Part shown: positions 1 through 64,000 of the stretch, in pieces
Position numbering within the stretch: position 1 is the first letter of the stretch
Layout: every line of letters begins with the position of its first letter
The notes under the pieces: generated by a model
The model's database searches: none
The model's input: only the letters and a program-made list of their open reading frames with translations
Told to the model about the DNA's origin: nothing
From: an uncultured Acidobacteriota bacterium
GTDB lineage: Bacteria; Acidobacteriota; Thermoanaerobaculia; Gp7-AA8
NCBI GenBank assembly: GCA_963793695.1
Contig: CAWCBB010000028.1
Location: 657-64,656 of the forward strand
Reading direction: 5' to 3'
Length of the DNA stretch: 64,000 nucleotides
Program-made: the position numbers and the translations under genes

Positions 1-160
1 TGCAGATTGCAGATTCGCGATTGACGGCCGCCGGTTTTGATTTTCGTTAATCGGCCAAGGTCATCCCCCAGAGCGGAGCGAGGATCTGGGTGGGGCAGCA
101 CTTACGCGATGGCGAAGAATGGCGCGGCCACCGATCCCACGAATCTCAATCTGCAATCGC
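1..160. repeat. Tandem-repeat-armed palindrome, TGCAGAT family (left edge cut by the window)
   Basis: TGCAGAT x2 plus a degenerate unit at 1-21. The inverted ATCTCAA TCTGCAA lies at 143-156. The core carries the box variant GTCATCCCCCAGAGCGGAGCGAGGATCTGG (60-89). Confidence 0.8.
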
Positions 161-1635
161 CCCCTACCGTTTCCCCGCCGCCATCAGCTTCTGGTTCAGC
201 TCCTTGATCCGCTCCTGGAGTTGGAGGATCTTCGCCTGGGCGTCGGCGCGGAGGCGCTCGAGCTCGCCCTTGAGGCGCGCGATCTCTTCCTCCTTGCCGT
301 TCCCGGCCGGCACTTTCTCCTCGAGCTGCCGGGCCCGGAACTCCAGATCGTGCCGCACCTGCTCGATCTCCTCGTCCTTCCGGAGGAGCTGGTTGCGGAA
401 ATTCTCCTGCTGCTCGTCGTAGAGCTTCTTGATCTCCATGAGCTCGACGATCTGCGAAAAATCGGCACGGCTCGGCATTGCGGATCCTCCCGGTTCGGGC
501 GCGCTCTTCGATTTGGGGGAACATCTTTCGGATCTTCAGGGAGAGGTCTTCCGGGTCGCTCGAGAGCTCCATCGCGTCCTCGTAGTTGATCCTCGACTGG
601 ACGAGCAGCGCGATCAGGCTCTGGTTCATCGACTGCATCCGGTAGTAGCCGACCGACCCTTCCATCTCCTCGAGGATGTCCTTGGTGAGTCCGTCCTCGA
701 TGAGCTTCGCGATCTTCGGCGAGTTCTTGAGGATCTCGACCGCGGCCGTGAGTCCGCCGTCGGCCGTCCGGACGAGCTTGAGTGAGATGATGCCGCGCAG
801 CACGAGCGAGAGCTGCGCCCGGATCTGCTTGTGCTGCTCGACCGGAAACGCGTCGATGATCCGGTCGATCGTCTGCGCCGCGTTGTTCGTGTGGAGCGTC
901 GAGAGGACGAGATGGCCCGTCTCCGCCGCGGTCATCACGGTCGCGATCGTCTCCATGTCGCGCATCTCCCCGACCATGATCACGTCCGGGTCCTGCCGCA
1001 TCGAGTTCTTGAGCGCCTCGCGGAAGCTCGGGGTGTCCGTGCCGACCTCCCGCTGCGAGACGACCGCGGTGTGGTCGGCGAAGAGGAACTCGATCGGATC
1101 CTCGACCGTGACGATGTGAAGCGGGTCGCGGTGCGAGACCTCCGAGATCATCGCGGCGAGCGTGGTCGACTTTCCCGAGCCCGTGGGGCCGGTCACCAGG
1201 ACGAGCCCGTCGGGCAGGCCGTCAGGTCGCGCAGGCCTCCGGCAGCTCGAGCTCGTCGATGCCGAGGATCTGAAAGGGAACGCGGCGGAAGACGGCGGCG
1301 ACCGTGCCGCGCTGGGTGTAGAGGTTCGCCCGGAACCGCGCGACGCCCGGCACTCCGTAGCCGAAGTCCACCGACTGGGTCTCCTCGTAACGGACCTTCT
1401 GCGCCGCGCTGAGAATGGGCAGGAGCATCCGCTCGAGGTCCGCCGGACGCAGCGGCTCGGCCTTGATCGGCACGAGCTTGCCCTGAACCCGGAGAAGCGG
1501 TGGGCGCATCGGCTTGAGGTGAAGATCCGACGCCTGCTGCTCCGAGACGAACGCCAGCAGGTCGTTCAGCTCCATCGGCCTGGCCGCCCCGGCGGTGGTT
1601 TCCTTCGCGCTGCATCTCTCGTGGGACTCCGTCAT
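102..1635 (-). CDS. pilT: Type IV pilus twitching-motility ATPase PilT, reading frame disrupted
   Basis: The N-terminal part (MELNDLLAFVSEQQASDLHL...GIDELELPEACAT) lies in the frame of ORF 1222..2124. The Walker A region onward (GPTGSGKSTT, DVIMVGEMRD, LVLSTLHTNNAAQTIDRI) lies in ORF 102..1196, and the frames switch near 1215-1225. PilT-like sequence ends near ~500 (..DLSLKIRKMF), but there is no in-frame stop until 102, so the ORF overlaps the next gene. The start is 1635 (ATGA overlap with the upstream stop) or 1575. Confidence 0.8.
164..478 (-). CDS. Small coiled-coil protein (E/K/Q/L-rich), function unknown
   Basis: 104-aa ORF. A GGGAGGA Shine-Dalgarno lies 6 nt upstream of the ATG at 478. 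The heptad-like sequence EEIEQVRHDLEFRARQLEE...LQLQERIKELNQKL is present. The stop at 164-166 abuts a repeat element. Confidence 0.55.
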   Translation of the reverse strand: MPSRADFSQIVELMEIKKLYDEQQENFRNQLLRKDEEIEQVRHDLEFRARQLEEKVPAGNGKEEEIARLKGELERLRADAQAKILQLQERIKELNQKLMAAGKR

Positions 1636-2015
1636 TTCCTTCGCATCACCGAGTCGAGGATCATCAGAAACGCCTCCTGCTGCTTCGCCTCGGTCTTGTT
1701 GATGACCGCGATCGCATCTCCGATCTGGAACCTGCGGTGCAGCTCTTCGGCGGAGTGCGAGGAGGTCACCAGGATCCTCTTCGAGGGGACCCCGCGCTGA
1801 CGAGCGTACTCGACGAACTTCTGGCCGTCCATCCCCGGCATCTCGAGATCGACGATCAGAAGGTGGATCGACTCGTCGATTTTCGGCAGCGCGTCGTACG
1901 GATGGCGATACGTCTCCACCTGCGCCGCCCCCTGATATCGCTCCTCGAGGATGTTCTCGAGAAGATGGCAGAACGCGACCGAGTCGTCGACGACGACGAT
2001 CCGCTTGCCGCTCAA
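1632..2015 (-). CDS. Stand-alone response-regulator receiver domain protein (CheY-like)
   Basis: Receiver motifs KRIVVVDDS...LLIVDLEMPGMDG...KRILVTS in the C-terminal part of ORF 1632..3053. A TTG start at 2015 overlaps the pyrC stop (TTGA), and the stop overlaps the pilT start (ATGA). Confidence 0.75.
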   Translation of the reverse strand: MSGKRIVVVDDSVAFCHLLENILEERYQGAAQVETYRHPYDALPKIDESIHLLIVDLEMPGMDGQKFVEYARQRGVPSKRILVTSSHSAEELHRRFQIGDAIAVINKTEAKQQEAFLMILDSVMRRK

Positions 2016-3406
2016 CGTTTCCGTTTCTCCTTCGAGCGCCGGGCCGGCGCCGGTGGGGTGCGGGCGTCTCGCCCGCCTTTCGACTTCTCCACCACGAGCG
2101 GCGGGCGGGACGCCCGCGCCACACCGGGCTCCGCGCGGAAGCGGATCCGCCCGCCGACGATCGTGGCCGCGACGCGGCCGCGATAGCTGTTTCCGATGAA
2201 CGGAGAGTTCGACGAGCGGGACACGAACGAGCTCCCGACCTCGGTCTTCCCGGCCGGGTCGAGGATCGTGACGTCGCCGATCGCCCCCTCCCGCAGCGTC
2301 CCTCCCGGGAGCCGGAAGATCCGTGCCGGAGAGGTCGACATCAGATCGATCAGCTTCATCAGGTCGATCTTCTTCGTCTTCGCCACGAGCAGGTCGTAGC
2401 AGACGGCGAACGCCGTCTCGAGGCCGATGACGCCGAAGGGCGCCAGGTCGAACTCGACGTTCTTCTCGTCGGGGTGATGCGGAGCATGGTCCGTCGCGAT
2501 GACGTCGACCGTCCCATCGGCGACCGCGTCGACGAGAGCCCGCCGGTGCTCTTCCGAACGGAGCGGCGGGTTCATCTTGAAGTTCGTGGAGAACGACCGG
2601 ATCTCTTCGTCCGTCAGGGCGAGGTGGTGCGGGGTGGCCTCGCACGTCACGCGGAGCCCGTTCTTCTTCGCCCGGCGCACCGCGTCGAGCGCCCCGCGCG
2701 TCGAGATGTGACCGACGTGCACGTGCCCCCCGGTCAGCTCCGCGAGGATCATGTCGCGCGTCGTGAGGACGTCCTCCGAGGCGGCCGGGATCCCGCGCAT
2801 GCCGAGGAGGGTCGAGATCATGCCCTCGCTCATGACGCCGCCGTCGCTCAGATCGAGGTCCTGCTCGTGGACGACGATCGGCGCCGAGAGCATCGTCGCG
2901 TACTCGAGCGCCCGCCGCATCAGGAGCGCGTTCTTCACCGGCCTGCCGTCGTCGCTGAACGCGACGCACCCTCCCAGCCTCAGGTCGGCCATCTCGGCGA
3001 GCGCCTCTCCCGCGAGCCCGCGGCTGACCGCCCCGATCGGATAGACGCGGCACGCGCCGTTGCGCGCCGCTTCCGCCACGATCATCTCCGTCACGGCGCG
3101 CTCGTCGTTCGGCGGCACCGTGTTCGCCATCGAGCAGACCGCCGTGTAGCCGCCCGCGACCGCCGCGCGCGTCCCCGTCGCGATCGTCTCCTTGTGCTCC
3201 TGCCCCGGCTCGCGAAGGTGCGTGTGCAGATCGATCAGCCCCGGCGCGACGACCAGCCCCGCGGCGTCGAAGATCTCCACCCCTTTCGGAGCCCGTACGC
3301 CGGCGCCGACCCGGGAGATCGATCCGTCTTCGATGAGCACGTCGAGCTTCGCGTCGACGCCCCGGCCCGGGTCGACGACCCGGCCGTTCTGAATGAGCAG
3401 GTTCAT
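2012..3406 (-). CDS. pyrC: Dihydroorotase
   Basis: 464-aa ORF with GLIDLHTHLREPG, HVGHIST and ATDHAPH metal-binding motifs of the amidohydrolase/DHOase family. The last ~40 codons run through a REP doublet (2055-2123). Confidence 0.9.
   Translation of the reverse strand: MNLLIQNGRVVDPGRGVDAKLDVLIEDGSISRVGAGVRAPKGVEIFDAAGLVVAPGLIDLHTHLREPGQEHKETIATGTRAAVAGGYTAVCSMANTVPPNDERAVTEMIVAEAARNGACRVYPIGAVSRGLAGEALAEMADLRLGGCVAFSDDGRPVKNALLMRRALEYATMLSAPIVVHEQDLDLSDGGVMSEGMISTLLGMRGIPAASEDVLTTRDMILAELTGGHVHVGHISTRGALDAVRRAKKNGLRVTCEATPHHLALTDEEIRSFSTNFKMNPPLRSEEHRRALVDAVADGTVDVIATDHAPHHPDEKNVEFDLAPFGVIGLETAFAVCYDLLVAKTKKIDLMKLIDLMSTSPARIFRLPGGTLREGAIGDVTILDPAGKTEVGSSFVSRSSNSPFIGNSYRGRVAATIVGGRIRFRAEPGVARASRPPLVVEKSKGGRDARTPPAPARRSKEKRKR
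2055..2123. repeat. REP-A doublet (REPIN-like) in the 3' end of pyrC
   Basis: GGGGTGCGGGCGTCTCGCCCGCC, a 22-nt spacer, then GGCGGGCGGGACGCCCGCGCCAC. The 69 nt are read in frame as GVARASRPPLVVEKSKGGRDARTPP. Confidence 0.85.
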
Positions 3407-3414
3407 CGCGGTCC

Positions 3415-4368
3415 CTATCCCTGATTCTCCGTGAGATGCCCCCCGGCGAGGAGGTAAAGAACGGCCATTCGCACGGCGACGCCGTTGGTCACCTGGTCGA
3501 GGATGACCGAGAAGCGGCCGTCGGCGACGTCCGAGGAGATCTCCACGCCGCGGTTCATCGGACCGGGGTGCATGACGAGCACTCCCTCCTTGGCCCGCCG
3601 CAGCCTCTCGGACGTCAGCCCGAACGTGTTGAAGTACTCGCGGACCGAGGGGAACGAGAGCTTCCCCTGACGCTCGAGCTGGATGCGCAGCATCATCACC
3701 ACGTCCGCCCCCTCGAGCGCCTCGTCGAGCGAGTGGACGACCCGCACGCCGAGCTTCTCGATCTCCGCCGGAATGAGCGTGGGAGGGCCGGCGAGCGTGA
3801 CGTTCGCCCCCATCTTCGTGAGCAGGTGAATGTTCGAGCGAACGACGCGGGAGAAGGTGATGTCGCCCACGATCGAGACGTTGACCCCGGAGAGGCGGCC
3901 GAGCCGCTCGCGGATGGTGAAGGCGTCGAGCAGCGCCTGCGTGGGGTGCTCGTGCGCGCCGTCGCCGGCGTTGATGATCGAGGCCGAAAGGACGTCCGCG
4001 AGCATCTTCGGCGAGCCCGCGTGACGGTGCCGGATCACGATCATGTCCGGTCGCATCGCCATCAGGTTCTTCGCCGTGTCGATGAGCGTCTCCCCCTTCT
4101 CGACCGACGAGCCGGAGGCGCTGAAACCGAGCGTGTCGGCCGAGAGCCGTTTCTCGGCGATCTCGAACGAGACCCGCGTCCGGGTGGACGCCTCCATGAA
4201 GAGGTTGATGACGAGCTGGCCGCGCAGCGCCGGAACCTTCTTGACCGGCCTCTCGCTGACTTCCTTGAACCCTTCCGCCGTATCGAGGATCAGCTGAATC
4301 TCCTCGGGGGTCAACGGCTCGATGCCGAGAAGGTCCTTCGAACGGAGGGAGGAGGTTTGAGCGCGCAT
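3415..4368 (-). CDS. pyrB: Aspartate carbamoyltransferase catalytic subunit
   Basis: 317-aa ORF with STRTR, HPTQ and HPGP motifs typical of ATCase, located next to pyrC. Confidence 0.95.
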
Positions 4369-4395
4369 TTCCTGTCAGTCTATCGATCGCGTTCG

Positions 4396-4566
4396 GAAGT
4401 CAAAGGCCGGGCACGGGCGCGGGCGCGTTCACGGGCGCGGGATTCGAACCGTGATCGACTCGCAGGACAAGGTCAACGATCAACGAACATGATCTCAATC
4501 AGCAATCGTACCGCTCGGCTCCCGTGCACGCGCCCGCGCCCGTGCCCGCGCCCGGCTTTTGCGTTC
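4396..4566. repeat. Tandem-repeat-armed palindrome, hexamer GGGCRC family
   Basis: Left arm: GAAGTCAAAGG followed by 6 hexamers (CCGGGC ACGGGC GCGGGC GCGTTC ACGGGC GCGGGA) at 4407-4442. Right arm: the inverted array at 4520-4555 followed by CTTTTG. It fills the pyrR-stop to pyrB-start spacer. Confidence 0.85.
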
Positions 4567-4568
4567 CT

Positions 4569-5108
4569 TTACGCCTTCTCCTGGATGAGGACCTCGTCCT
4601 CCCCGTCCATCTCCTCGAGCTTGACTTTGATCACTTCGTCGCGGTCGGTCGGGATCGTCTTTCCGACCACGTCGGCGTGGATCGGCAGCTCGCGATGGCC
4701 GCGGTCGACGAGGACCGCCAGCTGGACGGCGCGCGGGCGGCCGAAATCGATGAGGGCATCGAGCGCGGCGCGCACCGTGCGGCCGGTGTAGAGAACGTCG
4801 TCGACGAGCACGACGACCTTGTCGTCGATCGGCTCGGGGAGCTTGGTCGGCTTCACGACCGGCTGAGGGGCGATCGTGGTCAGGTCGTCGCGATAGAGGG
4901 TGATGTCGAGGATCCCGACCGAGACCGGCGTTCCTTCGATCTCTTCGATGTGGCGGGCGATCCGCTCGGCGAGCGGCACCCCGCGGCTGCGGATGCCGAT
5001 GATCAGGAGATCTTCGGTCCCGCGGTTCTTCTCGACGATCTCGATCGCCATGCGGTGAATCGCGCGGCGCATGCGCGCGCCGTCCATCAGCTTTTTCTTC
5101 GTCTTCAT
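4569..5108 (-). CDS. pyrR: Bifunctional pyrimidine operon regulator / uracil phosphoribosyltransferase PyrR
   Basis: 179 aa from the ATG at 5108 (GAGGA lies 8 nt upstream). The PRPP-binding motif [13 protein letters not shown] and the PyrR-like N-terminus are present. The gene heads the pyrR-pyrB-pyrC block. Confidence 0.9.
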
Positions 5109-5428
5109 TCCGGGATTCCTCGGCTGCGGAGCCGCAGCGGCGGGAGTCGGCCCCAGGGCCGTTCGTCCGGGGGAGGATAGCAGAACCCGGACGAGGGTTG
5201 AACGGAGCCCGGACCGAGAGGTTTCGAGAGGCGAGGGGAGCCCTCGCAGAGGGGCGGCGCGCCGCGGAAAACGAGCAGATATAGAACCCCCCTCCCAGAT
5301 ATGCGAAAGCAGCATAAATAAATCGCAGAATTCATTGATTCGCCGTGGGTTACGGGTAAGGCGCTTCAAGAGAAGAGTTTAAAAATGGAGTTTCCAAAAA
5401 GAAGTTGTCAGATGTGACGAACGCCACG

Positions 5429-5456
5429 TTGACACCTGAGGATCAAGTCATAGAAT
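5429..5456 (+). promoter_or_regulatory. Candidate sigma70-type promoter for the M23 peptidase gene
   Basis: TTGACA (5429-5434), a 16-nt spacer, then TAGAAT (5451-5456). It lies in the only AT-rich divergent spacer of this part of the window, ~60 nt upstream of the start at 5518. Confidence 0.45.
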
Positions 5457-5517
5457 GGCCCCCGTCTTTTCGGGACAACCCGGACAATCGAATCGCAAGA
5501 ATCAGGTGGATGCTGGA

Positions 5518-6396
5518 ATGGGTAAGCGTTATTCAACGATCATCTTCGTCCCGCACGCGCGAGCGAGATTTCGCAAGCTGCGCGTATCGCATCGGACGAT
5601 GTTCTCCCTCCTCTCAGTGATCACCTCCTCGCTCTGCCTCTCGAGCTTCTTTTCCTACCAGTACTTCACGACTCTTTCCCAGACGCACGAGCTGGCGAAG
5701 CTCCGCCACGAGAACCAGGAGCTCGAGAAAGCGAACGAGCAGTTCAGCCGCTCGGTCGAGACGCTCCGCGGACAGCTCGATTCCGTCGAAGAGAAGACGA
5801 AGAAGCTCGCGATCATCGCCGGAGTCGAGACTCTCGATTCGGGAGCCGCGGGCGGGGTGGGCGGCGCGCGTCTGACGGATCCCGTCACCGCGACGCCGGA
5901 CCGCGACGAAGTCGACAAGATGAACTACGACTCGCGGAGGATCGCGGACGAGCTGAACCTGCTCGAGCGGCGGCTTTCCGAGCGCTCGCGCATGCTCTCG
6001 GCGACTCCCTCGATCGCGCCGGCGCACGGCATTCTCACGGACGGCTTCGGCGGACGCCGCGACCCGTTCACGGGAGAGGCAGGGAGCCACGCGGCCGTCG
6101 ACATCTCCTCCGACTTCGGCCAGCCGGTCCGCGCACCGGCGGACGGCGTCGTCTACAAGGCCGAGTGGGCGAACGGCTACGGCAACGTCATCTTCATCTC
6201 ACACGGCTACGGCTTCTCGACGCGCTACGCCCACCTTTCGAAGTTCGGCGTCAAGCCGGGCGACAAGGTCAAGCGCGACCAGATCATCGGGTACGTCGGC
6301 TCGACGGGCCGCAGCACCGGCCCCCACCTCCACTACGAGGTGCGCCTCAACAACAACCCGGTCAACCCGCTCGAGTACATCCTGAACGCGTTCTGA
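5518..6396 (+). CDS. M23 family metallopeptidase (murein DD-endopeptidase-like) with N-terminal TM and coiled coil
   Basis: HAAVDI and GSTGRSTGPHLHYEV (HxxxD / HxH) LytM-type motifs. The N-terminus KRYSTIIFVPHARARFRKLRV is typical of this family. The alternative upstream ATG at 5455 is less likely. Confidence 0.85.
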   Translation: MGKRYSTIIFVPHARARFRKLRVSHRTMFSLLSVITSSLCLSSFFSYQYFTTLSQTHELAKLRHENQELEKANEQFSRSVETLRGQLDSVEEKTKKLAIIAGVETLDSGAAGGVGGARLTDPVTATPDRDEVDKMNYDSRRIADELNLLERRLSERSRMLSATPSIAPAHGILTDGFGGRRDPFTGEAGSHAAVDISSDFGQPVRAPADGVVYKAEWANGYGNVIFISHGYGFSTRYAHLSKFGVKPGDKVKRDQIIGYVGSTGRSTGPHLHYEVRLNNNPVNPLEYILNAF

Positions 6397-6424
6397 TCCT
6401 GCCACCACCGGGAGCCAGAACGAG

Positions 6425-6455
6425 AAAGGAGGCCGCAAGGCCTCCTTTCTTTGTG
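6425..6455 (+). terminator. Rho-independent terminator after the M23 peptidase gene
   Basis: Perfect 10-bp stem AAAGGAGGCC / GGCCTCCTTT with a GCAA tetraloop, followed by CTTTGTGT. Confidence 0.7.
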
Positions 6456-6655
6456 TCTGGGTGTCTTGGGGTCTGGGAGTCTTGGCGTCGGTCTCGGCGT
6501 CTGGGTGTCTTGGGGTCTGGGAGTCTTGGCGTCGGTCTGGGAGTCGGGCGTCTCGGCGTCGGTCTCGGCGTCTGGGCGTCTTGGGGGGGTGGACTCGTGA
6601 CTCTGGACGCCTGGACCGACTCCCAGACTCCTGGACTCCAAGACCCCAAGACTGG
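6453..6655. repeat. Tandem-repeat-armed palindrome, octamer GTCTKGGN family (largest copy)
   Basis: About 17 units at 6455-6588, with a 44-nt higher-order repeat (6455 and 6499). The inverted arm has ~8 units (..GACTCCCAGACTCCTGGACTCCAAGACCCCAAGACT) at 6590-6655. There is almost no core. Confidence 0.85.
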
Positions 6656-6724
6656 CGTACGATCGACCCATCCACTCTGGCAACATCCGGGCCCGCGAGC
6701 GGCCCGATCGGAGGACCCGGCCCG

Positions 6725-7456
6725 ATGGCATCGGCGGAGGCGCGCGGAAGCGGTCTCTTTCAGACGACCCGGTGGAGCCTGATCTTCGCCGCGGCCGGCG
6801 ACGCGAGCTCCGGCGCCGAGGCGCGCGCCGACTTCTGCCGGATGTACTGGTACCCCGTCTATGCGTTCATCCGGCGCCGCGGCTACCCGCACGAGCAGGC
6901 CGAGGACCTGGCGCAGGGCTTCTTTTCCATCCTCCTCGAGAAGAACTACCTCGGCGCCGCCGATCGCGCGCGGGGGCGGTTCCGCAGCTTCCTCCGCTCC
7001 GCGGTCGCGCACTACCTCTCGCACGAGCGCGAGCGCGAGCGCGCCGCGAAGCGCGGCGGCGGGATTCAGCATGTCCCCATCGATCCTCCCGCCGATGAAG
7101 CGCGCTACACGGCGGAGCTCCCGGGCGGCGAGACGCCCGAGCAGCTCTTCGACCGCCGGTGGGCCCTGACGATCCTCGACGCCGCCCTGACGGCGCTCCG
7201 TGCCGAGTACGAGAGCCGCGGAAAGCGGCGCGAGTTCGACATCCTCTGCCCCGCTCTCGTCGGGGATCTCGAAGGGGTTCCGCGCGCGGAGCTCGCCGCG
7301 GAGCTTGGGCTTTCCGACGGCGCTCTCCGCGTCACCCTCCACCGGTTCCGCCGCCGCTTTCAGGCCGTCCTCCGGACCGTCGTCGCATCGACGGTCGACG
7401 ACGATGGTGCGGTCGACGACGAGATCCGTCACCTGATGCAGGCAATCTCGTCATGA
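6725..7456 (+). CDS. ECF-type RNA polymerase sigma factor (kinase-associated type)
   Basis: The ATG at 6725 has GGAGGA 9 nt upstream. It carries the FQTTRWSLI N-terminus typical of planctomycete/acidobacterial ECF sigmas and the region 4 helix ELGLSDGALRVTLHRFRRRF. A Ser/Thr kinase gene follows 9 nt later. Confidence 0.8.
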   Translation: MASAEARGSGLFQTTRWSLIFAAAGDASSGAEARADFCRMYWYPVYAFIRRRGYPHEQAEDLAQGFFSILLEKNYLGAADRARGRFRSFLRSAVAHYLSHERERERAAKRGGGIQHVPIDPPADEARYTAELPGGETPEQLFDRRWALTILDAALTALRAEYESRGKRREFDILCPALVGDLEGVPRAELAAELGLSDGALRVTLHRFRRRFQAVLRTVVASTVDDDGAVDDEIRHLMQAISS

Positions 7457-7465
7457 GGCTCTGAG

Positions 7466-10093
7466 ATGACCGCCACGTGCGCGCATCACCATCCGAGCAG
7501 CGCCGAGCTGGGCGGCCTCTGTCCCCTCTGCCTTCTCGCCGCAGGCCTCGCGCCGTCGAACGAAGTGCACGAGACGACGATCGTCCGCGACGGCGATCCG
7601 TCGGACCCGTCGAGCGACTCCTTCTCGGGGGAGATGAACCGCGTCACCCCGGGAACGACGCTGGCGGGCCGCTTCCGCGTGACGGGCATGATCGGCGCCG
7701 GCGGCATGGGTGAGGTCTATCGCGCGGACGACCTCAAGCTCGGCCAGCCCGTCGCGCTGAAGTTCCTCAATCCCGAGTTCGCAGCGACCCCCGCGAGCCT
7801 CTCGCGCCTCTACGCGGAGGTCCGCCTCGGCCGCCAGGTCGCCCACCCGAACGTCTGCCGCCTTTACGACATCGTCGAGTTCGGCCACCACCGCTGCATC
7901 GTCATGGAGTATGTCGACGGCGAGGACCTCGCCTCGCTCCTCAAACGCGTCGGGCGGCTGACGCAGCGGAAGGCCGCGGCGATCTCGCGCGATCTCTGCG
8001 AAGGACTCGCGGCGTCGCATCAGGCGGGCATCGTCCACGGCGATCTCAAGCCGTCCAACATCATGATCGACGGGCGCGGCCGCGCGCGGATCATGGACTT
8101 CGGGCTCTCACGCCTCGCGAGCGACTCGGCCGGCGCGACCGTCGCCGGCACGCCCGCGTACATGGCCCCGGAGCAACTCGCCGGGGCGCCTCCCTCGTTC
8201 GCGGCGGACGTCTACTCGCTCGGGCTCATCGGCTACGAGATCTTCACCGGTGCGCGGGTGCGCGAGGGTCGATCGCTGACGGAGATCCGCGAGTCCGCCT
8301 CGAAGAACGTCGTCCCTCCCTCCGCCACCGGAGTGACCATCGATCCGTCGGTCGAGGCGATCATCCTCAGCTGTCTCGACCCCGACCCGGAGAGGCGGCC
8401 GGCGACGGCCACTCACGTTCTCTCGCGCTTCCCGGGACGCGACCCGCTCGATGAGGTGGTCGCCGCGGGGGAGACCCCGTCGCCGGAACTGGTCGCCGCC
8501 GCCGAGCGGAAAGAGATGCTCACGCCCCGCGCGGCGGCCGCCATCCTCGTCTCGATCATCGTCTTGATGGCCTTGCTCGCGATCACCGCCGTCCGCTCGG
8601 CGCTCCACCTCAGGGGCGAGCCGCCGAAACCGCCGGCCGTCCTCGCGGACCGCGCCGGAATCCACGCGACCCGCCTCGGCCTGAACCCGCGGGGCGACGC
8701 GGCGTCGTGGTTCGGGCGGAGGGAAGACCTGCTTCCGGCGGCGCCGTCGATCCCGCGCGCCGCGGGAGGCTCGCTCCTCTTCTTCCATCGGCGGAGCCCC
8801 GCACCGCTCGTTCCGGCAACCGAACCGTACGTTCGGTGGAGCGATCCTCCGGTGGATCAGAACGGGATGGTGAACCTCGCCCTCGACGGGCAGGGGCGCC
8901 TTCGCCTCCTTCGCGCGCGCGTCGCGTCGACGCCCGGCGTGCGAGGGGATCCCGAGGTGACGTGGCAGCGGCTCTTCGACGCCGCGGAGCTGAATCGCGC
9001 CGGCTTCGAGGAGAGCGCGAGCGCGTGGTCGCCCCCCGATCCGTACGACGTGAAGAAGGAATGGCGCGACCCGGCGTCGGGGGACCGCGTCCGCGCCGCC
9101 GCGCGGTCGGGCGTGCCGACGTGGTTCTCGATCGCTCCCGCGGCCGACACCGCGGGCGAGCGGGACGAGATCCCGTCCTCCCTCCCGACCGCCACGTACC
9201 TGATCGTGCTGACGGCGAGCCTCGTCGCGGGGGTGATCCTCGCTCGGCGGAACGTCCGCCTCCGCCGCGCCGATCATCGCGGCGCGCAGAGGACCGCCCT
9301 CTCCGTCTTCGTCTGCTGGATCGCCTACTGGCTTTTCACGGCCGACCACGCCTCGGCTCTCGCGATCGAGTCGAGGATGGCGACCGACGCGCTGGGGAAG
9401 GCGCTCTTCTTCGCGGCGCGCGTCTGGCTCGGCTACATGGCTCTCGAACCCTATGTCCGGCGCAGGCTGCCGGGGCTCATCATCGGGTGGAACCGGCTCG
9501 TCTCCGGGCGGCCCGTCGATCCGCTGGTCGGGCGCGATCTGCTCGTCGGCGCCGCCGCGGGCGCCGTCGCGCACGTCGTGGAGCAGCTCCGCTACTGGAT
9601 CCCGCCGCTCCTCGGCGCGGCCGAGCCGCCGCTCGAGAGCCGCGCGCTCGGGCCCCTCTCGTCGTTCGGCGACGCGCTCGGCGCGGTCTTCAACGTCCAA
9701 ACCCGGGCGGTCTTCTTCGCCTTCTTCGGCCTCTTCCTCCTGCTCCTCCTCCGGCTCGCGCTCCGGCGCGCGTGGGCGGCGGGGATCGCCTGGCTCGCCC
9801 TCGTGACGCTGATCTGGACGCCGATGGACATCCCGTCCGTCGACGTTCCGCTCTCGGTGATCCGGATCGGGATCCTCCTTCTGGTTCTCACGCGAAGCGG
9901 CCTTCTCTCGTTCACGGCGGCGCTGTACGTGAGCCTCCTTCTTCCGTTCGTTCCCTGGACCTCCACGGCCGGGGCGTGGTGGGCGCCGCAGTTCCTCGTC
10001 GTCGCGGGAGCCATCGCGCTCCTCGCCGTCTGGGCATTCCGCGCCGCCCTCGCGCACCGTTCGATTCTTCGCCGTCCCGCGCTCGACGATTGA
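7466..10093 (+). CDS. Ser/Thr protein kinase with large C-terminal multi-pass membrane region
   Basis: 875-aa ORF. Hanks kinase motifs are present: GAGGMGEVYRA, VALKF, HGDLKPSNIM, DFGLS and YMAPEQ. About 8 hydrophobic segments lie in the C-terminal half. Confidence 0.9.
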   Translation: MTATCAHHHPSSAELGGLCPLCLLAAGLAPSNEVHETTIVRDGDPSDPSSDSFSGEMNRVTPGTTLAGRFRVTGMIGAGGMGEVYRADDLKLGQPVALKFLNPEFAATPASLSRLYAEVRLGRQVAHPNVCRLYDIVEFGHHRCIVMEYVDGEDLASLLKRVGRLTQRKAAAISRDLCEGLAASHQAGIVHGDLKPSNIMIDGRGRARIMDFGLSRLASDSAGATVAGTPAYMAPEQLAGAPPSFAADVYSLGLIGYEIFTGARVREGRSLTEIRESASKNVVPPSATGVTIDPSVEAIILSCLDPDPERRPATATHVLSRFPGRDPLDEVVAAGETPSPELVAAAERKEMLTPRAAAAILVSIIVLMALLAITAVRSALHLRGEPPKPPAVLADRAGIHATRLGLNPRGDAASWFGRREDLLPAAPSIPRAAGGSLLFFHRRSPAPLVPATEPYVRWSDPPVDQNGMVNLALDGQGRLRLLRARVASTPGVRGDPEVTWQRLFDAAELNRAGFEESASAWSPPDPYDVKKEWRDPASGDRVRAAARSGVPTWFSIAPAADTAGERDEIPSSLPTATYLIVLTASLVAGVILARRNVRLRRADHRGAQRTALSVFVCWIAYWLFTADHASALAIESRMATDALGKALFFAARVWLGYMALEPYVRRRLPGLIIGWNRLVSGRPVDPLVGRDLLVGAAAGAVAHVVEQLRYWIPPLLGAAEPPLESRALGPLSSFGDALGAVFNVQTRAVFFAFFGLFLLLLLRLALRRAWAAGIAWLALVTLIWTPMDIPSVDVPLSVIRIGILLLVLTRSGLLSFTAALYVSLLLPFVPWTSTAGAWWAPQFLVVAGAIALLAVWAFRAALAHRSILRRPALDD

Positions 10094-10139
10094 CGTAACA
10101 CGCTGGCTCGATCACGTAACTGGCACGACGGAGGTCATC

Positions 10140-11087
10140 ATGAAACTGCCACGACTCGTCAGTCTGCTGCTCGTCGCCGCGCTCCTCGCGGGATGCACGT
10201 ACTCGCGAAGGATTCAGCGCCGCAGCGATCTCATGGGCTATCTCTATCCCGGCGCCGATGCTGCCCCGGCGACCAACCCATCCGGCGTCACCCTCCAGCT
10301 TCCGCTCAAGCTCGGCATCGCGTTCGTTCCGGGAGTCGCGACGGAGACGCGGTGCGGGCGTTGCCCCGACCGCCGTCCTGTTCCGGCGGCCAGCGAGAAA
10401 AAGCTCCTCGACATCGTGAAGAGCGCGTTTCAGGGGCGCGACTGGGTCAGCCAGATCGTCATGATCCCGTCGGTGTATCTGCGGCCGGGCGGCGGGTTCG
10501 AGAACCTCCGGCAGGCCGCGCGGATGCACGGGGTCGACGTGGTGGCCCTCGTCTCCGTCGACCAGCTCCAGTCGAGCCATCCCGAGAAGATCTCGTTCCT
10601 CTACCTCAGCGTCGTCGGCGCGTACCTGCTCCCGCTCGACCATCACGACACGCAGACCCTGATCGATGCCGCGGTCTTTCACGTGCCGAGCGAGACGTTC
10701 CTGCTTCGCGCGCCGGGTCTCAGCACGGTGAAAGGGCGCGCCGCGGCGGTCGACGTCGACCGCGACCTCGAGGCGCGCTCGGGCACGGGGCTGAAGCTCG
10801 CGATGGAGGACCTGAGCAAGAACCTCGACGTGGAGGTCGAGCAGTTCAAGTCGCAGGTCGTCAGCGGCGAGCGGAAGGACATCGACATCCGGACCGTGCT
10901 TCTCGGGCTGGTCGCCGCGAAGGCGGTTCTCGAAGCGTCGTCGCTCTCGCTCTTCCCGCATGACGGCTACTTCGTCGTCCCGCTCGCGCACCAGGCGGGG
11001 GCGTTGATGGGGCTCGGGGGCGCGGCCGTCTCGGCCGCCGTTGGCGCCGCGTCTCGCGGCGCCCGGCACGTTCTCGCGACGGATTGA
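10140..11087 (+). CDS. Lipoprotein of unknown function
   Basis: Signal peptide plus lipobox MKLPRLVSLLLVAALLAGC, with GGAGG 6 nt upstream. The C-terminal ~25 codons are encoded by a half REP-B copy (11016-11066), so the native C-terminus is uncertain. Confidence 0.6.
   Translation: MKLPRLVSLLLVAALLAGCTYSRRIQRRSDLMGYLYPGADAAPATNPSGVTLQLPLKLGIAFVPGVATETRCGRCPDRRPVPAASEKKLLDIVKSAFQGRDWVSQIVMIPSVYLRPGGGFENLRQAARMHGVDVVALVSVDQLQSSHPEKISFLYLSVVGAYLLPLDHHDTQTLIDAAVFHVPSETFLLRAPGLSTVKGRAAAVDVDRDLEARSGTGLKLAMEDLSKNLDVEVEQFKSQVVSGERKDIDIRTVLLGLVAAKAVLEASSLSLFPHDGYFVVPLAHQAGALMGLGGAAVSAAVGAASRGARHVLATD
11016..11066. repeat. Half REP-B copy (reverse orientation) in the lipoprotein gene tail
   Basis: GGGGGCGCGGCCGTCTCGGCCGCCGTTGGCGCCGCGTCTCGCGGCGCC is the reverse complement of the second half of REP-B. 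Confidence 0.8.
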
Positions 11088-11120
11088 GCGGCGGGCGGGG
11101 CGCCTGCACCACACGACCCT

Positions 11121-11150
11121 CCGGGCGGCCGCAGGCCGCCCCTACAGGAT
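11121..11150 (-). repeat. GTAG-type REP
   Basis: On the minus strand: GTAGGGGCGGCC TGC GGCCGCCC, immediately after the stop of gene 11142..12956, between convergent genes. Confidence 0.8.
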
Positions 11151-12956
11151 CCTGTGCCCCGGGAGGCCGATCTCGTCGGCCTCGTTCGTGAGGACCCAGC
11201 CGACGACCTCGCCGGGGACGAAGTCGCGCGGGAGGTAGCGCGACGCGTCGAACGCGGCGGAGCCGTTGGAGACGATGTCGGGGCGGGACTCGGCGAGCCG
11301 CGCCAGCCTCTCGCGCCAGTGCTCGAAGTTCGCGAGCCGCAGATCGACCCATCCGATCTCCGCGTACCGGTCGATCGCGCCGCTCTCGAGCGGGACGGGC
11401 GAGCCGTCCGCGGTCGGCACGGGGATGTTGAGCTTCGGGCCTCGCGTGAGGATGGCCTTCCCCTTTTCGTCGCGCAGCACGCCGATGCCGATCGTGGCGA
11501 TGAGGCTCACCACGTTCGGATGAGCGGCCAGCCACGCTTCGACCTTCTCGCGCATCTTCGCCGCGCCGGTGGCGATCATCTCCTCGAACTGGCACGTCCC
11601 GAGCGCGGCGCAGATGAGCCACGCTTCGATGAGGAGCTTCGAGAGGCGCGGCGGCCCGAGCTGGCCGATCGCGATCGACGGGAGCGCGTCCTTCTCGCTC
11701 TTGCGCAGCACTTCCTCGAGGGCATTCATCTCGGCGATCGCGCGCTCGCGCAGCGCTCCCGCGCGATAGCTCGGCTCGGTGATCGCTCCGTCGATCGCGG
11801 AGATCACGTCCCTCCCGGTCGACGAGCCGAGGATCTCGAGGATGACCGTGCGCGCGACTTCCTCGGGCGTGACGTACTCCATCTGGCGGGGATAGGTGAT
11901 CGCCTGGAACTCGCCGATCGAGAAGAATCCGTTCTCTCCCGTATCGGCGCCGATGATCTTCAACGGAACTCCGTCGCCCCCACCGATTCGGGGATACTCC
12001 GCGTACGGATGGCGAGGCTCCACCGAAGCGCCCAGAGTTTCGTTACGGGGCGCGAGCAGGTACGCCGGCTCCTTGCGCCCCGTCGGGCCGGGAAGCTTCA
12101 CGTGAGCGGCGCCGAGGCGGCGGAACCCGATCATGGCGCCGGGCTTGACCTCTTTGATCATGGTCGCGCGGGAGGCACCCTTCTCTCCGTCGCGGCCGGT
12201 GATTCCCGGAGTCCGCGCGAGAAGAAAAAGAAGCCCCGTGTGCGCGAAGCCGATCGCCGACTTCGAGAGGAGAGTCGCGGACGGCCGGTCTTCGCTATGC
12301 GTGTAGGGGATGTTGATCCCCATGCCGCCCGTGCCGGTCGTCCCGACCTTCACGTACACCTTGACCGCCGTCTCCTGCAGCGCGCGATGGAGGACGACGA
12401 TGTGCCGGGTGATCTGTGGAACGCCCTGCGCGATGAGGACCTCGCGCACCGACTGCACGAACGTGTCGAGCTCCTCTTTCGGGAGCGATCCGTCCGCGGC
12501 GAGCCGGTCGAGCATGACCTTGACCTTCCGCGAGGTCGTGAAGACGTCCTGATAGCTGATCGCGGTCGCCGTGTTGATGCAGTCGACGACGACGTCCGGC
12601 CGGTACTCGATCAGCATGTTCCGGAGGAACGAGCCCTCGTACGCGTCGGCGTCGGGCGCGAAGATGTCGCGGAACAGCTCGTCGAAGAGCTTCGAATCGC
12701 GGACGAGCTCTCCCCGCGGCTTCCCCTGAAGGTCGCTCGCCAGGAAGATGTCCCCCGGCGCAGCGACGATCTCGACGTCCCACGTCTCCTTCTTCGCCTC
12801 GTCGCGAAGGAGCGCGACCGCCTCGTCGACTTCCGGCGCGGTGAGCGCCGAGATGATGATCTGCGAGGGGCGCAGCTCGCGGGCGGCCTCGCGGGCGACC
12901 TGGATGCCGACCATCCCCCCCCCGCCCAGGATCAGAATCCGCTCGCCCTGTGTCAC
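11142..12956 (-). CDS. 604-aa NAD(P)-binding (Rossmann) domain protein, function unknown
   Basis: ILILGGGGMVG dinucleotide-binding motif near the N-terminus. The GTG start at 12956 has GGAGGAA upstream and a GTGA overlap with the trxB stop. I do not recognise the remaining ~500 aa. Confidence 0.6.
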   Translation of the reverse strand: MTQGERILILGGGGMVGIQVAREAARELRPSQIIISALTAPEVDEAVALLRDEAKKETWDVEIVAAPGDIFLASDLQGKPRGELVRDSKLFDELFRDIFAPDADAYEGSFLRNMLIEYRPDVVVDCINTATAISYQDVFTTSRKVKVMLDRLAADGSLPKEELDTFVQSVREVLIAQGVPQITRHIVVLHRALQETAVKVYVKVGTTGTGGMGINIPYTHSEDRPSATLLSKSAIGFAHTGLLFLLARTPGITGRDGEKGASRATMIKEVKPGAMIGFRRLGAAHVKLPGPTGRKEPAYLLAPRNETLGASVEPRHPYAEYPRIGGGDGVPLKIIGADTGENGFFSIGEFQAITYPRQMEYVTPEEVARTVILEILGSSTGRDVISAIDGAITEPSYRAGALRERAIAEMNALEEVLRKSEKDALPSIAIGQLGPPRLSKLLIEAWLICAALGTCQFEEMIATGAAKMREKVEAWLAAHPNVVSLIATIGIGVLRDEKGKAILTRGPKLNIPVPTADGSPVPLESGAIDRYAEIGWVDLRLANFEHWRERLARLAESRPDIVSNGSAAFDASRYLPRDFVPGEVVGWVLTNEADEIGLPGHRIL

Positions 12957-13937
12957 CGCCGTTCCTCCTCGCCGACTTCGAGATCCCAGCGCTCCGTGAT
13001 CCGCTCGTGCGTGAGCCACCGCTCACAGTCGAGCGCCGCCATGCACCCGCTCCCGGCGGCGGTGATCGCCTGCCGGTAAATGTGGTCGACCGCGTCGCCG
13101 CAGGCGAACACTCCATTGATGTTCGTCTGCGTACTGTTCGGCTTGACGACGAGATACCCCACCTCGTCCATGTCGAGCTGCCCCTTGAACGCGGCGGTGT
13201 TCGGCGTGTGGCCGATGGCGACGAACAGCCCCTGAGTCGGGAAGTCGCGCACCTCGTTCGTCTTCTTGTCGCGGAGACGGAGCTTCTCGATCCCCTTCTC
13301 CTTCGTGCCGACCACTTCCTCGACCGTCGTGTCGAGCAGGAAGTCGATCTTCGGGTTCTCGCGCGCCCGGTCGAGCATGATCTTCGACGCGCGGAACTCG
13401 TCGCGCCGGTGGATGATCGTCACCTTCGAGGCGAACTTCGTGAGGAACGTCGCCTCCTCCATCGCGGAGTCGCCGCCGCCCACGACCACGATCTCTTTCC
13501 CCTTGAAGAAGAAGCCGTCGCACGTCGCGCAGTAGGAAACCCCGAAGCCCTGCAGGCTCTTTTCCGACTCGAGGCCCAGCTGCATCGCCGAGGCGCCCGA
13601 GCCGATGATCAGCGCGTCGCATTCGTACGTCTTCTGGTCGGTCGTGACCATGAAGGGATGCGCCCGCAAGTCGACCTTTTCGACGGCCTCGAAGACGAAC
13701 TTCGAGCCGAACCGCTCCGCCTGCTTCCGCATCAGCTCCATCAGCTTCGGGCCGAGGATTCCTTCCGGAAAGCCGGGGAAGTTCTCCACCTCGGTCGTGA
13801 TCGTCAGCTGCCCGCCCGGCTGAAGCCCCTCGAGGATCGAGCGGCTTGAGGTTCGCGCGGGAGAGATAGAGCGCCGCCGTGCACCCGGCGGGGCCTGAGC
13901 CGATCACGATCACACGGTGATTCTTCACTACGTCCAT
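12953..13937 (-). CDS. trxB: Thioredoxin-disulfide reductase, one frame disruption
   Basis: VIVIGSGPAGCTAA (FAD), CATCDG redox centre and VVGGGDSAMEEA (NADPH). The N-terminal 33 codons (MDVVKNHRVIVIGSG...ANLKPL) are in another frame, and the switch is near 13838-13842. Confidence 0.85.
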
Positions 13938-14087
13938 CGTCGACTCCTCGCGTGAGTGTGCGGCCCGGGATGGGCCGGAGGCGGGCGGGGTTGGCTCGAC
14001 CGGAGTGGCTCGAAAAGCCGGGACCCGGCGCCGGTCGGAAAGCTATCACCGGGGGCGGCGGCCCGCAAGGATCACGGAATTCTCCTT

Positions 14088-15233
14088 TCAGCTCCGCGCG
14101 GTGCGCCTCCTCCGCAGGTCCGCCACCGCCTCGAGGAGCGCCTCCCCCAGGATCCCCTTCTGCCATTGCCGCATGGCCGAGACGGAATCGAGCTCGCTCG
14201 CCTCGGAGGGATCGAGCTCGGCGACGGCCGCGAGGATGTGCTTCGGCGCGAGGATCGCCGCGTCGATCCGGAGCTCGGCGGCGATCCGGTCGCGCGTCCG
14301 CTTGAGCGAGTCGATGATCCGCTCCTGTTCCCGGTCCCGCAGCCACGGCTTCGCCGCCACCTTCTCGGGAAGCTCCTCCTCCGGCAGCCCCGCGACCTCC
14401 TCGGTGATCGCGAGCAGTTCCCGCCCCCATTTCCTGACGTGCCACGAGGCGAGCCCCTTGATCCGCGCGAGCGCGTCGGAGGTAAGGGGCAGCTGCGTGG
14501 CGACCTCGACGATCGCCTCGTTGTTGAGGACCTTGAACGGCGGGCGGTCGAGCTCTTGCGCGATGCCGTCGCGCCACTTGTGAAGGCGCTTGACCGCCGC
14601 GAGCGGGCGTCGCTCGAGCTTGGCGCTTCCTTTGACCTTGCGCCACGCTTCCTCGTCGGAGGACGGAGCGAATCGGATCGACTCGAGCCGCTCGAACTCT
14701 TCGAGGGCCCACTCCCACCGGCCGAGCGCCTCGAGCTCGCGGCGGAGGATCGCGGCGAGCTCGATGAGGTGATGCGTGTCGTTCGCCGCGTACGCGAGCA
14801 GCTCGGGGCCGAGCGGCCTCTGCGCCCAGTCCGCGCGCTGATGCGACTTGTCGACCGCCAGGCCGAAATGGCGCTGGAGGAGCGCCGCCAGGCCGATCGC
14901 CTCGTAGCCGAGAAGCTGCGCGCAGATCATCGTGTCGGTCAGGTTGTGGAGCTCGAACCCGAAGTCGCGGTTCAGGATCCGGAGGTCGTAATCCGCTCCA
15001 TGCAGCACCTTCCGGATGGAGCGGTCGGCGAAGAGCGGCCCGAGGGGCGCGAGGTCGATCTTCGCGAGAGGATCGATGACGAAATCCTCGCCGTCCGCCG
15101 TGATCTGAATCAGGCACACTTTGTCGAAATAGCTGTGCAGCGAGTCCGCCTCGGTGTCGATGGCGAATTCCGTCGTCGCCTCGATCCGGGCGAGGGCGGC
15201 GTTGAGCGACTCCTGATCCGCGATCCACTTCAT
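14088..15233 (-). CDS. rnd: Ribonuclease D
   Basis: DEDD 3'-5' exonuclease motifs AIDTEADSL, HGADYDL and AANDTHHL, plus an HRDC-like C-terminus. The ATG at 15233 overlaps the upstream stop (ATGA). Confidence 0.85.
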   Translation of the reverse strand: MKWIADQESLNAALARIEATTEFAIDTEADSLHSYFDKVCLIQITADGEDFVIDPLAKIDLAPLGPLFADRSIRKVLHGADYDLRILNRDFGFELHNLTDTMICAQLLGYEAIGLAALLQRHFGLAVDKSHQRADWAQRPLGPELLAYAANDTHHLIELAAILRRELEALGRWEWALEEFERLESIRFAPSSDEEAWRKVKGSAKLERRPLAAVKRLHKWRDGIAQELDRPPFKVLNNEAIVEVATQLPLTSDALARIKGLASWHVRKWGRELLAITEEVAGLPEEELPEKVAAKPWLRDREQERIIDSLKRTRDRIAAELRIDAAILAPKHILAAVAELDPSEASELDSVSAMRQWQKGILGEALLEAVADLRRRRTARS

Positions 15234-15793
15234 GCGAGCACTTTCCCCTGCAGGCCGATCGAAACGAGCTTCCGATTCAGCCCTTCCAGGTCGAACTCCT
15301 CTCCCAGAGCGAGCCGCAACCGCGTCACCATCTCGGGCGCGTGCGGGACGTCGCTCACCAGCAGAAGGAGCGCGAGATCCTCGGCCGCGACGACTTTCGC
15401 CGGCGCGCCCGGCGTGGAGACCGGCGCTCCGTCCCGCACCATCCGGCCGTACAGTGCGTTCGAGGCGAACAGCACGTGCGCCCGCACCGGCGTTTCGGCC
15501 CCGAGCCACGTCATCGGCAGCAGATCGAGCTCCTCGGCCCGCTCCGCTTCCGCGGCGTCGATGCGGAATCCCTGATCCGGCGCCATCTTCGAGATCTGCC
15601 GCGACCGATCCGTCTGAACGAGCGCCAGCACGTCGATCGGCCCCGCGGGGTCGATCTGCCGGTCCAGCCAGACGTGAAGGGCGATCTCGCCGACGAACGC
15701 ATAGTCCATCCTCAGCGCGCCGAACAGCGCGGCGAGGGCTTGCGTGGCGGCGATCCGGGTCGGATCTCCTGTCAGGGTGAGCTCGCGGTCCAT
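15230..15793 (-). CDS. Hypothetical protein (possibly nucleotidyltransferase-fold)
   Basis: 187-aa ORF with protein-like composition, translationally coupled to rnd. A weak G-x-x-A...IDVLAL pattern is the only clue to fold. Confidence 0.45.
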   Translation of the reverse strand: MDRELTLTGDPTRIAATQALAALFGALRMDYAFVGEIALHVWLDRQIDPAGPIDVLALVQTDRSRQISKMAPDQGFRIDAAEAERAEELDLLPMTWLGAETPVRAHVLFASNALYGRMVRDGAPVSTPGAPAKVVAAEDLALLLLVSDVPHAPEMVTRLRLALGEEFDLEGLNRKLVSIGLQGKVLA

Positions 15794-15838
15794 ATCGAAC
15801 AGCGCCGATGGCGCTGCAGCGGGCGGGCCAACGGTATC

Positions 15839-15911
15839 AGAGTCGGGAGTCGGGAGTCAGGGGTTGATGGGGACGACGCCCCGCTCCCGACCCCAGACCT
15901 CCCGACTCGTC
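15839..15911. repeat. Tandem-repeat-armed palindrome, heptamer GAGTCGG family
   Basis: AGAGTCGG GAGTCGG GAGTCAG at 15839-15863. The inverted CTCCCGA CCCCAGA CCTCCCG ACTCGTC lies at 15884-15911. Confidence 0.75.
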
Positions 15912-16511
15912 TCACCGCTTCCTCGCCATCTGCACGAGGAGCCACGTGCAGTACGCGAGCGAGGCGAATCCGACCCCCGCGGCGAGCACCGCAACCATCC
16001 CGCCGATCGCCTTGTCCTGCTCGAGCAGCCCGAGCGAAGAGAGAATGTACTCCCAGTCGTGCTGCGCCTCGCCGCCGCCGATGCTCACGTAGACGCCGAA
16101 CTGGTCGCGCGAGTCGGCGATGTAGCGCCCGATCCCGAAGAGGTTGAACGAGAGCCAGCCGCCGAGGACCCCGATGCCGAAATAGTCGGGCTGCCGGAGG
16201 AACATCGCCATGCCGACGAGAGGGACGACGACTTCGACGCCGGACCCCGCGAGCGCGACGAGGAACTGCGGCAGGAATCCGAAGACCACGTGCCCCAGCT
16301 CGTGGAGGCCGAGGCTGAGCGCGGCGAAGATGCTCGAGTAGTCGTCGTCGACGACGTAGCGCACGAGGGCGTACGCGAGGTAGAGAACGAGCGGCGCGCG
16401 GATCGCCCACGATTTCCCGGCGGCCCACTCGCGCGAATCGGCGACAAACCGCCCCGCGCGCCCCGGCATCGCCGGTTCGCCGGCGGGGACCGGCCTCTCG
16501 AAGGTTCCCAT
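15912..16511 (-). CDS. Membrane protein with HExxH motif (putative zinc metalloprotease)
   Basis: 199 aa from MGTFERPV, with LGLHELGHVVFGF and 4-5 hydrophobic segments. The start overlaps the decarboxylase stop (TGATG). Confidence 0.55.
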   Translation of the reverse strand: MGTFERPVPAGEPAMPGRAGRFVADSREWAAGKSWAIRAPLVLYLAYALVRYVVDDDYSSIFAALSLGLHELGHVVFGFLPQFLVALAGSGVEVVVPLVGMAMFLRQPDYFGIGVLGGWLSFNLFGIGRYIADSRDQFGVYVSIGGGEAQHDWEYILSSLGLLEQDKAIGGMVAVLAAGVGFASLAYCTWLLVQMARKR

Positions 16512-17950
16512 CACTCGGTCCCGTCGAGAAAGTGGAGGATCTGCTCCACGTGGCGCCACTCGGTCATCCCGTTTCCGATCGCCACGCGGATGGCGAAGGC
16601 GCCGCGGAGCCTCGTCGTCGCGAGGAACGCCCGCCCGGAGTCGTTGATCCTCTCGACCAGCTCCAGCGAGGCTCGCTCCGACGCCTGCTCGTCGATCGCT
16701 CCGGAGGCGTCGCGGACGATGCGGCGGAAAACGACGACGCTGAGCGTCCGCGGCGCCACGAGCTCCACGTCGTCCCTCTCGGCGAGCGCCGCGGCGAGGC
16801 GCCGCGCGCACTCGATGTGCCCCCGCTGGGTGGCGCGCAGCCGCTCGAGGCCGTAGTGCTCGAAGATCATCCAGAGCTTGAGGGCGCGGAAGCGCCGCCC
16901 GAGCTGGAGCCCGTAATCCATGTAATTGACGTCCGCCGCGTCGGTCGTCTTCAGGTACTCCGGAATCAGCGAGAACGTCTTCTTCAGCTCGTCGGGCCGG
17001 CGCGTGTAGAGGACGCTGCAGTCGACGGGCGTGAAGAGCCACTTGTGCGGATTGATCACCACCGAGTCGGCCCTCTCGATCCCGCTCCAGAGGTGGCGCA
17101 GCTCGGGGCAGATCATCGCCGACCCGCCGTACGCGCCGTCGACGTGAAGCCAGATCTTCTCTTTTTCGGCGATCGCCGCGATCGCGTCGATCGGGTCGGC
17201 GGCGGTGGTGGCCGTGGTTCCCACCGTGGCCACGACGGCGCAGGGGAGCGCCCCTTCCTTCCGATCGCGCGCGATCGCCTCTTCGAGCGCGTCGGCGCGC
17301 ATCGCGTACGTCCCGTCGCTCGGGATCTTGATGACCCCGCGCGCGCCGAATCCGAGGGCCAGGGCTCCCTTCTCGATCGAGGAGTGCGCCTGGTCGGAAC
17401 AGTAGACGCGGAGAGGAGGAAGGTCACGCCCGGCGAGCCCTTCGCCGCGCACGTCGAGCCCGAGGGCCTCCCGCGCAGCGGCGAGCGCGAGAAACGAGTT
17501 CATCGACGCCGTGTCGTTGATGATCCCGAACCACCCCTCCGGCAGCGCGACCGCCCGCCGGAGCCACTCGAGGACCACCCGCTCGAGCTCCGTCGCCGCC
17601 GGACAGCTCTTCCAGAGCATCCCGTTGACGTTCAGCGCCGCGGAGAGGAGCTCGCCGAGAATCCCCGCCTGCGAGCCCGTCACCGCGAAGTACGCGAAGA
17701 AGCCGGGATGATTCCAGTGCGTCACCCCCGGGAGGATCTTCGTCTCGAACTCCCGCAGCAGGTCCGCGTAGCGCCGTCCCGTCTCCGGCGCGGAAGGGTC
17801 GGAACTGCGCCGCGATCTCCCCCGGCTCCACGCGCGCCATCACCGGCACGCCGTCGATCGCTCGAAGTGATCGGCGATCCAGTCGATCAGCCGATGCCCC
17901 ATCTCCCGGAATTCGTCTGTGGAAGGGTCGAGAACGGTTGGTTGATCCAT
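16511..17950 (-). CDS. Pyridoxal-dependent (group II, aromatic-L-amino-acid type) decarboxylase, two compensating frame disruptions near the 5' end
   Basis: THWNHPGFFAYF and INPHKW (PLP lysine) motifs. The N-terminus MDQPTVLDPSTDEFREMGHRLIDWIADHFE starts at the ATG at 17950 (GAGGTG upstream), in the same frame as the main ORF. About 63 nt between ~17878 and ~17815 read in another frame. Confidence 0.8.
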
Positions 17951-17980
17951 GGAGGACACCTCGGAGTGAGGATATCGCAC

Positions 17981-18129
17981 GGATTGCGGATTGCAGATTA
18001 CCGATTGCAGATTGCAGATTGCAGATTACGGAGCCGAACAGGACCATCCCGGCATCATGCAAGGGAGGTGGCCTCATGCGGAGATGGCTCGTTCCGGCTT
18101 CGTAATCTGCAATCTGCAATCTGCAATGC
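17981..18129. repeat. Tandem-repeat-armed palindrome, TGCAGAT family
   Basis: 7 units (GGATTGC GGATTGC AGATTAC CGATTGC AGATTGC AGATTGC AGATTAC) at 17981-18029. 4 inverted units (GTAATCT GCAATCT GCAATCT GCAATGC) lie at 18102-18129. The core is itself an imperfect palindrome (GGAGCCGAACAGGACCATC / GATGGCTCGTTCCGGCTTC). Confidence 0.9.
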
Positions 18130-19617
18130 TACGACGCGCCGCGTGCCGGAGAGAACCGCCGGGATCGTGCGGAGGAGGATCTTGAAGTCGAGCGCGGGCG
18201 ACCAGGTGTCGATGTACTGGAGGTCGAGCTCCATCCAGCGGTCGAAGTCGACGCTGTTGCGGCCGCTCACCTGCCAGAGGCACGTCAGCCCCGGCTTCAT
18301 CGACAGGCGCCGGCGCTGCCACCGCTCGTAGGACCAGACTTCCTCCGGCAGCGGCGGCCGCGGGCCGACCAGGCTCATGTCGCCGCGCAGCACGTTCCAG
18401 AGCTGCGGGATCTCGTCGAGCGAGAACTTCCGGAGGACCCTTCCGACCTTCGTGACCCGCGGATCCTGGCTCGACTTGAACACCGGGCCGTTCATCTCGT
18501 TGAGATGCGCGATCTCCTCCCGCATCCGATGCGCGTCCTCGATCATCGTCCGGAACTTGTAGAGCGTGAAGATCCGGCCGTTGAGCCCGAGGCGCTCCTG
18601 CTTGAAGAGGACGGAGCCGGGCGAGGTGAAGCGGATCGCCAGCGCCGCGACGGCGAGCATCGGGAGCGTCATCAGGAGAAGGAACGCCGACGCGCAGACG
18701 TCGATCGACCTTTTGAGGGCGAGCTGGCTCACGTTGCTCGGCGTGGTCGTGAACGTGAGGAACGGGATCCCTTCCAGGTCCTCGAGCTCCACGCGCGCGA
18801 GGCGGTTGGGGAAGAAGTTCATCGCGATCCGGGTCTTGACGCCGAGCTCTTCGCACAGGAGAAACGTCGATCGGAGCGCGTCGAGCTTCCGCCGCGTGAC
18901 CGCGAAGGCGACCTCGTCGATCGCGTCCTTGTGCCCCTGGATCCCCTTCTCGACGAGCTGGCGGAGGTCCTCGAGGCTCCCGAGGATCTTGTAGCGGGTG
19001 TTCCAGCCGTTCGGCAGCCGGTGCCCGTCCGAGACGAACCCGAGGATCTTGTAACCCCAGTAGGGATGCTGCTCGATCGTCTCGACGATCTCGCGGCCGC
19101 GACGGCCGGTGCCGACGACGACGATCGTCCGGTAATTCATCCCGCGAGACCGGACGTACCGCGCGAGGATGCGGATCGCGGAACGGTTGAGGGTGAGCAG
19201 GACGCCCGCGAAGATCGGGAAGAGGATGAACCAGGTGCGCGAGAGGAGCTCGAGCCGGAGAAGATAGGCGATCGCGGCGAGCAGGAGCGTGCCGATCCCG
19301 ACGATGTGGAGCACGTCGCGGATCTCGTGGCGGATCGGGATCGTGCGGTGGCTGTGGTAGCTCTGGTGCGAGAAGAAGAGGAGCGTCCACAGGATCAGCG
19401 CGACCGGAAGGAGCTTCGCGTACTCGAGGAACGGGTAGAGGCCGGTGGGGAACGCGTGGGGGGCGATCAGCGGAAACAGGACGTCGCGGACCCAGAAGGC
19501 CAGAAAGAATGCGCCGGCGGTCAGCACGACATCGCTGAGGTAAACCAGCCTTCTGACGAGTCTTGCGTGCTGCTTGAGCATTCGCTTCCGGTTCCGCCCT
19601 GCCGCCGTCCGGCGCAA
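18055..19617 (-). CDS. Undecaprenyl-phosphate sugar phosphotransferase (WbaP/EpsB-type initiating transferase)
   Basis: 520-aa ORF with N-terminal TM helices and the C-terminal bacterial sugar transferase motifs FKFRTM, GPRPPLPEEV and KPGLTCLWQVSGRN. The last ~25 codons read through the right arm and core of a TGCAGAT element, so the native stop is probably near 18130. Confidence 0.85.
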   Translation of the reverse strand: MRRTAAGRNRKRMLKQHARLVRRLVYLSDVVLTAGAFFLAFWVRDVLFPLIAPHAFPTGLYPFLEYAKLLPVALILWTLLFFSHQSYHSHRTIPIRHEIRDVLHIVGIGTLLLAAIAYLLRLELLSRTWFILFPIFAGVLLTLNRSAIRILARYVRSRGMNYRTIVVVGTGRRGREIVETIEQHPYWGYKILGFVSDGHRLPNGWNTRYKILGSLEDLRQLVEKGIQGHKDAIDEVAFAVTRRKLDALRSTFLLCEELGVKTRIAMNFFPNRLARVELEDLEGIPFLTFTTTPSNVSQLALKRSIDVCASAFLLLMTLPMLAVAALAIRFTSPGSVLFKQERLGLNGRIFTLYKFRTMIEDAHRMREEIAHLNEMNGPVFKSSQDPRVTKVGRVLRKFSLDEIPQLWNVLRGDMSLVGPRPPLPEEVWSYERWQRRRLSMKPGLTCLWQVSGRNSVDFDRWMELDLQYIDTWSPALDFKILLRTIPAVLSGTRRVVALQIADCRLRSRNEPSPHEATSLA

Positions 19618-19646
19618 CCCCTTGTGTAGGGGCGGCCTGCGGCCGC
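19618..19646 (+). repeat. GTAG-type REP
   Basis: CCCTTGTGTAGGGGCGGCCTGCGGCCGC, the same sequence as the 11121 copy. Confidence 0.8.
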
Positions 19647-19755
19647 ATCGATGGCCGCAGTTACCCCGTCGTCAACGGCACGATCCGCTCGCTGATACGG
19701 ATTCCCGCCCCGAGAGCGTCTAGGCGCCGTGCCGGATAACCTCCCGGGGTGCCCC

Positions 19756-19784
19756 AGTATTGCCGCCATAATGACAAATAACAA
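19756..19784 (-). promoter_or_regulatory. Weak candidate sigma70-type promoter upstream of the sugar transferase gene
   Basis: On the minus strand: TTGTTA, a 17-nt spacer, then AATACT. It sits in an AT-richer patch just after the GT4 stop. Confidence 0.25.
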
Positions 19785-19786
19785 GT

Positions 19787-21046
19787 TCAGCGGGCCGCAA
19801 TCTCCCGGAACAACGCCTCGTAGGCGTCGACGACGCCCTCCCACGCGTAGTTCGCCCGTGCCCGTGCCCGTGCCCGTGCCCGGATCTCCGTGTCGTCCGA
19901 AGCGAGCGCGTCCGCGAGAACACGCGGGAACGAAGCCTCCCCCTCGAATCGGAAGTACCGGACCGACTCTCCCCCGACCTCCCGGTTCTCCGGCGTATCG
20001 AGCGCGAGCACGGCGCCGTTCGATCCCATCGCTTCGATCAGCGCCGGATGCGTCCCGCCGACCTCGGTCGCCTGGATGTAGATGCGCGCGCTCCGCTGCA
20101 GCGTCCGGTAATCGGCTCCGTAAATTGCGCCGGGGAGGATGACGCGCCCGCAGGGACTGCCTGCGGCGGTCCGTTTCCCGGCTGCGACTTCCTCGAGCCG
20201 CCTGATCAGCTCACTCGAATACGGCGCGCTCCCCACCATGACGAGCGGCAGATCGGTCGCCACGCGACGGAACGCCTCCGCGACCTCGAGCGGATGATTC
20301 TCCGGTTCGAAGCGGCTGACGTAGAGGACGTACCTCTCGGCCTCGAGCCCCAGCCGGTCGAGCACATCGCTATCCGGCTCCTCGGGGAAGTCCGATCCGT
20401 ACGCGATCGTCTCGGCTTCCACGGCGAACGCGTCGCGGTAGTACCGCGCGATCGTCGACGCGTCGGCGACGACGCGCGTCGAGAAGTGCGCCGCGAGCGC
20501 CTCCCCCGTCAGATAGACGACCTTCCCGAGGGCGTTCCACTTCTTCCTCTTCCGTTCGATGCCGTCGACGTTGGTCGCGACGGGAAACCGCGCGGCGCGG
20601 AGGATCGGGAGCACGAATGCGTTCGCCGCGTTGCACAAAAGGATCGCGTCGAACGTGTGCGCCGCCCGGTGTGGTGCGGGCGTCTCGCCCGCCCCTGGTT
20701 GGGCGGCTTCGTTCGAAGGGAGGCGGGCGAGGACGCCCGCACCACACGAGCCCTCGATCGCGCCGTTTTCGCGAATTGCACCCACGAAGATCGCGTGCAG
20801 CGCCGAGAGAAACGCATGCGAGACCGTCTCGAGGTACTTCTGCTCGATCGCGGGAAGGTGGACGAGCTCGATCCCTTCCCACGAAGCGGGTCGCTCGGGA
20901 TAGAGATACGAGCGGCAGTAGACCGTGACGCGGTGGCCGCGCGCGACGAGCCTGGTCCCGAGCTCCGCCGCGAACGTCTCGAATCCGCCGTAGCGCGGCG
21001 GGACCCCGCGCGTGCCGAGGATGGCGATCGAGAGAGGCGTCGGCAT
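19787..21046 (-). CDS. Glycosyltransferase family 4
   Basis: MPTPLSIAILGTRGVPPRYGGFETF N-terminus and GT4 C-terminal motifs (YIQATEVGGTHPALIEAMG). It carries three repeat insertions that keep the frame: REP doublet 20671-20745, REP 20150-20182, and (CCCGTG)4 at 19855-19878. Confidence 0.8.
   Translation of the reverse strand: MPTPLSIAILGTRGVPPRYGGFETFAAELGTRLVARGHRVTVYCRSYLYPERPASWEGIELVHLPAIEQKYLETVSHAFLSALHAIFVGAIRENGAIEGSCGAGVLARLPSNEAAQPGAGETPAPHRAAHTFDAILLCNAANAFVLPILRAARFPVATNVDGIERKRKKWNALGKVVYLTGEALAAHFSTRVVADASTIARYYRDAFAVEAETIAYGSDFPEEPDSDVLDRLGLEAERYVLYVSRFEPENHPLEVAEAFRRVATDLPLVMVGSAPYSSELIRRLEEVAAGKRTAAGSPCGRVILPGAIYGADYRTLQRSARIYIQATEVGGTHPALIEAMGSNGAVLALDTPENREVGGESVRYFRFEGEASFPRVLADALASDDTEIRARARARARANYAWEGVVDAYEALFREIAAR
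19855..19878. repeat. (CCCGTG)4 hexamer run inside the GT4 coding sequence
   Basis: It reads as ..IRARARARARA.. in frame. It is the same unit as the GGGCRC arm family, in reverse complement. Confidence 0.7.
20150..20182 (+). repeat. REP (GCAG variant) inside the GT4 gene
   Basis: GCAGGGACTGCC TGC GGCGGTCCGTTTCCCGGC. It is 33 nt, in frame (AGKRTAAGSPC on the coding strand). Confidence 0.8.
20671..20745. repeat. REP-A doublet inside the GT4 gene
   Basis: GTGGTGCGGGCGTCTCGCCCGCCC, a 27-nt spacer, then GGCGGGCGAGGACGCCCGCACCAC. It is 75 nt, or 25 codons, in frame. Confidence 0.9.
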
Positions 21047-22014
21047 CAGACGAACCAGGGGAGGATCTCGCGATCCGAGACCACGCGCCGGCGCTGGATC
21101 TCCCGGCGATGGCGAAGGATCCGCGCCCGATGTTGCCACAGCCACGCCCATGCGGGAAGCGAGCTTCGCTCGACCGTGAGCGTCGCCAGCGCGACGGCCA
21201 GGTCGCGGCCGATCTCCCACGGCGCGTTCCGGAGCGCGAGCGAGCGTCCCTCGTTCTTGAGCCGCAGCAGGAACCGGTTCTTCACCGAGTGCATGTTGAT
21301 CTCTTCCGGAAGCTCCCTCCGCACCTCCGGCGTCACGCGCCGCACGTGGTACGCGATCGCCTCCGGCACGTGGATGCTCCGCCACCCGAAGAGGCGCGCG
21401 CGCCATGCGAGATCCGCGTCCTCGCGGTACGCGAAAAAGTCCTCGTCGAAGATCTCGCCGTCGACGGCGACCGCTTCGAGACAGGCGCGCCGGTACATTC
21501 CGGCGGCGCCGGAGACCCCGAACACCTCCCGCGGCGCGGAGCCGCGGGGAGGAGGAGGATCCGTGATGTCGAGGTGCCGGCCGCTCCGCGTCATCCGGAT
21601 TCCGGTCGTGTCGATCGCCGCGAGCGGGCGCATCTCCTCCCCGGCCGCCCGGTAGAGCGTTCCCGTCGCCGACCCGAACGGCTCGCCGGAGCGCTCGAGC
21701 GCCGCGACGCACTCCTCGATGTAGCCCGTCTCGAGCCGCACGTCGGGATTGAGCAGGAGGACCCAGGGACCGCCGCTCGCGGCGATCCCCTGGTTCGCCG
21801 CCGCGGCGAAGCCTCGATTCTCGCGATTCCGGATCAGCGCCGCCGGAGCCGCGCGCTCGAGGATCCGCGCGGAGTCGTCGCTCGAGGCATTGTCGATGGC
21901 GACGAGATGGATCGCGCCCCCCTCGAGCTTCTGCCGCGAGAGCGCGTCGAGACAGCGCGGCAGCCAGCGCGCGCTGTTCCAGGCGATCAGGACCGCTGTG
22001 ACGTCTCGTCCCAT
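21046..22014 (-). CDS. Glycosyltransferase family 2
   Basis: VTAVLIAWNS, DNASSDDS, NRGFAAAAN, LLNPD and a DxD-like EDAD. Confidence 0.8.
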   Translation of the reverse strand: MGRDVTAVLIAWNSARWLPRCLDALSRQKLEGGAIHLVAIDNASSDDSARILERAAPAALIRNRENRGFAAAANQGIAASGGPWVLLLNPDVRLETGYIEECVAALERSGEPFGSATGTLYRAAGEEMRPLAAIDTTGIRMTRSGRHLDITDPPPPRGSAPREVFGVSGAAGMYRRACLEAVAVDGEIFDEDFFAYREDADLAWRARLFGWRSIHVPEAIAYHVRRVTPEVRRELPEEINMHSVKNRFLLRLKNEGRSLALRNAPWEIGRDLAVALATLTVERSSLPAWAWLWQHRARILRHRREIQRRRVVSDREILPWFV

Positions 22015-22946
22015 CGCCGCCACGCCTGAGAGAGCACCCGCCGGTACGCCGCGATCGCCTCGCCCTTCGGCGCCGCGCCGGTTCCGATCCCCACGGCCGC
22101 CGCTCCGATCCGGAGGATCATCCCGCCGACGACCGCCATCCGCACTCGTTCCGCATCCTTCTTCCCGAGCCATTTTCCCGCGTAGCGATAGAGATTGCGA
22201 TACCAGAGCTCGAGGAACCCGCCGAGCCCGAGGACCGCGAGCGAGGAGCCGCCCGCATGAACGACGCGCGCCGAAGGGACCAGGTAGAGCCGCGCGCCGG
22301 AATCGTGGATGCGCCGCGAGTAGTCGACGTCCTCGAACCAGGCGGGGAGGAACCTCTCGTCGAACGAGCCGATCGAGTCGAGCGTCTCTTTCCGCAGCAT
22401 GAGCGCGGCCGCCGCCGGCTGCTCGATCGCCTGCGTGCGCGTCAGGTCGAGCCCGCCGTAGCGGTAATGCCTCGACGCGCGGTTCGCCGGGTGGATCTTC
22501 TCGAAGAGGAGCACGTCCGCGAGGATGCTCCGGAGCGTCGGAAAGCGGCGCAGCTGAAACTCGCTCTGCGGCTCCCCGTCCTCGCCGATGAGCAGCGGGG
22601 CCGCTCCCGCCGCCGCGTTCCCGTCGAGAAACGCGACGAGCGTCTCGATCGACCCCGGCTGCGGCTCGCAATCGGGATTCAGAAGGAAGAGATACCTTCC
22701 CCGCACCCGCGGCAGCACGTCGTTGATCGCCCCCGCGAACCCCCGGTTCGTCCGCGACTCGACGAGCTCGGTTCCCTCGAGATCGACCCTCGCCGCGATC
22801 GCCGCGCTCTCATCGCCGGACGCGTTGTCCCAGACGATCGTCTCGAACGATCGCGCGCCCGCGGCCGCGGGGATCGCCCGCAGGCAGCGCTCGATCCAGG
22901 GAGCGCTGTTCCAGGAAACGACGAGGATCGAGACGTCGGGAGTCAT
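21987..22946 (-). CDS. Glycosyltransferase family 2
   Basis: VSILVVSWNS, DNASGDES, NRGFAGAIN, LLNPD and FEDVDY. The start codon directly abuts a repeat arm. Confidence 0.8.
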   Translation of the reverse strand: MTPDVSILVVSWNSAPWIERCLRAIPAAAGARSFETIVWDNASGDESAAIAARVDLEGTELVESRTNRGFAGAINDVLPRVRGRYLFLLNPDCEPQPGSIETLVAFLDGNAAAGAAPLLIGEDGEPQSEFQLRRFPTLRSILADVLLFEKIHPANRASRHYRYGGLDLTRTQAIEQPAAAALMLRKETLDSIGSFDERFLPAWFEDVDYSRRIHDSGARLYLVPSARVVHAGGSSLAVLGLGGFLELWYRNLYRYAGKWLGKKDAERVRMAVVGGMILRIGAAAVGIGTGAAPKGEAIAAYRRVLSQAWRRWDETSQRS

Positions 22947-23094
22947 TGCAGATTGCTGATCGCAGATTGCAGATTGAAAGTCAAAAACCGGGCGCGGGCG
23001 CGTTCACGGGCGCGCCCCCCTCGCCCCGTGAGCGAAGCGAACGGGGAGAGGGGCCGGGGGTGAGGGGCAATCTGCAATCTGCAATCTGCAATCA
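22947..23094. repeat. Tandem-repeat-armed palindrome, TGCAGAT family, with nested modules
   Basis: Left arm TGCAGAT TGCTGAT CGCAGAT TGCAGAT at 22947-22974. Right arm GCAATCT x3 plus GCAATCA at 23067-23094. Inside are a single GGGCRC arm (GAAAGTCAAAAACCGGGCGCGGGCGCGTTCACGGGCGCG, 22973-23013) and a CCCCGT..ACGGGGAGAGGGGCCGGGGGTGAGGGG box (23015-23067). Confidence 0.9.
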
Positions 23095-24204
23095 TCGATG
23101 ATCGATCGCCTCGACCAGCGGCCGGACCACTTCGCTCCACGCAAACCGCGGGCGCAGCCGCTCGAGGTTCAATACGCACGCCGCGTGAAATGCGTCGTCT
23201 TCGACGAGCCGGCGGATCCCCGCCGCGACCGTCGGCAGCGACTCCGGCTCGACGACGACCCCGAGCCCTTCCGACTCGACGAGATCCGCGGCCCATCCGC
23301 CGCGCGTCGCGACGACCGGGATCCCGAAGGCGATCGCGTCGAAGAGGCGCGTCCGGATCGAGAGCTCGGACTCCGCCGTCACTCCGTGCAGCATGATCGA
23401 GAGGCGGCACCCCGCGAGCCATCGCCCCCGCTCGCGATACGGGACCCACTCGTCGTTCCGCAAAATGAACGATTCATCCCCGCTGATCGGCAGCCCCACC
23501 TTCCCGTCGATGTTCCGGTTCGGATGCCCCGTTCCGAGGAAGAGGAGCCGCACGGCGACTCCGTCGGCGTTGAGCTGCTCGACGGCGGTGACCGCGAGCT
23601 TCGGATCGAGCCACTCCCACGTTCCTCCTCCCCAGGCCGCCACGGGCGGTCCGGGAGGAATGGCCGGCTCTCCCCTTCCGGGATCGACCTCCGCGCCGAA
23701 GGGGATCTCGAGCCAGCGGTCGGGCCAGCGGACGATGTCTCCGGTGCGCGAGGCGTGGACGCCGAGGTAGAAGTCGCGCTGGCGGGAGGTGGCGGCGATG
23801 CAGCGCCAGCCGGTGCGGAGCGCGACGGCGAGGCGCCCCCACTCGAGCTGCCGGTGCACGCGCATCCGCAGCGTGGGATCCCGGCGCACGAGCTCCTCGA
23901 GCTCGAGCACCGTCGGATCGAACAGGTCGTAGATGGCGCGCCGGTGCCGCACCGAGAGCACCTCGCGCCGCGGCTGCCCGATCAGCACGTCCGCGGATCG
24001 CATCGCGGCGCGCGCGCCGGGGGACCCCCACTCGGCGGTCTCGAACCCCTGCGGCTCCAGCTCCCGCAGCTGCGCGACGAGCACCACGTCGAAGTGGCGC
24101 GCGAGCTCGGTCGCGAAGTGAAACGCACGGATTCCCGGGCCGGCCATGCGGGAGCCGACCACATCGGGGGTCACGACGGCGACGCGCGTCATCGGCGCGG
24201 ACAT
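23092..24204 (-). CDS. Glycosyltransferase (GT-B fold, GT4-like)
   Basis: 370 aa with a C-terminal FDAIAFGIPVVATRGGWAADLVESEGLGVVVEP motif. The start overlaps the upstream stop (TAATG), and the stop lies inside a repeat arm. Confidence 0.65.
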   Translation of the reverse strand: MSAPMTRVAVVTPDVVGSRMAGPGIRAFHFATELARHFDVVLVAQLRELEPQGFETAEWGSPGARAAMRSADVLIGQPRREVLSVRHRRAIYDLFDPTVLELEELVRRDPTLRMRVHRQLEWGRLAVALRTGWRCIAATSRQRDFYLGVHASRTGDIVRWPDRWLEIPFGAEVDPGRGEPAIPPGPPVAAWGGGTWEWLDPKLAVTAVEQLNADGVAVRLLFLGTGHPNRNIDGKVGLPISGDESFILRNDEWVPYRERGRWLAGCRLSIMLHGVTAESELSIRTRLFDAIAFGIPVVATRGGWAADLVESEGLGVVVEPESLPTVAAGIRRLVEDDAFHAACVLNLERLRPRFAWSEVVRPLVEAIDHR

Positions 24205-25079
24205 TACACGAATCGACCGTCGGGCGACAGCGGGGCGAGCAGCCCTTCCCGCACCGCGGACGCGATCGCGGCGGCGCCGCGCAGGTCGAGCCGGACAGCC
24301 GACCGCGCGATCCGCCCCAGATCCTCCGCTACGAGCGCGGACCTGCGGCCGACCTCGGGGTGGAGGCGGTGGATCCAGTAGCGGTTCCTCACGCGCATCC
24401 GGTCGGCGCGCGGCTCGAGGCGCGCGCTTCTCGACCCGCCGTGGTGGGCGAGCGGCTCGCGGACGAGCGCGAGCCGCCACCCGCCGTTCCGGAGCCTGGC
24501 CGAGAGCTCCACGTCCTCGTAGTAGAGGACGAAGTCGGGATGGAGGACGAAGGGGCCGTACGCGACGTCGCGAAGCGCGCGCGTCCGGTAGAGCGCCGCC
24601 GTCGCGGAGATCCCCCACGGCTCCTTCACGCGATGCGCGATCTCCCCCACGGAGAAGCCGCGCCCTTCCTGCCGGTACGTCCCATCGTCGATGTTGATCC
24701 CGGCGCCGTCGACCGTGCCCTCGTCCGCCACGTTGATCGCCTGCGCCGCGGCGACGCCCGAATCGGCGATCGCCGTCAGGAGCCGCTCCGACCACTCCGG
24801 CTCGAGGCGGACGTCGCTGTTGATCCAGGCGACGAACGGCGCGTCGGTCAGGTACATCGCTTGGTTGATCCCGCCGGAAAACCCCAGGTTCTTCTCGGAG
24901 CGGTGGATGCGGATCGGAAGCGCCGTCGGCGCGATTCGCGAAGCCGTCGGGACGGCCGATCCGTTGTCCCAGACGATGACATTCCGAAACGGGATCGTCT
25001 GCGCCGCCATCGACGCCAGAAGCGCGTCGAGCATCGGACCTCCGTCGAGGTCGAGGACGATGGCGTCGATGGCATCCAT
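24204..25079 (-). CDS. Glycosyltransferase family 2
   Basis: IDAIVLDLDG, WDNGS, NLGFSGGINQ, INSDV and YYEDVEL. Confidence 0.75.
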   Translation of the reverse strand: MDAIDAIVLDLDGGPMLDALLASMAAQTIPFRNVIVWDNGSAVPTASRIAPTALPIRIHRSEKNLGFSGGINQAMYLTDAPFVAWINSDVRLEPEWSERLLTAIADSGVAAAQAINVADEGTVDGAGINIDDGTYRQEGRGFSVGEIAHRVKEPWGISATAALYRTRALRDVAYGPFVLHPDFVLYYEDVELSARLRNGGWRLALVREPLAHHGGSRSARLEPRADRMRVRNRYWIHRLHPEVGRRSALVAEDLGRIARSAVRLDLRGAAAIASAVREGLLAPLSPDGRFV

Positions 25080-25100
25080 TGTTGATCGCCGTTTGTCGTT

Positions 25101-25127
25101 GAATTGCAGATTGCAGATTGCAGATTA
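25101..25127. repeat. One-armed TGCAGAT array
   Basis: TGCAGAT x3 at 25105-25125, between the stop at 25125-25127 and the start at 25079. I see no inverted partner. Confidence 0.7.
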
Positions 25128-27187
25128 CCGATCCCGTTCGATGCGATCGAACGTGATCGCGCCGCGAGTCACGCGAATCGCGGGCCGTTGGTGCTGACGT
25201 TCAGTGGGAAGTTTGACGAAGCCGTCGCCCGTCGGCGGTACTTCGTGGATCCGGCCGTCGATCTCGAAAGACCCTCCATTCTCCGCGCGCACGTGGATCG
25301 TCGCGGGCCCCGGCTGCATGCGGAAGCGCATCGATTCGCCTTCGCCGAGCCGCCACCCTCCCGTGAAGCGGAAGCGCGCGACGGTCCAGATCTCCGGGTC
25401 GAGCAGGCCCTGGCGGTGATCGACGTGCACGTCTTCGAATTGAACCACGGAACCGGGGCGCAGCCCCGCCGCGAGGAAGAGCGTGAGCGCGAGAGCTGCG
25501 ACGATCGCGGCGGCGCGGCCTGTGGTGCGGGCGTCCGCCCGCCCAGGAGGGCGGCATCCCCCACCCGAGGCGGGCGAGACGCCCGCACCACACCGAACGC
25601 CACGATCGCGATGAGCAGCAGGATCGCCGCGGCCCACGCCGCGCCGTTCGGCCGGATGAAGCTCGGCAGCAGCCGCGAGAAATCGCTTCCGAAACGGATC
25701 GACAGCCATTCGCCGAGCACCGACTCGCCGCTCGCGATGTGGAAGAGGCGCCAGGGGAACGCGACGCCGTGGACGGCGAGGAGCGCGGTCCAGACCGCGA
25801 CGGGCGCGAGCCATGCGCGCGTCCGCTCGAGCAGCGCGCCCGCGGAGACCGCGACCAGCGGCGCGAACACGACCAGATAGCGCAGCGGCGGCGACCAGCC
25901 GCCATGCCACTCTTCGCGCGGCAGGAGGAGGATCAGATACGGGACAGCGGCGATCGAAGCTGCACGGATCGCGAAGTGACTCGTTCTCCGTTCTCCGTTC
26001 TCCGTTCTCCGCGGCAGGGGCTCGTCTTGCGCCGACGGAACGGCGTTTGCGCCGGAGAACGGAGAACGGAGAACGGAGAACGCCTTTGTGAGAGCAGCAA
26101 CGAGTGCCGCGAACCAGACAGGCGCTTGCAGCAGCATCCCCGCCTGCCCGTCGAGGAGCAGCCCGAACATGCCGCGCGCGTATTTCCAGAGCGACGCCGG
26201 CGCGAGCTCACTCCACCGATGCACCTGGAGAGGGTTGCCGACCAGGAGCCAGCCGCCGAGGAGCGGAAGGGCGACGACCGCCGCGAGCGCGAGCGCGAGT
26301 TTCCGCGCGCCTCGGTCGGAGATCACGACGACGAGCGCGAACACGGCCGCGATCGCCATGAAGCGGAGTTGCAGGAGCGAGAGAGCGACGAGCCACGCCG
26401 CCAGCCGGCCGTACTTCCGCTTCCCCGCGGCCCGCATCGCTTCGCTCAGGCAGAGGGCTCCCGGAACCTCCGGCCAGATGCGCACCGCGTAGAAAAGGAA
26501 GGGAGGGGCGAACGCGAGGAGCGGCCAGAGGCGAAGCGCCGCCTTGCGGGAAACGCCGTGCTCCTCGGTGAGCGCGAAAATCGATCCGACGGCGGCCGCG
26601 CCGAGGAGCGCGATCGTCGCCATGGCGCCCCATAGGCCGCCGAGGGCGACCCCCGGGACGAGCAGGAGCGGCAGGAACGGCTCGTGCCGCGCGTAGATCT
26701 CCCCCGCCGGCCCGACGGGATCGAACGGCTGCGGCTGGAGATCCAACCGCTGCGTCGCGGACCGCTCGAGGTGCGCGTACTGGTTCGCGAGATCGAGATC
26801 GCGGTCGTGAAGGATCGACTCCGCGATCAGCACGTAGTACGGCTCGTCGCCGTCGATCGGCCAGGCGAGCGTCTCGGTTCCCACGATCAGGAAGATCGCG
26901 GCGGCGAAGACCGCGGCCGCGCGCGGCGACCACCGCACTTCGCCTGCGGGAACGAGCGCGCACCAGAGAAGGAAGTGCGCGAGCTTCGCCGCGACGACGA
27001 TCGCGAGGAGAAGCGAGGGGGCTAGATGGACCCCGAGCGCGCCGGCGGAAGCGAGGGAGCCGCCGAGGGCGACCCACGTCGCCACGTCGGAGATCACGAA
27101 GCGGCGGCGATGGAGAGGGAGAAACCAGTGCGGCGCGGCGCTGATCAGCGCCGCGAAAAGGATGAGGAGGATCTGCTCGCGCGTCAT
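25125..27187 (-). CDS. Large polytopic GT-C-like (ArnT/PMT_2-like) membrane glycosyltransferase, frame switched at a REP doublet
   Basis: More than 12 hydrophobic segments and a DGDEPYYVLIAESIL first-loop motif. ORF 25169..27187 is protein-like down to the REP doublet at 25522-25591. Downstream of it, the protein-like frame is that of ORF 25125..25910 (..VVQFEDVHVDHRQGLLDPEIW..). The gene also contains the 99-nt GGAGAAC palindrome at 25983-26081 in frame. Confidence 0.6.
25522..25591. repeat. REP-A doublet inside the GT-C gene, 70 nt, coincident with the frame switch
   Basis: The first hairpin reads GCGGGCGTCCGCCCGC, one nt shorter than GCGGGCGTCTCGCCCGC in the other copies. Confidence 0.85.
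25983..26081. repeat. Tandem-repeat-armed palindrome, GGAGAAC family, inside a CDS
   Basis: GTTCTCC x4 (25983-26010), a 43-nt core, then GGAGAAC x4 (26054-26081). The total is 99 nt, or 33 codons, read through in frame as SVLRSPFSGANAVPSAQDEPLPRRTENGERR. Confidence 0.9.
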
Positions 27188-28923
27188 CGCGGCGCGACCT
27201 CCATCCTCTCGATCTGGAGGCGCGCTCCGGGCGGGAGCGCGCGGTCGGCCGCGACGATCATCCTGCCGATCGGCCGTTCGAGGCGGACCCGCAGCCGCCC
27301 CTCGCCGCGCAGCGACGCCTCGCGACCTTCACCGCCGATCGTCCATCCCGGACTCCGCGGCAGAGGATTCCGCGTGCGGAAGAGATCGCCGCTTCGAAAG
27401 GCGCCCCAGTCGGCGATCTCGCCGGCGCGGATCGGCCGCGCCCAGGCCTCCCCCGCCGCGTCGACGACGTCGAGGCGCCCGAGGAGCGTTCCCTCGTCGA
27501 GGCCGGAGATGTTGGCGCCCGAGATGATCACGTCGATCGCCCGGCTCTCGAGCGGCGGCTCGAGGACGAACGACTCCCCGGCGGCGATCGAAGTGAGGAC
27601 CGGCTCGACGTGTCGCGGCTCCTCGGGGAGGACGATGATGAAAACGACGAATGAGGCCGCAGCGATCGCGGACGCTGCGATCGTGGGGTGCGGGCGTCCC
27701 GCCCGCCCCCGGGTGGGGGAGGAGGCCCACGCCACCGCGATCGCCGCGACGATCGCGAACGGCACCCAGAGCTCGCGATCCGCAAAGAGCGGAAACGCGG
27801 CCGCCGCGGCGCCGCTCCACGCGGAGAGGGCGATCGCGCAGAAGAGGAGCGCGCCGGTGACGGCCGCGGCCCGTGACGCACGCGGCGACTCGCGCCGCGA
27901 CAAGACGAGGAGCGCCATCAGCGCGAGCAGCAGCGCCGGATGCGGGCGCGCGAACAGCGAGAGCGCGAAGAGGAGCGCCGCCGCGACACGCTGCCACCAT
28001 TCCGCGGGCGCGAACAAAGCCCCCGGCGCGAACCCGGCGCCGGCGATGGCCCCGGCCGCGCGGCTCGCCGTCAGCGCCGGGATGGCGATCATCGCCGCAG
28101 GGACCGGCTGCGCCGGTCCGTTTCTCCTTCGAAGAAACGTCGCCCCCGCCCGTGCCGCGAGGACGACCGCGACGCCTGCCGCCATCCACCTGCCGACGAC
28201 GAGCGCGAGAACCAGCGACGCGACCCCGAATGCAATCGCAGGGGCGCTCCGCGGGCGCCCGGAATCGCGGACCGCGAAGAACGCCAGCGCGATCGCCACC
28301 GGGATCAGCGCAGCGTCCCACGGCGCCAGCGGCGTCGCGAGGGCGATCGCGACGATGAGGAAGAAAGCCGCGAGCGACACCCCGGGTGGGGTGCGGGCGT
28401 CCTCGCCCGCCCCCGGGCGGGGGGATTCCGCGACCGCCCAGCCAGAGGCGGGCGAGGACGCCCGCACCCCACCGGTCCCTACGACCAGCGCCACGGTCCC
28501 CGCTGCCAGCAGAAGGAGCGGCGGAACCACGCTCCCGTCGAACGGAAACGCCCGCGTCGCCACGACGAGCAACGCGAGCGCGATCGCGCGCCCCTGCGGC
28601 ACCGTCCCCTCACGCGCGACGTCGACGACCGCGATCGCGAATGCCGTCGCAAGGAGAACGCCGTAGACGAGGTGCCGCGCGGGATCCGCCGGGATCGCGA
28701 TCGCCGCGCCGAGGATCAGCGGGATCGTCAGCGCGATCCATTGCGCCGCCCCCTCCGAGACCGCGATCGCGCCCGCGACCGACGCGAGAAACACCCAGTA
28801 CGGCAGAGCGGCGTCGGTGCCGCTCGTGAACCCGGCCAGCCGGGCCACCGCGAACGCGAGGGCGCAGCCGGCCAGAGCGAGGAGAAAGGCGCCGGGTCCA
28901 CGATTCGCCGTCACGTCCGGCAC
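27184..28923 (-). CDS. Polytopic membrane protein with C-terminal soluble domain (polymerase/ligase-like role possible)
   Basis: 579-aa ORF with a GTG start and ~12 hydrophobic segments. The stop overlaps the next start (ATGA). It contains three in-frame REP insertions (27685-27746, 28097-28127, 28385-28473). Confidence 0.5.
   Translation of the reverse strand: MPDVTANRGPGAFLLALAGCALAFAVARLAGFTSGTDAALPYWVFLASVAGAIAVSEGAAQWIALTIPLILGAAIAIPADPARHLVYGVLLATAFAIAVVDVAREGTVPQGRAIALALLVVATRAFPFDGSVVPPLLLLAAGTVALVVGTGGVRASSPASGWAVAESPRPGAGEDARTPPGVSLAAFFLIVAIALATPLAPWDAALIPVAIALAFFAVRDSGRPRSAPAIAFGVASLVLALVVGRWMAAGVAVVLAARAGATFLRRRNGPAQPVPAAMIAIPALTASRAAGAIAGAGFAPGALFAPAEWWQRVAAALLFALSLFARPHPALLLALMALLVLSRRESPRASRAAAVTGALLFCAIALSAWSGAAAAAFPLFADRELWVPFAIVAAIAVAWASSPTRGRAGRPHPTIAASAIAAASFVVFIIVLPEEPRHVEPVLTSIAAGESFVLEPPLESRAIDVIISGANISGLDEGTLLGRLDVVDAAGEAWARPIRAGEIADWGAFRSGDLFRTRNPLPRSPGWTIGGEGREASLRGEGRLRVRLERPIGRMIVAADRALPPGARLQIERMEVAPR
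27685..27746. repeat. REP-A copy with adjacent degenerate partner, inside a CDS
   Basis: GGGGTGCGGGCGTCCCGCCCGCCCCC followed by GGGTGGGGGAGGAGGCCCACGCCACC. Confidence 0.7.
28097..28127 (+). repeat. REP (GCAG variant) inside a CDS
   Basis: GCAGGGACCGGC TGC GCCGGTCCGTTTCTCC. Confidence 0.8.
28385..28473. repeat. REP-A doublet inside a CDS
   Basis: GGTGGGGTGCGGGCGTCCTCGCCCGCCCCC ... GAGGCGGGCGAGGACGCCCGCACCCCACC, read through as GVRASSPASGWAVAESPRPGAGEDARTPP. Confidence 0.85.
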
Positions 28924-28941
28924 TCGAGAGAGTCAGAAGAC

Positions 28942-29052
28942 AAATGCAAAATGCAAAATGCAAAATGCAAAGTCCAAGAAAGGGTCGAGGATCCTGGCGT
29001 CGAAACCCTTTTTGCATTTGTCATTTTGCATTCTGCATTTTGCATTTCTTCT
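28942..29052. repeat. Tandem-repeat-armed palindrome, AT-rich AAATGCA family
   Basis: AAATGCA x4 at 28942-28969. The inverted TTTGCAT TTGTCAT TTTGCAT TCTGCAT TTTGCAT lies at 29011-29045. The core holds the hairpin AAAGGGT..ACCCTTT. Confidence 0.9.
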
Positions 29053-29067
29053 TTCTCACCACCTTAT

Positions 29068-29961
29068 TTACGTGCGAGGCCCCGCCTCCGTCGGGTTTCT
29101 CACCCACTCCGGATCGAAGCCCGCCACGGTCTCCTCGGTCATCTCGCCGCGATAGACCACGCGCGCGTCCCCGCTCAGGCGGATCGCCTCGGGCAGCAGC
29201 TCGACCTCGAGCGTGATCCCGCTCCGCGTCAGCACGTGCAGCGGCGAGGTCGCCTTCCCCAGGCGCGCGCTCATCGAAGAGGAGGCGACCACGCCGGACC
29301 CGCACGAGAGCGTCTCCCCCTCGACTCCCCGCTCCCACGTCCGGACCGCGATCTCGCCCTTCCCCGTCACGCGCACGAAATTCACGTTCGCCCCCGCCGG
29401 AAGATCGGCATGGTGGCGGATCTCCCGCCCGATCGGGTCGATGTCCATCGACCAGAGGTCCCCCTCGACGAAGATCACGTAATGCGGCACCCCGACCATC
29501 AGATACGAGCCCAGGGCCGTGGATCCGTCCGCGAGGCGCAGCGGCCGCGCCTCCGCGACCTCCGTCGGCGGCGGGAGCGTGAGCGTCACCCGCTCGCCCT
29601 CGACCCTCGCCGGGACGATCGCGTATCCCGTCTCGATCGTCATCTCCGCCGGCGCCATCCCTTCGAGGAAGGCGGCCCGGGCGGCGCAGCGGGTCCCGTT
29701 CGCGCAGAAGTCCGCGAGGCTGCCGTCGGCGTTGTGGTAGACCATTCGTACGCTCGCCCGCTCGGAGGGCCGCAGCAGGATGATCCCGTCCCCCCCGACC
29801 GAGAGCCGCCGGGTCGTGAGTCTGCGCGCCAGCCCGGTCGGGTCCCCGAGCGCCTCCGCCCGGTCGTCGAAGACGGCGAAGTCGTTTCCTCCCCCCGCCA
29901 TCTTCAGAAAGCGCTTCGGGAGGGAACCCGATGAAGGGACGCGATTTGCGGTTCTGGCCAT
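29068..29961 (-). CDS. dapF: Diaminopimelate epimerase
   Basis: FLKMAGGGNDFAVFD, CANGTRC and SCGSGVVA (the two catalytic Cys motifs). Confidence 0.85.
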   Translation of the reverse strand: MARTANRVPSSGSLPKRFLKMAGGGNDFAVFDDRAEALGDPTGLARRLTTRRLSVGGDGIILLRPSERASVRMVYHNADGSLADFCANGTRCAARAAFLEGMAPAEMTIETGYAIVPARVEGERVTLTLPPPTEVAEARPLRLADGSTALGSYLMVGVPHYVIFVEGDLWSMDIDPIGREIRHHADLPAGANVNFVRVTGKGEIAVRTWERGVEGETLSCGSGVVASSSMSARLGKATSPLHVLTRSGITLEVELLPEAIRLSGDARVVYRGEMTEETVAGFDPEWVRNPTEAGPRT

Positions 29962-29962
29962 C

Positions 29963-29976
29963 GTGAAATTTTTCAC
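29963..29976. promoter_or_regulatory. Perfect 14-nt palindrome GTGAAATTTTTCAC (CRP/FNR-family-like GTGA-N6-TCAC)
   Basis: It lies in the divergent dapF / VWA spacer, 2 nt from the dapF ATG. It is AT-rich in a GC-rich context. Confidence 0.3.
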
Positions 29977-30130
29977 CTCGTGCGGACGCTTGGAACCGGC
30001 GATTCTGGTGGGCGCGCGTTCCGGGCGGGGAGCGTACCTTTTTGCCTCTCCCGTGCGTCGAAAGAGTCGGGCGCCCTTCAGCCGGAAGTCTGATCGAAGC
30101 TCCCGAGTTGCGCAACACCGCTCGTCCACG

Positions 30131-31834
30131 ATGGAGGTCCGCCGCTTGAAACTCGTCATCTCGCTCCCTCTCGCCCTCTCGCTTCTCCTCCCCTTCTCCC
30201 TGGCCGCCCAGGAGCAGCCCGAACAGGCGCAGAGCGAAGTTCCCCGCCTCATCGAGACGGTCGACGTCCGCGTCATCAACGTCGACGTCGTCGTCACCGA
30301 CCGTAAGGGGAACGCGGTCACCGGCCTCACCAGGGACGACTTCATCATTTACGAGAACGGCCGCCCGCAGAAGGTCAGCAACTTCTACGAGGTCGTGACG
30401 CGCACCGACCACCCCGAGGAACCGCAGATCCGCTCCGAGGAGTCTTCCGAGCTGCGCGCTCCGGAGCAGCCGGAGCAGCTGCGGCGGAAGATCGTCATCT
30501 TCATCGACAACCTCTCGCTCGCCCCCTTCAACCGGAACCGCGTCTTCACGGCGATGAAGAAGTTCGTCAACGAGACGCTGCGGCCGGGCGACCTCGCGAT
30601 GGTCGTGACCTGGAACCGCAGCATGAAGGTGCGCCTCCCTTTCACGGGTGACGCGAAGCAGATCGAGCAGACGCTCGACGCGATCGCCGGCGAGAGCGCT
30701 CTCGGCATCCAGCAGATCAGCGACCGCCGCCAGATCCAGAGCCAGATTCGCGACGCGAAGCGGTTCGAGGAAGCCGTGGCCGCGGCGCGCGGGTACTCGC
30801 AGGCCCTCGAGCACGACCTCCGGCAGACCGTCCGCGAGATCAACGCCCTGATGGCCACCCTCGGCGGCGTCGAGGGAAAGAAGATCATGCTCGTCACGAG
30901 CGAAGGCTTCCAGATGCAGCCGGGGCGCGAGCTCTTCTACTTCATCGACGACATCGGCCGCGAAAAGGAGAGCTGGATGGGCGTCGGCTCCACGTTCCTC
31001 GAGTCGATGTCGTTCAATCTGACCAATCAGATCGAGTCGATCGCCCGCTCCGCGAACTCGAACAACATCACGCTCTACACGCTGCACGCGGGCGGCCTGA
31101 TGGGCTTCAACGAGGGGTCGGCCGAAAACCAGCAGCCCGTCTCCGCGAGCGTGCAGCAGGCCGCGCTCTCCAACAGCACCGACTCGCTCCGGATGATGGC
31201 CGACCTCACGGGCGGCCTCGCCGTCGTCGGGACGAACAACTTCGGCGCCGCGTTCGATCGCATCGCGCAGGACATCTCCTCGTACTACTCGCTCGGCTAC
31301 CGCTCCGGGACCGAGCGCGTCGACCGCCAGCGCTCGCTCGAGGTGAAGACGAGGAACCCGCAGTACCTCGTCCGCTCCCGCCGCAGCTTCGTCGAGAAAT
31401 CGGTCAACAGCGAGATGAGCGACAAGGTCATCGCGAACCTCTTCTACGAGAGCTCCCTGAACGATCTCGGCATCGTCATCCGGACCGGCCCGCCGCGCCA
31501 GCAGGACAACGGAACGTTTCTCGTCCCGCTCGAGACCCTCATCCCGATCGACCGCCTCACCCTCCTCCCGCGCGGCGACGAGTACGTCGGCAGCTTCGCC
31601 ATCTACATCGTCGTCTCCGACAAGAACGGCGACATGTCCGAGGTCCAGAGGCAGAGCCACCAGGTGCGCGTCCCCGCCGCCAAGATGGGCGGGCTGAAGG
31701 GGCAGCACTACACGTTCGCCCTCGACCTGGTGATGAACCCGGGGCGCGGGAAGATCTCGGTCGGCCTCGCGGACGAGGTCACGAACGCGACCGGCTTCCG
31801 GACGACCGAGCTGGTCGCGCGGGACCTCCGCTAG
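30131..31834 (+). CDS. VWA domain-containing secreted protein (TIGR03436 'acidobacterial VWFA-related' type)
   Basis: Signal peptide MEVRRLKLVISLPLALSLLLPFSLAAQ, followed by VDVRVINVDVVVTDRKGNAVTGLTRDDFIIYENGRPQKVSNF and VIFIDNLS (the VWA MIDAS region). Confidence 0.8.
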   Translation: MEVRRLKLVISLPLALSLLLPFSLAAQEQPEQAQSEVPRLIETVDVRVINVDVVVTDRKGNAVTGLTRDDFIIYENGRPQKVSNFYEVVTRTDHPEEPQIRSEESSELRAPEQPEQLRRKIVIFIDNLSLAPFNRNRVFTAMKKFVNETLRPGDLAMVVTWNRSMKVRLPFTGDAKQIEQTLDAIAGESALGIQQISDRRQIQSQIRDAKRFEEAVAAARGYSQALEHDLRQTVREINALMATLGGVEGKKIMLVTSEGFQMQPGRELFYFIDDIGREKESWMGVGSTFLESMSFNLTNQIESIARSANSNNITLYTLHAGGLMGFNEGSAENQQPVSASVQQAALSNSTDSLRMMADLTGGLAVVGTNNFGAAFDRIAQDISSYYSLGYRSGTERVDRQRSLEVKTRNPQYLVRSRRSFVEKSVNSEMSDKVIANLFYESSLNDLGIVIRTGPPRQQDNGTFLVPLETLIPIDRLTLLPRGDEYVGSFAIYIVVSDKNGDMSEVQRQSHQVRVPAAKMGGLKGQHYTFALDLVMNPGRGKISVGLADEVTNATGFRTTELVARDLR

Positions 31835-31844
31835 CAGGCCGACC

Positions 31845-32588
31845 GTGCGCGTTCTCCTGACGCTGCAATACCTCGGCACGCGCTACGCCGGGTGGCAGTC
31901 GCAGGAGAACGCGCTCGCGGTCCAGCAGGTCGTCGAGGCCGCTCTCGGCACGCTCTGCCGCGAGCCGGTCCGCGTCGTCGGCGCCAGCCGCACCGACGCG
32001 GGCGTTCACGCCGAGGATCAGAAGGCGCACTTCGACCTGCCGATCCCCATCGGTCTCCGGGGCCTCCTCCTCGGGCTCAACGACCTGCTGCCGAGAGACG
32101 TCCGCGCGATCGCGGCGCGCGAGGTCGCGCCCGACTTCCACGCGCAGCATCGCGCGATCGCGAAGACCTACCGCTATCAGATCTGGAACGGGGAGATCGC
32201 CGACGTCTTCCGCGCCGCGACCTGGGCTCACGTCCGCGCGCCCCTCGAGCTGGGGCTGATGATCGAAGCCTCGCGCGCCCTGGTCGGGCCGCACGACTTC
32301 CGCGCATTCACCGTCGTGGAGCCGGAGGTCGCCTCGACCGAGCGGGCGATCGACGGCCTCGAGCTGAGCGGGGAGGGCCCGGCCATCACCATGCGCGTGA
32401 CGGCCGCGGGCTTCCTCCGCTACATGGTCAGACGCATCGCCGGCCAGCTCATCGAGATCGGCCGGGGCAAGCTGCCGGTCGACGCGGCCGCCGCCGCCCT
32501 CGAGCCGACCTTCGCCGAAGCGCGCTGGACCGCGCCGCCGGAGGGGCTGGTCCTCGAGCGGGTCCGTTATGAGGACGAGGACGAATGA
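31845..32588 (+). CDS. truA: tRNA pseudouridine(38-40) synthase
   Basis: GASRTDAGVHA catalytic motif. 247 aa with a GTG start. Confidence 0.9.
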   Translation: MRVLLTLQYLGTRYAGWQSQENALAVQQVVEAALGTLCREPVRVVGASRTDAGVHAEDQKAHFDLPIPIGLRGLLLGLNDLLPRDVRAIAAREVAPDFHAQHRAIAKTYRYQIWNGEIADVFRAATWAHVRAPLELGLMIEASRALVGPHDFRAFTVVEPEVASTERAIDGLELSGEGPAITMRVTAAGFLRYMVRRIAGQLIEIGRGKLPVDAAAAALEPTFAEARWTAPPEGLVLERVRYEDEDE

Positions 32589-32733
32589 GTCCAGGAGTCC
32601 AGGAATCTAAGAGTCTTGGCGTCCGAAATTCAGCGTCCGCGATGCGGATCGGACCGTTTCGGGGCGTCCCGATTGCTGCATTCAGGTGCTGACCGCCGAC
32701 TCCCAGACGCCAAGACTCGTGGACTCCCGACTG
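32587..32733. repeat. Tandem-repeat-armed palindrome, octamer GAGTCCAG family
   Basis: 5 octamers at 32587-32626, starting inside the truA stop codon. 5 inverted octamers lie at 32694-32733. Confidence 0.85.
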
Positions 32734-32768
32734 CCGTTAACCGCTGTGCTAACATTCATTTCCCGACG

Positions 32769-33614
32769 ATGATCGACCTCACCAAACTCGCCGAGCCGGG
32801 CTCGATCGAAGAGAGCCTGATCCGCGGAATCGATCTGAAACGCCTTCCCCGTCACGTCGCCGTGATCATGGACGGCAACGGGCGCTGGGCGCGACAGCGC
32901 AGCCTTCCGCGCGTCGAGGGGCACCGCGCCGGGATCGCCTCCGTCCGCGAGACCGTCGAGACGGCGGCGCGCCTCGAGCTCGGGGCGCTCACCCTCTACG
33001 CTTTCTCGGTCGAGAACTGGAAGCGTCCCCGCTACGAAGTCTCGACGCTGATGATGCTTCTCAAGGAGTACCTCCGGAAGGAGATCGACACCCTCCGGGA
33101 GAACAACATCCGGTTCGTTCCGATCGGCCGCATCGAGGGACTCGATCCGACCGTGCAGCGCGAGCTGCGCTGGGCGGAGAAGGAGACCGCGGAAAACACG
33201 GGCCTCCTCTTCCAGATCGCCCTCAACTACGGCGGCCGCGCCGAGATCGTCGACACGGTCAACCGCATCATCGGCGTGCTTCGCGAGAAGGGCCTCCGCG
33301 ATTTCGAAGTCGACGAAGAGTTCTTCGCGAACCACCTCTACACGGCGCGCGTCCCCGATCCCGACCTCCTCATCCGGACGAGCGGCGAGCTGCGGGTCTC
33401 GAACTTCCTCCTCTGGCAGATCGCCTACTCCGAGATCCACGTCACCAAGGTCCTCTGGCCCGACTTCCGCCGCCGCCATCTCTTCGAGGCGATCGTCGAC
33501 TTCCAGTCGCGCGATCGCCGCTACGGCGGCGTGCCCGACGAGGAGTCGGAGATCTTCGCCGAGGCGGAGCCGGACGCTCTCGAAAGGAGAGAACAGCAGC
33601 CTCGCTCGAGGTGA
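32769..33614 (+). CDS. uppS: Isoprenyl transferase (undecaprenyl diphosphate synthase)
   Basis: HVAVIMDGNGRWA and IRTSGELRVSNFLLWQIAYSE. Confidence 0.9.
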   Translation: MIDLTKLAEPGSIEESLIRGIDLKRLPRHVAVIMDGNGRWARQRSLPRVEGHRAGIASVRETVETAARLELGALTLYAFSVENWKRPRYEVSTLMMLLKEYLRKEIDTLRENNIRFVPIGRIEGLDPTVQRELRWAEKETAENTGLLFQIALNYGGRAEIVDTVNRIIGVLREKGLRDFEVDEEFFANHLYTARVPDPDLLIRTSGELRVSNFLLWQIAYSEIHVTKVLWPDFRRRHLFEAIVDFQSRDRRYGGVPDEESEIFAEAEPDALERREQQPRSR

Positions 33615-34466
33615 GCTCTCCGATGACGGACGCGCCGTCGACCCCCGTTCCCCGCCGTTTCGCCCGTGAGCTGACGACGATCGTCGCCGCGCCCGTCGTC
33701 GTCTGGATCATCGGCTGGGCTCCGGTCTGGGCGTACGTCGCCCTCGTCACCGTCGCGCTCGCGATCGCGCTCTGGGAGTTCATCGCTCTCGGCGCGCGCA
33801 AGGGATACCCGGTCCAGCAGGTCATCTCGATCCTGCTCATGCTCCTTCTCGTCTGGACCTTCCTCGAACCGGGAGTGTCCGTCGAGATCGGCGTCTTCGC
33901 AGTCCTCCTCATCATTCCGGCGTCGTACGTCTTCGCGCGCTCCCCGTTGGAGGAGGCGCTTCCGGCGACCGCGGTCTGCGTCCTCGCGACGCTCTACGTC
34001 GGCATGCTCGGCGGCGCGATGATCCGGCTTCGAACGGATTTCCCCGGCGTCGGCCCCGAGCTCGTCTTCTTCCTGCTCATCGCGGTGTGGGCGAGCGATG
34101 CCGGGGCGTACTACGTCGGAAGGCGCTTCGGCACGCCACCGCCTCTCCCCTCGCGTGAGCCCGAAGAAGACCATCGAAGGGGGGATCGGCGGTCTCGCGA
34201 CCTCGCTTCTCGCCGCCGCGATCGTCCACTTCACCTTCTTCCCCGAGTTCCCGCTCATGCACGCGCTCCTCGCCGCGCTCCTCCTCTCGATCGCCGGCGT
34301 CGTCGGCGACCTCGCCGAGTCGATGTGGAAGCGCTCGGCCGCGGTCAAGGACTCGGGCGTCCTCATCCCCGGCCACGGCGGCTTCCTCGACCGCGTCGAC
34401 TCGATCCTCTTCACCGCCCCGATCCTCTACGCCTACTGGTTCGTCCTCAACGAGCCCTGGCCGTAA
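33611..34466 (+). CDS. cdsA: Phosphatidate cytidylyltransferase, one frame disruption
   Basis: SDAGAYYVGRRFG lies in ORF 33611..34531. SPKKTIEGGIGG and GHGGFLDRVDS lie in ORF 34098..34466. The switch is near 34131-34135. Confidence 0.8.
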
Positions 34467-34470
34467 AGGC

Positions 34471-34568
34471 GGTCTGGGGGTCTAGGGGTCCCGCGCCCGG
34501 GCCCGCGCCCGGACCCGCGCCCGGCCTTTGACTTCTGGACTCGATACCGCCCTCGCGCCTAGACTCGG
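34471..34568. repeat. Composite: octamer GGTCTGGG arms enclosing a single GGGCRC-family arm
   Basis: GGTCTGGG GGTCTAGG GGTCCCGC (34471-34494), then CCGCGC CCGGGC x3 plus TTTGACTT (34491-34534), then the inverted CTGGACTC..CTAGACTC (34535-34566). It ends about 6 nt before the dxr ATG. Confidence 0.8.
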
Positions 34569-34573
34569 CGCGC

Positions 34574-35753
34574 ATGCGCCGCATCTCGATCCTCGGCTCC
34601 ACCGGCTCCATCGGCCGCAGCACTCTCGCGGTCGTCGACGCCTTCCCCGACCGGCTGGAGGTCATCGCCCTCTCCGCGGGGCGCAACGTCGAGGTCCTCG
34701 CCGAACAGGTCCGCCGCTACCGCCCGCAGCTCGTCTCCCTCGGCCACGAGGCCGACGAGCCGCGCCTTCGCGAGCTTCTCGGACCCGAGGACCCTCCCGA
34801 GATCGTCTGCGGCAGCGAGGGGGCGCGCGCGGTCGCGACGCACCCCGGCTCGGACACCGTGATCGCGGCGATCGTCGGCGCGGCCGGGATTCCTCCCGTC
34901 TACGACGCCCTCCTCCGCGGCAAGCGCGTCGGCATCGCGAACAAGGAAGTCCTCGTCGCCGCGGGCGACCTGATGACCGAGGCCGCGCGGAAGCATGGAG
35001 GCGAGATCCTTCCGGTCGACTCCGAGCACAACGCCGTGCACCAGGCGATCCGCTGCGGCGGCCATGACGAGATCCAGCGCATCATCCTCACCGCCTCCGG
35101 CGGGCCGTTCCTGCGGCGCGACATCGCGACCTTCGGCGAGATCACCGTCGACGCCGCCCTCGCGCATCCGACCTGGAAGATGGGGAGCAAGATCTCGATC
35201 GACTCCGCGACGATGATGAACAAGGGGCTCGAGGTCATCGAGGCGCATCACCTCTTCGGGCTCGAGGCCGACCGGATCGACATCATCATCCACCCGCAGT
35301 CGATCGTTCACTCGATGGTGGAGTTCGTCGACGGATCGATCATCGCGCAGATGTCGACCGACCGACATGAAGTTCCCGATCCAGTACGCCCTCCTCTATC
35401 CCGAGCGCACCCCCGCTCCCTTCGCCCGCCTCGACCTCGGCAAGATCCGGCAGCTCGAGTTCCTCCAGGTCGAACCGGAACGTTTCCCGGCGGTCGCGCT
35501 GGCGTACGAAGCCCTCTCCGCCGGCGGCTCCGCGCCGGCCGTGCTCAACGCCGCGAACGAGATCGCCGTCAGCCGGTTCCTCCACGGCGAGATTCCGTTT
35601 CTGAGCATCGTGGAGATCGTCCGCACGGTCTTCGACAAGCACCTCCCCTCGCGCGCCCCCCTCGGCTCCATCGACGACGCCCTCGAGTGGGACCGCTGGG
35701 CGCGCAATGAAGCGCGCGGAGTGCATGTTGCTCAAGTAGTCGGGGAGAAGTAG
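34574..35753 (+). CDS. dxr: 1-deoxy-D-xylulose-5-phosphate reductoisomerase, one frame disruption
   Basis: ILGSTGSIG, DSEHNA, SGGPF, HPTWKMG and NKGLEVIEA lie in ORF 34574..35710. The C-terminal domain (MKFPIQYALLYPER...) lies in ORF 35367..35753. The switch is near 35356-35366. Confidence 0.9.
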
Positions 35754-35891
35754 GCAGGGAGAAGGGTCCCCCCCCGACCGGGTGGCACGATCTTCGATGA
35801 GCGAAACCGCGGTCCCTATCGGGTCGTACTGAATTGGAACGGATCCCGGTCACGCGAACCCTTCTCCCTGACTCCATTTCCCTGACTACAA
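35735..35891. repeat. Tandem-repeat-armed palindrome, 14-nt unit GGGAGAAGTAGGCA
   Basis: Left arm at 35735-35769, overlapping the last dxr codons and the TAG stop. Right arm CTTCTCCCTGACTCCATTTCCCTGACTAC at 35861-35889. The rseP ATG is at 35896. Confidence 0.75.
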
Positions 35892-35895
35892 AAAT

Positions 35896-37212
35896 ATGGC
35901 CTCCAACATCGCCACCAACCTCGTCGCCTTCGTCATCGTCCTCGGCTTTCTGATCTTCGCCCACGAGGCGGGTCATTTCGTCGTGGCGAAGCTCTTCCGC
36001 GTGCGCGTGCTCGTCTTCTCGTTCGGCTTCGGAAAACGGCTGTTCGGGTTCCGGCGGGGTGACACCGACTACCGCGTCTCTCTCCTTCCTCTCGGCGGCT
36101 ACGTCCGGATGGCGGGGGATGCGGCCGAGGAGGAGCTGACCGGGGCGCCGGACGAGTTTCTCTCGAAGCCGAAGTGGCAACGGTTTCTGATCCTGCTCGC
36201 CGGGCCCGCGATGAACATCCTCATCGCGATCCTGTTTCTCGCCGGGCTGCTCATGGCGGGGCGGGAGATGCTGCGCGAGTCGCAGCCGGTGATCGGGAGC
36301 CTGGTCGCCGGGAAGCCGGCGGAGACGGCGGGGCTGCGGATCGGCGACCGGATCGTGAGCGTGGGCGACGAGCGGATCCGGACGTGGGAGGATCTCAAGC
36401 TCGCGATCAGCATGAATCCCGGGACGCGGGTCCGCGTCGGGTACGAGCGCGACGGCCAGGAGCGGACGACGCTCCTCACGCCGGAGCGCGTGGTGACGGA
36501 CTACGGCGTCACGGGCGTGGCGGGGATCACCCCGTTCATCTCGACGGAAGTCGGCAAGGTTCTCCCTGGATCGGCGGCTGAGGGGGCGGGGCTCCGTTCC
36601 GGAGACGTGATCGTCGCCGCGGACGGAAAGCGCACCGGGCAGCTCGTCGAGCTGGAGAAGGCGCTCGACGAGAACAAGGCGAAGAGCGTTCGGCTGACGG
36701 TCGCACGCGGCGGCGCGGAGGTCGATCTGATTCTCGCTCCGATGAAGAGCGCGCAGGAGGCCTGGCCCGGCTTCGTCCCGCCGACGGAGGTCCGCAAGCT
36801 GGCCCTCGGGCCGGCGCTCTCCGAGAGCGTCTCGCAGAACTGGAAGATGGTGAAGTACACCTTCACGGTCATCGGTCGCCTCTTCAAGGCGCAGGGAAGC
36901 GTGAAGGACTTCTCCGGCCCGATCTCGATCGCCCGGATCTCGGGCGAGATGCTCCGCACCGGCGCGCAGGCGGTCATCTTCCTGATGGCGACGATCTCGC
37001 TCCAGCTCGGCGTGCTGAACCTGCTTCCGATCCCGGTCCTCGACGGGGGGCACATCTTCATCCTGCTGTTTGAAGGGGTCGCGGGCAGGGATCTGTCGTT
37101 GACCGCGAAGGAGCGGTTGTTCCGGATCGGATTCGCGTTTCTGGCGGCCTTGATGATCGTCGTGCTCTTCAACGACGTCATCCAGAACATTGGGATCATG
37201 AGGCGGGGATAA
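35896..37212 (+). CDS. rseP: RIP metalloprotease RseP (M50 site-2 protease)
   Basis: HEAGHF, PDZ region and NLLPIPVLDGGH. It completes the conserved uppS-cdsA-dxr-rseP order. Confidence 0.9.
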   Translation: MASNIATNLVAFVIVLGFLIFAHEAGHFVVAKLFRVRVLVFSFGFGKRLFGFRRGDTDYRVSLLPLGGYVRMAGDAAEEELTGAPDEFLSKPKWQRFLILLAGPAMNILIAILFLAGLLMAGREMLRESQPVIGSLVAGKPAETAGLRIGDRIVSVGDERIRTWEDLKLAISMNPGTRVRVGYERDGQERTTLLTPERVVTDYGVTGVAGITPFISTEVGKVLPGSAAEGAGLRSGDVIVAADGKRTGQLVELEKALDENKAKSVRLTVARGGAEVDLILAPMKSAQEAWPGFVPPTEVRKLALGPALSESVSQNWKMVKYTFTVIGRLFKAQGSVKDFSGPISIARISGEMLRTGAQAVIFLMATISLQLGVLNLLPIPVLDGGHIFILLFEGVAGRDLSLTAKERLFRIGFAFLAALMIVVLFNDVIQNIGIMRRG

Positions 37213-37224
37213 CCGTTCGGCGAC

Positions 37225-38191
37225 GGGAGCGCGGGCGTCCTCGCCCGCCGTTGCGGCGGCGTCCCGCCGCCGATCCGCAATGGCGCCGCGGGACGCGGCG
37301 CCAACGGCGGCCGAGACGGCCGCGCCCCTGAAGGCTTTCCGAGGTACACTTTCCCTCCCACCTTCGCTCTCTGACGCTGCCTGCTTCGGCGACGTCAAAT
37401 GAGAACCACACGAACGATCCTCTATTCAACAACTGCGCATCTGAGGATCCGCGGCCGGTCCCGCCTTCCACACTTCGAGCTGGATCACGCGATCTATTTC
37501 GTCACCTGGCGACTCGCCGATTCGCTGCCGCAGCATGTCGCAGAGGATCTGCAGAAGGAATGGAAGTGGCTGGGTGAGCAGCTTCAGACGCGCGAAATGA
37601 CGCCCGCCGCACGGAGCGCTCTGTTGAGTCACTATTCGAAGACATACGAGGGGGCTCTCGACGAGGGGTTCGGCTCCTGCATTCTTTCGAATCGCGACGC
37701 GGCGCACATCGTCCAGGGAGCACTCCTCTTTTTCGACCAGCAGCGGTACGACCTGTTCGCCTGGGCGGTAATGCCCAACCACGTTCACGTCGTGTTCTTC
37801 CTTGAGAGAGGAGACCAACTGGATCGCGTACTCCATTCGTGGAAGTCGTTCACGGCACATCGAATCAACCAACGTCTCGACCGGCGCGGAAAACTGTGGC
37901 AGGACGAGTACTTCGACCGGATTGTCCGCGACGAGCGCGAGCTCGAGCAGACGATTCAATACGTGATCAACAACCCCGCCGCGGCGGGCATGCAGGACTG
38001 GCCTTTCGTCGGAGCAAAGTTCCGGGGAATTGAATAACGGAGCAGCTGCAGCTGGTGTCGGGCGTCCTCGCCCGCGACAGGGGCGCGGGCGTCCTCGCCC
38101 GCCGTTGCGGCGGCGTCCCGCCGCCGCCAGATCCGGATACAAGGCGCCGCGGGGACGCGGCGCCAACGGCGGCCGGGACGGCCGCGCCCCT
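37225..38191 (+). mobile_element. RAYT gene with flanking compound REP-B palindromes
   Basis: Left flank 37225-37329 and right flank 38080-38191 are near-identical ~105-nt units: GGG(A/G)GCGCGGGCGTCCTCGCCCGCCGTTGCGGCGGCGTCCCGCCGCCG..GGCGCCGCGGGACGCGGCGCCAACGGCGGCCG(A/G)GACGGCCGCGCCCCT. An extra half hairpin lies at 38055-38079. Confidence 0.7.
37399..38037 (+). CDS. REP-associated tyrosine transposase (RAYT, IS200/IS605-like Y1 HUH enzyme)
   Basis: 212 aa with the HUH motif PNHVHVVF, the catalytic-Tyr motif IQYVINNPAAAG, and the N-terminal RLPHFELDHAIYFVTWRL. It is flanked on both sides by compound REPs. Confidence 0.8.
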   Translation: MRTTRTILYSTTAHLRIRGRSRLPHFELDHAIYFVTWRLADSLPQHVAEDLQKEWKWLGEQLQTREMTPAARSALLSHYSKTYEGALDEGFGSCILSNRDAAHIVQGALLFFDQQRYDLFAWAVMPNHVHVVFFLERGDQLDRVLHSWKSFTAHRINQRLDRRGKLWQDEYFDRIVRDERELEQTIQYVINNPAAAGMQDWPFVGAKFRGIE

Positions 38192-38227
38192 GTGGGACCC
38201 ATCACGATCGCGAACCAACGCGCCGTG

Positions 38228-39478
38228 CTATTCGTCCACGCCCAGAATCATCAATCGCAATCCATTCAGCGCCATCTGCGTCGCGTAATGCTTCACGAGC
38301 TCCCGGTTCCCGACGAACTGATACAACCGGTGGCGCACCTGCTCGCGGCTCGCGACGGCCACGTGCACCGTCCCGACCGGCTTCTTCGGCGTTCCGCCGG
38401 CCGGCCCCGCGATGCCGGTGATCCCGATGCCGTACGTCGTGTCGAACCGCCGCCGCACACCCTTCGCCATCTCGCGCGCGACCGGCTCCGACACCTCCCC
38501 CTCCTCCTGCACGAGCTTCGGGTCGACCCCGATCATGAAGAGCTTCGCCTGCTGCGAGTATGTGACGACGCCTCCCATGAAGTACGCCGAGCTCCCCGAC
38601 ACGTCCGTCAGCCTCGACGCGAGCAGACCTCCGGTGCACGACTCCGCCGTCGACACCGTCTCCCCGCGCGAGGCGAGCTGCCGTCCCACTGCGCACTCGA
38701 GCGTCTCGTCGTCCAGGCCGAACACGCGCGAGCCGTAGATCTCCCGCAGCTCCTTCTCCATCGCCACGAGCCGCGGATACGACTCGTCCGCCGTCCCGTC
38801 CGCCCGCAGATGGATCTGGATCTCGCCGCGCGACGCGAGGATCGTGATCACCTCGCCTCGATGGTTTCGGTAGAACGGCCGGAGCTTCTCCTCCACCGCC
38901 GACTCCGTCATCCCGACCACGCGGACGATCCGCCGGTGGATCGACTGCGACGAGAGACTCCGCAGCCACGGCTCGAGATCATCCTTCACCATCCCTTCGA
39001 GCTCGCGCGGCACTCCGGGGAACACCCAGATGTGCCGCTGCCGGCCGTTCCAGCGGACGTTCAGATGAAATCCCGGCGCGGTGCCGCGCTTGTTCTCGAG
39101 AATGCGGTGTCCGGGAAAGACGAGAGCCTGCTTCCGGTTCACCTCGGGCATTTCCAGCCCGCGCTCCTCGAACATCTTCCGGATCCGCGCGAGGACCCCC
39201 GCATCCTCCTCGAGCGGCACCCCGATCACCTTCGCGATCACGTCCTTCGTCAGATCATCCTCGGTCGGGCCGATGCCGCCCGAGGTGATGACCAGCTCGT
39301 GGCGATCGAGCGCCGCGCGCAGCTCCTGCTCGATGATCTCGGGATCGTCCGGCACGACGTACTTCCGCGCCAGCTCCACCCCGTACTTCTCGAGCGCTTC
39401 GGCGATCCCGAGAGAGTTCGTGTCGACGCGCGTGTGCCCCAGGAGCTCGGTTCCAATCGCGAGAATTGCGGCCTTCAT
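38228..39478 (-). CDS. cinA: Competence/damage-inducible protein CinA (MoCF-type domain + nicotinamide-nucleotide amidase domain)
   Basis: AILAIGTELL, ITSGGIGPTEDDLT and ESCTGGLL, with GGGAGG upstream of the ATG. Confidence 0.9.
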   Translation of the reverse strand: MKAAILAIGTELLGHTRVDTNSLGIAEALEKYGVELARKYVVPDDPEIIEQELRAALDRHELVITSGGIGPTEDDLTKDVIAKVIGVPLEEDAGVLARIRKMFEERGLEMPEVNRKQALVFPGHRILENKRGTAPGFHLNVRWNGRQRHIWVFPGVPRELEGMVKDDLEPWLRSLSSQSIHRRIVRVVGMTESAVEEKLRPFYRNHRGEVITILASRGEIQIHLRADGTADESYPRLVAMEKELREIYGSRVFGLDDETLECAVGRQLASRGETVSTAESCTGGLLASRLTDVSGSSAYFMGGVVTYSQQAKLFMIGVDPKLVQEEGEVSEPVAREMAKGVRRRFDTTYGIGITGIAGPAGGTPKKPVGTVHVAVASREQVRHRLYQFVGNRELVKHYATQMALNGLRLMILGVDE

Positions 39479-39507
39479 TCAGCCTCCCGTTTTGCTCCGT
39501 GGCGCGA

Positions 39508-39702
39508 ATTGCAGATTGCAGATCTCGGATTGCAGATTGGCGTCGGCCCCATCACTCCGCCATTTCAAGACTACGCGTCATGCGCCTCCCCCACCCAGAT
39601 CCCTCGCTACGCTCGGGATGACATGAGCGCGAGTAGCTGCCTCCGCGCCCGTGCACGCGCCCGCGCCCGCGCCCGGTTTTTCCAATCTGCAATCTGCAAT
39701 CA
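39508..39702. repeat. Tandem-repeat-armed palindrome, TGCAGAT family, with nested modules
   Basis: Left arm at 39508-39538. Right arm AATCTGC x2 plus AATCACG at 39684-39704, overlapping the ABC-F stop. Inside are the inverted box CCAGATCCCTCGCTACGCTCGGGATGACATG (39595-39625) and a single GGGCRC arm (39644-39683). Confidence 0.9.
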
Positions 39703-41613
39703 CGTCTCCAGCCCCTGCCACTCCGCATACAGCCCCTCGATCTCCTGCTTCAATTCGCCCTTCCGTTCCTGCAGAACCCGCACCCGCTCCCCGTCCCTCC
39801 AGACGCTCTCCGAGCAGAGCTCCAGATCGTGCGCCTCGATCTCCTTCTCCGCCGCGGCGATCCGCGCCTCAATCGCGGCCGCGCGCTCGGCCGCCTTTCG
39901 CGTCGCCTTGTCGCGCCGCTTCTGTTGATCCCGGGCGAGAGTGGGATCGGCCTGCGCCGGCGCGGCCGTCTTCGGCGCCGGCTTCCGCACCGCCTCCGAC
40001 TCCGCCCTCGACGACTCCTCGACCAGCCGCGCAACCACCTGCGAGTAGTTCCCGGCGTGGATCTCCGCTTCTCCGTCCTCGACCGCGATGATGTGCTCCG
40101 CGACGCGGTCGATGAAATATCGGTCGTGCGAGACGACGATCAGCGCGCCGGTGAACCCTTCGAGCGCTTCTTCCAGGGCCTCGCGCGTGTAGACGTCGAG
40201 ATGGTTCGTCGGCTCGTCGAGCAGGAGCAGGTTCCCGCCGACGTACATGATCTTCGCGAGCGCGAGCCTCCCCTTCTCGCCGCCGGAGAGCGCCGCGGTC
40301 TTCTTCTCGATGTCGTCCTCGAAGAACGAGAAGCGCGCGAGGTACGACCGCACCTGCTCTTCGGTGCGCGAGTGATCGAGGTCCCAGATCTCGTCGAGGA
40401 CGGTCGCCGTGGGGCGCAGGTCGCCGAGGGTCTGGTCGTAGTAGCCGACCTGGACGTTGTGGCCGTAGTGGACGTCGCCGCCGAGCGGCATGATCCGGCC
40501 TGCGAGCGTCTTGAGGAGCGTCGATTTGCCGGAGCCGTTCGGCCCCATGATCGCGTAGCGCTCGCCGCGGCGCACGGTGAGGTCGACGCCGCGCACGACC
40601 ACCGTGTCGTCCCATCCAACGGTGAGCTTCTCGGCGGTCAGCGCGATCGCGCCGGAGCGCGGCCCGGCGTCGAGCTTGAACTTCGCGAGCGTCTCGTCGT
40701 GCTCCGGCCGCTCGAGGCGCTCGAGCCGGTCGAGCATCTTCCGGCGCGATTGCGCCTGCTTCGTCTTCTGGCCGGCGATGTTGCGGCGGATGAACTCCTG
40801 CGTCCGCGCGATCTCCTCCTGCTGCCGCTCGAAGAGCGTCGCCATCTGCTCCATCCGCTCGGCGCGCTGCGCGACGAAGCGGTCGTAGTTGCCGTGGTAC
40901 TCGATGAGGTTGCCGTGCGCGAGCTCGACGATCCTCTGGACGGTCCGGTTGAGGAACGTCCGGTCGTGCGAGATGACCAGGTACGCCCCCGCGTACGAGT
41001 TGAGGAACTCCTCGAGGAACTCGATCCCGCGGAGGTCGAGGTGGTTCGTCGGCTCGTCGAGCAGGAGGACGTCGACGCGCGAGAGAAGCATGCGCGCGAG
41101 CATCGCCCGGTTCTGCTGCCCGCCGCTGAACTCCTGGATCGGCCGCTCCCAATCCTCCTTCGCGAATCCCACCCCCGTCAGCACCCTCTCCACCTCGGAG
41201 TGGATCGTGTACCCGTCCGAGTGCTCGTACTCGTGCTGCAGGTCGGCGTACTTGTGGAGGATCGCGTCGTGGTCCGGCTCGTCCGGGTCGGCGAGCCGGT
41301 GCTCGATGTCGCGCATCTTCTGCTCGATCGCCAGCACGTCCGCGAACGCCGAGAGGACGAAATCGAAGAGCGACACGGACCGATCCGCGTCGAGGTGCTG
41401 CCCGAGGTGGCCGATGCGCAGCCCGTTGAGGCGGAACACCTCTCCCCCGTCCGGCTCCTCGGTACCGAGGAGGATCCGGAAGAGGGTCGTCTTCCCCGCG
41501 CCGTTGCGGCCGACGAGCCCGACCCGCTCGCCCGGGTTGTGCTGCCACGTCGCGTCGCGGAGGACGTCGTTGAAGCCGTAGGATTTCCTTATGTTTTCGA
41601 ATCGATAAAGCAT
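39700..41613 (-). CDS. ABC-F family ATPase (two ABC domains, C-terminal coiled coil)
   Basis: GRNGAGKTT / LSGGQQNR / LLLDEPTNHLD and GPNGSGKST / LSGGEKGR / LLLDEPTNHLD. The ATG at 41613 (MLYRFENIRKSYG) is chosen because the upstream part of the ORF is repeat-encoded. Confidence 0.9.
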   Translation of the reverse strand: MLYRFENIRKSYGFNDVLRDATWQHNPGERVGLVGRNGAGKTTLFRILLGTEEPDGGEVFRLNGLRIGHLGQHLDADRSVSLFDFVLSAFADVLAIEQKMRDIEHRLADPDEPDHDAILHKYADLQHEYEHSDGYTIHSEVERVLTGVGFAKEDWERPIQEFSGGQQNRAMLARMLLSRVDVLLLDEPTNHLDLRGIEFLEEFLNSYAGAYLVISHDRTFLNRTVQRIVELAHGNLIEYHGNYDRFVAQRAERMEQMATLFERQQEEIARTQEFIRRNIAGQKTKQAQSRRKMLDRLERLERPEHDETLAKFKLDAGPRSGAIALTAEKLTVGWDDTVVVRGVDLTVRRGERYAIMGPNGSGKSTLLKTLAGRIMPLGGDVHYGHNVQVGYYDQTLGDLRPTATVLDEIWDLDHSRTEEQVRSYLARFSFFEDDIEKKTAALSGGEKGRLALAKIMYVGGNLLLLDEPTNHLDVYTREALEEALEGFTGALIVVSHDRYFIDRVAEHIIAVEDGEAEIHAGNYSQVVARLVEESSRAESEAVRKPAPKTAAPAQADPTLARDQQKRRDKATRKAAERAAAIEARIAAAEKEIEAHDLELCSESVWRDGERVRVLQERKGELKQEIEGLYAEWQGLET

Positions 41614-41623
41614 GGCGTAGGAC

Positions 41624-41761
41624 GATTGCGGATTGCAGATTGCAGATTGCAGATTACGGAGCCGGACGGAGCGTTTCTCTCTCCGAACGACCCTCGGCAC
41701 TGCAAACCACGAGCGCTAGCGTACAATTGCACCGATTCTCAATCTGCAATCTGCAATCGAC
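41624..41761. repeat. Tandem-repeat-armed palindrome, TGCAGAT family
   Basis: 5 units at 41624-41658. The inverted units GATTCTC AATCTGC AATCTGC AATCGAC lie at 41734-41761. The core begins TACGGAGCCGGAC, as in the 17981 copy. It lies between the divergent ABC-F and pdxJ starts. Confidence 0.9.
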
Positions 41762-41764
41762 ACC

Positions 41765-42478
41765 ATGTTTCTCGCGGTCAACATCGATCATATCGCCACC
41801 ATCCGCCAGGCACGGAGGGCGGACGAGCCGGATCCGGTCGCCGCGGCGGTGATCTGCGAGCTCGCGGGGGCGCGCGGGATCACCGTCCATCTCCGGAGCG
41901 ACCGGAGGCACATCCAGGACCGCGACATCGAGGTGCTTCGGCGGACGGTGACGACCCATCTCAACGTGGAGATGGCGGCGACGCGGGAGATGACGCGGAT
42001 CGCGCAGCAGCAGAAGCCGCACCGGGTGACGCTCGTCCCCGAGCGGCGGGAGGAGCTGACGACCGAGGGCGGGCTGGACGTCGTACTTCATGCCGGCAAC
42101 GTCGAGGGCGCGGTGCGGGAGCTCTCGTCCGCGGGGATCGAAGTCTCGATCTTCGCCGATCCCGACCTCGAGCAGATCCGCGCCTGCCACAGGCTGGGCG
42201 CGCCGGCGGTCGAGATCAACACCGGCAAGTTCGCCGACCAGTGGCGTGACGCGAAGGCGGCGCGCGAGCAACTCGAGAAGATCGAGAACGCCGCGAAGGC
42301 GGGCCGGAAGCTCGGCCTCCGCGTCTTCGCCGGGCACGGCCTGACTTACCGCAACATCCACCCGATCGCGCGCATCACCGAGATCGAGGAGCTGAACATC
42401 GGGCATTCGATCATCGCCCGGGCGTCGCTCGTCGGGCTGGAGCGGGCGGTGAGGGAGATGATCGCGCTGCTCGGATGA
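41765..42478 (+). CDS. pdxJ: Pyridoxine 5'-phosphate synthase
   Basis: [24 protein letters not shown] and FAGHGLTY. Confidence 0.95.
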
Positions 42479-42500
42479 CGCCGGCGGCTTCGCCGCCGGC

Positions 42501-42630
42501 AAATGCAAAATGCAAAATGACAAATCCAAAGGGGGAGCTCGGTTCTCTCCCTGAATCAGCGTCCCTGCCCCACGCACGGTTCTCTTTTTGGATTTTTCAT
42601 TTTGCATTTTGCATTTTGCATTTTTCTTCT
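42501..42630. repeat. Tandem-repeat-armed palindrome, AT-rich AAATGCA family
   Basis: AAATGCA AAATGCA AAATGAC AAATCCA at 42501-42528. The inverted ..CATTTTG x3.. lies at 42584-42630. It is preceded by a perfect 9-bp GC hairpin GCCGGCGGC TTC GCCGCCGGC (42480-42500). It lies between convergent genes. Confidence 0.9.
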
Positions 42631-42631
42631 G

Positions 42632-43555
42632 TCACCGCGTTCGCAGCCACTCCATCGTCACCCGCAGCCCCTCGGACAGCGGAACAGGCAACGGCAACCC
42701 CGCCGCCTTCCGCAGCTTCGATCCATCCAGCACCGACCGCATCTGCTCCCCCTTCTTCGCGGGTGCATGCGATGAGACGCCCTTCATCCCGGCTGCTTTC
42801 TGGATCCCTTCCCACAGCTGGACGACGGACGTCTCGATCCCCGTCCCGACGTTGAACACGCCCGACAGCTCCTGCTCGGAGACGGCCATATTCGCGCGGA
42901 CGACGTCGCCGACGAAGACGTAGTCGCGCGTCTGTTCGCCGCTCCCGTTGATGACGACCGGTTCGCCGGCGAGCAGCTTCCCGCCGAAGATCGCGATCAC
43001 GCCCGCCTCGCCGTCGCGCCGCTGGCGCGGGCCGTAGACGTTGCCGTAGCGGAGCGACGCCGTCTGGAGCCCGTAAACCTGCCGGTAATAGCCGAGGTAG
43101 GAGTCGAAGGCGAGCTTGGCGCAGCCGTAGGGGGAGATCGGGTTGGCGGGGTGCGACTCGTCCTGGGGCGTCGTGAGCGGCTCGCCGTACGCGGCGCCGC
43201 CGGAGGAGGCGAAAATGAACGTCTTCACGCCCGACTCGAGCGCCGCCTGCGCGAGGCGGAGCGCGCCCACGACGTTCGTCTCCGCGTCGAGCGCCGGATC
43301 CGCGACCGAGACGCGGACGTCGATCTGCGCCGCGTGGTGGTTGACGACGTCGAACTTCCCGCTCCTCACGCGATGGAGAACGCCCGGGTCGTTCAGATCG
43401 CCCTCGATGAGATCCGCCTTCGGATTGACGTTCTCGCGAACGCCGGTCGAGAGATTGTCGAGAACGGCAACCTCCCATCCTCCATCGATGTAGGCATCGG
43501 CGATGTGCGACGCGATGAACCCGGCGCCGCCGGTGACGAGGACGCGTTTTTCCAA
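42632..43555 (-). CDS. NAD-dependent epimerase/dehydratase (UDP-glucose 4-epimerase-like)
   Basis: VLVTGGAGFIASH and YGCAK (YxxxK). 307 aa with a TTG start and GAGGGA upstream. Confidence 0.85.
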   Translation of the reverse strand: MEKRVLVTGGAGFIASHIADAYIDGGWEVAVLDNLSTGVRENVNPKADLIEGDLNDPGVLHRVRSGKFDVVNHHAAQIDVRVSVADPALDAETNVVGALRLAQAALESGVKTFIFASSGGAAYGEPLTTPQDESHPANPISPYGCAKLAFDSYLGYYRQVYGLQTASLRYGNVYGPRQRRDGEAGVIAIFGGKLLAGEPVVINGSGEQTRDYVFVGDVVRANMAVSEQELSGVFNVGTGIETSVVQLWEGIQKAAGMKGVSSHAPAKKGEQMRSVLDGSKLRKAAGLPLPVPLSEGLRVTMEWLRTR

Positions 43556-43575
43556 GGTATCCCTCGATCTTGAAT

Positions 43576-43770
43576 TGCAGATTGCAGATCGCAGATCGCA
43601 GATTGCAGATTAGCTCTCTACCGCAGGCTGCGGATTATAGGATGTCATCCCGAGCGTAGCGAGGGATCTGGGCGGAGGACGCGCGTAACGCGGCTTCGTT
43701 CTCAGGCGGGATCCTCAACCCCACGCCCGATCAGCAATCCCCAATCCCCGATCCGCAATCCCCAATCCGG
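43576..43770. repeat. Tandem-repeat-armed palindrome, TGCAGAT-related, diverged right arm
   Basis: TGCAGAT/CGCAGAT x5 at 43576-43610. The box GATGTCATCCCGAGCGTAGCGAGGGATCTGG lies at 43641-43671. The right arm GATCAGC AATCCCC AATCCCC GATCCGC AATCCCC AATCCGG lies at 43729-43770. Confidence 0.8.
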
Positions 43771-44312
43771 CATATACCGATCGATAGATACCGCCTCGCC
43801 CCCTCCCCTGCCACAATCCCCCTGCGCCCTGAGCGGCGATTGCTGATCCCGCGTGGGGAACGATCTGACCGGAGCGTTCTCCCGCCTTCAGCAATCGTCG
43901 GTCCGGGCGACCGTGGAACCGATCCCCTCCCTCACCGACAATGGGTCCGGGAGCCCGGCCATTTTTCTCAGCAGCGATCCATCGAGCGCGTTCCGCGCGC
44001 GATCGTCACCGCGCGCGGGACTCCGCTCGACCGTGCCGCGCATCCCGAGCGCTTCCTGCACGATCTCCCACACGTCCGCGATCGAGGTCTCCACGCCGGT
44101 ACCGACGTTGAACGCCCCCGCGAGCCGCTGATCCGCGGCCGCCAGGTTCGCCCGTACGACGTCGCCAACGAAGATGAAGTCGCGAGTCTGCCCCCCATCC
44201 CCCGCAATCTTCGCCGCCTCCCCTCGACGCAGTGCATCCGCAAAGCGAGCAATCACCGAGCGATCCCTCGACCTCTCATTCAAAAGAGGAGCGACATCGC
44301 CGCGCGTCAGTA

Positions 44313-44371
44313 CCCTCTCCCCGCTGACGGCGGGGAGAGGGTGGCCGAGCGAAGCGAGGCCGGGTGAGGGG
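44313..44371. repeat. Hairpin box CCCTCTCCCCGC TGAC GGCGGGGAGAGGG + GAGCGAAGCGAGGCCGGGTGAGGGG inside the epimerase paralog
   Basis: Related to the box at 23015-23067. It is read through as ..PLPAVSGERV.. Confidence 0.7.
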
Positions 44372-44794
44372 TACGCGCGATCCGAGCTCGAGTTCGGGTC
44401 GGGCGGCGGGAGGAGACCCTCGTAGAGATTGGCGTACCGAAGAATCGTGAGCCCCACACCCCGCGAAGTGCACACCGCAGAAACCGCCCGCTCCACCGCC
44501 AGCTTCGACCGCCCGTTCGCCGTATTCGGCCGCAGCGCATGCGTCTCCGAAATCGGCAGCATCTCCGCGTCCCCATACACGAAGCCGCTGGAAGCCAGCA
44601 CGACGTGCGAAGCCCCGCCGTCGATCGCCGCCTCGACGAGTCGCGCGGATCCGAGAACGTTGACGCGCCGGTCCTCCTCCTCGCCGGCATTCAAGGCCGC
44701 CAGGTCATACGCGAGATGGTGCACGACGTCGGCGCCCGCCTCGCGGACGGCACCCTCGAGCACCGGATCCCCGAGCGATCCTTCGATGGCGGCG

Positions 44795-44827
44795 TTCGGG
44801 ACCGCCTGCGGCGGTCCGTTTCCCGCC
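44795..44827 (+). repeat. REP inside the epimerase paralog, at its frame switch
   Basis: TTCGGGACCGCC TGC GGCGGTCCGTTTCCCGCC. Confidence 0.8.
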
Positions 44828-45105
44828 TTTCGGAAACCGCCGAACCGCCGCCACGACCTCGTCTCCCCTCTCCAGATACGCCCGAACGAGGCGCGCCCCC
44901 AGAAACCCGGTCGCGCCGGTGATCAGCACCCTCATGCGATTCATTGTAGATCGCGCCCTCGCCGGCGCCCCGTCCCAGCCGGGCTCCCGTTCACACGCTT
45001 TCCGTCACCTCGACCTTTGACTTATGCGGTTCGATATATCGACGCCTCGCACGAAAAGGGGCGATCCTCGTTCCACCCGGGAATCGACCTGGACGGGGGC
45101 TGGCC

Positions 45106-45483
45106 ATGGCCATTCTGCATCCGACGCGAATCATCACGAATGAGAAGCCGTGGGGCACGGAGCTCGTTCTCGCGCAGAACGACAGTTACGTCGGGAAGCT
45201 GCTCCATCTCAGGCGCGGTGAGTCGGTCAGCCGGCACTATCACACCGAGAGGAGGGAAACGCTCTATCTCCTCTCCGGGACCGTGCTCCTCACTCTCCGC
45301 ACCCCGAGAGAGATGCAGGTCACGACCATGGCGCGCTCGGAGGCGTACCACATCCCGCCGGGCCTCACGCACTGGCTCGAGGCGGTCGAGACTTCCGAGA
45401 TCCTCGAGATCACCTCGGCCGCGCCCGAACCGATCCCGCGCCTCGACGCCTCCTACGCCCGCTCCGAATCGTCGGCGCCCTGA
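45106..45483 (+). CDS. Cupin domain protein (mannose-6-phosphate isomerase type II C-terminal-like)
   Basis: 125 aa with EKPWGTE...GESVSRHYHTERRETLYLLSG...YHIPPGLTHWLE. Confidence 0.7.
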   Translation: MAILHPTRIITNEKPWGTELVLAQNDSYVGKLLHLRRGESVSRHYHTERRETLYLLSGTVLLTLRTPREMQVTTMARSEAYHIPPGLTHWLEAVETSEILEITSAAPEPIPRLDASYARSESSAP

Positions 45484-45553
45484 CCGGCGGGGTGGCGGCT
45501 CTGGACTGCGGGCAGCGGCCGTTCCCCGGCGCCGCCGGCACGATCCAAATTGG

Positions 45554-45585
45554 CCCCGTAGGGCCGCACAGCGTGCGGCCGTTTC
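45554..45585 (+). repeat. GTAG-type REP
   Basis: CCCCGTAGGGCCGCAC AGC GTGCGGCCGTTTC. Confidence 0.8.
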
Positions 45586-45884
45586 TGATGCAGTCGAGCG
45601 GAGCTCTCGTGTCGCTTGACGAAATCCATTCGTGGGCGCGCGGGCGCGGCTAAACGCCTGCTTCGCAAATCTCGCGTCAGTATGAGCCTGCCCGAAAAAG
45701 TGCAGCAGGTCGTCGAGTTGCAGAAGATTGCAGTGACCACGATTCGGCGACGCAGGCCCTTACGCGACATTGAGCGCGTTTGGCCGCTCCGTCACCCATG
45801 ATCCGTCCAGGCAGGCGGTGCGATCTTCAACCGACTCTGGCGCTTGACCGCGGATGATCGCGGCGAACACCTCACGCCGCCGCG

Positions 45885-45945
45885 GTGACCGGCCCGCTTG
45901 AGCCGACGAACGAGGCGTACGCGGTCGCGAAGGATCGCGGGGCTC
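45885..45945 (+). pseudogene. Short remnant resembling GDP-L-fucose synthase
   Basis: TGPLEPTNEAYAVAK matches the conserved L-TGPLEPTNEPYAIAKIAG block of fcl/WcaG. No further similarity is visible on either side. Confidence 0.25.
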
Positions 45946-45952
45946 AATACAG

Positions 45953-45985
45953 CGCCGTAGCGGCGCACAGCGTGCGCCGTTCCCC
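45953..45985 (+). repeat. GTAG-type REP
   Basis: CGCCGTAGCGGCGCAC AGC GTGCGCCGTTCCCC. Confidence 0.8.
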
Positions 45986-46067
45986 GGTCGGGTGGGGGCT
46001 TTGGACTGCGGCAGCGGCAGCGGCCGCTTTCGAATTCAGGCTACCCCGTACCCGCTATACTCGGGCG

Positions 46068-46343
46068 ATGATCTCCCCTGCTCTCCCTGGAGCGGACATG
46101 ATTCGGCAGGGCCTCGATGACCTCGGCCGCGGAGCCGAGACCGTTCCGGCGCTGCTCGTCCGGATCGGAGCGCCTCGGCTGCGCGGGATCGGCATCGACG
46201 TTCCACACGTCGACGGCGACGACGCCGAAATCAGGCTCTACGAGCTTCTGGCCAGCTCGGATCCGGACGCCGCGCACTCCCGGTACAACGCACTCATCAG
46301 GCTCCTCGTGAGCTTCGAGCGGGCGGCCGAATGCGCGAGTTGA
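46068..46343 (+). CDS. Small protein, putative partner of the downstream nucleotidyltransferase
   Basis: 91 aa, overlapping the next gene by 13 nt. I recognise no domain. Confidence 0.4.
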   Translation: MISPALPGADMIRQGLDDLGRGAETVPALLVRIGAPRLRGIGIDVPHVDGDDAEIRLYELLASSDPDAAHSRYNALIRLLVSFERAAECAS

Positions 46344-46870
46344 CGGACGCCGAACGTCTGGGGCATCTCATGCGCGCGCTCGGAGCTGAGGCGCGAATCG
46401 AAACACGCGCGTACCTGACCGGCGGCTCGAGCGCGGTTCTGATCGGATGGCGTGGAACCACCGTCGATGTAGACCTGAAATTCGAGCCGGACGACGACCG
46501 CGTGCTGCGCGCAATTCCTGAGTTGAAGGAGCGACTGAAGATCAACATCGAACTCGCCTCCCCCGGCGATTTCATCCCGGAGCTCCCGGGCTGGCGCGAG
46601 CGAAGCGTCTTCATTGTCAGAGAGGGGACAATCGACTTCCTCCATTACGACTTCTATGCGCAGGCGCTCTCGAAGATCGAGCGCAGCCACGCCCGCGATC
46701 TCGGCGACGTCCGGGAGATGATCGCTCGCAAACTCGTCAATCCGGAAAAGCTCCTCGAGCTGTATGCGCTCATCGAACCTGGCTTGTACCGCTATCCCGC
46801 ACTCGACCCGGATTCTTTCCGCTCGCGGGTCGAAGCCGTCGCGCGAGGCGAGCTCGCGATCGAGCCATAG
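46331..46870 (+). CDS. Minimal nucleotidyltransferase-fold protein (DUF6036/AbiEii-like)
   Basis: 179 aa with YLTGGSSAVLIGWRGTTVDVDL (the G[GS]-x9-13-DxD NTase signature). Confidence 0.6.
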   Translation: MRELTDAERLGHLMRALGAEARIETRAYLTGGSSAVLIGWRGTTVDVDLKFEPDDDRVLRAIPELKERLKINIELASPGDFIPELPGWRERSVFIVREGTIDFLHYDFYAQALSKIERSHARDLGDVREMIARKLVNPEKLLELYALIEPGLYRYPALDPDSFRSRVEAVARGELAIEP

Positions 46871-46894
46871 CGGCCGCGGGCGCCGTCTCGTCGC

Positions 46895-46926
46895 GTAGGG
46901 ACCGGCTGCGCCGGTCCGTCTTCGCC
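46895..46926 (+). repeat. GTAG-type REP after the nucleotidyltransferase gene
   Basis: GTAGGGACCGGC TGC GCCGGTCCGTCTTCGCC, 25 nt after the TAG stop. Confidence 0.8.
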
Positions 46927-46985
46927 TGCGGCTGGGCACGAGATCCTCGGCTTCGAACCGCGCGTCGCCGAAGCCCTGATCCGTT

Positions 46986-48653
46986 CTATCGCACCACCGC
47001 GGAGAAGCTGGGCGTTTCCCCATCGATTGCGCGAAGCGCAAAGATCGACCGACCGCGACGATTCCCAATTGGAATTCGAAGCTGGCCAGAGGTCGTGACG
47101 AAAATCGTCTCGTATCGGATGCCATCCCAGAGGAGCTCGAGCAAAGCCGGTTCCGTCACATGCAGATCCGCGACGAGGAGCCGATCGTTTTCCCGGAGGC
47201 AGAGTGGAAGCGATCCGCGGCTCGTCGATTGCGACCCGGATTGCTCTCGAGCGCGATCGATCATCGTTTCCACGGCGTGCAGCTCCGCTTCCGCGGCCAG
47301 CCCGCGGCGCACGAGAAGCACATCGCAAGCGTCGCGAGCAGCCGGCGGAATCTGCTTCAATGCGAACGCGGCGCGCTCACGATCTCCGCGACGCAGCCAC
47401 TCGCGCGCGACGGCGCCCCAGAAGGGTGTCCACTCCAGGGTGCCGGCTGATCCTGACCGAAGCGCGAAGCGTTGAGCTTCTTCGATCATGCCGCTCGCGG
47501 ACATCGCGATTGCTCGAATCGGCTCGGGCATCCCTTCGAGCGGAATGGCGGCCCGCCAGATCGCCTTGCCGGTTGCTCCCCCAATTTCGAGATCGTTCGT
47601 GAGCAGGGCCGCCACCATGCTGGTTCTCGGGTCGCGTCGCCACATCCCCGGATCGCCTAGAGGCCAGATCTGCAGGAGCCGCACGAGCTGGGCCGATCCC
47701 TTCTCGCCGAAATCGGTAGGCGAATGTGCCGACGCCCACGACTTTACGAGACGCGCGAGTCGGGTGCGGTCGCCGAGAGTCGCAACTCGCTCCGCCTCGC
47801 GCAGCTCACTCCCGCGAGCGCTCCACTCAGCTTTCTCGAACCGTTTCCAGACAGCAGCGGCGCGCCGCACGTCGTCGCCCGCAGCGAGGTGGTCGAATGC
47901 GCGCTGCAGAGGGCGCGGCTCCTCGGGAACGATTCGTAGCGCTTGATCGATGCCTAGCAGAGCGACAGTCGCAGGGAAAGCCGCTTGCAGGAACGCGGGA
48001 TCACGAAAAGAGCGCTCGATCGTTCTCTTTTCGGGCTCGCCGAGGCCAACCCTGCCCGCGATGGCGAGCTCGATCTCCGTCGCGGCGCGGAAAATCGACA
48101 CGACATCCGAACCGGGGGCTCCTCCCGCGGCAAAGGAGAGGGGATGTCTCCACCGATCCGGTTCCAATTCTCCCTGCTGCCTCGCCTGCAGCGAGTACTC
48201 GACCTGACCGAGCGAGGCGAGATGCATGGCCCAGCCGGGGCGGGATCGGAGCGAGTCCAGCAGAACTTCCCGGCTGGCTTCCAGCTCTGAATCGATTCTC
48301 GGAAGAAGCTCCATCCACGCCTGACGAGCTTCAGGAGAGGCTTCCCCGAGATCGACCTCGCCGTAGACATCATCGAGAACGGCGTCGGCGGCGATTCCGC
48401 CGAGCCAATCGCCTCGAGGCGCGAGGTCGACGGTGCCCACTACCAGAGGCCTCCTCGTGTCATGCGCATACTCAACGAAGAATTGACGAGCTCTCTCCCG
48501 CTGAGCACGATCCTGCTGGAACGTCCAGACCGCGATTGCCGCGCCGAGCAGGGATATCGAAACGGTTGCGACGGCGAGAGCGCGGGAGCGAAACGGTCGG
48601 GACTCGTTCATGCGGCGGTTGTCTTCCTCGGGGTTGACTACGTCGGTTGGCAT
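46986..48653 (-). CDS. Membrane-anchored hypothetical protein, last gene of the export operon
   Basis: One N-terminal TM segment (ALAVATVSISLLGAAIAVW) followed by ~500 aa with no motif I recognise. The ATG at 48653 lies 1 nt after the upstream stop. Confidence 0.5.
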   Translation of the reverse strand: MPTDVVNPEEDNRRMNESRPFRSRALAVATVSISLLGAAIAVWTFQQDRAQRERARQFFVEYAHDTRRPLVVGTVDLAPRGDWLGGIAADAVLDDVYGEVDLGEASPEARQAWMELLPRIDSELEASREVLLDSLRSRPGWAMHLASLGQVEYSLQARQQGELEPDRWRHPLSFAAGGAPGSDVVSIFRAATEIELAIAGRVGLGEPEKRTIERSFRDPAFLQAAFPATVALLGIDQALRIVPEEPRPLQRAFDHLAAGDDVRRAAAVWKRFEKAEWSARGSELREAERVATLGDRTRLARLVKSWASAHSPTDFGEKGSAQLVRLLQIWPLGDPGMWRRDPRTSMVAALLTNDLEIGGATGKAIWRAAIPLEGMPEPIRAIAMSASGMIEEAQRFALRSGSAGTLEWTPFWGAVAREWLRRGDRERAAFALKQIPPAARDACDVLLVRRGLAAEAELHAVETMIDRAREQSGSQSTSRGSLPLCLRENDRLLVADLHVTEPALLELLWDGIRYETIFVTTSGQLRIPIGNRRGRSIFALRAIDGETPSFSAVVR

Positions 48654-48654
48654 T

Positions 48655-49395
48655 TCATGCCGGCGGTCCTTCGAACCCGCCGTGCTCGTCACCGACGATC
48701 TGTCGCGGATTATCGATGAAGAGAGCGCGCTCAGCCTCGTCTCCCCAGTTGGCCCGAACCCACTCCCTCGCCCTCTTCATGCGCGGCGGTCGCTGGTCCT
48801 CTGAATGAGCGTCCGACGCGACGACGTGAATCAAACCCATTTCATTGAAAGCCAGCGCAGTCTCGAAGGCGCCGCGTCCGAACTCGCCGATCAGGCTTCC
48901 CGCCGTCACTTGCGTTCTCGCACCGATCCTGACCAGTGATGCGAGGCGCTGCGGGTTGGCGGCGAGCTCGAGATTCCGTTCGGGGTGTGCCACCACCACA
49001 GTGATCCCGATCAGGGCCAACTCGTGGAACACGAGTTCGGCCTCGCGCGGAACGGAAAGTGCCGGAAACTCGATCAGGATGTGGCTTCCCCGGTTCAGCG
49101 TCGTCAGCGGGCCATGCTCTCCTGCTTCGAGGAGCTCGGGGAGATCGGGAGTGAAGTAGACCTCGCATCCAGGCAGGATCGCGGGGGTCCCTCCGAGCAG
49201 ATCGTTCAGCCGGAGAATCGAAGCGTCACGGACGGCGCAGTCGGCGTTGATCCAGGGATCTCGGAGGACGTGCGGCGTCGCGACGATGGTTTCGGTCCCT
49301 TCGTCCGCGGCCGCTCGGCAGAGATCCACCGCTTCGGTCCACGATCGAGGGCCGTCATCCAGAAAGGGAAGACAATGAAAATGCACATCCGTCAT
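48655..49395 (-). CDS. CpsB/Wzh-type PHP-domain protein-tyrosine phosphatase
   Basis: MTDVHFHCLPFLDDGP, ATPH, AHPER and ASDAHS. Confidence 0.8.
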   Translation of the reverse strand: MTDVHFHCLPFLDDGPRSWTEAVDLCRAAADEGTETIVATPHVLRDPWINADCAVRDASILRLNDLLGGTPAILPGCEVYFTPDLPELLEAGEHGPLTTLNRGSHILIEFPALSVPREAELVFHELALIGITVVVAHPERNLELAANPQRLASLVRIGARTQVTAGSLIGEFGRGAFETALAFNEMGLIHVVASDAHSEDQRPPRMKRAREWVRANWGDEAERALFIDNPRQIVGDEHGGFEGPPA

Positions 49396-49455
49396 GAATT
49401 CGAATCAGGCCGAGGAAACCGACGCTGGGGCTCACTAGAACACGCTGCAGGCAGG

Positions 49456-51676
49456 TCAGCCATTCGCGGTTTTCGCCGGCGCCGAGGAACTTTCGCCATA
49501 GGAGCCCCCGCCATAGTAGCCGTAGTACTTTCCGTAGACGCTTTCAGCCTCCGGTAGATTATTGATGAGCACTCCCAGGACGCGGACACCGGCGCGGACG
49601 AGGTTGTTCCGGGCCTGGCCGACGAGGTCGCGGGGTGTCGCTGCTCCTTTAACGGTCAGAACGACTCCGTCCGACAGGCGCCCGAGAATGAGAGCATCGG
49701 CGATCGGCCCTACGGGAGGGGTATCGAAAATCACGTAGTCGAACGACGCAGCCGCCCACTCGACGAGCCGCGCCATGGCCTGCGAGGACAAAAGTCCGGA
49801 AGGATTCGGCGATAGAGGGCCCGCTGGAAGCACAAAGAGATTCGGGATCGGAGTCGGCTTGACGATCGTCGCGGGATCGGTTCCTTCCGCGAGAACGGTC
49901 ACCAGACCCTGGCGATTCGAGACGCGAAAGACCTCGTGCATCCTCGGATTGTGGAGATCGGCGTCGATCACGAGCACATTCTTTCCGAGCTGACTGAGCA
50001 CGATCCCCGCATTCGCCGCTGTGGACGTTTTCCCTTCCTGGGGCTGAGAGGAAGTCACGGTGATCGACTTGACTCCTCCGGCGCGCGACAGGAGGAGCGC
50101 GGCCCGGAAGCGCCTGTACGCTTCGGCGACGGTCGAGTGGGGTTGGGTGTGCGGGATGAGCTCCACAGCCGTTTCGGCGCCGGACATGGCTGCTTTCTTC
50201 CGTAAATACCCGTAACCGTAAGTCAGGCGGGCCGCGGTCCCCACCGACGGAATGATGCCGAGAGCCGGCAGTCCGAGGAGATCTTCCACCTGGTCCGTCG
50301 ATCGGATGCTTCGATCGAGATATTCGAGGAGGAAGGCAAGCCCGAGCCCGGCCGCGAGCCCGAAGAACAGGGCCAGCAGAGCGTTTCGCCTGTACGAAGG
50401 GCGAAAGCGTGACGAGGGCGGCAGGGCGCGATCGACCACCCGAATGTTCGAAACGCGCTCACCACGAAGCCGGGACGATACTTCCGTTTCCGCCTGCCGC
50501 TTGGCGAGACTGTCGAGAAGAGCGCGCCGCGTCTCCACCTCCGTCTTCAGGTTGTTGTACTCGACGGCGTTCGTATTGAGCGCCATCGCCTCCCGCTTTC
50601 CACCCTGAAGAACTCCCGCGAGACTCTCCTCCCGCCGCCGAGCCGCCATGTATTCGGTACGGGCATTATCGCGGGCCTTCGAGACAGTCTCGTTGATCAC
50701 TTCGGTGAGGTTCTGCCGCCCCTTATCGATCTGTGCTTTCAGCTGCTGCATCGCCGGCCATTCCGGCTTGTAAAGGTTCAGCTTTTCCGCGTAGTCCCGC
50801 TCGAGTCTGGCAAGGTCCGTCCGAAGCTGCGAGACGAGGCCGGTCGACAGCGTGTCGGCAATCGACTCGGGCCGGGCATTCTGCAGCTCGAAGTAACGAG
50901 CTTCCTTTGAGACCCTGTCCGCCACGGAAGCGGAGTAGTCGCGATTGAGCGACTCGAGTCTCTGCATCGTGATGTTCGTCTGCGGATCGACCGACACGAT
51001 GTCGTCTGCGCGCCGTACACCTGCAGCGCCCGCTCTTTCTCGTCGACCTCCGCCTTGAGTTGCTCGATCTGTGTTCCGAGAAACGCGAGGCCTGGCCGAC
51101 GACGGCGAATTTCGCCTCCAGATTCCAATCGATGTATGCGTCCGCGAGCGCGTTCGCCACATCCGAGGCGAATTGCGCCGACGTCGCCACGTACGACAGC
51201 TCGACCAGGTTCGTACCGCGAATCGGACGTGTCTCGATCCCCGACTGAATGCCGCGCGCTACGTCGACGGCTGCGGGCTGTTTGACTTCCTTCGGATCTC
51301 TTCGCAGTAGAGACGACAGGAAGCCGGTGGACGGTGGCGCCGAGTCGGTCAGGTTCAACAGCCTGACTACTCTCTCGGCGACCTCGCGGCTCTGCATCAG
51401 CCGGGTCTGCGTCGGCAGGAACTCCGGATCGTAGCCGTACGATTGTCCAGCCGTGCCGATGTCGAACGCGCTCGCCTTTTCCCTTTCCACATTCAACAGA
51501 ACGGTCGCTTTGTACGTCGGCGTCGTGAGCAGGGAAGCGACAAGTGCCAGGAGCAGAGCCGTGCCCACGGCGAGGGCAATCAGGCGCCTGCGTTTCACGA
51601 CGATCCGCCAGTACTGCTGGAGGTCGATCGCTTCGGTGTCATTTCCGAATGGCTCGTTGTCCGCGTCCACGATCAT
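49456..51676 (-). CDS. Polysaccharide co-polymerase / tyrosine autokinase (Wzc/GumC-EpsG type), two frame disruptions
   Basis: The N-terminal Wzz part (IDLQQYWRIVVKRRRLI...) lies in ORF 50723..51676. The middle part (LGTQIEQLKAEVDEKERALQVYGA) lies in ORF 50778..51128. The remainder lies in ORF 49456..51162, with Walker A SSQPQEGKTSTAANAG, VLVIDADL, DYVIFDTPP and the Tyr cluster YGKYYGYYGGGSYG. The switches are near ~51078 and ~51008. Confidence 0.8.
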
Positions 51677-51688
51677 GGGCTTCTCCGC

Positions 51689-52541
51689 TCAGAAGAACGA
51701 CTGCTTGACGATGACTACGTCATCGGCGCGCAACTCCGGGTCGGGCTCGTCACCAGAGATGATCCGCCGGTAATTGATTTCGAGCTCGGTGTCCTTCCCA
51801 TCCATCCCGCGCCGTTTGAGAAGAATTCTCTTCGAGGCGCGGTCCGTCAATCCTCCCGCTTTCGAAATGACCGATAGCAGCGAGATCCGATCGTCGCTGT
51901 CGAACTCCACCGCTCCCGGAGACCTCACTTCTCCCAGAACGAAGATGCGAATCGTCGTCCGCGCCGGAATGTTGACGACGTCCGAGGGGAATATCGGGAT
52001 GTCCCATTTTGCCGACGAGCGCTGAAGCAACTCGTCACGATCGATCTCGAGCGTGTCCGAAAGACCGTTCTCGGCGCGTCGCAGAACATAGATCTTTCTG
52101 CCTGCCTGCTGGGTAAGCCCCCCGGCAGCCGAAATCGCCTGAAGCAGCGTCCACCGCCCTGAGATGTTGAGTGACCCGGGCCGCGCGACGGCTCCTACGA
52201 TCGGAGACCGGCTTGTTCGCGAACTCTTTGATGACGATCGAGACGTTTGCGCGGTTCACGTACTTCTCGCGAAGTAATGTCTCCAGCCGCTTCTGGACTT
52301 CACTCGCGGTGAGACCGGCGACCGGAAGGTCGCCGATCAGCGGTAGCGTCAATGTTCCCGACTCGGAGACGCGGCGCTCGAGGTTCAACTCCGGGACTTC
52401 GAGAACCCGGATCTCGACCAGATCCCGCGTCCCCAGGCGGTATTCGCCCATGTCCTGACCAAAGAGCGGCGACGCCAAGAGAGAAACGGTCGACAGCAGA
52501 AGCACCATGAGCGGACGCAGTCGATCATGAGGGGCGCGCAT
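51689..52541 (-). CDS. Polysaccharide export outer-membrane protein (Wza-like), one frame disruption
   Basis: Signal peptide MRAPHDRLRPLMVLLLSTVSLLASPLFGQ and the Poly_export motif EYRLGTRDLVEIRV lie in ORF 52035..52691. SLBB-type IVGAVARPGSLNI and IFVLGEVRSPGAV lie in the frame of ORF 51689..52030. The switch is near ~52190. Confidence 0.75.
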
Positions 52542-52732
52542 CAGATTCTGTCTCCTGGTCACCGGAAAAAGACCGCGCGCCGGAGACCGATGGTCGTTCT
52601 CGCCGCTGGTCTCATTCTGACGCAGTCGCGCGGCGGGATCGCGGCGAAGGCGTTCGTGGAGGTCGTCGGAATCGTGATGTCTCGCATTCATCCGTCGGAG
52701 CTGCGGCGGCGCGAAGTCACGCGCTCGGCGCC

Positions 52733-53245
52733 GTGCTCGCGGTGATCGGGATCGTCATTTTCATCGCGATCTCGACGGGATTCCGGCCGCTGCTCCGGTT
52801 CCTCGCCGCGGACCCGCGCGATCCGATGGCGGACATGCGGCCGCAGATGTGGTCGCTCTCGATCGACGCGTGGCGGCAGTTCCCGACGTTCGGCTCGGGG
52901 CTCGGGACGTTCCGCGAGGCGTTCCGCCGCGTGCAGCCGCGCGAGCTGCACGGGCTCGTCGAGCAAGCGCACAGCGAGCCGCTGCAGATGCTCGTGACGG
53001 GAGGGTGGGTGGGTCTGGTGATCACATCTCTGCTCGTTCTGTCGCTGCTGTTCGTATTGGCGCGGGGATGGTGGAAGCAGCAGCATCGGGAGGAAGCGGC
53101 GATCGCGCTCGCCGGGTTCCTTGCCCTGCTATCGCTGCTGGTCCACGGGCTGGTCGAGTTCAATTTCTCGATTCCGGCGATTCCGGTGACGCTGGCCGTC
53201 GTGCTGGGGTGGTCGTTCGCGGCGTCGATGCGGCCTGAAAGTTAG
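52733..53245 (+). pseudogene. C-terminal fragment of an O-antigen ligase/polymerase (Wzy_C) family protein
   Basis: 170 aa with RPQMWSLSIDAWRQFPTFGSGLGTF and EQAHSEPLQMLVTGGWVG. The ~250 N-terminal residues expected for this family have no room upstream. Confidence 0.5.
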
Positions 53246-53254
53246 GGTCTTCCT

Positions 53255-53715
53255 TCAGAGCGCCGTAGGGGCGAAATCGTCTAGCCCCGGGCGTCAGCCC
53301 GGGGTCTCGCGCAGACGCGCAATCCCGAGCGCCGTAGGCGCGACATCGTCTCCCCTCGCGATTTCGGGGGAACGATGTCGCCGCTACGCGGCTCGGATCT
53401 TTCCAACTTGCGGCAGACCCCGGGCTTACGCCCCAATGGCCTTAACTTAACGCGACGCAAAGATGTCATCCCGAGCGTAGCGAGGGATCGGCTGGGGCGC
53501 GGGCGTCTCGCCCGCCGTTGCGGCGGCGTCTCGCCGCCGCCACCGGGCGCCGCGGGACGCGGCGCCAACGGCGGCCGGGACGGCCGCGCCCCTTGCGCAC
53601 CGATCCCGGTCATCGGCGGTCGGGCGCAGCCCGCGCCTGCCTACGCTCGGGATGACAAACGTGCGGATCACTTACGCCCGGGGCTACACGATGTCGCGCC
53701 TACGGCGCTCGTGAG
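53255..53715. repeat. Cluster of nested palindromic repeats
   Basis: The outer pair GAGCGCCGTAGGCGCGACATCGT (53326-53348) / ACGATGTCGCGCCTACGGCGCTC (53688-53710) is an exact inverted repeat. Inside are a REPIN (53324-53395), the hairpin CCCCGGGC GTCA GCCCGGGG (53285-53304), and box - REP-B - box (53462-53660). Confidence 0.85.
53494..53593. repeat. REP-B compound palindrome (third copy)
   Basis: Near-identical to the units flanking the RAYT gene. Here it is bracketed by inverted GATGTCATCCCGAGCGTAGCGAGGGATC boxes (53462-53491 and 53640-53660). Confidence 0.9.
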
Positions 53716-53728
53716 GAAACCCGGAGGT

Positions 53729-54286
53729 TTACGCGCTCTGCTTCACCGGCGCAACGCCGTCCCGGCTGACGTCGACGAGCACCGATCGCCGGATCAGCGA
53801 GATCGACACGACGAGCCGCATCTCGCCCCGCTCGCGCACGACCACGCCCGTGTAACCCTTGAAGACGCCGTCGGTGAGCTTCACCGGATCGCCCGTCGTG
53901 ATCTCCTCGTACGGCACCAGCATCGCGCCGCTCGTCTGCAGGTCACGGATCTGGCGCAGCTCGCCGGCGAGCATCTCCTGGTCGACGACCTCGAGCGTCG
54001 AGGCGATCACGTTGCTCCGGAGCGCCATCGCGCGCTGCTCCCGGCTGCCGCGAAGGAAGACGTAGCCAGGGAAGAGCGGAATGTACGAGGTGAAGTTCCG
54101 CCCGTTCCGCTTCGTCTTCTTCTCCGCCTGCGGGAGATAAAACGGGATGTCGCGTTCGAGGAGGAAGCGCGCGAGGACCTTCTCCTGGCGGCTCGCGACG
54201 TGGAGGACCCACCAGGGGCAGTCGGCCGGCGGAAGCTCGAAGAAGTCGGCGGGATGGAAGTCTGGTTCTTTTTTCAGCAGGGGCAT
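53729..54286 (-). CDS. NusG-paralog transcription antiterminator (UpxY/RfaH-like)
   Basis: NGN-like WWVLHVASRQEKVLARFLLERDIPFYLP and KOW-like GDPVKLTDGVFKGYTGVV. It points toward the wza-wzc-wzh genes. Confidence 0.7.
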   Translation of the reverse strand: MPLLKKEPDFHPADFFELPPADCPWWVLHVASRQEKVLARFLLERDIPFYLPQAEKKTKRNGRNFTSYIPLFPGYVFLRGSREQRAMALRSNVIASTLEVVDQEMLAGELRQIRDLQTSGAMLVPYEEITTGDPVKLTDGVFKGYTGVVVRERGEMRLVVSISLIRRSVLVDVSRDGVAPVKQSA

Positions 54287-54338
54287 ACGCAGGACCAACA
54301 GTTATTGTCACTTACGAACGTAGATAATTCTCTCACGG

Positions 54339-54378
54339 AAGTCAAAAGCCGGGCGCGGGCACGGGCGCGGGCGCGGGT
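54339..54378. repeat. Single GGGCRC-family arm (forward)
   Basis: GGAAGTCAAAAGCCGGGC GCGGGC ACGGGC GCGGGC GCGGGT. Confidence 0.75.
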
Positions 54379-54487
54379 CACGGACCGCGCCTCTTCGTCA
54401 TCAGAGAGCGTCGCTTGCCGCCGGAGATGGACCGAGGTACCGTCGAAAGTCGTCCACGTCGGAATCGTCGCAGCAGGGAGCCCTGGC

Positions 54488-57400
54488 ATGCTGGTGTTCG
54501 TCATCATCCTCGCCGTCATCGCCTTCTTCGCCATCGTCAATTTCTGGCGGAAACTCGGGCGGCTCGAGTACGAGCTCGACTATTTCCGCTCGCGCGCCCA
54601 CGAGGACATGAGCCGGCTTCAGAAGGAGATGCGCGACCTGCGCGGCGAGCCGGCGCCGACGCCGGAGCCGACCCCCGAACCGGAGTGCGTCCCAGCCTCG
54701 CACCCGAACCGGTCTTCTCCACTCCTCCCGCAGAACCCGAACCCACGAGCACGCCCGCGCCCGAGCCCGCGCCCGGCTTTCCCCCTCCACTCGCGAACCC
54801 GAGCCGATCCCGCGGCCGCACGAGAGGCGCAGCCCTCTAGACCGAAGTTCGACTTCGAGTCCCTCGTCGGCGTCAAGCTCTTCTCCTGGATCGCCGGCAT
54901 CGCGCTCGTCCTCGCCGCCGTCTTCTTCCTCCGCTACTCGATCGACCACGGCTGGCTCACCCCGCCCATCCGAATGGCGATCGGCTTCCCGACGGCGTCG
55001 GGCTGCTCCTCGTCTTCTCCGGCTTCCGCTTCGGCGCGGAACTACCCGGTGACCGCGAACGCGCTCGACGGCGCCGGCCGTCGCGATCCTCTACGCGACG
55101 ACCTTCGCCTCGCACGCGCTCTGGACGCTGATCCCCTTCACCGCATCGTTCGTGATGATGGCGATCGTCACGTCGTCGCCGTCCTCCTCTCCATCCGCCG
55201 CGACTCCGTCTTCATCGCGCTCCTCGGCATGCTCGGCGGCTTCGCCACCCCGGCGCTCCTCTCCTCGGGCGAGAACCGCCCGGTCGCGCTCTTCTCGCTA
55301 CCTTCTGATCCTCAACGCCGGCCTCGCGTGGACCGCGCACCGCCGCCGCTGGCCGTTCCTCACTCGCCGCGAGCGTCGCCTTCACCGCGTTCTACCAGCT
55401 GGCCTGGGTCGGACGATTCCTCGACGCCGCGCAAGCTCCCTCTCGCCACTGCGATCTTCCTCGCCTTCCCGATCCTCTTCACGGTCTTCCACCTCGTGAG
55501 AGGCTCGAAGGACGACCTCTCGCCGCTCTTCCGCGGCAGCGTTTCGTTCGCGGGCCTCGTCCCGCTCGGCGTTCTCGATCTACACGGCGGCGATCCCGGC
55601 GATCGGCACGCGCTTCCACATCCTCTTCGCGTTCCTTCTCCTCGCCGTCGCCGGCTTCGCGTTCGTCGCCGTGCGCGTCGCGAAGGACCCGCTCACCGGC
55701 GGTCTTCCCGCCGTCGCGACGCTCGTCGTCTTCGGCGTCTGGCTCGCGCGCGGCTGGACGCCCGCCGCCTGGCCCGCGATCCTCGGATGGCTCGCGCTGT
55801 TCGTCGTCCTCTTCGCGTTCGGTCCGCTGCTGCTCCGCCGCCTCGGCGAGAACGGGATGATCGAGCGGAGCACGATCGTCGCGGGCGTGCTCCTCTTCGC
55901 GATCGCCCCGATCATCGCGCGCGAGCCCGCAACCGAATCGCCGGCGCTGATCTTCCTCACCGGCGCCGCACTCCTCTGCGCGGTCGCGGCTTCGTCGTTC
56001 CGCACCGGGCGCCACGGCGACTGGATCACCGGCGCGGTCGCGATTGTCGTCGCGCAGGAGTTCTGGACGTTCCGCTATCTCGCCCCCGAGACGTTCCGGG
56101 CGGCGATGCTCCTCTACTGCGGCTTCGCCCTCCTGACGCTCGCGATCGCCGCACTCGGGCGGAGGCGGCACGGCGACCGGTGGACCATCGGCTCCTATCT
56201 CGCGCTCGGCGCGTTCTTCTTCCTGCTCGTCGCCGCGAGCGAGGCGCGGATCACGAATCCCGGGCCCCTCCTGCTCACGGCGCTCGCGATCACGCTCCTC
56301 GCCTCCTCGGTCGCCGCTCTCCATCTGCGGCGGCCGTCCCTTCATCTTCTCTCGATCCTCGGCGCGTTCGCGGTGCTGATCGTCTGGCAGAGCGCGCGCG
56401 GCGGGGAGGAATCGCTGGCCGCGCCGGCCTGGGCCGCGGTCGGAGTCACGGCCTTCGCGATCCTCTGGATCGCCGCGGCGCGGCGGGAGGTGGCCGGCCC
56501 GCACGAGGCCGCGATCGGAGAAGCGCCCCTCGCCGCCTGGACCGCGACAGCGATCGTCGCGATCCTCTTCCTGCAGGGAATCACGAGCGGGGGCGCCGCG
56601 GCTGCGATGCACATCGACGCGCGGGCGATCGGCGCAATCCTGTTCTCTGCAACTCTCGCGTTCCTCGCTCTCACGTTCCTCGCCCGGTGGCATGCCGTGG
56701 CGCTCGTCGCGGTCGTCACGAGCGCGATCTCGACGCTCCTTTTCGGCGGGGTTCTCCAGCCCGAGCCGCCGACGTGGCTCCCCTTCTCCGTCGCGGCGGC
56801 ACAGTACGCGCTCTTCACGCTCTACCCGTTGGCGCTCGGCCGGCGCTCCGGGCGCGAGTTGGCTCCTGCGCTGGTCGCCGTCGCCGCTGCCGTGCCGTTC
56901 TTCTTCTTCGCGCGGGACGCGATGAAGGACTGGGAACTCGAAAACGTGATCGGGCTGCTTCCCGTTGCGCTGGGCCTCGTCCTTCTGGCGCTGTTGCGGA
57001 GGAACGTGACTCTCGAGCGCGAGGCCGGGGAGGAAGTTCTCGGACGGCGCGCGCTCGTCGCGGGCGCCGCGCTCGCGTTCCTCACGGCCGCGATCCCGCT
57101 GCAACTGGACAAGGAGTGGATCACGGTCGGATGGGCGCTCGAGGCAGCGGCGCTCGCATGGCTCTTCGGACGGATCCGCCATCGCGGATTGCTGGCGTGG
57201 TCGGCGGGGCTCTTCGCGGTCGTCTTCATCCGGCTGGTCTTCAACCCAGCCGTCTTCTCGTATCACCCGCGGTCCGCGACCGCGATCCTCAACTGGTACT
57301 TCTACAGGTATGCGGTCGCGGCGGCGGCGTTCTACGCGGGGGCGCGACTGCTGCGGAGGCTGGTCGGCGAGGCGCGCGTCGAGCGAAAGCTGCCGAAGGC

Positions 57401-57780
57401 GCTCGCGTCGGGCGGCACGGTCCTCCTGTTCCTGCTCCTCAACATCGAGATCGCCGACTTCTACTCGACCGGCGCGACGCTCACGTTCGACTTCTTCCGC
57501 GCGGGCCTCGCGCAGGAGCTGACGTACACGCTCGGGTGGGCGCTCTTCGCGATCGCGATGCTCGTCGCCGGGATCATCGGCGCGAGCCGCGAGCGCCCGC
57601 ATCGCGGCGATCACTCTTCTCTCGCTCACCGTCTTCAAATGCTTCCTTTACGACCTCGGGCGCCTCGGCGGCCTCTATCGCGTCGGCTCGTTCGTCGGCC
57701 TGGCGATCTCGCTCGCGCTCGTCGCGGTGCTGCTGCAGAAATTCGCGTTGCACCGTCCGGTGGGAGGAGCGCAGCGATGA
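54488..57780 (+). pseudogene. DUF2339 family large membrane protein with at least 9 frame disruptions
   Basis: N-terminal TM, coiled coil and Pro-rich linker, then FESLVGVKLFSWIAGIALVLAAVFFLRYSIDHGW and more than 20 hydrophobic segments. The C-terminus TLLSLTVFKCFLYDLGRLGGLYRVGSFVGLAISLALVAVLLQKF is found in a third frame after ~57600. Eight frame switches are packed between ~54980 and ~55580. Confidence 0.7.
54752..54782. repeat. Single GGGCRC-family arm (inverted) inside the DUF2339 Pro-rich linker
   Basis: CGCCCG CGCCCG AGCCCG CGCCCG GCTTTCC, read as ..PRPSPRPAF.. Confidence 0.6.
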
Positions 57781-58076
57781 AGTACTTCCTCGCTCTCCTC
57801 CTTCTCGCGTCCTCACTCGGCGCGGCGGCAGCGGGGTGGTCGCGGTTCCGGTGGCGGAACGTGGGCACGGCGTCCCGCCGTGCAACCCACCGAACGAGAT
57901 ACCCGAATGCCGCACGAAGCCGCCGACCGAGCCCTCCGCCCTCACGATCCACATCCGCGCATCTCGTCCGGCCGGGCTGGGCGGTGAGACGCCGCCCGCC
58001 ACTATGGGCCCGGGCGTTCGGGAACGTGGGCACGGCGTCTCGCCGTGCAACCCAAACGAACGAGCGACCCGGATGA
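57777..58076 (+). other. Signal-peptide remnant ORF running into tandem repeats (possibly a truncated DUF3999-like gene)
   Basis: MKYFLALLLLASSLGAAAAGWSRFRW starts with an ATGA overlap on the DUF2339 stop. Everything after codon ~27 is encoded by the 165-bp repeats. Confidence 0.2.
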
Positions 58077-58335
58077 CGCCCGAAGCGACCGACCGCACGA
58101 TCCGCCCTCACGATCCACATCCGCGGACCTCATTCGGCCGGGCTGGGCGGCGAGACGCCGCCCGCCACTATGGGCCCGGGCGGTCGGGAACGTGGGCACG
58201 GCGTCTCGCCGTGCAACCCAAACGAACAGCGACCCGGATGACGCCCGAAGCGGCCGACGAACGATCCGCCCTCACGATCCACATCCGCGGACCTCACTCG
58301 GCCGGGCTGGGCGGCGAGACGCCCGCACCACACCC
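57856..58335. repeat. Tandem repeat, ~165-bp unit x 2.9
   Basis: Units start at 57856, 58021 and 58187 (GGAACGTGGGCACGGCGTCYCGCCGTGCAACCCA...). Each unit holds the hairpins GCACGGCG TCY CGCCGTGC and GGGCGGYG AGA CGCCGCCC and a diverged GGATGACGCCCGAAGCG box. The last unit ends in a REP-A half (GGCGGCGAGACGCCCGCACCAC). Confidence 0.9.
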
Positions 58336-58336
58336 G

Positions 58337-60312
58337 TCACGAAGACGCCGAAAGCTGCCGCAGCGCCCTCGCGGCCGCGGCGCGGAGATCCTCCGGCGCG
58401 GGCCGCGGCGCGAAGCGGTCGCGCAGGTAGGTCTCGATGACGGGCTCGACGAGTGGGACCAGATCCGGACGCCGCGCGCGCACCAGGTCGAGCACTTCCC
58501 GCGGCGCGGTCGCCTCACCCGACTCGATCCCGAGGTCCGCGAGAATGCGGAGGAGGCGGCCGTAGTCGCCGCGGCGGCGCGCAAAAAGGAAGATCGCAAC
58601 CGCCGCGCCCGCGCCGAGGAGGACGACGAGGGCGAGGCGCCAGGCGTTGTCGCGCGCGTCGACGGCCGCGAGCGTCATGTTCCCGCGCACCTGCTGCCAC
58701 GCGTCGCGCGCCGCGTAGAAGACCTTCGCGAGCAGCGCGATCTGGTCCGAGCTGCCGAAGGTCAATACGTACCGATCCCAGAAGTACGCGACCGAATCGG
58801 CCAGGGCGGTCGCGTACGCGCGAACGAGGTTCTGCGTGGCGCTCCCCGGCCGTAGCGACGGAGGCGTCGGGTCGTACGTCCGCCACGTCCCGCCGTCGAA
58901 CACCTCCACCCACGCGTGGGCGTCGCGCTCCCGGACGATGAACGACCCGATGAGCGGATTGAGCTCCCCGCCGTAATAGCCGCCGACGATCCGCGCGGGC
59001 ACGTCGAGCGCGGTGAGGAGGACGACCATCCCCGCCGCGAAGTACTCGCAGTGTCCCGATGGACCCTCAGGAGAAAGTCGTCGACGCTGTAGGGTTGCCC
59101 CAGCTCGGAGGGGTCGGCGATGTAGGTGAAGTTCCTCTCGAGATAGTTCGAGACGACGGCGGCCTTCTGCCGGTCGGTCTGGGCGTTCCGCGCGATCTGC
59201 GCCGCGAGCGCGCGGATCTGCGGGCTCACGGGATAGTCGACGACGACGGCCGGGCGGGCGAGCAGGGGCCGGGTCTCCCGGCTCATCACGACTTCGTACC
59301 GCACTTCTCCGCGGACGCGCTCGCCGTCGATCCAGTTCGGATGAAAGGCCGTCGCGTACGGCTCGACGACGAACAGATGGTCGAACCCGGCGACGTCGAA
59401 CGTCCCCTCGGGGAGCAGCAGCCTTCCTCGGAGCGTCTTCTGCTCGATCCTCGCGCCGCGCGAGAACGCCGACGGTCGCGCGAGCGTCACGTGCCCGTCG
59501 ATCCCCTCGACGAGCTCCCGCGTGCTCCGGAGCTTCTGGGTCCACTCCCCCCCGGACCACCCGTCGTACACCGTCGCGCGAAGGCGGAGCGGCGTGAAGA
59601 AGGGCACCGCGTCGCGCGGCATCCAGATGCGCGCCACGGCCATCGGGTCGGACGAGATCCGCCGCTCTTCGCCGAAGTCGATCGTGTCGCTGATCCCGGT
59701 TGCGGACGACTCGAGCCCCGTCCTGATCCCGCGCACCATCGGGTTCTGAACCCGCGGGAGCGCCGGAAAGAGGAGCGCGGCCAGCAGCGCGGTCGGCAGC
59801 GCGAATCCGAGCGCGGCGCGGAGAGCCGGCCTCTGTTGCGGCTCCTGGCCGATCTCGGCGGAGGAGTCCTCCTGGCTCGCGCGGATCAGCCGCGCGAACA
59901 TCATCACCGTGAACGCGATGACGTAGAGGAGGATCGCCTGATGCGTCGAGGTCGCGAGGCTCGTCACGAAGAGGAGGAAGATGACGAGGAGGCGCTGGTT
60001 TCGCGCGCCGCGCGCCTTCTCGTCAACCGCCTGGTAGAACGCGATGAAGAAGAGGAGATGGACCGACGCCCGGATGAGGCTCGATGCGGCCGCGTCGACG
60101 ATGAAGAGCGGGAGGTAGACGATCGCGGCGACCCGCGCGGCCGCGCTGATCCTCCGCATGCTCCGTTGCGACGCCGCCGCGGCCGCCGCAACGGCGAGGC
60201 CGAAGTGGAACGCTCCGACGATCAGGGGCGAGACCGCCTGCGAGAGGTAGAGCGGCGTCGCCGCGAACGCGGCGAGCAGGATCATCCCGATCTCAGGCGC
60301 TCTTCGGTTCAT
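58337..60312 (-). CDS. Transglutaminase-like membrane protein (DUF3488 + TGase core), one frame disruption
   Basis: The N-terminal multi-TM part lies in ORF 58762..60312. The Cys-His-Asp core (GHCEYFAAGMVVLL, DAHAWVEVF, WRTYDPT) lies in ORF 58337..59560. The switch is in a G run near ~59065. Confidence 0.8.
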
Positions 60313-61306
60313 GTTCGCTCCTGAGCGAGAAGAGGACCGCGCCCCGCGGGACGACGGGAAGGTCGCCCCGCTCCTCCGCCTGGAGGAGCGCCAGCTCGCG
60401 GAAAATCGGGACGCGCACGCGGTCCCCCTTCCCCTCGATCCGCTCCGCCGGAAGGATCAGCGTGACGTCCGCTCCATGCTCGATGCCGTCCCAGAGGAGC
60501 GTCGCCGCCTCGCTGATCATCCGCTCGAAGCGCTCCTCGCTCACCCACGCGGGCCGCACCGGGTCGATCGCGACCGCGAGCGAGATCCCCGCCTCCTCCT
60601 GCTGCTGCTTCATGATCCAGCGGCCGAGGCTCGCGGACTTCTTCCAGTGGACGTGGCGGAGCGAGTCGCCGCGGACATAGTCGCGAAAGGCGAAGATGTC
60701 CTGCCCCGAGCCCGCGCGCGGCCGCGGAATCGCATCGCGCGTCGTGGCGTCGGCCGCGAGCCGCGCCTCGTCGACTTCGAGCAGGCGCGGATAGACGACG
60801 ACCTCCCCTTCGATGCGCGCGCGTCGCTTCTTGAGAATCAGGCCGAACGGATAGCGGGTGTAGAGATCGAGCCTCTGGAGCTTCACGGGCCCGCGCTTCG
60901 GAAAGAGAAATCGAGCCGGCAGATCGATCGATGAGCGACGAGTGACGAGCGGCACCAGAACCGGCTTCTCGAGGTGCTCGGAGGAGACCAGGACGTCGCG
61001 CACGGTCCAGATGCGCGAGCGGTTATGGACGCGGAGCAGCACCTCGACAGGGCGGCCGGCCCACGCTTCGTCGACGCCCGCGATCTCGACCTCGAGGTGA
61101 TGGAGCCCTCCCTTCGAGGCCATGCCCGAGACGAGGAGCCCGGCGAGCATGTACGCAAGGCCGATGTAGAGGGAGTTGTTGCCCGTATTCAGCGCCGCGA
61201 ATCCGATCAGCAGCGTGAAGAGGAGGTAGCCGGCCCCGAAGCGGGTGAGCCGGACGACGCCATCGAACGCGAACGGGGGCGTGGGCGCAGCAGCCAAGGG
61301 TGTCAC
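60293..61306 (-). CDS. DUF58 domain protein
   Basis: FAFRDYVRGDSLRHVHWKKSA motif and two N-terminal TM helices. Confidence 0.85.
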   Translation of the reverse strand: MTPLAAAPTPPFAFDGVVRLTRFGAGYLLFTLLIGFAALNTGNNSLYIGLAYMLAGLLVSGMASKGGLHHLEVEIAGVDEAWAGRPVEVLLRVHNRSRIWTVRDVLVSSEHLEKPVLVPLVTRRSSIDLPARFLFPKRGPVKLQRLDLYTRYPFGLILKKRRARIEGEVVVYPRLLEVDEARLAADATTRDAIPRPRAGSGQDIFAFRDYVRGDSLRHVHWKKSASLGRWIMKQQQEEAGISLAVAIDPVRPAWVSEERFERMISEAATLLWDGIEHGADVTLILPAERIEGKGDRVRVPIFRELALLQAEERGDLPVVPRGAVLFSLRSEHEPKSA

Positions 61307-62265
61307 CTCGGCACGGGGATCTCGCCGATCAGCCTCAGGATGAAGCGCGCTTCGGGAGACGCCGCGCCGCGCGCCGCGCGCCTCTCGCGCAGCATGATTC
61401 GATGCGAGAGCACCGGCACCGCGAGCGTCTTCACGTCGTCGGGGATGACGAAGTCGCGCCCGCTCACCATCGCGAGCGCCTGGCAGGCCCGAAAGTACGT
61501 CAGCGCGCCGCGCGTCGAGACGCCGAGCTCCACCTCCGGATGTTTCCGGGTCGCGTGCACGATCGTCATCAGGTAATCGACGAGCGACTCGTTGACGTGG
61601 ACGAGCCCGACCTGCTCCTGGAGCTCCTCCAGATCCTCCGCCGACATGACCGGCCGCAGATTCTCGAGCGCGTCGTGCGCCCCTCCCATGCGGAGAAGCT
61701 CCTTCTCGTCGTTCGAGCTCGGATAGCCGATGGTGAGCTTCATGAGGAAGCGGTCGAGCTGGGACTCGGGGAGCGGGTACGTGCCGACGTGCTCGACCGG
61801 GTTCTGCGTCGCGATCACGAGAAACGGCGTCGGGAGCGGGAGCGCGTGCTTCTCGATCGTCACCGTCCCTTCGCTCATCGCCTCGAGGAGCGCGGACTGC
61901 GACTTCGGCGTGGCTCGGTTGATCTCGTCGGCGAGCAGGACGTTCGCGAAGACCGGGCCGCGGATGAACTCGAACTCGTGGCGCTCCTGATTGAAGATGC
62001 TGACTCCGACGATGTCGGAGGGGAGCAGATCGCTCGTGAACTGAATGCGCTGGAAGTCCAGGGAGACCGAGCGCGCGAGCGCGTGCGCGAGCGTCGTCTT
62101 GCCGACGCCCGGAACGTCTTCGAGCAGGATGTGCCCCCGCGCGAGCATCGCCGCGATCGCGAGCCGGATGATGTCCGACTTGCCGCGAATCACGCGCTCC
62201 ACGCTCGCCTGGAGATCGGCGATGCGGGAGAGCGAAACCGGGGTGAGCGCCTTTTCGACTGCCAT
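61303..62265 (-). CDS. MoxR-family AAA+ ATPase
   Basis: GVPGVGKTT (Walker A), LLADEINRATPKSQSALLEAM (Walker B/sensor) and VIATQNP. The start is the ATG at 62265 (MAVEKALTPV). Confidence 0.9.
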   Translation of the reverse strand: MAVEKALTPVSLSRIADLQASVERVIRGKSDIIRLAIAAMLARGHILLEDVPGVGKTTLAHALARSVSLDFQRIQFTSDLLPSDIVGVSIFNQERHEFEFIRGPVFANVLLADEINRATPKSQSALLEAMSEGTVTIEKHALPLPTPFLVIATQNPVEHVGTYPLPESQLDRFLMKLTIGYPSSNDEKELLRMGGAHDALENLRPVMSAEDLEELQEQVGLVHVNESLVDYLMTIVHATRKHPEVELGVSTRGALTYFRACQALAMVSGRDFVIPDDVKTLAVPVLSHRIMLRERRAARGAASPEARFILRLIGEIPVPR

Positions 62266-62306
62266 CGCTCCTTCTACGGCCCGGTCCCGCGCTCGGTTAC
62301 GCGGCC

Positions 62307-63989
62307 TCAGGCCTTCTTGTAATGCGGCCCCCCTCCTCCCTCCGGAGGAACCCAGGTAATCACCTGGTAGGGGTCCATGATGTCGCACGTCTTGCAGTGG
62401 AAGCAGTTCGTGAAGTTCAGGAACGGGACGCGCCCCCGCCCGTCTTCCGTCGGCCGCGGCTCGTAGACGTTCGCCGGGCAGAAGTGGAAGCACGGGTTGC
62501 CGTATTCGACCGTGCACCGCGTAATGCAGATCTCGGTGTCCGAGATCAGCAGGTGCGCCGGCTGGTTCTCCTCGTGGACCACGCCCCCGTAGTAGACGTC
62601 CGTCACCTTGTCAAAGAGATACTGGTTGTCGAACTTGGTCTTTTCCGGCGGATGCGGGTCCTCGCTCCCGAACCAGCGCTGGATCCGCTCCATCTGAGCG
62701 TACCCTTCGTGACCCTCGAGTCGATTGGCCATGCCGAAGCCGCGGCCGCCGGTGACCATTCCCAGCCCCGCATTGAGCATGCCAGCCAGATTTCCCCAGT
62801 GGAACGCCTGGTGGAAGTTGCGGTCTTTCCAGAGCTCATCCCTGGCCCAGGACTCCTCGAACTTCCGGTCGTAGGAGGCGAGCGTCGCCGCGGACGGATC
62901 GCCGCTCACGAGCGCGTCGAACGCCGCCTGGGCCGCCATCATCCCCGACTTGATGGCGAGATGGATCCCCTTGAGGCGAGCCCCGTTGAGATAGCCGCCC
63001 GAGTCGCCGACGATGAGGAATCCGTCGCCGTACATCTGCGGCATCGAGAAGTAGCCGCCCTCCGGAATCGCCTTCGCGCCCGCCTCGATCATGGTGCCGC
63101 CCTCGAGCAGGCCACGGACGACCGGGTGCGTCTTGAAGCGCTGGAACTCGTGATGCGGGTCGAGCGTCGGGTCCTTGTAATCGAGGCCGACGACGAGGCC
63201 GATGTCGACGATGTCGTCCTTCATTCCGTAGATGAAGCCGCCCCCGAACGTCTGCATGTCGAGGGGCCAACCCATCGTGTGGATGACGTCCCCGGCGGCG
63301 ATCCGGCCGGCGGGAACCTGCCAGAGCTCCTTCACGCCGACCGAGTAGACCTGCGGGTTCTTGCCGCGATAGAGATCGCGCTCGGCCGCGAGCTGCTTGG
63401 TGAGCGTTCCGCGCGGCCCTTCGGCGAGGATCGTGATCTTCGCCTTGATGTCGACCCCGGGCTCGTAGTTCGCTTTCGCGGCGCCGTTCTTGTCGATCCC
63501 CTTGTCCGCCGTCCGGACGCCCACGACGCGGCCGTCTTCGTAGAGGACGCGCGAGGCGGGGAACTCCGGAAAGATGTCGACGCCCTCCCCGGCGACGATG
63601 CCGCCGAGCCAGCGGGTGAGCTGGCTGAGCGAGACGACGTAGTTCCCGTGCTGCCGCATCATCGGCGGGACCCACGGCGAGTCGATCTTCTTCTTTTCGG
63701 TGAGGAAGAGGAGCCGATCCTTCCCCGCGGGAGCTTCGAGGGGGCAGCCGCGCTCGAGCCAGTCGGGCATCAGCTCGGCGATCCCGCGCGGGTCCATCAC
63801 GGCGCCGGAGATGCCGTGCGAGCCGATCTCCTCCCCTTTTTCGAGGAGGCCGATGGCCGTGCCCTCGAGCTTCGTCTCGCTCGTTTCGTCGTGGCGCCTG
63901 ATCAGCTGCGCGAGGTGATACGCGGCCGCGAGGCCCGCCGGTCCGCCGCCGACGATGACGACGTCCAGGTCGAGGATTTCGCGTTCCAC
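62307..63989 (-). CDS. Electron-transfer flavoprotein:ubiquinone oxidoreductase (ETF-QO)
   Basis: VVIVGGGPAGLAAA FAD motif and the C-terminal 4Fe-4S region CTVEYGNPCFHFCPANVY...NCFHCKTCD. 560 aa. Confidence 0.9.
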   Translation of the reverse strand: MEREILDLDVVIVGGGPAGLAAAYHLAQLIRRHDETSETKLEGTAIGLLEKGEEIGSHGISGAVMDPRGIAELMPDWLERGCPLEAPAGKDRLLFLTEKKKIDSPWVPPMMRQHGNYVVSLSQLTRWLGGIVAGEGVDIFPEFPASRVLYEDGRVVGVRTADKGIDKNGAAKANYEPGVDIKAKITILAEGPRGTLTKQLAAERDLYRGKNPQVYSVGVKELWQVPAGRIAAGDVIHTMGWPLDMQTFGGGFIYGMKDDIVDIGLVVGLDYKDPTLDPHHEFQRFKTHPVVRGLLEGGTMIEAGAKAIPEGGYFSMPQMYGDGFLIVGDSGGYLNGARLKGIHLAIKSGMMAAQAAFDALVSGDPSAATLASYDRKFEESWARDELWKDRNFHQAFHWGNLAGMLNAGLGMVTGGRGFGMANRLEGHEGYAQMERIQRWFGSEDPHPPEKTKFDNQYLFDKVTDVYYGGVVHEENQPAHLLISDTEICITRCTVEYGNPCFHFCPANVYEPRPTEDGRGRVPFLNFTNCFHCKTCDIMDPYQVITWVPPEGGGGPHYKKA

Positions 63990-64000
63990 GTCAGGCAGTT

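Follow-up and report, generated by a model that had tools for sequence, protein, structure and literature searches.

A REP-associated tyrosine transposase gene bracketed by REPINs with two-hairpin arms in a Thermoanaerobaculia-like acidobacterium

Described transposases and the locus studied here

Among bacterial replicators that are inherited vertically and multiply within the genome, RAYT-REPIN systems are the best-known example. To our knowledge, almost all of the detailed work on them has been carried out on Gammaproteobacteria. According to the available portion of Quentin et al. (2018, PMC6006769), class 2 (TnpA-REP) enzymes are distinguished by a Y-x-x-x-N-P signature where IS200 has Y-x-x-x-Q, and the Escherichia coli enzyme TnpA-REP (RayT/YafM) belongs to TnpAY1 subclass 2.2. 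The same portion describes subclass 2.7, known mainly from Cyanobacteria, by [ND]HVH, WQ and YI[LR][NQ]NP motifs, a median length of 213 aa and about 1.2 copies per genome, the tyrosine motif ending in NNP or NQNP; its REPs are long and have a GT[AG]G foot, and in its enzymes D stands in place of E. coli residue E100, while R at times takes the place of H101. The tyrosine motif given there for subclass 2.4 is YIxNNP. A further system, from Acidobacteria, is the TIRtron, in which tyrosine transposases (TIRYTs) have long flanking inverted repeats with the motif GGGGWSAS that are unrelated to REP hairpins and can form moderately abundant families (Di Nocera et al. 2013, PMC3733652). Most TIRYTs are assigned to subclass 2.1 and carry a C-terminal HTH domain (PMC6006769, available portion).

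We analyzed a 64 kb stretch of DNA (64,000 nucleotides, hereafter the window) from a genome that is high-GC, acidobacterial and Thermoanaerobaculia-like. The window contains one RAYT gene together with three families of hairpin repeats, A, B and C (Table 1). In the reading that we hold with high confidence, the locus is a REPtron, that is, a single-copy, non-IS RAYT (HUH Y1 class 2) bracketed by cognate REPINs, and the enzyme likely serves all three families.

Table 1. Positions of the RAYT gene and of the repeats of families A, B and C in the window
Feature	Position	Strand	Details
Family-A REPIN	2052-2125	.	single-hairpin arms GGTG[G/T]GGTGCGGGCG-TCY-CGCCCGCC
Single family-B arm	11013-11066	+	two hairpins, both with TCT loops
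Family-A REPIN	20668-20747	.	in frame inside GT4/DUF1972 glycosyltransferase gene
Family-A REPIN	25520-25594	.	
Family-A single arm	27683-27717	+	
Family-A REPIN	28385-28473	.	ssDNA fold z -9.3
Upstream REPIN, family B	37225-37329	.	ssDNA fold -54.8 kcal/mol, z -4.7
Upstream REPIN, left arm	37225-37272		hairpins 37231-37248 (loop TCCT), 37254-37272 (loop TCC)
Upstream REPIN, right arm, after spacer	37281-37329		hairpins 37281-37303 (GGA), 37307-37323 (AGA)
CCGAGGTACACT motif	37339-37350	+	49 nt upstream of RAYT ATG
RAYT/TnpA-REP gene	37399-38037	+	212 aa, ATG start, TAA end
Lone REP	38054-38076	+	foot GGTGT and hairpin 38059-38074 (CGGGCG-TCCT-CGCCCG)
Downstream REPIN, family B	38078-38192	.	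same orientation as upstream REPIN; fold z -8.2
Downstream REPIN, hairpins	38085-38102, 38107-38127, 38143-38164, 38169-38185		
Third full family-B REPIN	53492-53590	.	arms conserved, loops TCT/TCT/GGA/GGA, spacer differs
Family C	57850-58330	.	three tandem 166-nt units with inverted TCY-loop hairpins

The transposase and its genomic setting

Judged by its sequence, the RAYT gene encodes a Y1 HUH enzyme, a REP-associated tyrosine transposase. A first-pass annotation had claimed HUH and Y-x-x-x-NP motifs for this ORF. Both were present, the former as P126-N-H128-V-H130-V-V-F and the latter as Y188-V-I-N-N-P193, and both were invariant in a 26-sequence alignment in which 27 of the 27 invariant family columns, H128, H130 and Y188 among them, were intact in the RAYT. 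The HMM search that had been proposed as a check was also run. The Pfam Y1_Tnp model matched significantly (40.1 bits, cutoff 23, E = 4.8e-10), and the RAYT-specific NCBIfam model REP_Tyr_transpos (NF047646) scored 81.2 bits over residues 104-203, just 1.2 bits above its curated cutoff of 80, whereas the IS200 model transpos_IS200 (NF033573) reached 22.1 bits, under its cutoff of 55. E. coli TnpA-REP (4ER8, E = 1.6e-6) was the sole PDB match by sequence. It was also the top Foldseek match of the AlphaFold model of the RAYT, which had a pLDDT of 85 (4ER8_A, E = 1.7e-7, target-normalised TM 0.65); the TnpA structures of IS608, ISDra2 and IS200 ranked below it.

The best sequence and fold match, E. 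coli TnpA-REP, thus has the same HUH and tyrosine (Y-x-x-x-N-P) core, H128 and H130 aligning to E. coli H59 and H61, and Y188, N192 and P193 to Y115, N119 and P120. Five residues of the RAYT correspond in the alignment to residues with which the E. coli enzyme recognizes the foot: W167 to W94, Q168 to Q95, D173 to E100, R174 to H101 and R177 to R104. The W, Q and final R are retained, whereas the E and H of the E. coli protein have become D and R. The two proteins differ in further respects. Their fold-aligned identity is only about 16%, the E. coli HUH motif is EHMH rather than NHVH, and the RAYT has an additional helical hairpin of about 45 aa between beta1 and alphaA (about residues 45-88), followed by a conserved LDxGxGxC motif (residues 87-94).

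From the published signatures, the RAYT is a candidate member of subclass 2.7, or perhaps of 2.4. The fit to the available description of subclass 2.7 is approximate: the RAYT has NHVH, WQ and YVINNP motifs, a length of 212 aa, and D and R at the positions of E100 and H101, and most homologs in its clade have a GTAG, GTAA or GTGG foot. In contrast to the mainly cyanobacterial subclass, as described in that portion of the source, the clade comprises more than 2,300 database proteins from Acidobacteriota, Planctomycetota, Verrucomicrobiota and Armatimonadota. The available portion of PMC6006769 contained no mention that we could find of a TCY loop, two-hairpin arms or a beta1-alphaA insertion for subclass 2.7 or 2.4, and a search of its supplement for acidobacterial entries found none.

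We also considered and rejected TIRYT/TIRtron identity. The locus resembles a TIRtron in combining an acidobacterial tyrosine transposase with flanking inverted repeats, and the TIR motif opens with GGGG as the arms do here. However, these arms open with GGGG[C/T]GCG, which does not fit GGGGWSAS, and they are built of REP-type hairpins. Moreover, the HTH domain typical of TIRYTs is missing, since Y188 is just 24 residues from the C terminus.

The RAYT gene lies alone between rseP (Peptidase_M50 and PDZ domains) and cinA, and the REPIN-RAYT-REPIN unit takes up the entire rseP-cinA intergenic region. We found no tnpB partner beside the gene, the neighbors being rseP and cinA, and our search for a second RAYT in the 64 kb window found none. 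In a database of 5.8 billion proteins the only near-identical entry was the protein itself (cluster size 1), the next being about 50% identical. The single-gene, non-IS context suggested by the first-pass annotation is therefore upheld by the absence of tnpB, the single copy in the window and the lack of near-identical database copies. These findings bear on whether the locus could be an ordinary IS200/IS605-type insertion sequence whose REPIN-gene-REPIN unit moves whole. Such an element would have the Y1 HUH fold and structured ends on either side of the gene, and could span the full intergenic region as this unit does. We nevertheless regard it as highly improbable, because the IS200 HMM score of 22 bits falls short of its cutoff (55), the tyrosine motif is Y-x-x-x-N-P and not Y-x-x-x-Q, tnpB is missing, the gene has no second copy in the window and no near-identical copy in the database, and the supposed ends are found alone, without the gene, at many other sites.

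Gene order was compared through cinA. The contig of the closest relative (CinA 71% and ABC-F 86% identical) stops 85 nt past cinA, and in more distant relatives neither rseP nor a RAYT was found adjoining cinA. GC3 was 72% in the RAYT gene and 89-92% in its neighbors. We rejected this as a sign of recent transfer because low relative GC is family-wide: in 45 of 52 loci the RAYT homolog had a lower GC content than the DNA around it, yet homolog GC follows that of the host. A scan for a sigma-70 consensus promoter at the locus found none, and a terminator scan gave nothing meaningful. TACACT (37345-37350) is a candidate -10 element, and the motif CCGAGGTAnnnT also occurs upstream of the closest RAYT homologs.

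Repeat families in the window and their probable mobility

The first-pass annotation had described the same four-hairpin unit on both sides of the RAYT gene. We recovered this unit in direct orientation, with its ends refined to 37225-37329 and 38078-38192. Each flanking unit contains four perfect hairpins with stems of 7-10 bp and loops TCCT, TCC, GGA and AGA/GGA. Within each unit one half is the reverse complement of the other half; therefore the four-hairpin unit is a REPIN, made of two REP arms in inverted orientation with two hairpins each. Every family-B arm consists of two hairpins linked by CGTTG, and two inverted arms make up a REPIN of 100-115 nt. As single strands, the upstream and downstream REPINs fold into long hairpins, with z from -4.7 to -8.2. 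The two flanks have an exact 42-mer in common (37231-37272 and 38085-38126; 0 expected by chance) as well as direct repeats of 53 nt (96%) and 41 nt (98%). The annotated "extra half hairpin" at 38055-38079 is indeed a hairpin, but not half of one: it is a complete small hairpin with its own foot, and the hairpin of this lone REP begins 22 nt past the RAYT stop codon. A third copy that had been placed near 53494-53593 and a half copy near 11016-11066 were both found close to those positions (Table 1); the latter matches the right arm of the full units when reverse-complemented. Among the family-B copies the arms are almost invariant and the central spacers vary. When 185,579 species genomes were scanned for exact matches to a 22-mer from the family-B arm, two were found, both unrelated. 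All 13 single metagenome matches to a degenerate pattern of the arm lay in coding DNA rich in GC, away from any RAYT, and were dismissed as chance occurrences.

This architecture resembles that of the E. coli REPtron, which has a single gene with inverted REP pairs on its flanks and further copies of them scattered through the genome. However, the E. coli REP is bulged and has a GTAG foot, whereas the repeats described here form perfect, short GC hairpins whose loop is TCY and whose foot is G[G/T]GG, two to an arm. Another parallel in layout is the system reported for Pseudomonas fluorescens (Bertels and Rainey 2011, PMC3116915), where the REPIN is a mobile inverted REP doublet that folds into a long hairpin, with conserved arms and a variable spacer, and a single-copy RAYT is flanked by its own REPINs. 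In that system the RAYT belongs to subclass 2.5 (group 3), the REP sequence is different, and the REPIN arms are not known to have two hairpins as they do here.

Related hairpins are dispersed in the window, with 3.5 units of family B, 4.5 of family A and 3 of family C. Perfect hairpins with TCY-type loops (stem of at least 7, loop of 3-4) numbered 27, whereas 30 shuffles that approximately preserved dinucleotide content averaged 1.2 and reached 5 at most, a result that bears out the earlier view of a RAYT flanked by dispersed compound REPs. The core pattern GCGGGCGTC(N0-2)CGCCCGC occurred 12 times against 0.01 expected. The family-A REPIN at 2052-2125 has its foot type and first hairpin in common with family B, and the family-A hairpin GCGGGCG-TCCT-CGCCCGC is identical to family-B hairpin 1. 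Family-C hairpins are of two kinds, GTGGG-CACGGCG-TCY-CGCCGTG and GTGGC-GGGCGGCG-TCT-CGCCGCC, and the family-C array ends in an arm of the kind found in family A. The feet are GTGG or GTGT-GG in families A and C and GGGG or GGAG in family B, so that the canonical GT[AG]G is not the family-B foot. CGTC stands at the hairpin apex in these repeats, and for this reason we considered CGTC-tagged REPs (PMC3733652); they were rejected, as the published tag is an unpaired end accompanied by AT stem-base pairs and a CCA tail.

Which of the many repeat families the enzyme mobilizes had been left open, and this question could be answered in part. All hairpins that flank the RAYT gene combine a G[G/T]GG foot with a TCY loop. 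Foot and loop are common to families A, B and C, whereas the GTAG/TGC-loop REPs and the heptamer-armed palindromes lack this signature. Thus the TCY-loop families A, B and C are the likely substrates, and the GTAG-type REPs and tandem-armed palindromes, which had also been candidates, are not. Alternatively, the RAYT might serve family B alone, with A and C moved by RAYT paralogs elsewhere in the genome. In favor of this, each tnpA-REP was reported to be tied to its own REP family (PMC6006769), arm architecture differs among the three families, and two paralogs occur in some homolog genomes. We consider restriction to family B unlikely, given the statement in the same source that nearly half of REPtrons have more than one REP subfamily, the hairpin that families A and B have in common, the family-A-like GGTG foot of the lone REP beside the RAYT stop codon, the family-A-type arm that ends the family-C array, and the lack of a second RAYT in 64 kb.

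The family-A REPIN at 20668-20747 provided evidence of mobility. The block that contains this 80-nt REPIN spans about 117 nt and is missing from an ortholog whose protein is 96% identical and in which nearly every aligned flanking base is identical. A REPIN-containing block therefore differs in presence or absence between close lineages. Since the missing block exceeds the REPIN, this was not a clean single insertion. A relative that is about 80% identical in the glycosyltransferase is nearly free of TCY hairpins over 21 kb, which points to lineage-specific expansion. The lineage SRR30681586 (L091) has about 97% nucleotide identity to the one studied here.

These results also weigh on the possibility that the RAYT is a relic or has been domesticated and no longer transposes, its hairpins being kept as terminators or mRNA stabilizers and the flanking copies being historical. 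Activity of the RAYT is a prediction, its GC3 is below that of its neighbors, no consensus promoter was found, and the REPINs on either side sit where genes converge, a setting in which hairpins resembling terminators are to be expected; all of this would suit a relic. We think that a relic is quite improbable, however, since every invariant catalytic and family residue is intact, the copies have near-identical arms and different spacers as expected for recently copied units, a REPIN-containing block of the window is missing from the 96%-identical ortholog, and the scarcity of TCY hairpins in the 80%-identical relative points to expansion within this lineage.

Hairpin features and proposed recognition across the clade

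We compared the RAYT locus with 53 other homologous loci from several phyla; in these comparisons, loci were counted without correction for shared ancestry. Of the 207 perfect hairpins located no more than 400 nt from the homolog gene, 130 (63%) had loops of the TCC, TCT, TCCC or TCCT type, against 30 of 334 (9%) elsewhere. Similarly, hairpins with a CGTCY(Y)CG apex were 14-fold denser near the gene (2.28 versus 0.16 per kb, the near figure including the window). Other loci (L010, L013, L024 and L073, for example) also showed arms with two hairpins and the ">><< gene >><<" layout, and about half of the homolog loci had significant flank-to-flank repeats. A consistent REP orientation relative to the gene was rejected: the nearest hairpin pointed either way about equally often across loci, as expected because REPINs are inverted doublets. 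Some genomes of the homolog set carried two paralogs each, namely JAJXWV (L003 and L010) and JADLAK (L031 and L047).

The feet also varied with the residue equivalent to E. coli H101. Where this residue was H, feet were GTAN or GTGG in 34 of 39 loci, whereas among the 21 loci with R, as in the RAYT of the window, 17 had a GGRG foot or one of another type, kinship being ignored in both counts.

A way in which the REPtron could work can be proposed from the parallel with two described enzymes, E. coli TnpA-REP and IS608 TnpA. The likely cognate REP consists of a 5' G[G/T]GG foot plus one base, a GC stem of 7-10 bp closing with C-G, and a TCY loop (TCC, TCT or TCCT). The RAYT would bind this folded hairpin on single-stranded DNA, its W167/Q168/D173/R174/R177 segment reading the foot. 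It would also read the loop, a step proposed because TCY is conserved clade-wide. Y188, together with a metal held by H128 and H130, would then cut beside the REP and form a 5'-phosphotyrosine link, and rejoining of the strand at a new site would allow REPINs to spread while the RAYT gene itself stays in place. Catalysis and strand specificity are presumed here from the described enzymes.

More tentatively, and with somewhat less than even confidence in its four parts taken jointly, we suggest the following for this large and little-described clade. Its members would use a code of their own, made up of the foot, a C-G-closed GC stem and a TCY triloop, with arms that are often two-hairpin. The H or R at the H101-equivalent position would set the foot, which would be GT[AG]G in enzymes with H and GG[AG]G in those with R. 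The beta1-alphaA helical hairpin and LDxGxGxC motif would aid recognition of the loop or of the second hairpin. Finally, one enzyme would serve REPIN families A, B and C of a single genome despite their different architectures, including in-frame copies tolerated inside genes.

The RAYT locus is a clean, intact, but ordinary example of a known system, from a Thermoanaerobaculia-like acidobacterium, and it leaves the known workings of RAYT-REPIN systems unchanged. The families of this repeat-rich genome can now be sorted: the TCY-loop hairpins are plausibly those of the RAYT, and the GTAG/TGC-loop REPs and heptamer-armed palindromes need another explanation. The clade-wide TCY loop and the covariation of the foot with H or R lead to testable predictions on how Y1 enzymes read hairpins and, if confirmed, would aid REP annotation in poorly studied phyla.

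The RAYT and its gene neighborhood

The RAYT (REP-associated tyrosine transposase) ORF contains the motifs P-N-H128-V-H130-V-V-F and Y188-V-I-N-N-P, in agreement with the HUH and tyrosine motifs assigned in the first-pass annotation, and the HMM search proposed there returned a Pfam Y1_Tnp match (E = 4.8e-10). The NCBI REP-associated tyrosine transposase equivalog model (NF047646) gave 81.2 bits, barely over its curated cutoff of 80, whereas the IS200/IS605 equivalog HMM gave 22.1 bits, below the required 55. E. coli TnpA-REP (4ER8) was the sole match in a sequence search of solved structures (E = 1.6e-6). In this alignment H128/H130 and Y188 correspond to H59/H61 and Y115, while W167, Q168, D173, R174 and R177 correspond to E. 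coli W94, Q95, E100, H101 and R104, which touch the GTAG foot, the short 5′ tract before the REP hairpin, according to PMC6006769. An AlphaFold model (input alignment of 26 homologs; mean pLDDT 85) was also most similar to 4ER8 when compared with PDB structures (E = 1.7e-7, target-normalised TM 0.65), and the IS608, ISDra2 and IS200 TnpA structures all scored lower. Between its first strand and helix A, the model has an inserted two-helix hairpin spanning approximately residues 45-88; directly past this β1-αA insertion, the motif L87-D88-x-G-x-G92-x-C94 is invariant in the family alignment. By analogy, we infer that catalysis, strand choice and loop reading would follow E. coli TnpA-REP and IS608 TnpA.

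The gene fills the interval that separates rseP, a gene with Peptidase_M50 and PDZ domains, from the convergent cinA; an ABC-F gene follows cinA. No tnpB lies beside it, and a family-built profile found no second RAYT copy in any frame of the 64-kb window. Within a collection of 5.8 billion proteins, the only near-identical entry was the RAYT itself (cluster size 1), the next-best match being about 50% identical. On these grounds an active insertion sequence was judged very unlikely, and the single-gene, non-IS context originally proposed was upheld, the IS200 HMM score also being under its cutoff. The GC3 of the RAYT gene is 72%, versus about 90% in neighboring genes. At 45 of 52 homolog loci the RAYT had a lower GC content than the DNA around it (mean difference −4.2 points; −6.2 points in high-GC hosts), although the GC content of the homologs still followed that of the host. 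The low GC3 reflects this family-wide tendency and was not taken as evidence of recent transfer.

A candidate −10 element or operator, CCGAGGTAnnnT, lies upstream of the RAYT. It is found 45-75 nt before the start codon in the closest homologs (upstream regions of L003, L005, L008, L010, L018, L023, L028, L029 and L079) and often forms a palindrome (CCGAGGTAnCCTCGG); in Terriglobia homologs it is replaced by TAnAAT-like boxes. Elsewhere in the window, dxr is divided between two ORFs, pointing to a frameshift around 35340-35370 that stems from an assembly error or else marks a pseudogene.

Repeat families of the window

The four-hairpin unit reported on both RAYT flanks was recovered, as were the third copy and half copy elsewhere in the window. 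The two flanking units are in direct orientation and have in common an exact 42-mer (0 expected by chance) and further blocks that are 96-98% identical. Four perfect hairpins make up each unit; their GC stems are 7-10 bp long and their loops are TCCT, TCC, GGA and AGA/GGA. The left half is the right half reverse-complemented, with compensated stem differences (GGGCG versus GGCCG; GCGGCGG versus GGCGCCG), which makes the unit a REPIN: two REP arms of two hairpins each, inverted with respect to one another. Folded as single-stranded DNA, the units form long hairpins (z-scores −4.7 to −8.2). Where an extra half hairpin had been described (38055-38079), there is a complete lone REP hairpin. Among copies of this family (family B) the arms are nearly invariant, variation being confined to the loops and central spacer. 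Some 190 nt separate the third REPIN from an Rfam Acido-Lenti-1 sRNA motif (39.9 bits versus a gathering score of 37), whose presence is consistent with acidobacterial origin.

All hairpins of the flanking units have a 5′ foot of G[G/T]GG with one further base, a C-G-closed stem and a TCY loop (TCC, TCT or TCCT). The same signature occurs in two further families, A and C. The family-A arm, GGTG[G/T]GGTGCGGGCG-TCY-CGCCCGCC, has a single hairpin, the same as the first hairpin of family B. The window contains 27 hairpins that combine a TCY loop with a stem of 7 bp or more, versus 1.2 in shuffles. The signature was absent from the window's GTAG-foot REPs (TGC/AGC loops), tandem-heptamer-arm palindromes and (GCCCGY)n runs. 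Thus, among the families first considered for this RAYT, the GTAG-type REPs and tandem-armed palindromes, which lack the signature, were set aside. Reasoning from sequence, we assign the TCY-loop repeats as its putative cognate repeats.

The GTAG-foot REPs form a separate family with the canonical foot (for example, GTAGGGACCGGC-TGC-GCCGGTCCGTTTC); one of the copies is found at the matching site in L091, a close relative lineage. Since they lack the TCY signature, they may be the partners of a different RAYT in another part of the genome, or an orphan family. The intergenic palindromes, which pair (GATTGCA)n with (TGCAATC)n or (CAAAATG)n with (CATTTTG)n, have no relation to the RAYT-flanking repeats. 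Tandem hexamer runs followed by GGCTTT occur at five sites, and octamer and other short tandem runs are also present.

Coordinates of features in the window
Feature	Position	Strand	Detail
RAYT ORF	37399-38037	+	212 aa
Upstream family-B REPIN	37225-37329		105 nt
Downstream family-B REPIN	38078-38192		115 nt
Lone REP hairpin	38059-38074		complete
Third full family-B copy	53492-53590
Single family-B arm	11013-11066
Family-A inverted pairs	starts 2052, 20668, 25520, 28385		20668-20747 and 28385-28473 within ORFs
Family-A half copy	27683-27717
Family C	57850-58330		three tandem 166-nt units
GTAG-foot REPs	11117-11141, 19626-19650, 28095-28125, 44793-44825, 45556-45590, 45955-45985, 46893-46925		TGC/AGC loops
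Heptamer-armed palindromes	17982-18120, 22944-23093, 25095-25140, 39507-39700, 41624-41667, 43573-43616; 28927-29065, 42500-42641
(GCCCGY)n + GGCTTT	4526-4555, 19854-19883, 34495-34524, 39647-39676, 54747-54776
Octamer runs	6436-6604		GGGTGTCT-like
Short tandem runs	32586-32623
Candidate −10 element or operator	37339-37350		CCGAGGTAnnnT
Acido-Lenti-1 motif	53259-53304	−
Glycosyltransferase gene	19787-21040	−	GT4/DUF1972
Predicted ORF	27184-28923	−	membrane-protein-like
dxr, first ORF	34574-35350		DXP_reductoisom + DXP_redisom_C
dxr, second ORF	35367-35753		DXPR_C

Loops and feet at homologous loci

We assembled 80 homolog loci (38-52% identity) from Acidobacteriota, Planctomycetota, Verrucomicrobiota, Armatimonadota and others, about half of which had significant flank-to-flank repeats. 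Hairpin loops were compared at those 53 loci where the gene was of normal size. Of the 207 perfect hairpins no more than 400 nt from the gene, 130 had TCC, TCT, TCCC or TCCT loops or their complements, versus 30 of 334 elsewhere. Hairpins with a CGTCY(Y)CG apex were 14-fold denser beside the RAYT gene, where the count also takes in the window. The element typically reads GTAGC-GCCGGCG-TCC-CGCCGGC, in many cases with TGTC and another TCY hairpin after it, and several loci have the '>><< gene >><<' layout of the window. Thus the TCY loop and two-hairpin arm are traits of the cognate REPs of the clade and extend beyond this genome. In counts uncorrected for shared ancestry, 34 of the 39 loci whose homolog has H at the H101-equivalent position had GTAN or GTGG feet, and 17 of the 21 with R, as in the window RAYT (R174), had GGRG or other feet. 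Judged from these sequences, the foot appears to vary with this protein residue.

In many homologs an AdoMet decarboxylase (PF02675) or FabA (PF07977) domain is annotated as fused upstream of the RAYT. At several Planctomycetota loci the RAYT domain, with REP arrays before it, lies inside ORFs of about 1000 aa. Cases of these kinds include proteins P0006, P0013, P0017, P0020, P0060 and P0064 and loci L039, L059, L071, L077 and L081. They may result from read-through artefacts, from conserved synteny or from genuine insertion in frame.

REPINs within reading frames and relation to known systems

One family-A REPIN lies in frame within a glycosyltransferase gene, which we compared with ortholog loci L091, L105 and L106. 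The closest ortholog (96% protein identity) lacks a block of about 117 nt containing this REPIN, and nearly every aligned flanking base is identical. More distant orthologs carry other repeats in the same loop, a GTAG/TGC-loop REPIN plus (GATCAAC)4 in one and (GGAGAAC)4 in another; therefore the site tolerates insertions and repeat gain is frequent in these lineages. This loop looks like a hotspot tolerant of repeat insertions. Over 21 kb, TCY hairpins are nearly absent from a relative whose glycosyltransferase is about 80% identical; the TCY-hairpin expansion is lineage-specific. Two more family-A copies, at 27683-27717 and 28385-28473, lie with the frame kept in a long predicted membrane-protein-like ORF without a Pfam match.

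PMC6006769 divides Y1 proteins into three classes, with RAYTs in class 2 (Y-x-x-x-N-P). The window RAYT approximately fits its subclass 2.7 signatures (NHVH, WQ, YVINNP, 212 aa), and the replacement of E100 by D and of H101 by R is likewise in line with that subclass; by these published signatures subclass 2.7 appears a better fit than 2.4. TIRYTs are described in PMC3733652 as acidobacterial tyrosine transposases with inverted-repeat flanks and a GGGGWSAS motif. We rejected this identity because the window arms start GGGG[C/T]GCG and are made of REP hairpins, and so do not fit that motif. The 'CGTC-tagged' REPs of PMC3733652 are also of a different kind. The TCY loop rule, two-hairpin arm and β1-αA insertion were not found described in the available parts of either paper, and may tentatively be new to the literature.

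The locus is a REPtron (a RAYT gene with its flanking REPs) of a known kind from an understudied clade, and the earlier observation of a RAYT flanked by REPs with copies dispersed in the window is confirmed, its interpretation being supported. The analysis adds putative cognate repeats assigned by reasoning, a recognition signature shared across the clade and one REPIN-containing block that is present in this genome and missing from a close lineage.

Follow-up and report, generated by a model that had tools for sequence, protein, structure and literature searches.

The 195-base gap between two genes at 39508-39702 of the window (the whole stretch of 64,000 nucleotides analysed here, from an uncultured Acidobacteriota bacterium) is a hairpin-forming repeat, in which three kinds of small repeats are nested. 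In its predicted RNA fold the outer stem consists of the two heptamer arms, which are complementary at 100% over 16 nt and at 85% over 20 nt, and the right arm extends over the stop codon (39700-39702) with which the minus-strand gene 39700-41613 in the list of open reading frames ends. On the minus strand, beginning at the upstream gene's stop codon, a left (TTGCAGA)n arm is followed by an A-run junction and a (GGGCGC)n G-module of about 40 nt, a single REP-type box hairpin (ATCCC-GAGCGTAGCGA-GGGAT), a conserved 55-nt segment and a right (TCTGCAA)n arm (Table 1). TRF detects the array of the G-module as (CCGCGC)x5.5 at 39643-39675, followed by GGTTTTTCC; on the plus strand the module is a (GCGCCC)n array with a T-run junction, and it is nearly identical to 22980-23014 and 4396-4441. 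The sequence-only reading of this DNA had described TGCAGAT arms enclosing an inverted box and one GGGCRC arm, which is borne out by TRF, by an exact 25-mer match and by the pairing of the arms.

Table 1. Features of the repeat elements in the window (strand left empty where none is assigned).
Feature	Position	Strand	Details
Left outer arm, (ATTGCAG)n heptamer array	39508-39541		TRF 39508-39539, x4.6; pairs with 39682-39701
Segment of about 55 nt, box-to-arm joint	39542-39597	-	Part of conserved composite of box, 55 nt and arm
Box, REP-type hairpin ATCCC-GAGCGTAGCGA-GGGAT, 5' TGTC tag, single (half) unit	39598-39622	-	Exact match
G-module, (GGGCGC)n array + TGCACGGGCGCG motif + A-run junction (GGAAAAACC on minus strand)	39641-39682	-	Unpaired
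Right outer arm, (CAATCTG)n	39683-39702		TRF x2.7 at 39683-39701
Sister element, left (ATTGCAG)n arm	22945-22976		Adjoins start codon of gene 21987-22946 (-)
Sister element, G-module (AAAGTCAAAAACC junction + G-rich array)	22977-23014	+	Sequence family of 39641-39682
Sister element, GC hairpin CCCCTCGCCCCGT-GAGCGAAGCGA-ACGGGGAGAGGGG	23017-23053	+	Sequence, loop-motif survey, own hairpin in fold
Sister element, right (GCAATCT)n arm	23067-23093		Overlaps stop codon of gene 23092-24204 (-)
Element with both G-modules paired, junctions outside	4395-4567		58-nt arms 76%, 31 nt 94%; fold z = -6.8
Left octamer array (GGTCTRGG)n, then directly C-rich G-module + GGCCTTTGACTTC junction	34471-34535
Further TGCAGAT-armed element with degenerate box 60-89	1-157		Left arm cut by window start
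(ATTGCAG)n left arm, box (43644-43668, +), 55-nt segment, variant right arm (CAATCCC)n	43574-43768
Left MITE end (CAATGGCCTTAACTTAA), box 53465-53489, RAYT-type REPIN 53494-53590, partial inverted box 53640-53657	53434-53657
REP-associated tyrosine transposase gene	37624-38037	+	NCBIfam NF047646, 80.1 bits (cut-off 80)

The 55-nt segment can be aligned with 8 further copies in the genome (GCGCRTGACGCG ... GG-CG.G ... CCC.ACG), and its region has 78-79% identity over 117 nt to C4:493964 and C4:387106. The composite of box, 55 nt and right (AATCTGC)n arm aligns in 9 copies genome-wide. In the spacer we see a single copy of a hairpin-forming, composite repeat of intergenic DNA, a member of a composite lineage that has been copied.

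The sister element at 22945-23093 has arms of 34 nt with 85% complementarity, which enclose GAAAGTCAAAAACC with a G-rich array (22977-23014) and a GC hairpin; hairpin and box have a conserved loop in common, while their stems differ. Its module order equals that of 39508-39702 once one of the two is read on the opposite strand, and the same order is found at three loci. Arms, G-arm and GC hairpin had been correctly recognized there (as 22947-23094), but the "opposite orientation" ascribed to the G-arm is meaningless where the outer palindrome is symmetric. Octamer arms had likewise been proposed around a GGGCRC arm at 34471-34568. The left array is solid, but the right arm is vestigial and amounts to a match of about 9 nt, because no octamer-to-octamer pairing was detected. 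The G-modules at 4395-4567, whose core contains two-unit remnants of CAACGAT and CAATCAG arrays, are paired as claimed. A second convergent pair of G-arrays exists at 54345/54780, but its members are 370 nt apart and the second lies in a coding Pro-rich linker. Predicted folds are strong for three elements (z = -3.4, -7.7 and, at 4395-4567, -6.8).

The 25-mer of the box, GTCATCCCGAGCGTAGCGAGGGATC, occurs exactly at 39598-39622 (inverted), 43644-43668 and 53465-53489, three matches in the window against 0.00 expected in 100 shuffles. Of the other proposed copies, the one at 60-89 is degenerate (GGTCATCCCCCAGAGCGGAGCGAGGATC) and that at 53640-53657 incomplete and inverted (CTACGCTCGGGATGAC). The region 53434-53657 is a three-layer nest and one of 4 near-identical composite copies.

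In the whole genome the box has 112 exact and 149 near copies. It is a short, GC-rich, extragenic hairpin of high copy number with a tetranucleotide tag (5' TGTC; GTAG in the loop), as is typical of REPs. Head-to-head doublets, as in REPINs, number 45, of which 37 measure about 180 nt and 7 about 102 nt, with one outlier of 256 nt; in relatives they measure about 90-105 nt (genera G002 and G004) or 159 nt (G023). As in REPs, target-site duplications are lacking: direct flanking repeats of at least 3 nt at offset 0 occur at 0 of the 45 doublets, where just a palindromic AT is seen. The loop GAGCGNAGCGA occurs 319 times, in 227 cases with at least 4 paired flanking bases, and the stems around it include ATCCC, ATCCT, GGGGGT, GGGGGC, TTTGCC, CACCCT and CCCCGT. 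The box family consists of REP-type hairpins with a fixed loop and covarying stems. Comparison of the box palindrome with Rfam gave plant miRNA precursor matches far under threshold, which we disregard. BOXB (GTCATCCTGAGCGAAGCGAAGGATC) was ruled out as an IS end and belongs to a non-coding repeat of 100-220 nt.

A hairpin with the same loop and a GGGGGT stem flanks an IS200/IS605 Y1 transposase gene of IS200 type (C26:10799-11239). None of the 11 Y1_Tnp hits in the genome, whose assembly is 68% complete, is flanked by the ATCCC-stem box. The REP-associated tyrosine transposase gene in the window is flanked by GC-rich REPINs, and the same REPINs occur inside box elements. The box hairpins may be moved as single-stranded DNA by Y1 transposases of the IS200/RAYT type.

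At least five classes of small repeats are present: polar heptamer and octamer arrays, G-modules, box-type REP hairpins and doublets, RAYT-type REPINs, and a putatively IS4-like MITE. Arrays form 194 inverted pairs (182 of them non-coding) against 22 direct pairs, with strict chirality in every family (e.g., 28/28, 24/24, 17/17), and TCTCCGT is the commonest unit. A partner is detectable for only 264 of the 657 non-coding heptamer arrays; solitary arms are the normal state here and no oddity, and are probably remnants of deletions. Arms in the spacer C16:372808 are interleaved instead of nested, and the long spacer C10:152334 contains side-by-side pairs overlooked by array detection. G-arrays number 95, with an A-rich junction in 66 of 94 examined; G-modules lack edge polarity (27 vs 24), and their strand bias is weak (31 vs 20), for which reason we rejected them as halves of intrinsic terminators.

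Modules recur with preferred neighbours and orientations. The box adjoins a MITE end 13 times, a CGTTGAT arm 7 times and a G-array 5 times; a CGTTCTC arm accompanies a C-rich G-array in 12 cases against 2 in the opposite orientation (p = 0.013). Therefore the random order and orientation that would have contradicted the sequence-only reading are not observed. Arrays of different families within one spacer are nested or half-nested and almost never side by side (LL 11, RR 15, LR 14 and RL 2 of 42; binomial p = 6e-4); with pairs of the same family included, LL and RR together reach 34 against 3 RL. Box doublets have flanking inverted repeats in 12 of 45 cases, against 0 of 45 in a reversed-sequence control. 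Direct observation covers the modules themselves, the grammar they follow and the bias towards nesting. The nesting counts are too high as numbers of events, because copies of composites are not independent; since sub-combinations are copied composites, such as the one with 9 copies, many "nestings" represent few events, multiply copied.

For the MITE and for loop inserts, this genome directly shows one element inserted into another. The MITE with CAATGGCCTTAAC ends has 22 complete copies of 250-568 nt, 21 of them with target duplications of 8-14 bp. Its terminal inverted repeats, small size and copy number are likewise those of a MITE, and its core is a box doublet. Several copies lie within REP loops or within arrays of heptamers, octamers or nonamers, and octamer units and REP tags also contain the target, approximately NNNYTAGNNN. 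When MITE copies are compared with empty ones, a segment of about 34 nt is seen inside the box loop of 8, and at least 2 contain a 165-nt REPIN-bearing segment directly after GTAG of the left or right box.

The heptamer-armed shell is a different case. It has terminal inverted repeats like a MITE, which are tandem arrays of variable length, and shows neither target-site duplication nor conserved internal sequence: the cores of 17 TGCAGAT-armed copies are mostly unrelated to one another. Direct repeats are absent between the outer flanks of 39508-39702 (GGCGCGA / ACGTCTCC) and of 22945-23093 (GGGAGTC / ATCGATGA). Target-site duplications of at least 5 nt, for which the chance rate is 29%, are lacking at the module borders of 39508-39702, 22945-23093 and 34471-34535, where the sequence-only reading had suggested looking for them. 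The shells themselves may have been copied as units. The twofold proposal of the sequence-only reading, repeated insertion or assembly from shared modules, is accordingly upheld as insertion for the MITE, the REPIN-bearing and the 34-nt segments, but not for the copy at 39508-39702.

A general preference for insertion into existing hairpins, which had also been proposed, does not emerge. RAYT-type REPINs have no flanking inverted repeat in 24 of 28 cases. Heptamer pairs enclose 31 of 60 modules where spacer geometry predicts 23.6, a modest excess in a placement test that rests on crude gene calling (3256 calls). Outer arrays are no less pure than inner ones (9 vs 15), so that there is no age gradient.

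The orthologous spacer is empty (35-48 nt) in four genera and is occupied by differing armed elements or by a box palindrome in five others, and it was filled independently there. The search of other assemblies for the flanking protein of 39508-39702 returned none with the same protein. In two relatives (G003 and G023) box palindromes lie inside heptamer arms made of other units, and block repeats of an GAGTCAAAAG junction plus array are mirrored on both arms in a further relative (G010) and at 6455-6560.

We consider it slightly better than an even chance (about 0.55) that the composites arose from hairpin-type mobile DNA landing in or beside older repeats, followed by copying of whole composites, slippage and deletions. 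Mobile DNA of the hairpin type would insert into or next to repeats already present, the entire composite would then be copied while its arrays slip, and asymmetric deletion of palindrome centres would leave single inner arms and half boxes. It is alternatively conceivable that the arrangement is under selection, with the spacer as a purpose-built RNA or DNA structure between operon genes and with arms, G-module and box as working parts in transcript 3'-end protection or processing, operon punctuation or the binding of nucleoid proteins (IHF/HU). The spacers are filled to the nucleotide from stop to start, with arms overlapping the stop codons at 39700-39702 and 23092-23094, and this, the identical module order at three loci and the strong predicted folds would agree with such roles; a conserved loop with covarying stems is likewise expected from function at the protein or RNA level, and IHF/HU sites have been proposed for paired tandem-repeat sites of Geobacter, including the TCTCCGT unit (PMC2700814). 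We nevertheless regard selected function as unlikely, as the orthologous spacer is empty in four related genera and holds unrelated elements in others, and box copies range from 0 to about 200 between genera, as selfish DNA predicts. Arrays are oriented by spacer edges rather than by gene direction, G-modules have neither edge polarity nor a marked strand bias, and a scan for terminators and promoters called no sites at the elements.

Independent families could also pile up in insertion-tolerant DNA with no targeting of hairpins, where newcomers inevitably land inside armed elements that already fill most spacers. The small excess over the geometric expectation, the position of most REPINs outside palindromes and the majority of solo arrays fit this well. 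We hold it to be quite unlikely, as the depletion of side-by-side arrays, and the recurrent, site-specific insertions at the loop GTAG in mirror-image boxes of different MITE copies, go beyond limits of space; the MITE target reappears in octamer units and REP tags, and neighbour orientation is biased. Growth in situ, by which arrays arise at hairpin bases through slippage and block duplication and are mirrored by hairpin-templated repair, would place boxes first and arms later. Around box palindromes arrays are indeed always outermost, in this genome as in G003 and G023, the higher-order block repeats of G010 and 6455-6560 are mirrored, and inner and outer arrays are equally pure. The same unit, however, is found in constant chirality at dozens of loci, and one such unit (TCTCCGT) even reappears in Geobacter, which local slippage would not produce; most armed hairpins have no box and most boxes no arms, and the two-unit remnants within the paired G-arms at 4395-4567 likewise speak against it, which makes growth in situ very improbable.

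The element at 39508-39702 belongs to a broadly known type, that of BIME-like mosaics and of REP dimers inside palindromes, in a new combination. The repeats resemble BIMEs of E. coli and REP/REPIN-RAYT systems (PMC3333891, PMC2817692, PMC3116915) in combining extragenic high-copy hairpins with short motifs in limited orders and orientations, here seen in the biased neighbour matrix and the shared order at three loci, as well as in their inverted doublets, absent target duplications, Y1 genes with related flanking hairpins and position right behind stop codons. They differ in that the box family has a constant loop and varying stem and that an ATCCC-stem box flanking a Y1 gene is not found in this incomplete assembly. 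Strict membership in the BIMEs is not claimed, because tandem arrays of 6-8-nt units, not REPs, form the outer layers. REP dimers enclosed by palindromes are known as GTAG-15 of Anabaena variabilis, GTAG-23 of Thermomicrobium roseum and CGTC-1 of Halothiobacillus neapolitanus (Di Nocera et al.), and in T. roseum the outer palindrome also occurs alone in hundreds of copies. These systems share with ours REP doublets within outer palindromic arms and singletons taken as dimer remnants; their outer arms are of fixed sequence, whereas those described here are variable-length tandem arrays of many families, and no third or fourth layers such as G-modules, MITE shells or loop REPINs are described for them.

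REPs are also specific insertion targets of IS elements, namely IS1397, ISPpu9/10, ISPsy8, ISPa11 and ISRm19/22 (Tobes and Pareja 2006, PMC1525189). The site-specific landing in palindromic repeats is similar here, with the MITE in REP loops and arrays and the REPIN-bearing segment at GTAG, but the guests are non-autonomous sequences of 34-250 nt instead of full IS elements, and, once formed, the composites spread as wholes. Paired tandem repeats are known from Geobacter metallireducens, in three classes of sites (class 2 being TCTCCGT) with some sites in two classes and with ISGme8/9 at a constant distance from the sites of class 1 (PMC2700814), and as convergent GGGAATC heptamer pairs in Xanthomonas, with 70-75 per genome (PMC4692102). 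They were interpreted as regulator (IHF/HU) sites or G-quadruplex motifs (PMC2700814, PMC4692102). Like ours, they are inverted pairs of 3-5 tandem units of 7-8 nt with variable spacing in spacers; inner modules, nesting rules or REP-type cargo are not described for them.

We further note, as a doubtful reading, that palindrome loops may be preferred landing sites of single-strand hairpin transposition, the GTAG of the box loop (GAGCGTAGCGA) being a dedicated, Y1-driven entry point. Heptamer-armed hairpins might extrude as cruciforms whose interiors become single-stranded targets, and spacers might grow as self-reinforcing "Russian-doll" palindromes. If true, this would be a mechanism to build and renew intergenic DNA and could account for the excess, so far unexplained, of tandem 7-nt repeats in bacterial intergenic DNA.

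Detailed dissection of mosaic intergenic repeats has mainly concerned enterobacteria and pseudomonads. Here, in an uncultured soil lineage, spacers are filled by several interacting repeat systems. The fixed loop and free stems of the boxes suggest that the loop itself is recognized, a Y1 transposase being the simplest candidate, and the genome offers empty and filled copies that locate insertions at the box-loop GTAG together with a nesting rule for tandem-array arms. Annotation calls for caution, as single "arms" or "boxes" are pieces of larger copied composites, and proposed sRNA motifs, Acido-Lenti-1 for example, may be repeats of a REP-like kind. Current views are not overturned; the known behaviour of REPs, BIMEs and MITEs is extended to a new combination of parts.

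The element at 39508-39702 of the window (contig C28:657-64656) lies in an assembly of 4.46 Mb (67% GC, 30 contigs, 68% complete). An Rfam match to Acido-Lenti-1 agrees with assignment of the genome to Thermoanaerobaculia (Acidobacteriota). The sequence-only reading had described it as TGCAGAT arms enclosing an inverted box and a single GGGCRC-family arm with its junction (here called G-module), and this description is confirmed. Complementarity of the arms is 100% over 16 nt and 85% over 20 nt, and the three exact matches of the box 25-mer compare with 0.00 expected. Two further box copies listed in that reading are a degenerate box within another TGCAGAT-armed element (60-89) and a partial box (53640-53657), and of its octamer arms at 34471-34568 the right one (34558-34568) amounts to no more than a ~9-nt match. 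Folding of three elements (z = -3.4, -7.7 and -6.8) yields the outer arms as a single stem, with the inner hairpins folding separately.

Coordinates of the modules of 39508-39702 and of related features in the window
Feature	Position	Composition
Left outer arm	39508-39539	(ATTGCAG)x4.6
Box, inverted	39598-39622	exact copy of 25-mer GTCATCCCGAGCGTAGCGAGGGATC
Array of the G-module	39643-39675	(CCGCGC)x5.5, continuing into GGTTTTTCC, then right arm
Right outer arm	39683-39701	(CAATCTG)x2.7
Other exact box copies	43644; 53465	25-mer GTCATCCCGAGCGTAGCGAGGGATC
Sister element	22945-23093	34-nt arms at 85% around AAAGTCAAAAACC, G-rich array and GC hairpin
Element with paired G-arms	4395-4567	both G-arms paired

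Read on the minus strand, 39508-39702 consists of left arm, GGAAAAACC, GGGCGCGGGCGCGGGCGCGTGCACGGGCGCGG, box hairpin, 55 nt and right arm; 22945-23093, on the plus strand, consists of left arm, GTCAAAAACC, GGGCGCGGGCGCGTTCACGGGCGCG, a hairpin with GAGCGAAGCGA loop and right arm, and the same module order is found at C16:522326-522564 on another contig. Because the outer palindrome is symmetric, the orientation of an inner module is meaningless by itself, and the "opposite orientation" ascribed to the G-arm at 22973-23013 has to be dropped. The segment of box, ~55 nt and (AATCTGC)n can be aligned at nine loci, and a composite of MITE end, box, REPIN and partial box (53434-53657) exists in four near-identical copies. 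Such recurrence of composites as copies implies that many apparent nestings represent few events, copied later. The neighbour matrix of modules, a check proposed with the original description, is likewise strongly non-random and shows a constrained order: box and MITE end account for 13 neighbour counts, CGTTGAT arm and box for 7, G-array and outer end of the box for 5, and CGTTCTC arm and C-rich G-array for 12, versus 2 in the opposite orientation (p = 0.013). The cores of the heptamer-armed shells are largely unrelated from copy to copy. The best reading of 39508-39702 is that it belongs to a lineage of copied composites and is no fresh stack of independent insertions.

The G-arm is a ~40-45-nt sequence family (RAGTCAAAAGCC-GGGCRCGGGCGCGGGCGCGTTCACGGGCGCGGG) and not a bare array, with an A-rich junction in 66 of the 94 examined among 95 G-arrays. 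Few G-arrays are paired, so that unpaired G-arms are the usual case. For 39508-39702, too, the single G-arm and the half box are normal states, which we read as probable remnants of deletions. The junction AGTCAAA is also found ahead of AAATGCA arrays, and GAGTCAAAAG beside arrays in a relative of another genus as well. G-modules display no polarity to spacer edges (27 vs 24) and a weak strand bias. In L006, the 389-nt orthologue of the 39479-39699 spacer in the relative G010, three to four mirrored blocks of GAGTCAAAAG plus (GAACGCA)n-type array per side form higher-order junction-and-array repeats, their junction motif identical to that of the genome studied here. A (CGCCCG)n G-array at 54752-54775 lies in frame in a membrane-protein ORF (from ~54440), within a Pro/Arg-rich linker (PRARPRPSPRPAFP); its convergent partner is the G-module at 54339-54377, 370 nt upstream and just before the gene. 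On the minus strand near 4396-4384 the G-module junction reads TTGACT, with TAGACT 15 nt downstream and, after about 9 nt more, a candidate ATG at 4368; this arrangement could be the promoter of a leaderless transcript. A simple promoter scan of window positions 22000-41900 returned no sites.

The box occurs genome-wide in 112 exact and 149 near copies, as about 60 solo boxes and as 45 head-to-head pairs. Most of the pairs (37) are ~180 nt long, 7 are ~102 nt, and one is an outlier of 256 nt. The pairs are long imperfect palindromes, in which only the terminal ~38 nt (GATGTCATCCCGAGCGTAGCGAGGGATCTGGGYGGGGG) are common to the subfamilies, and target duplications looked for at them were absent. 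Each box forms the hairpin ATCCC-GAGCGTAGCGA-GGGAT. Its loop GAGCGNAGCGA occurs 319 times, with at least 4 complementary flanking bases in 227 cases, and the stems around it vary (ATCCC, ATCCT, GGGGGT, GGGGGC, TTTGCC, CACCCT, CCCCGT). The hairpin of 22945-23093, taken at first for a different GC box, is the CCCCGT-stem version, so that the hairpins of both elements belong to a single superfamily. The GGGGGT-stem version lies on both sides of a 146-aa IS200/IS605 Y1 transposase gene (C26:10799-11239; 64 bits vs NCBIfam NF033573, with matches to the ISDra2 and IS608 transposases in PDB); the ATCCC-stem box borders none of the Y1 genes in the 68% complete assembly. For C4:612831-613130 and C10:171300-171599, two further Y1 genes were noted that have hairpin families of their own, tandemly repeated, on their flanks (GGCGCAAGCCACCGGACGTGGCGCCAGCCACCGG, CACCGGGCTGACGCCCGGTG), so that the genome holds several REPtron-like loci. 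Other genera of the family carry this very 25-mer (144, 103 and 27 copies in G002, G023 and G004), many more lack it, and doublet length is genus-specific; this pattern is that expected of mobile, protein-recognised DNA.

Array families are each of a single chirality (e.g., 28/28, 24/24, 17/17), and solo arrays turn their "outer" side against the spacer edge irrespective of gene strands. Neighbouring arrays of different families, scored by left (L) or right (R) polarity, are LL in 11, RR in 15, LR in 14 and RL, i.e. side by side, in only 2 cases (25% RL expected, p = 6e-4); with same-family pairs added, 34 nested-type LL and RR cases stand against 3 RL. Of the 45 box doublets, 12 lie between inverted repeats, versus 0/45 in the reversed-sequence control (Fisher p = 2e-4); these repeats are MITE ends in 9 cases and CGTTGAT arrays in 3. 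In G003 and G023 a box palindrome lies inside heptamer arms built from other units. Several results limit the case for nesting. Modules inside pairs number 31, against a geometric expectation of 23.6 of 60. Outer arrays show no greater decay than inner ones, the arms of one spacer are interleaved instead of nested, and in one long spacer side-by-side pairs fell below the detection threshold of the array search.

Direct evidence for insertion comes from a CAATGGCCTTAACTTAA-ended MITE with a 180-nt box doublet as core, of which 21 of the 22 complete copies (250-568 nt) have 8-14-bp direct duplications, mostly 10-12 (e.g., AGTCTAACCC, GGTGTAGGCC, GATCTAGGGG, CGTTTAGACC, GGGCTGACGCCC). Several copies lie within arrays of heptamers, octamers or nonamers; others occupy the loop of CCGGGCTGACGCCCGG hairpins. 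With 11 copies free of indels of at least 15 nt (reference included) as empty controls, a ~34-nt segment replaces 5 nt of the loop of the left or right box in eight copies; in at least two, a 165-nt REPIN-bearing segment directly follows GAGCGTAG in mirror-image boxes, and in one further copy this position is taken by a 302-nt insert. The genome contains genuine insertions in pre-existing repeats, among them ones at a fixed site of a hairpin loop. At C30:128031-128288 a BOXB-like hairpin seemingly hosts a MITE copy in its loop, in the order GTCATCCTGAGGAGCGGCCTCAGGCC, MITE, GCGACGAAGGATC. The 568 nt between two MITE ends at C30:540327-540894 are dense in arrays of octamers (CTAGACTC) and of heptamers (CATTCAA/GAATGTT); either armed elements were born or landed in a MITE, or two MITE remnants surround a complex spacer. 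The Acido-Lenti-1 RNA motif of Rfam matches repeated hairpins (53259-53304, minus strand; L015 1071-1212; L056 263-467), with one copy in the window, at 39.9 bits. Immediately upstream of a Y1 transposase gene (C10:171684-172028) there are two copies below the threshold (32 bits), a 302-nt insert of a MITE copy contains two more, and related hairpins (CCGGGCTGACGCCCGG) are MITE landing sites. What the motif captures may be a REP-like repeat instead of an sRNA gene.

The proposal that elements inserted into one another, or were assembled from shared modules, is upheld in part. Modules are shared and constrained in their order, nesting is commoner than chance predicts, and insertions are seen elsewhere in the genome; for the copy on which the proposal was based, a stack of independent insertions is not the best reading. 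The proposed check for target duplications found none at any module border of 39508-39702. The spacer between the orthologues of both flanking genes adds to the direct evidence for insertion: it is empty (35-48 nt) in four genera, whereas five others have it filled with unrelated armed elements, with a junction-plus-array palindrome of several layers or with a palindrome of the box type. Among the RAYT-type REPINs, 24 of 28 have no flanking inverted repeat, which speaks against a general rule.

Comparable arrangements are known from BIMEs and REP/REPIN-RAYT systems, with mosaics of REPs and other motifs and REP-flanked Y1 transposases (PMC3333891, PMC2817692, PMC3116915), and from A. variabilis, T. 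roseum and H. neapolitanus, where outer palindromic arms enclose REP doublets (PMC3733652). REPs are likewise targets of ISs, i.e. of site-specific mobile-DNA insertion in palindromic repeats (PMC1525189), and GGGAATC arrays form convergent inverted pairs in Xanthomonas (PMC4692102). The paired tandem-repeat sites of Geobacter metallireducens have IS elements at a fixed distance and include the unit TCTCCGT (PMC2700814); the commonest heptamer here, (CGTTCTC)n, equals (TCTCCGT)n, the class 2 paired-site unit of that member of a different phylum. The particular combination found here, in which shells of tandem arrays occur with G-modules, a hairpin family of conserved loop and GTAG loop insertions, appears to be new, though of a known kind.
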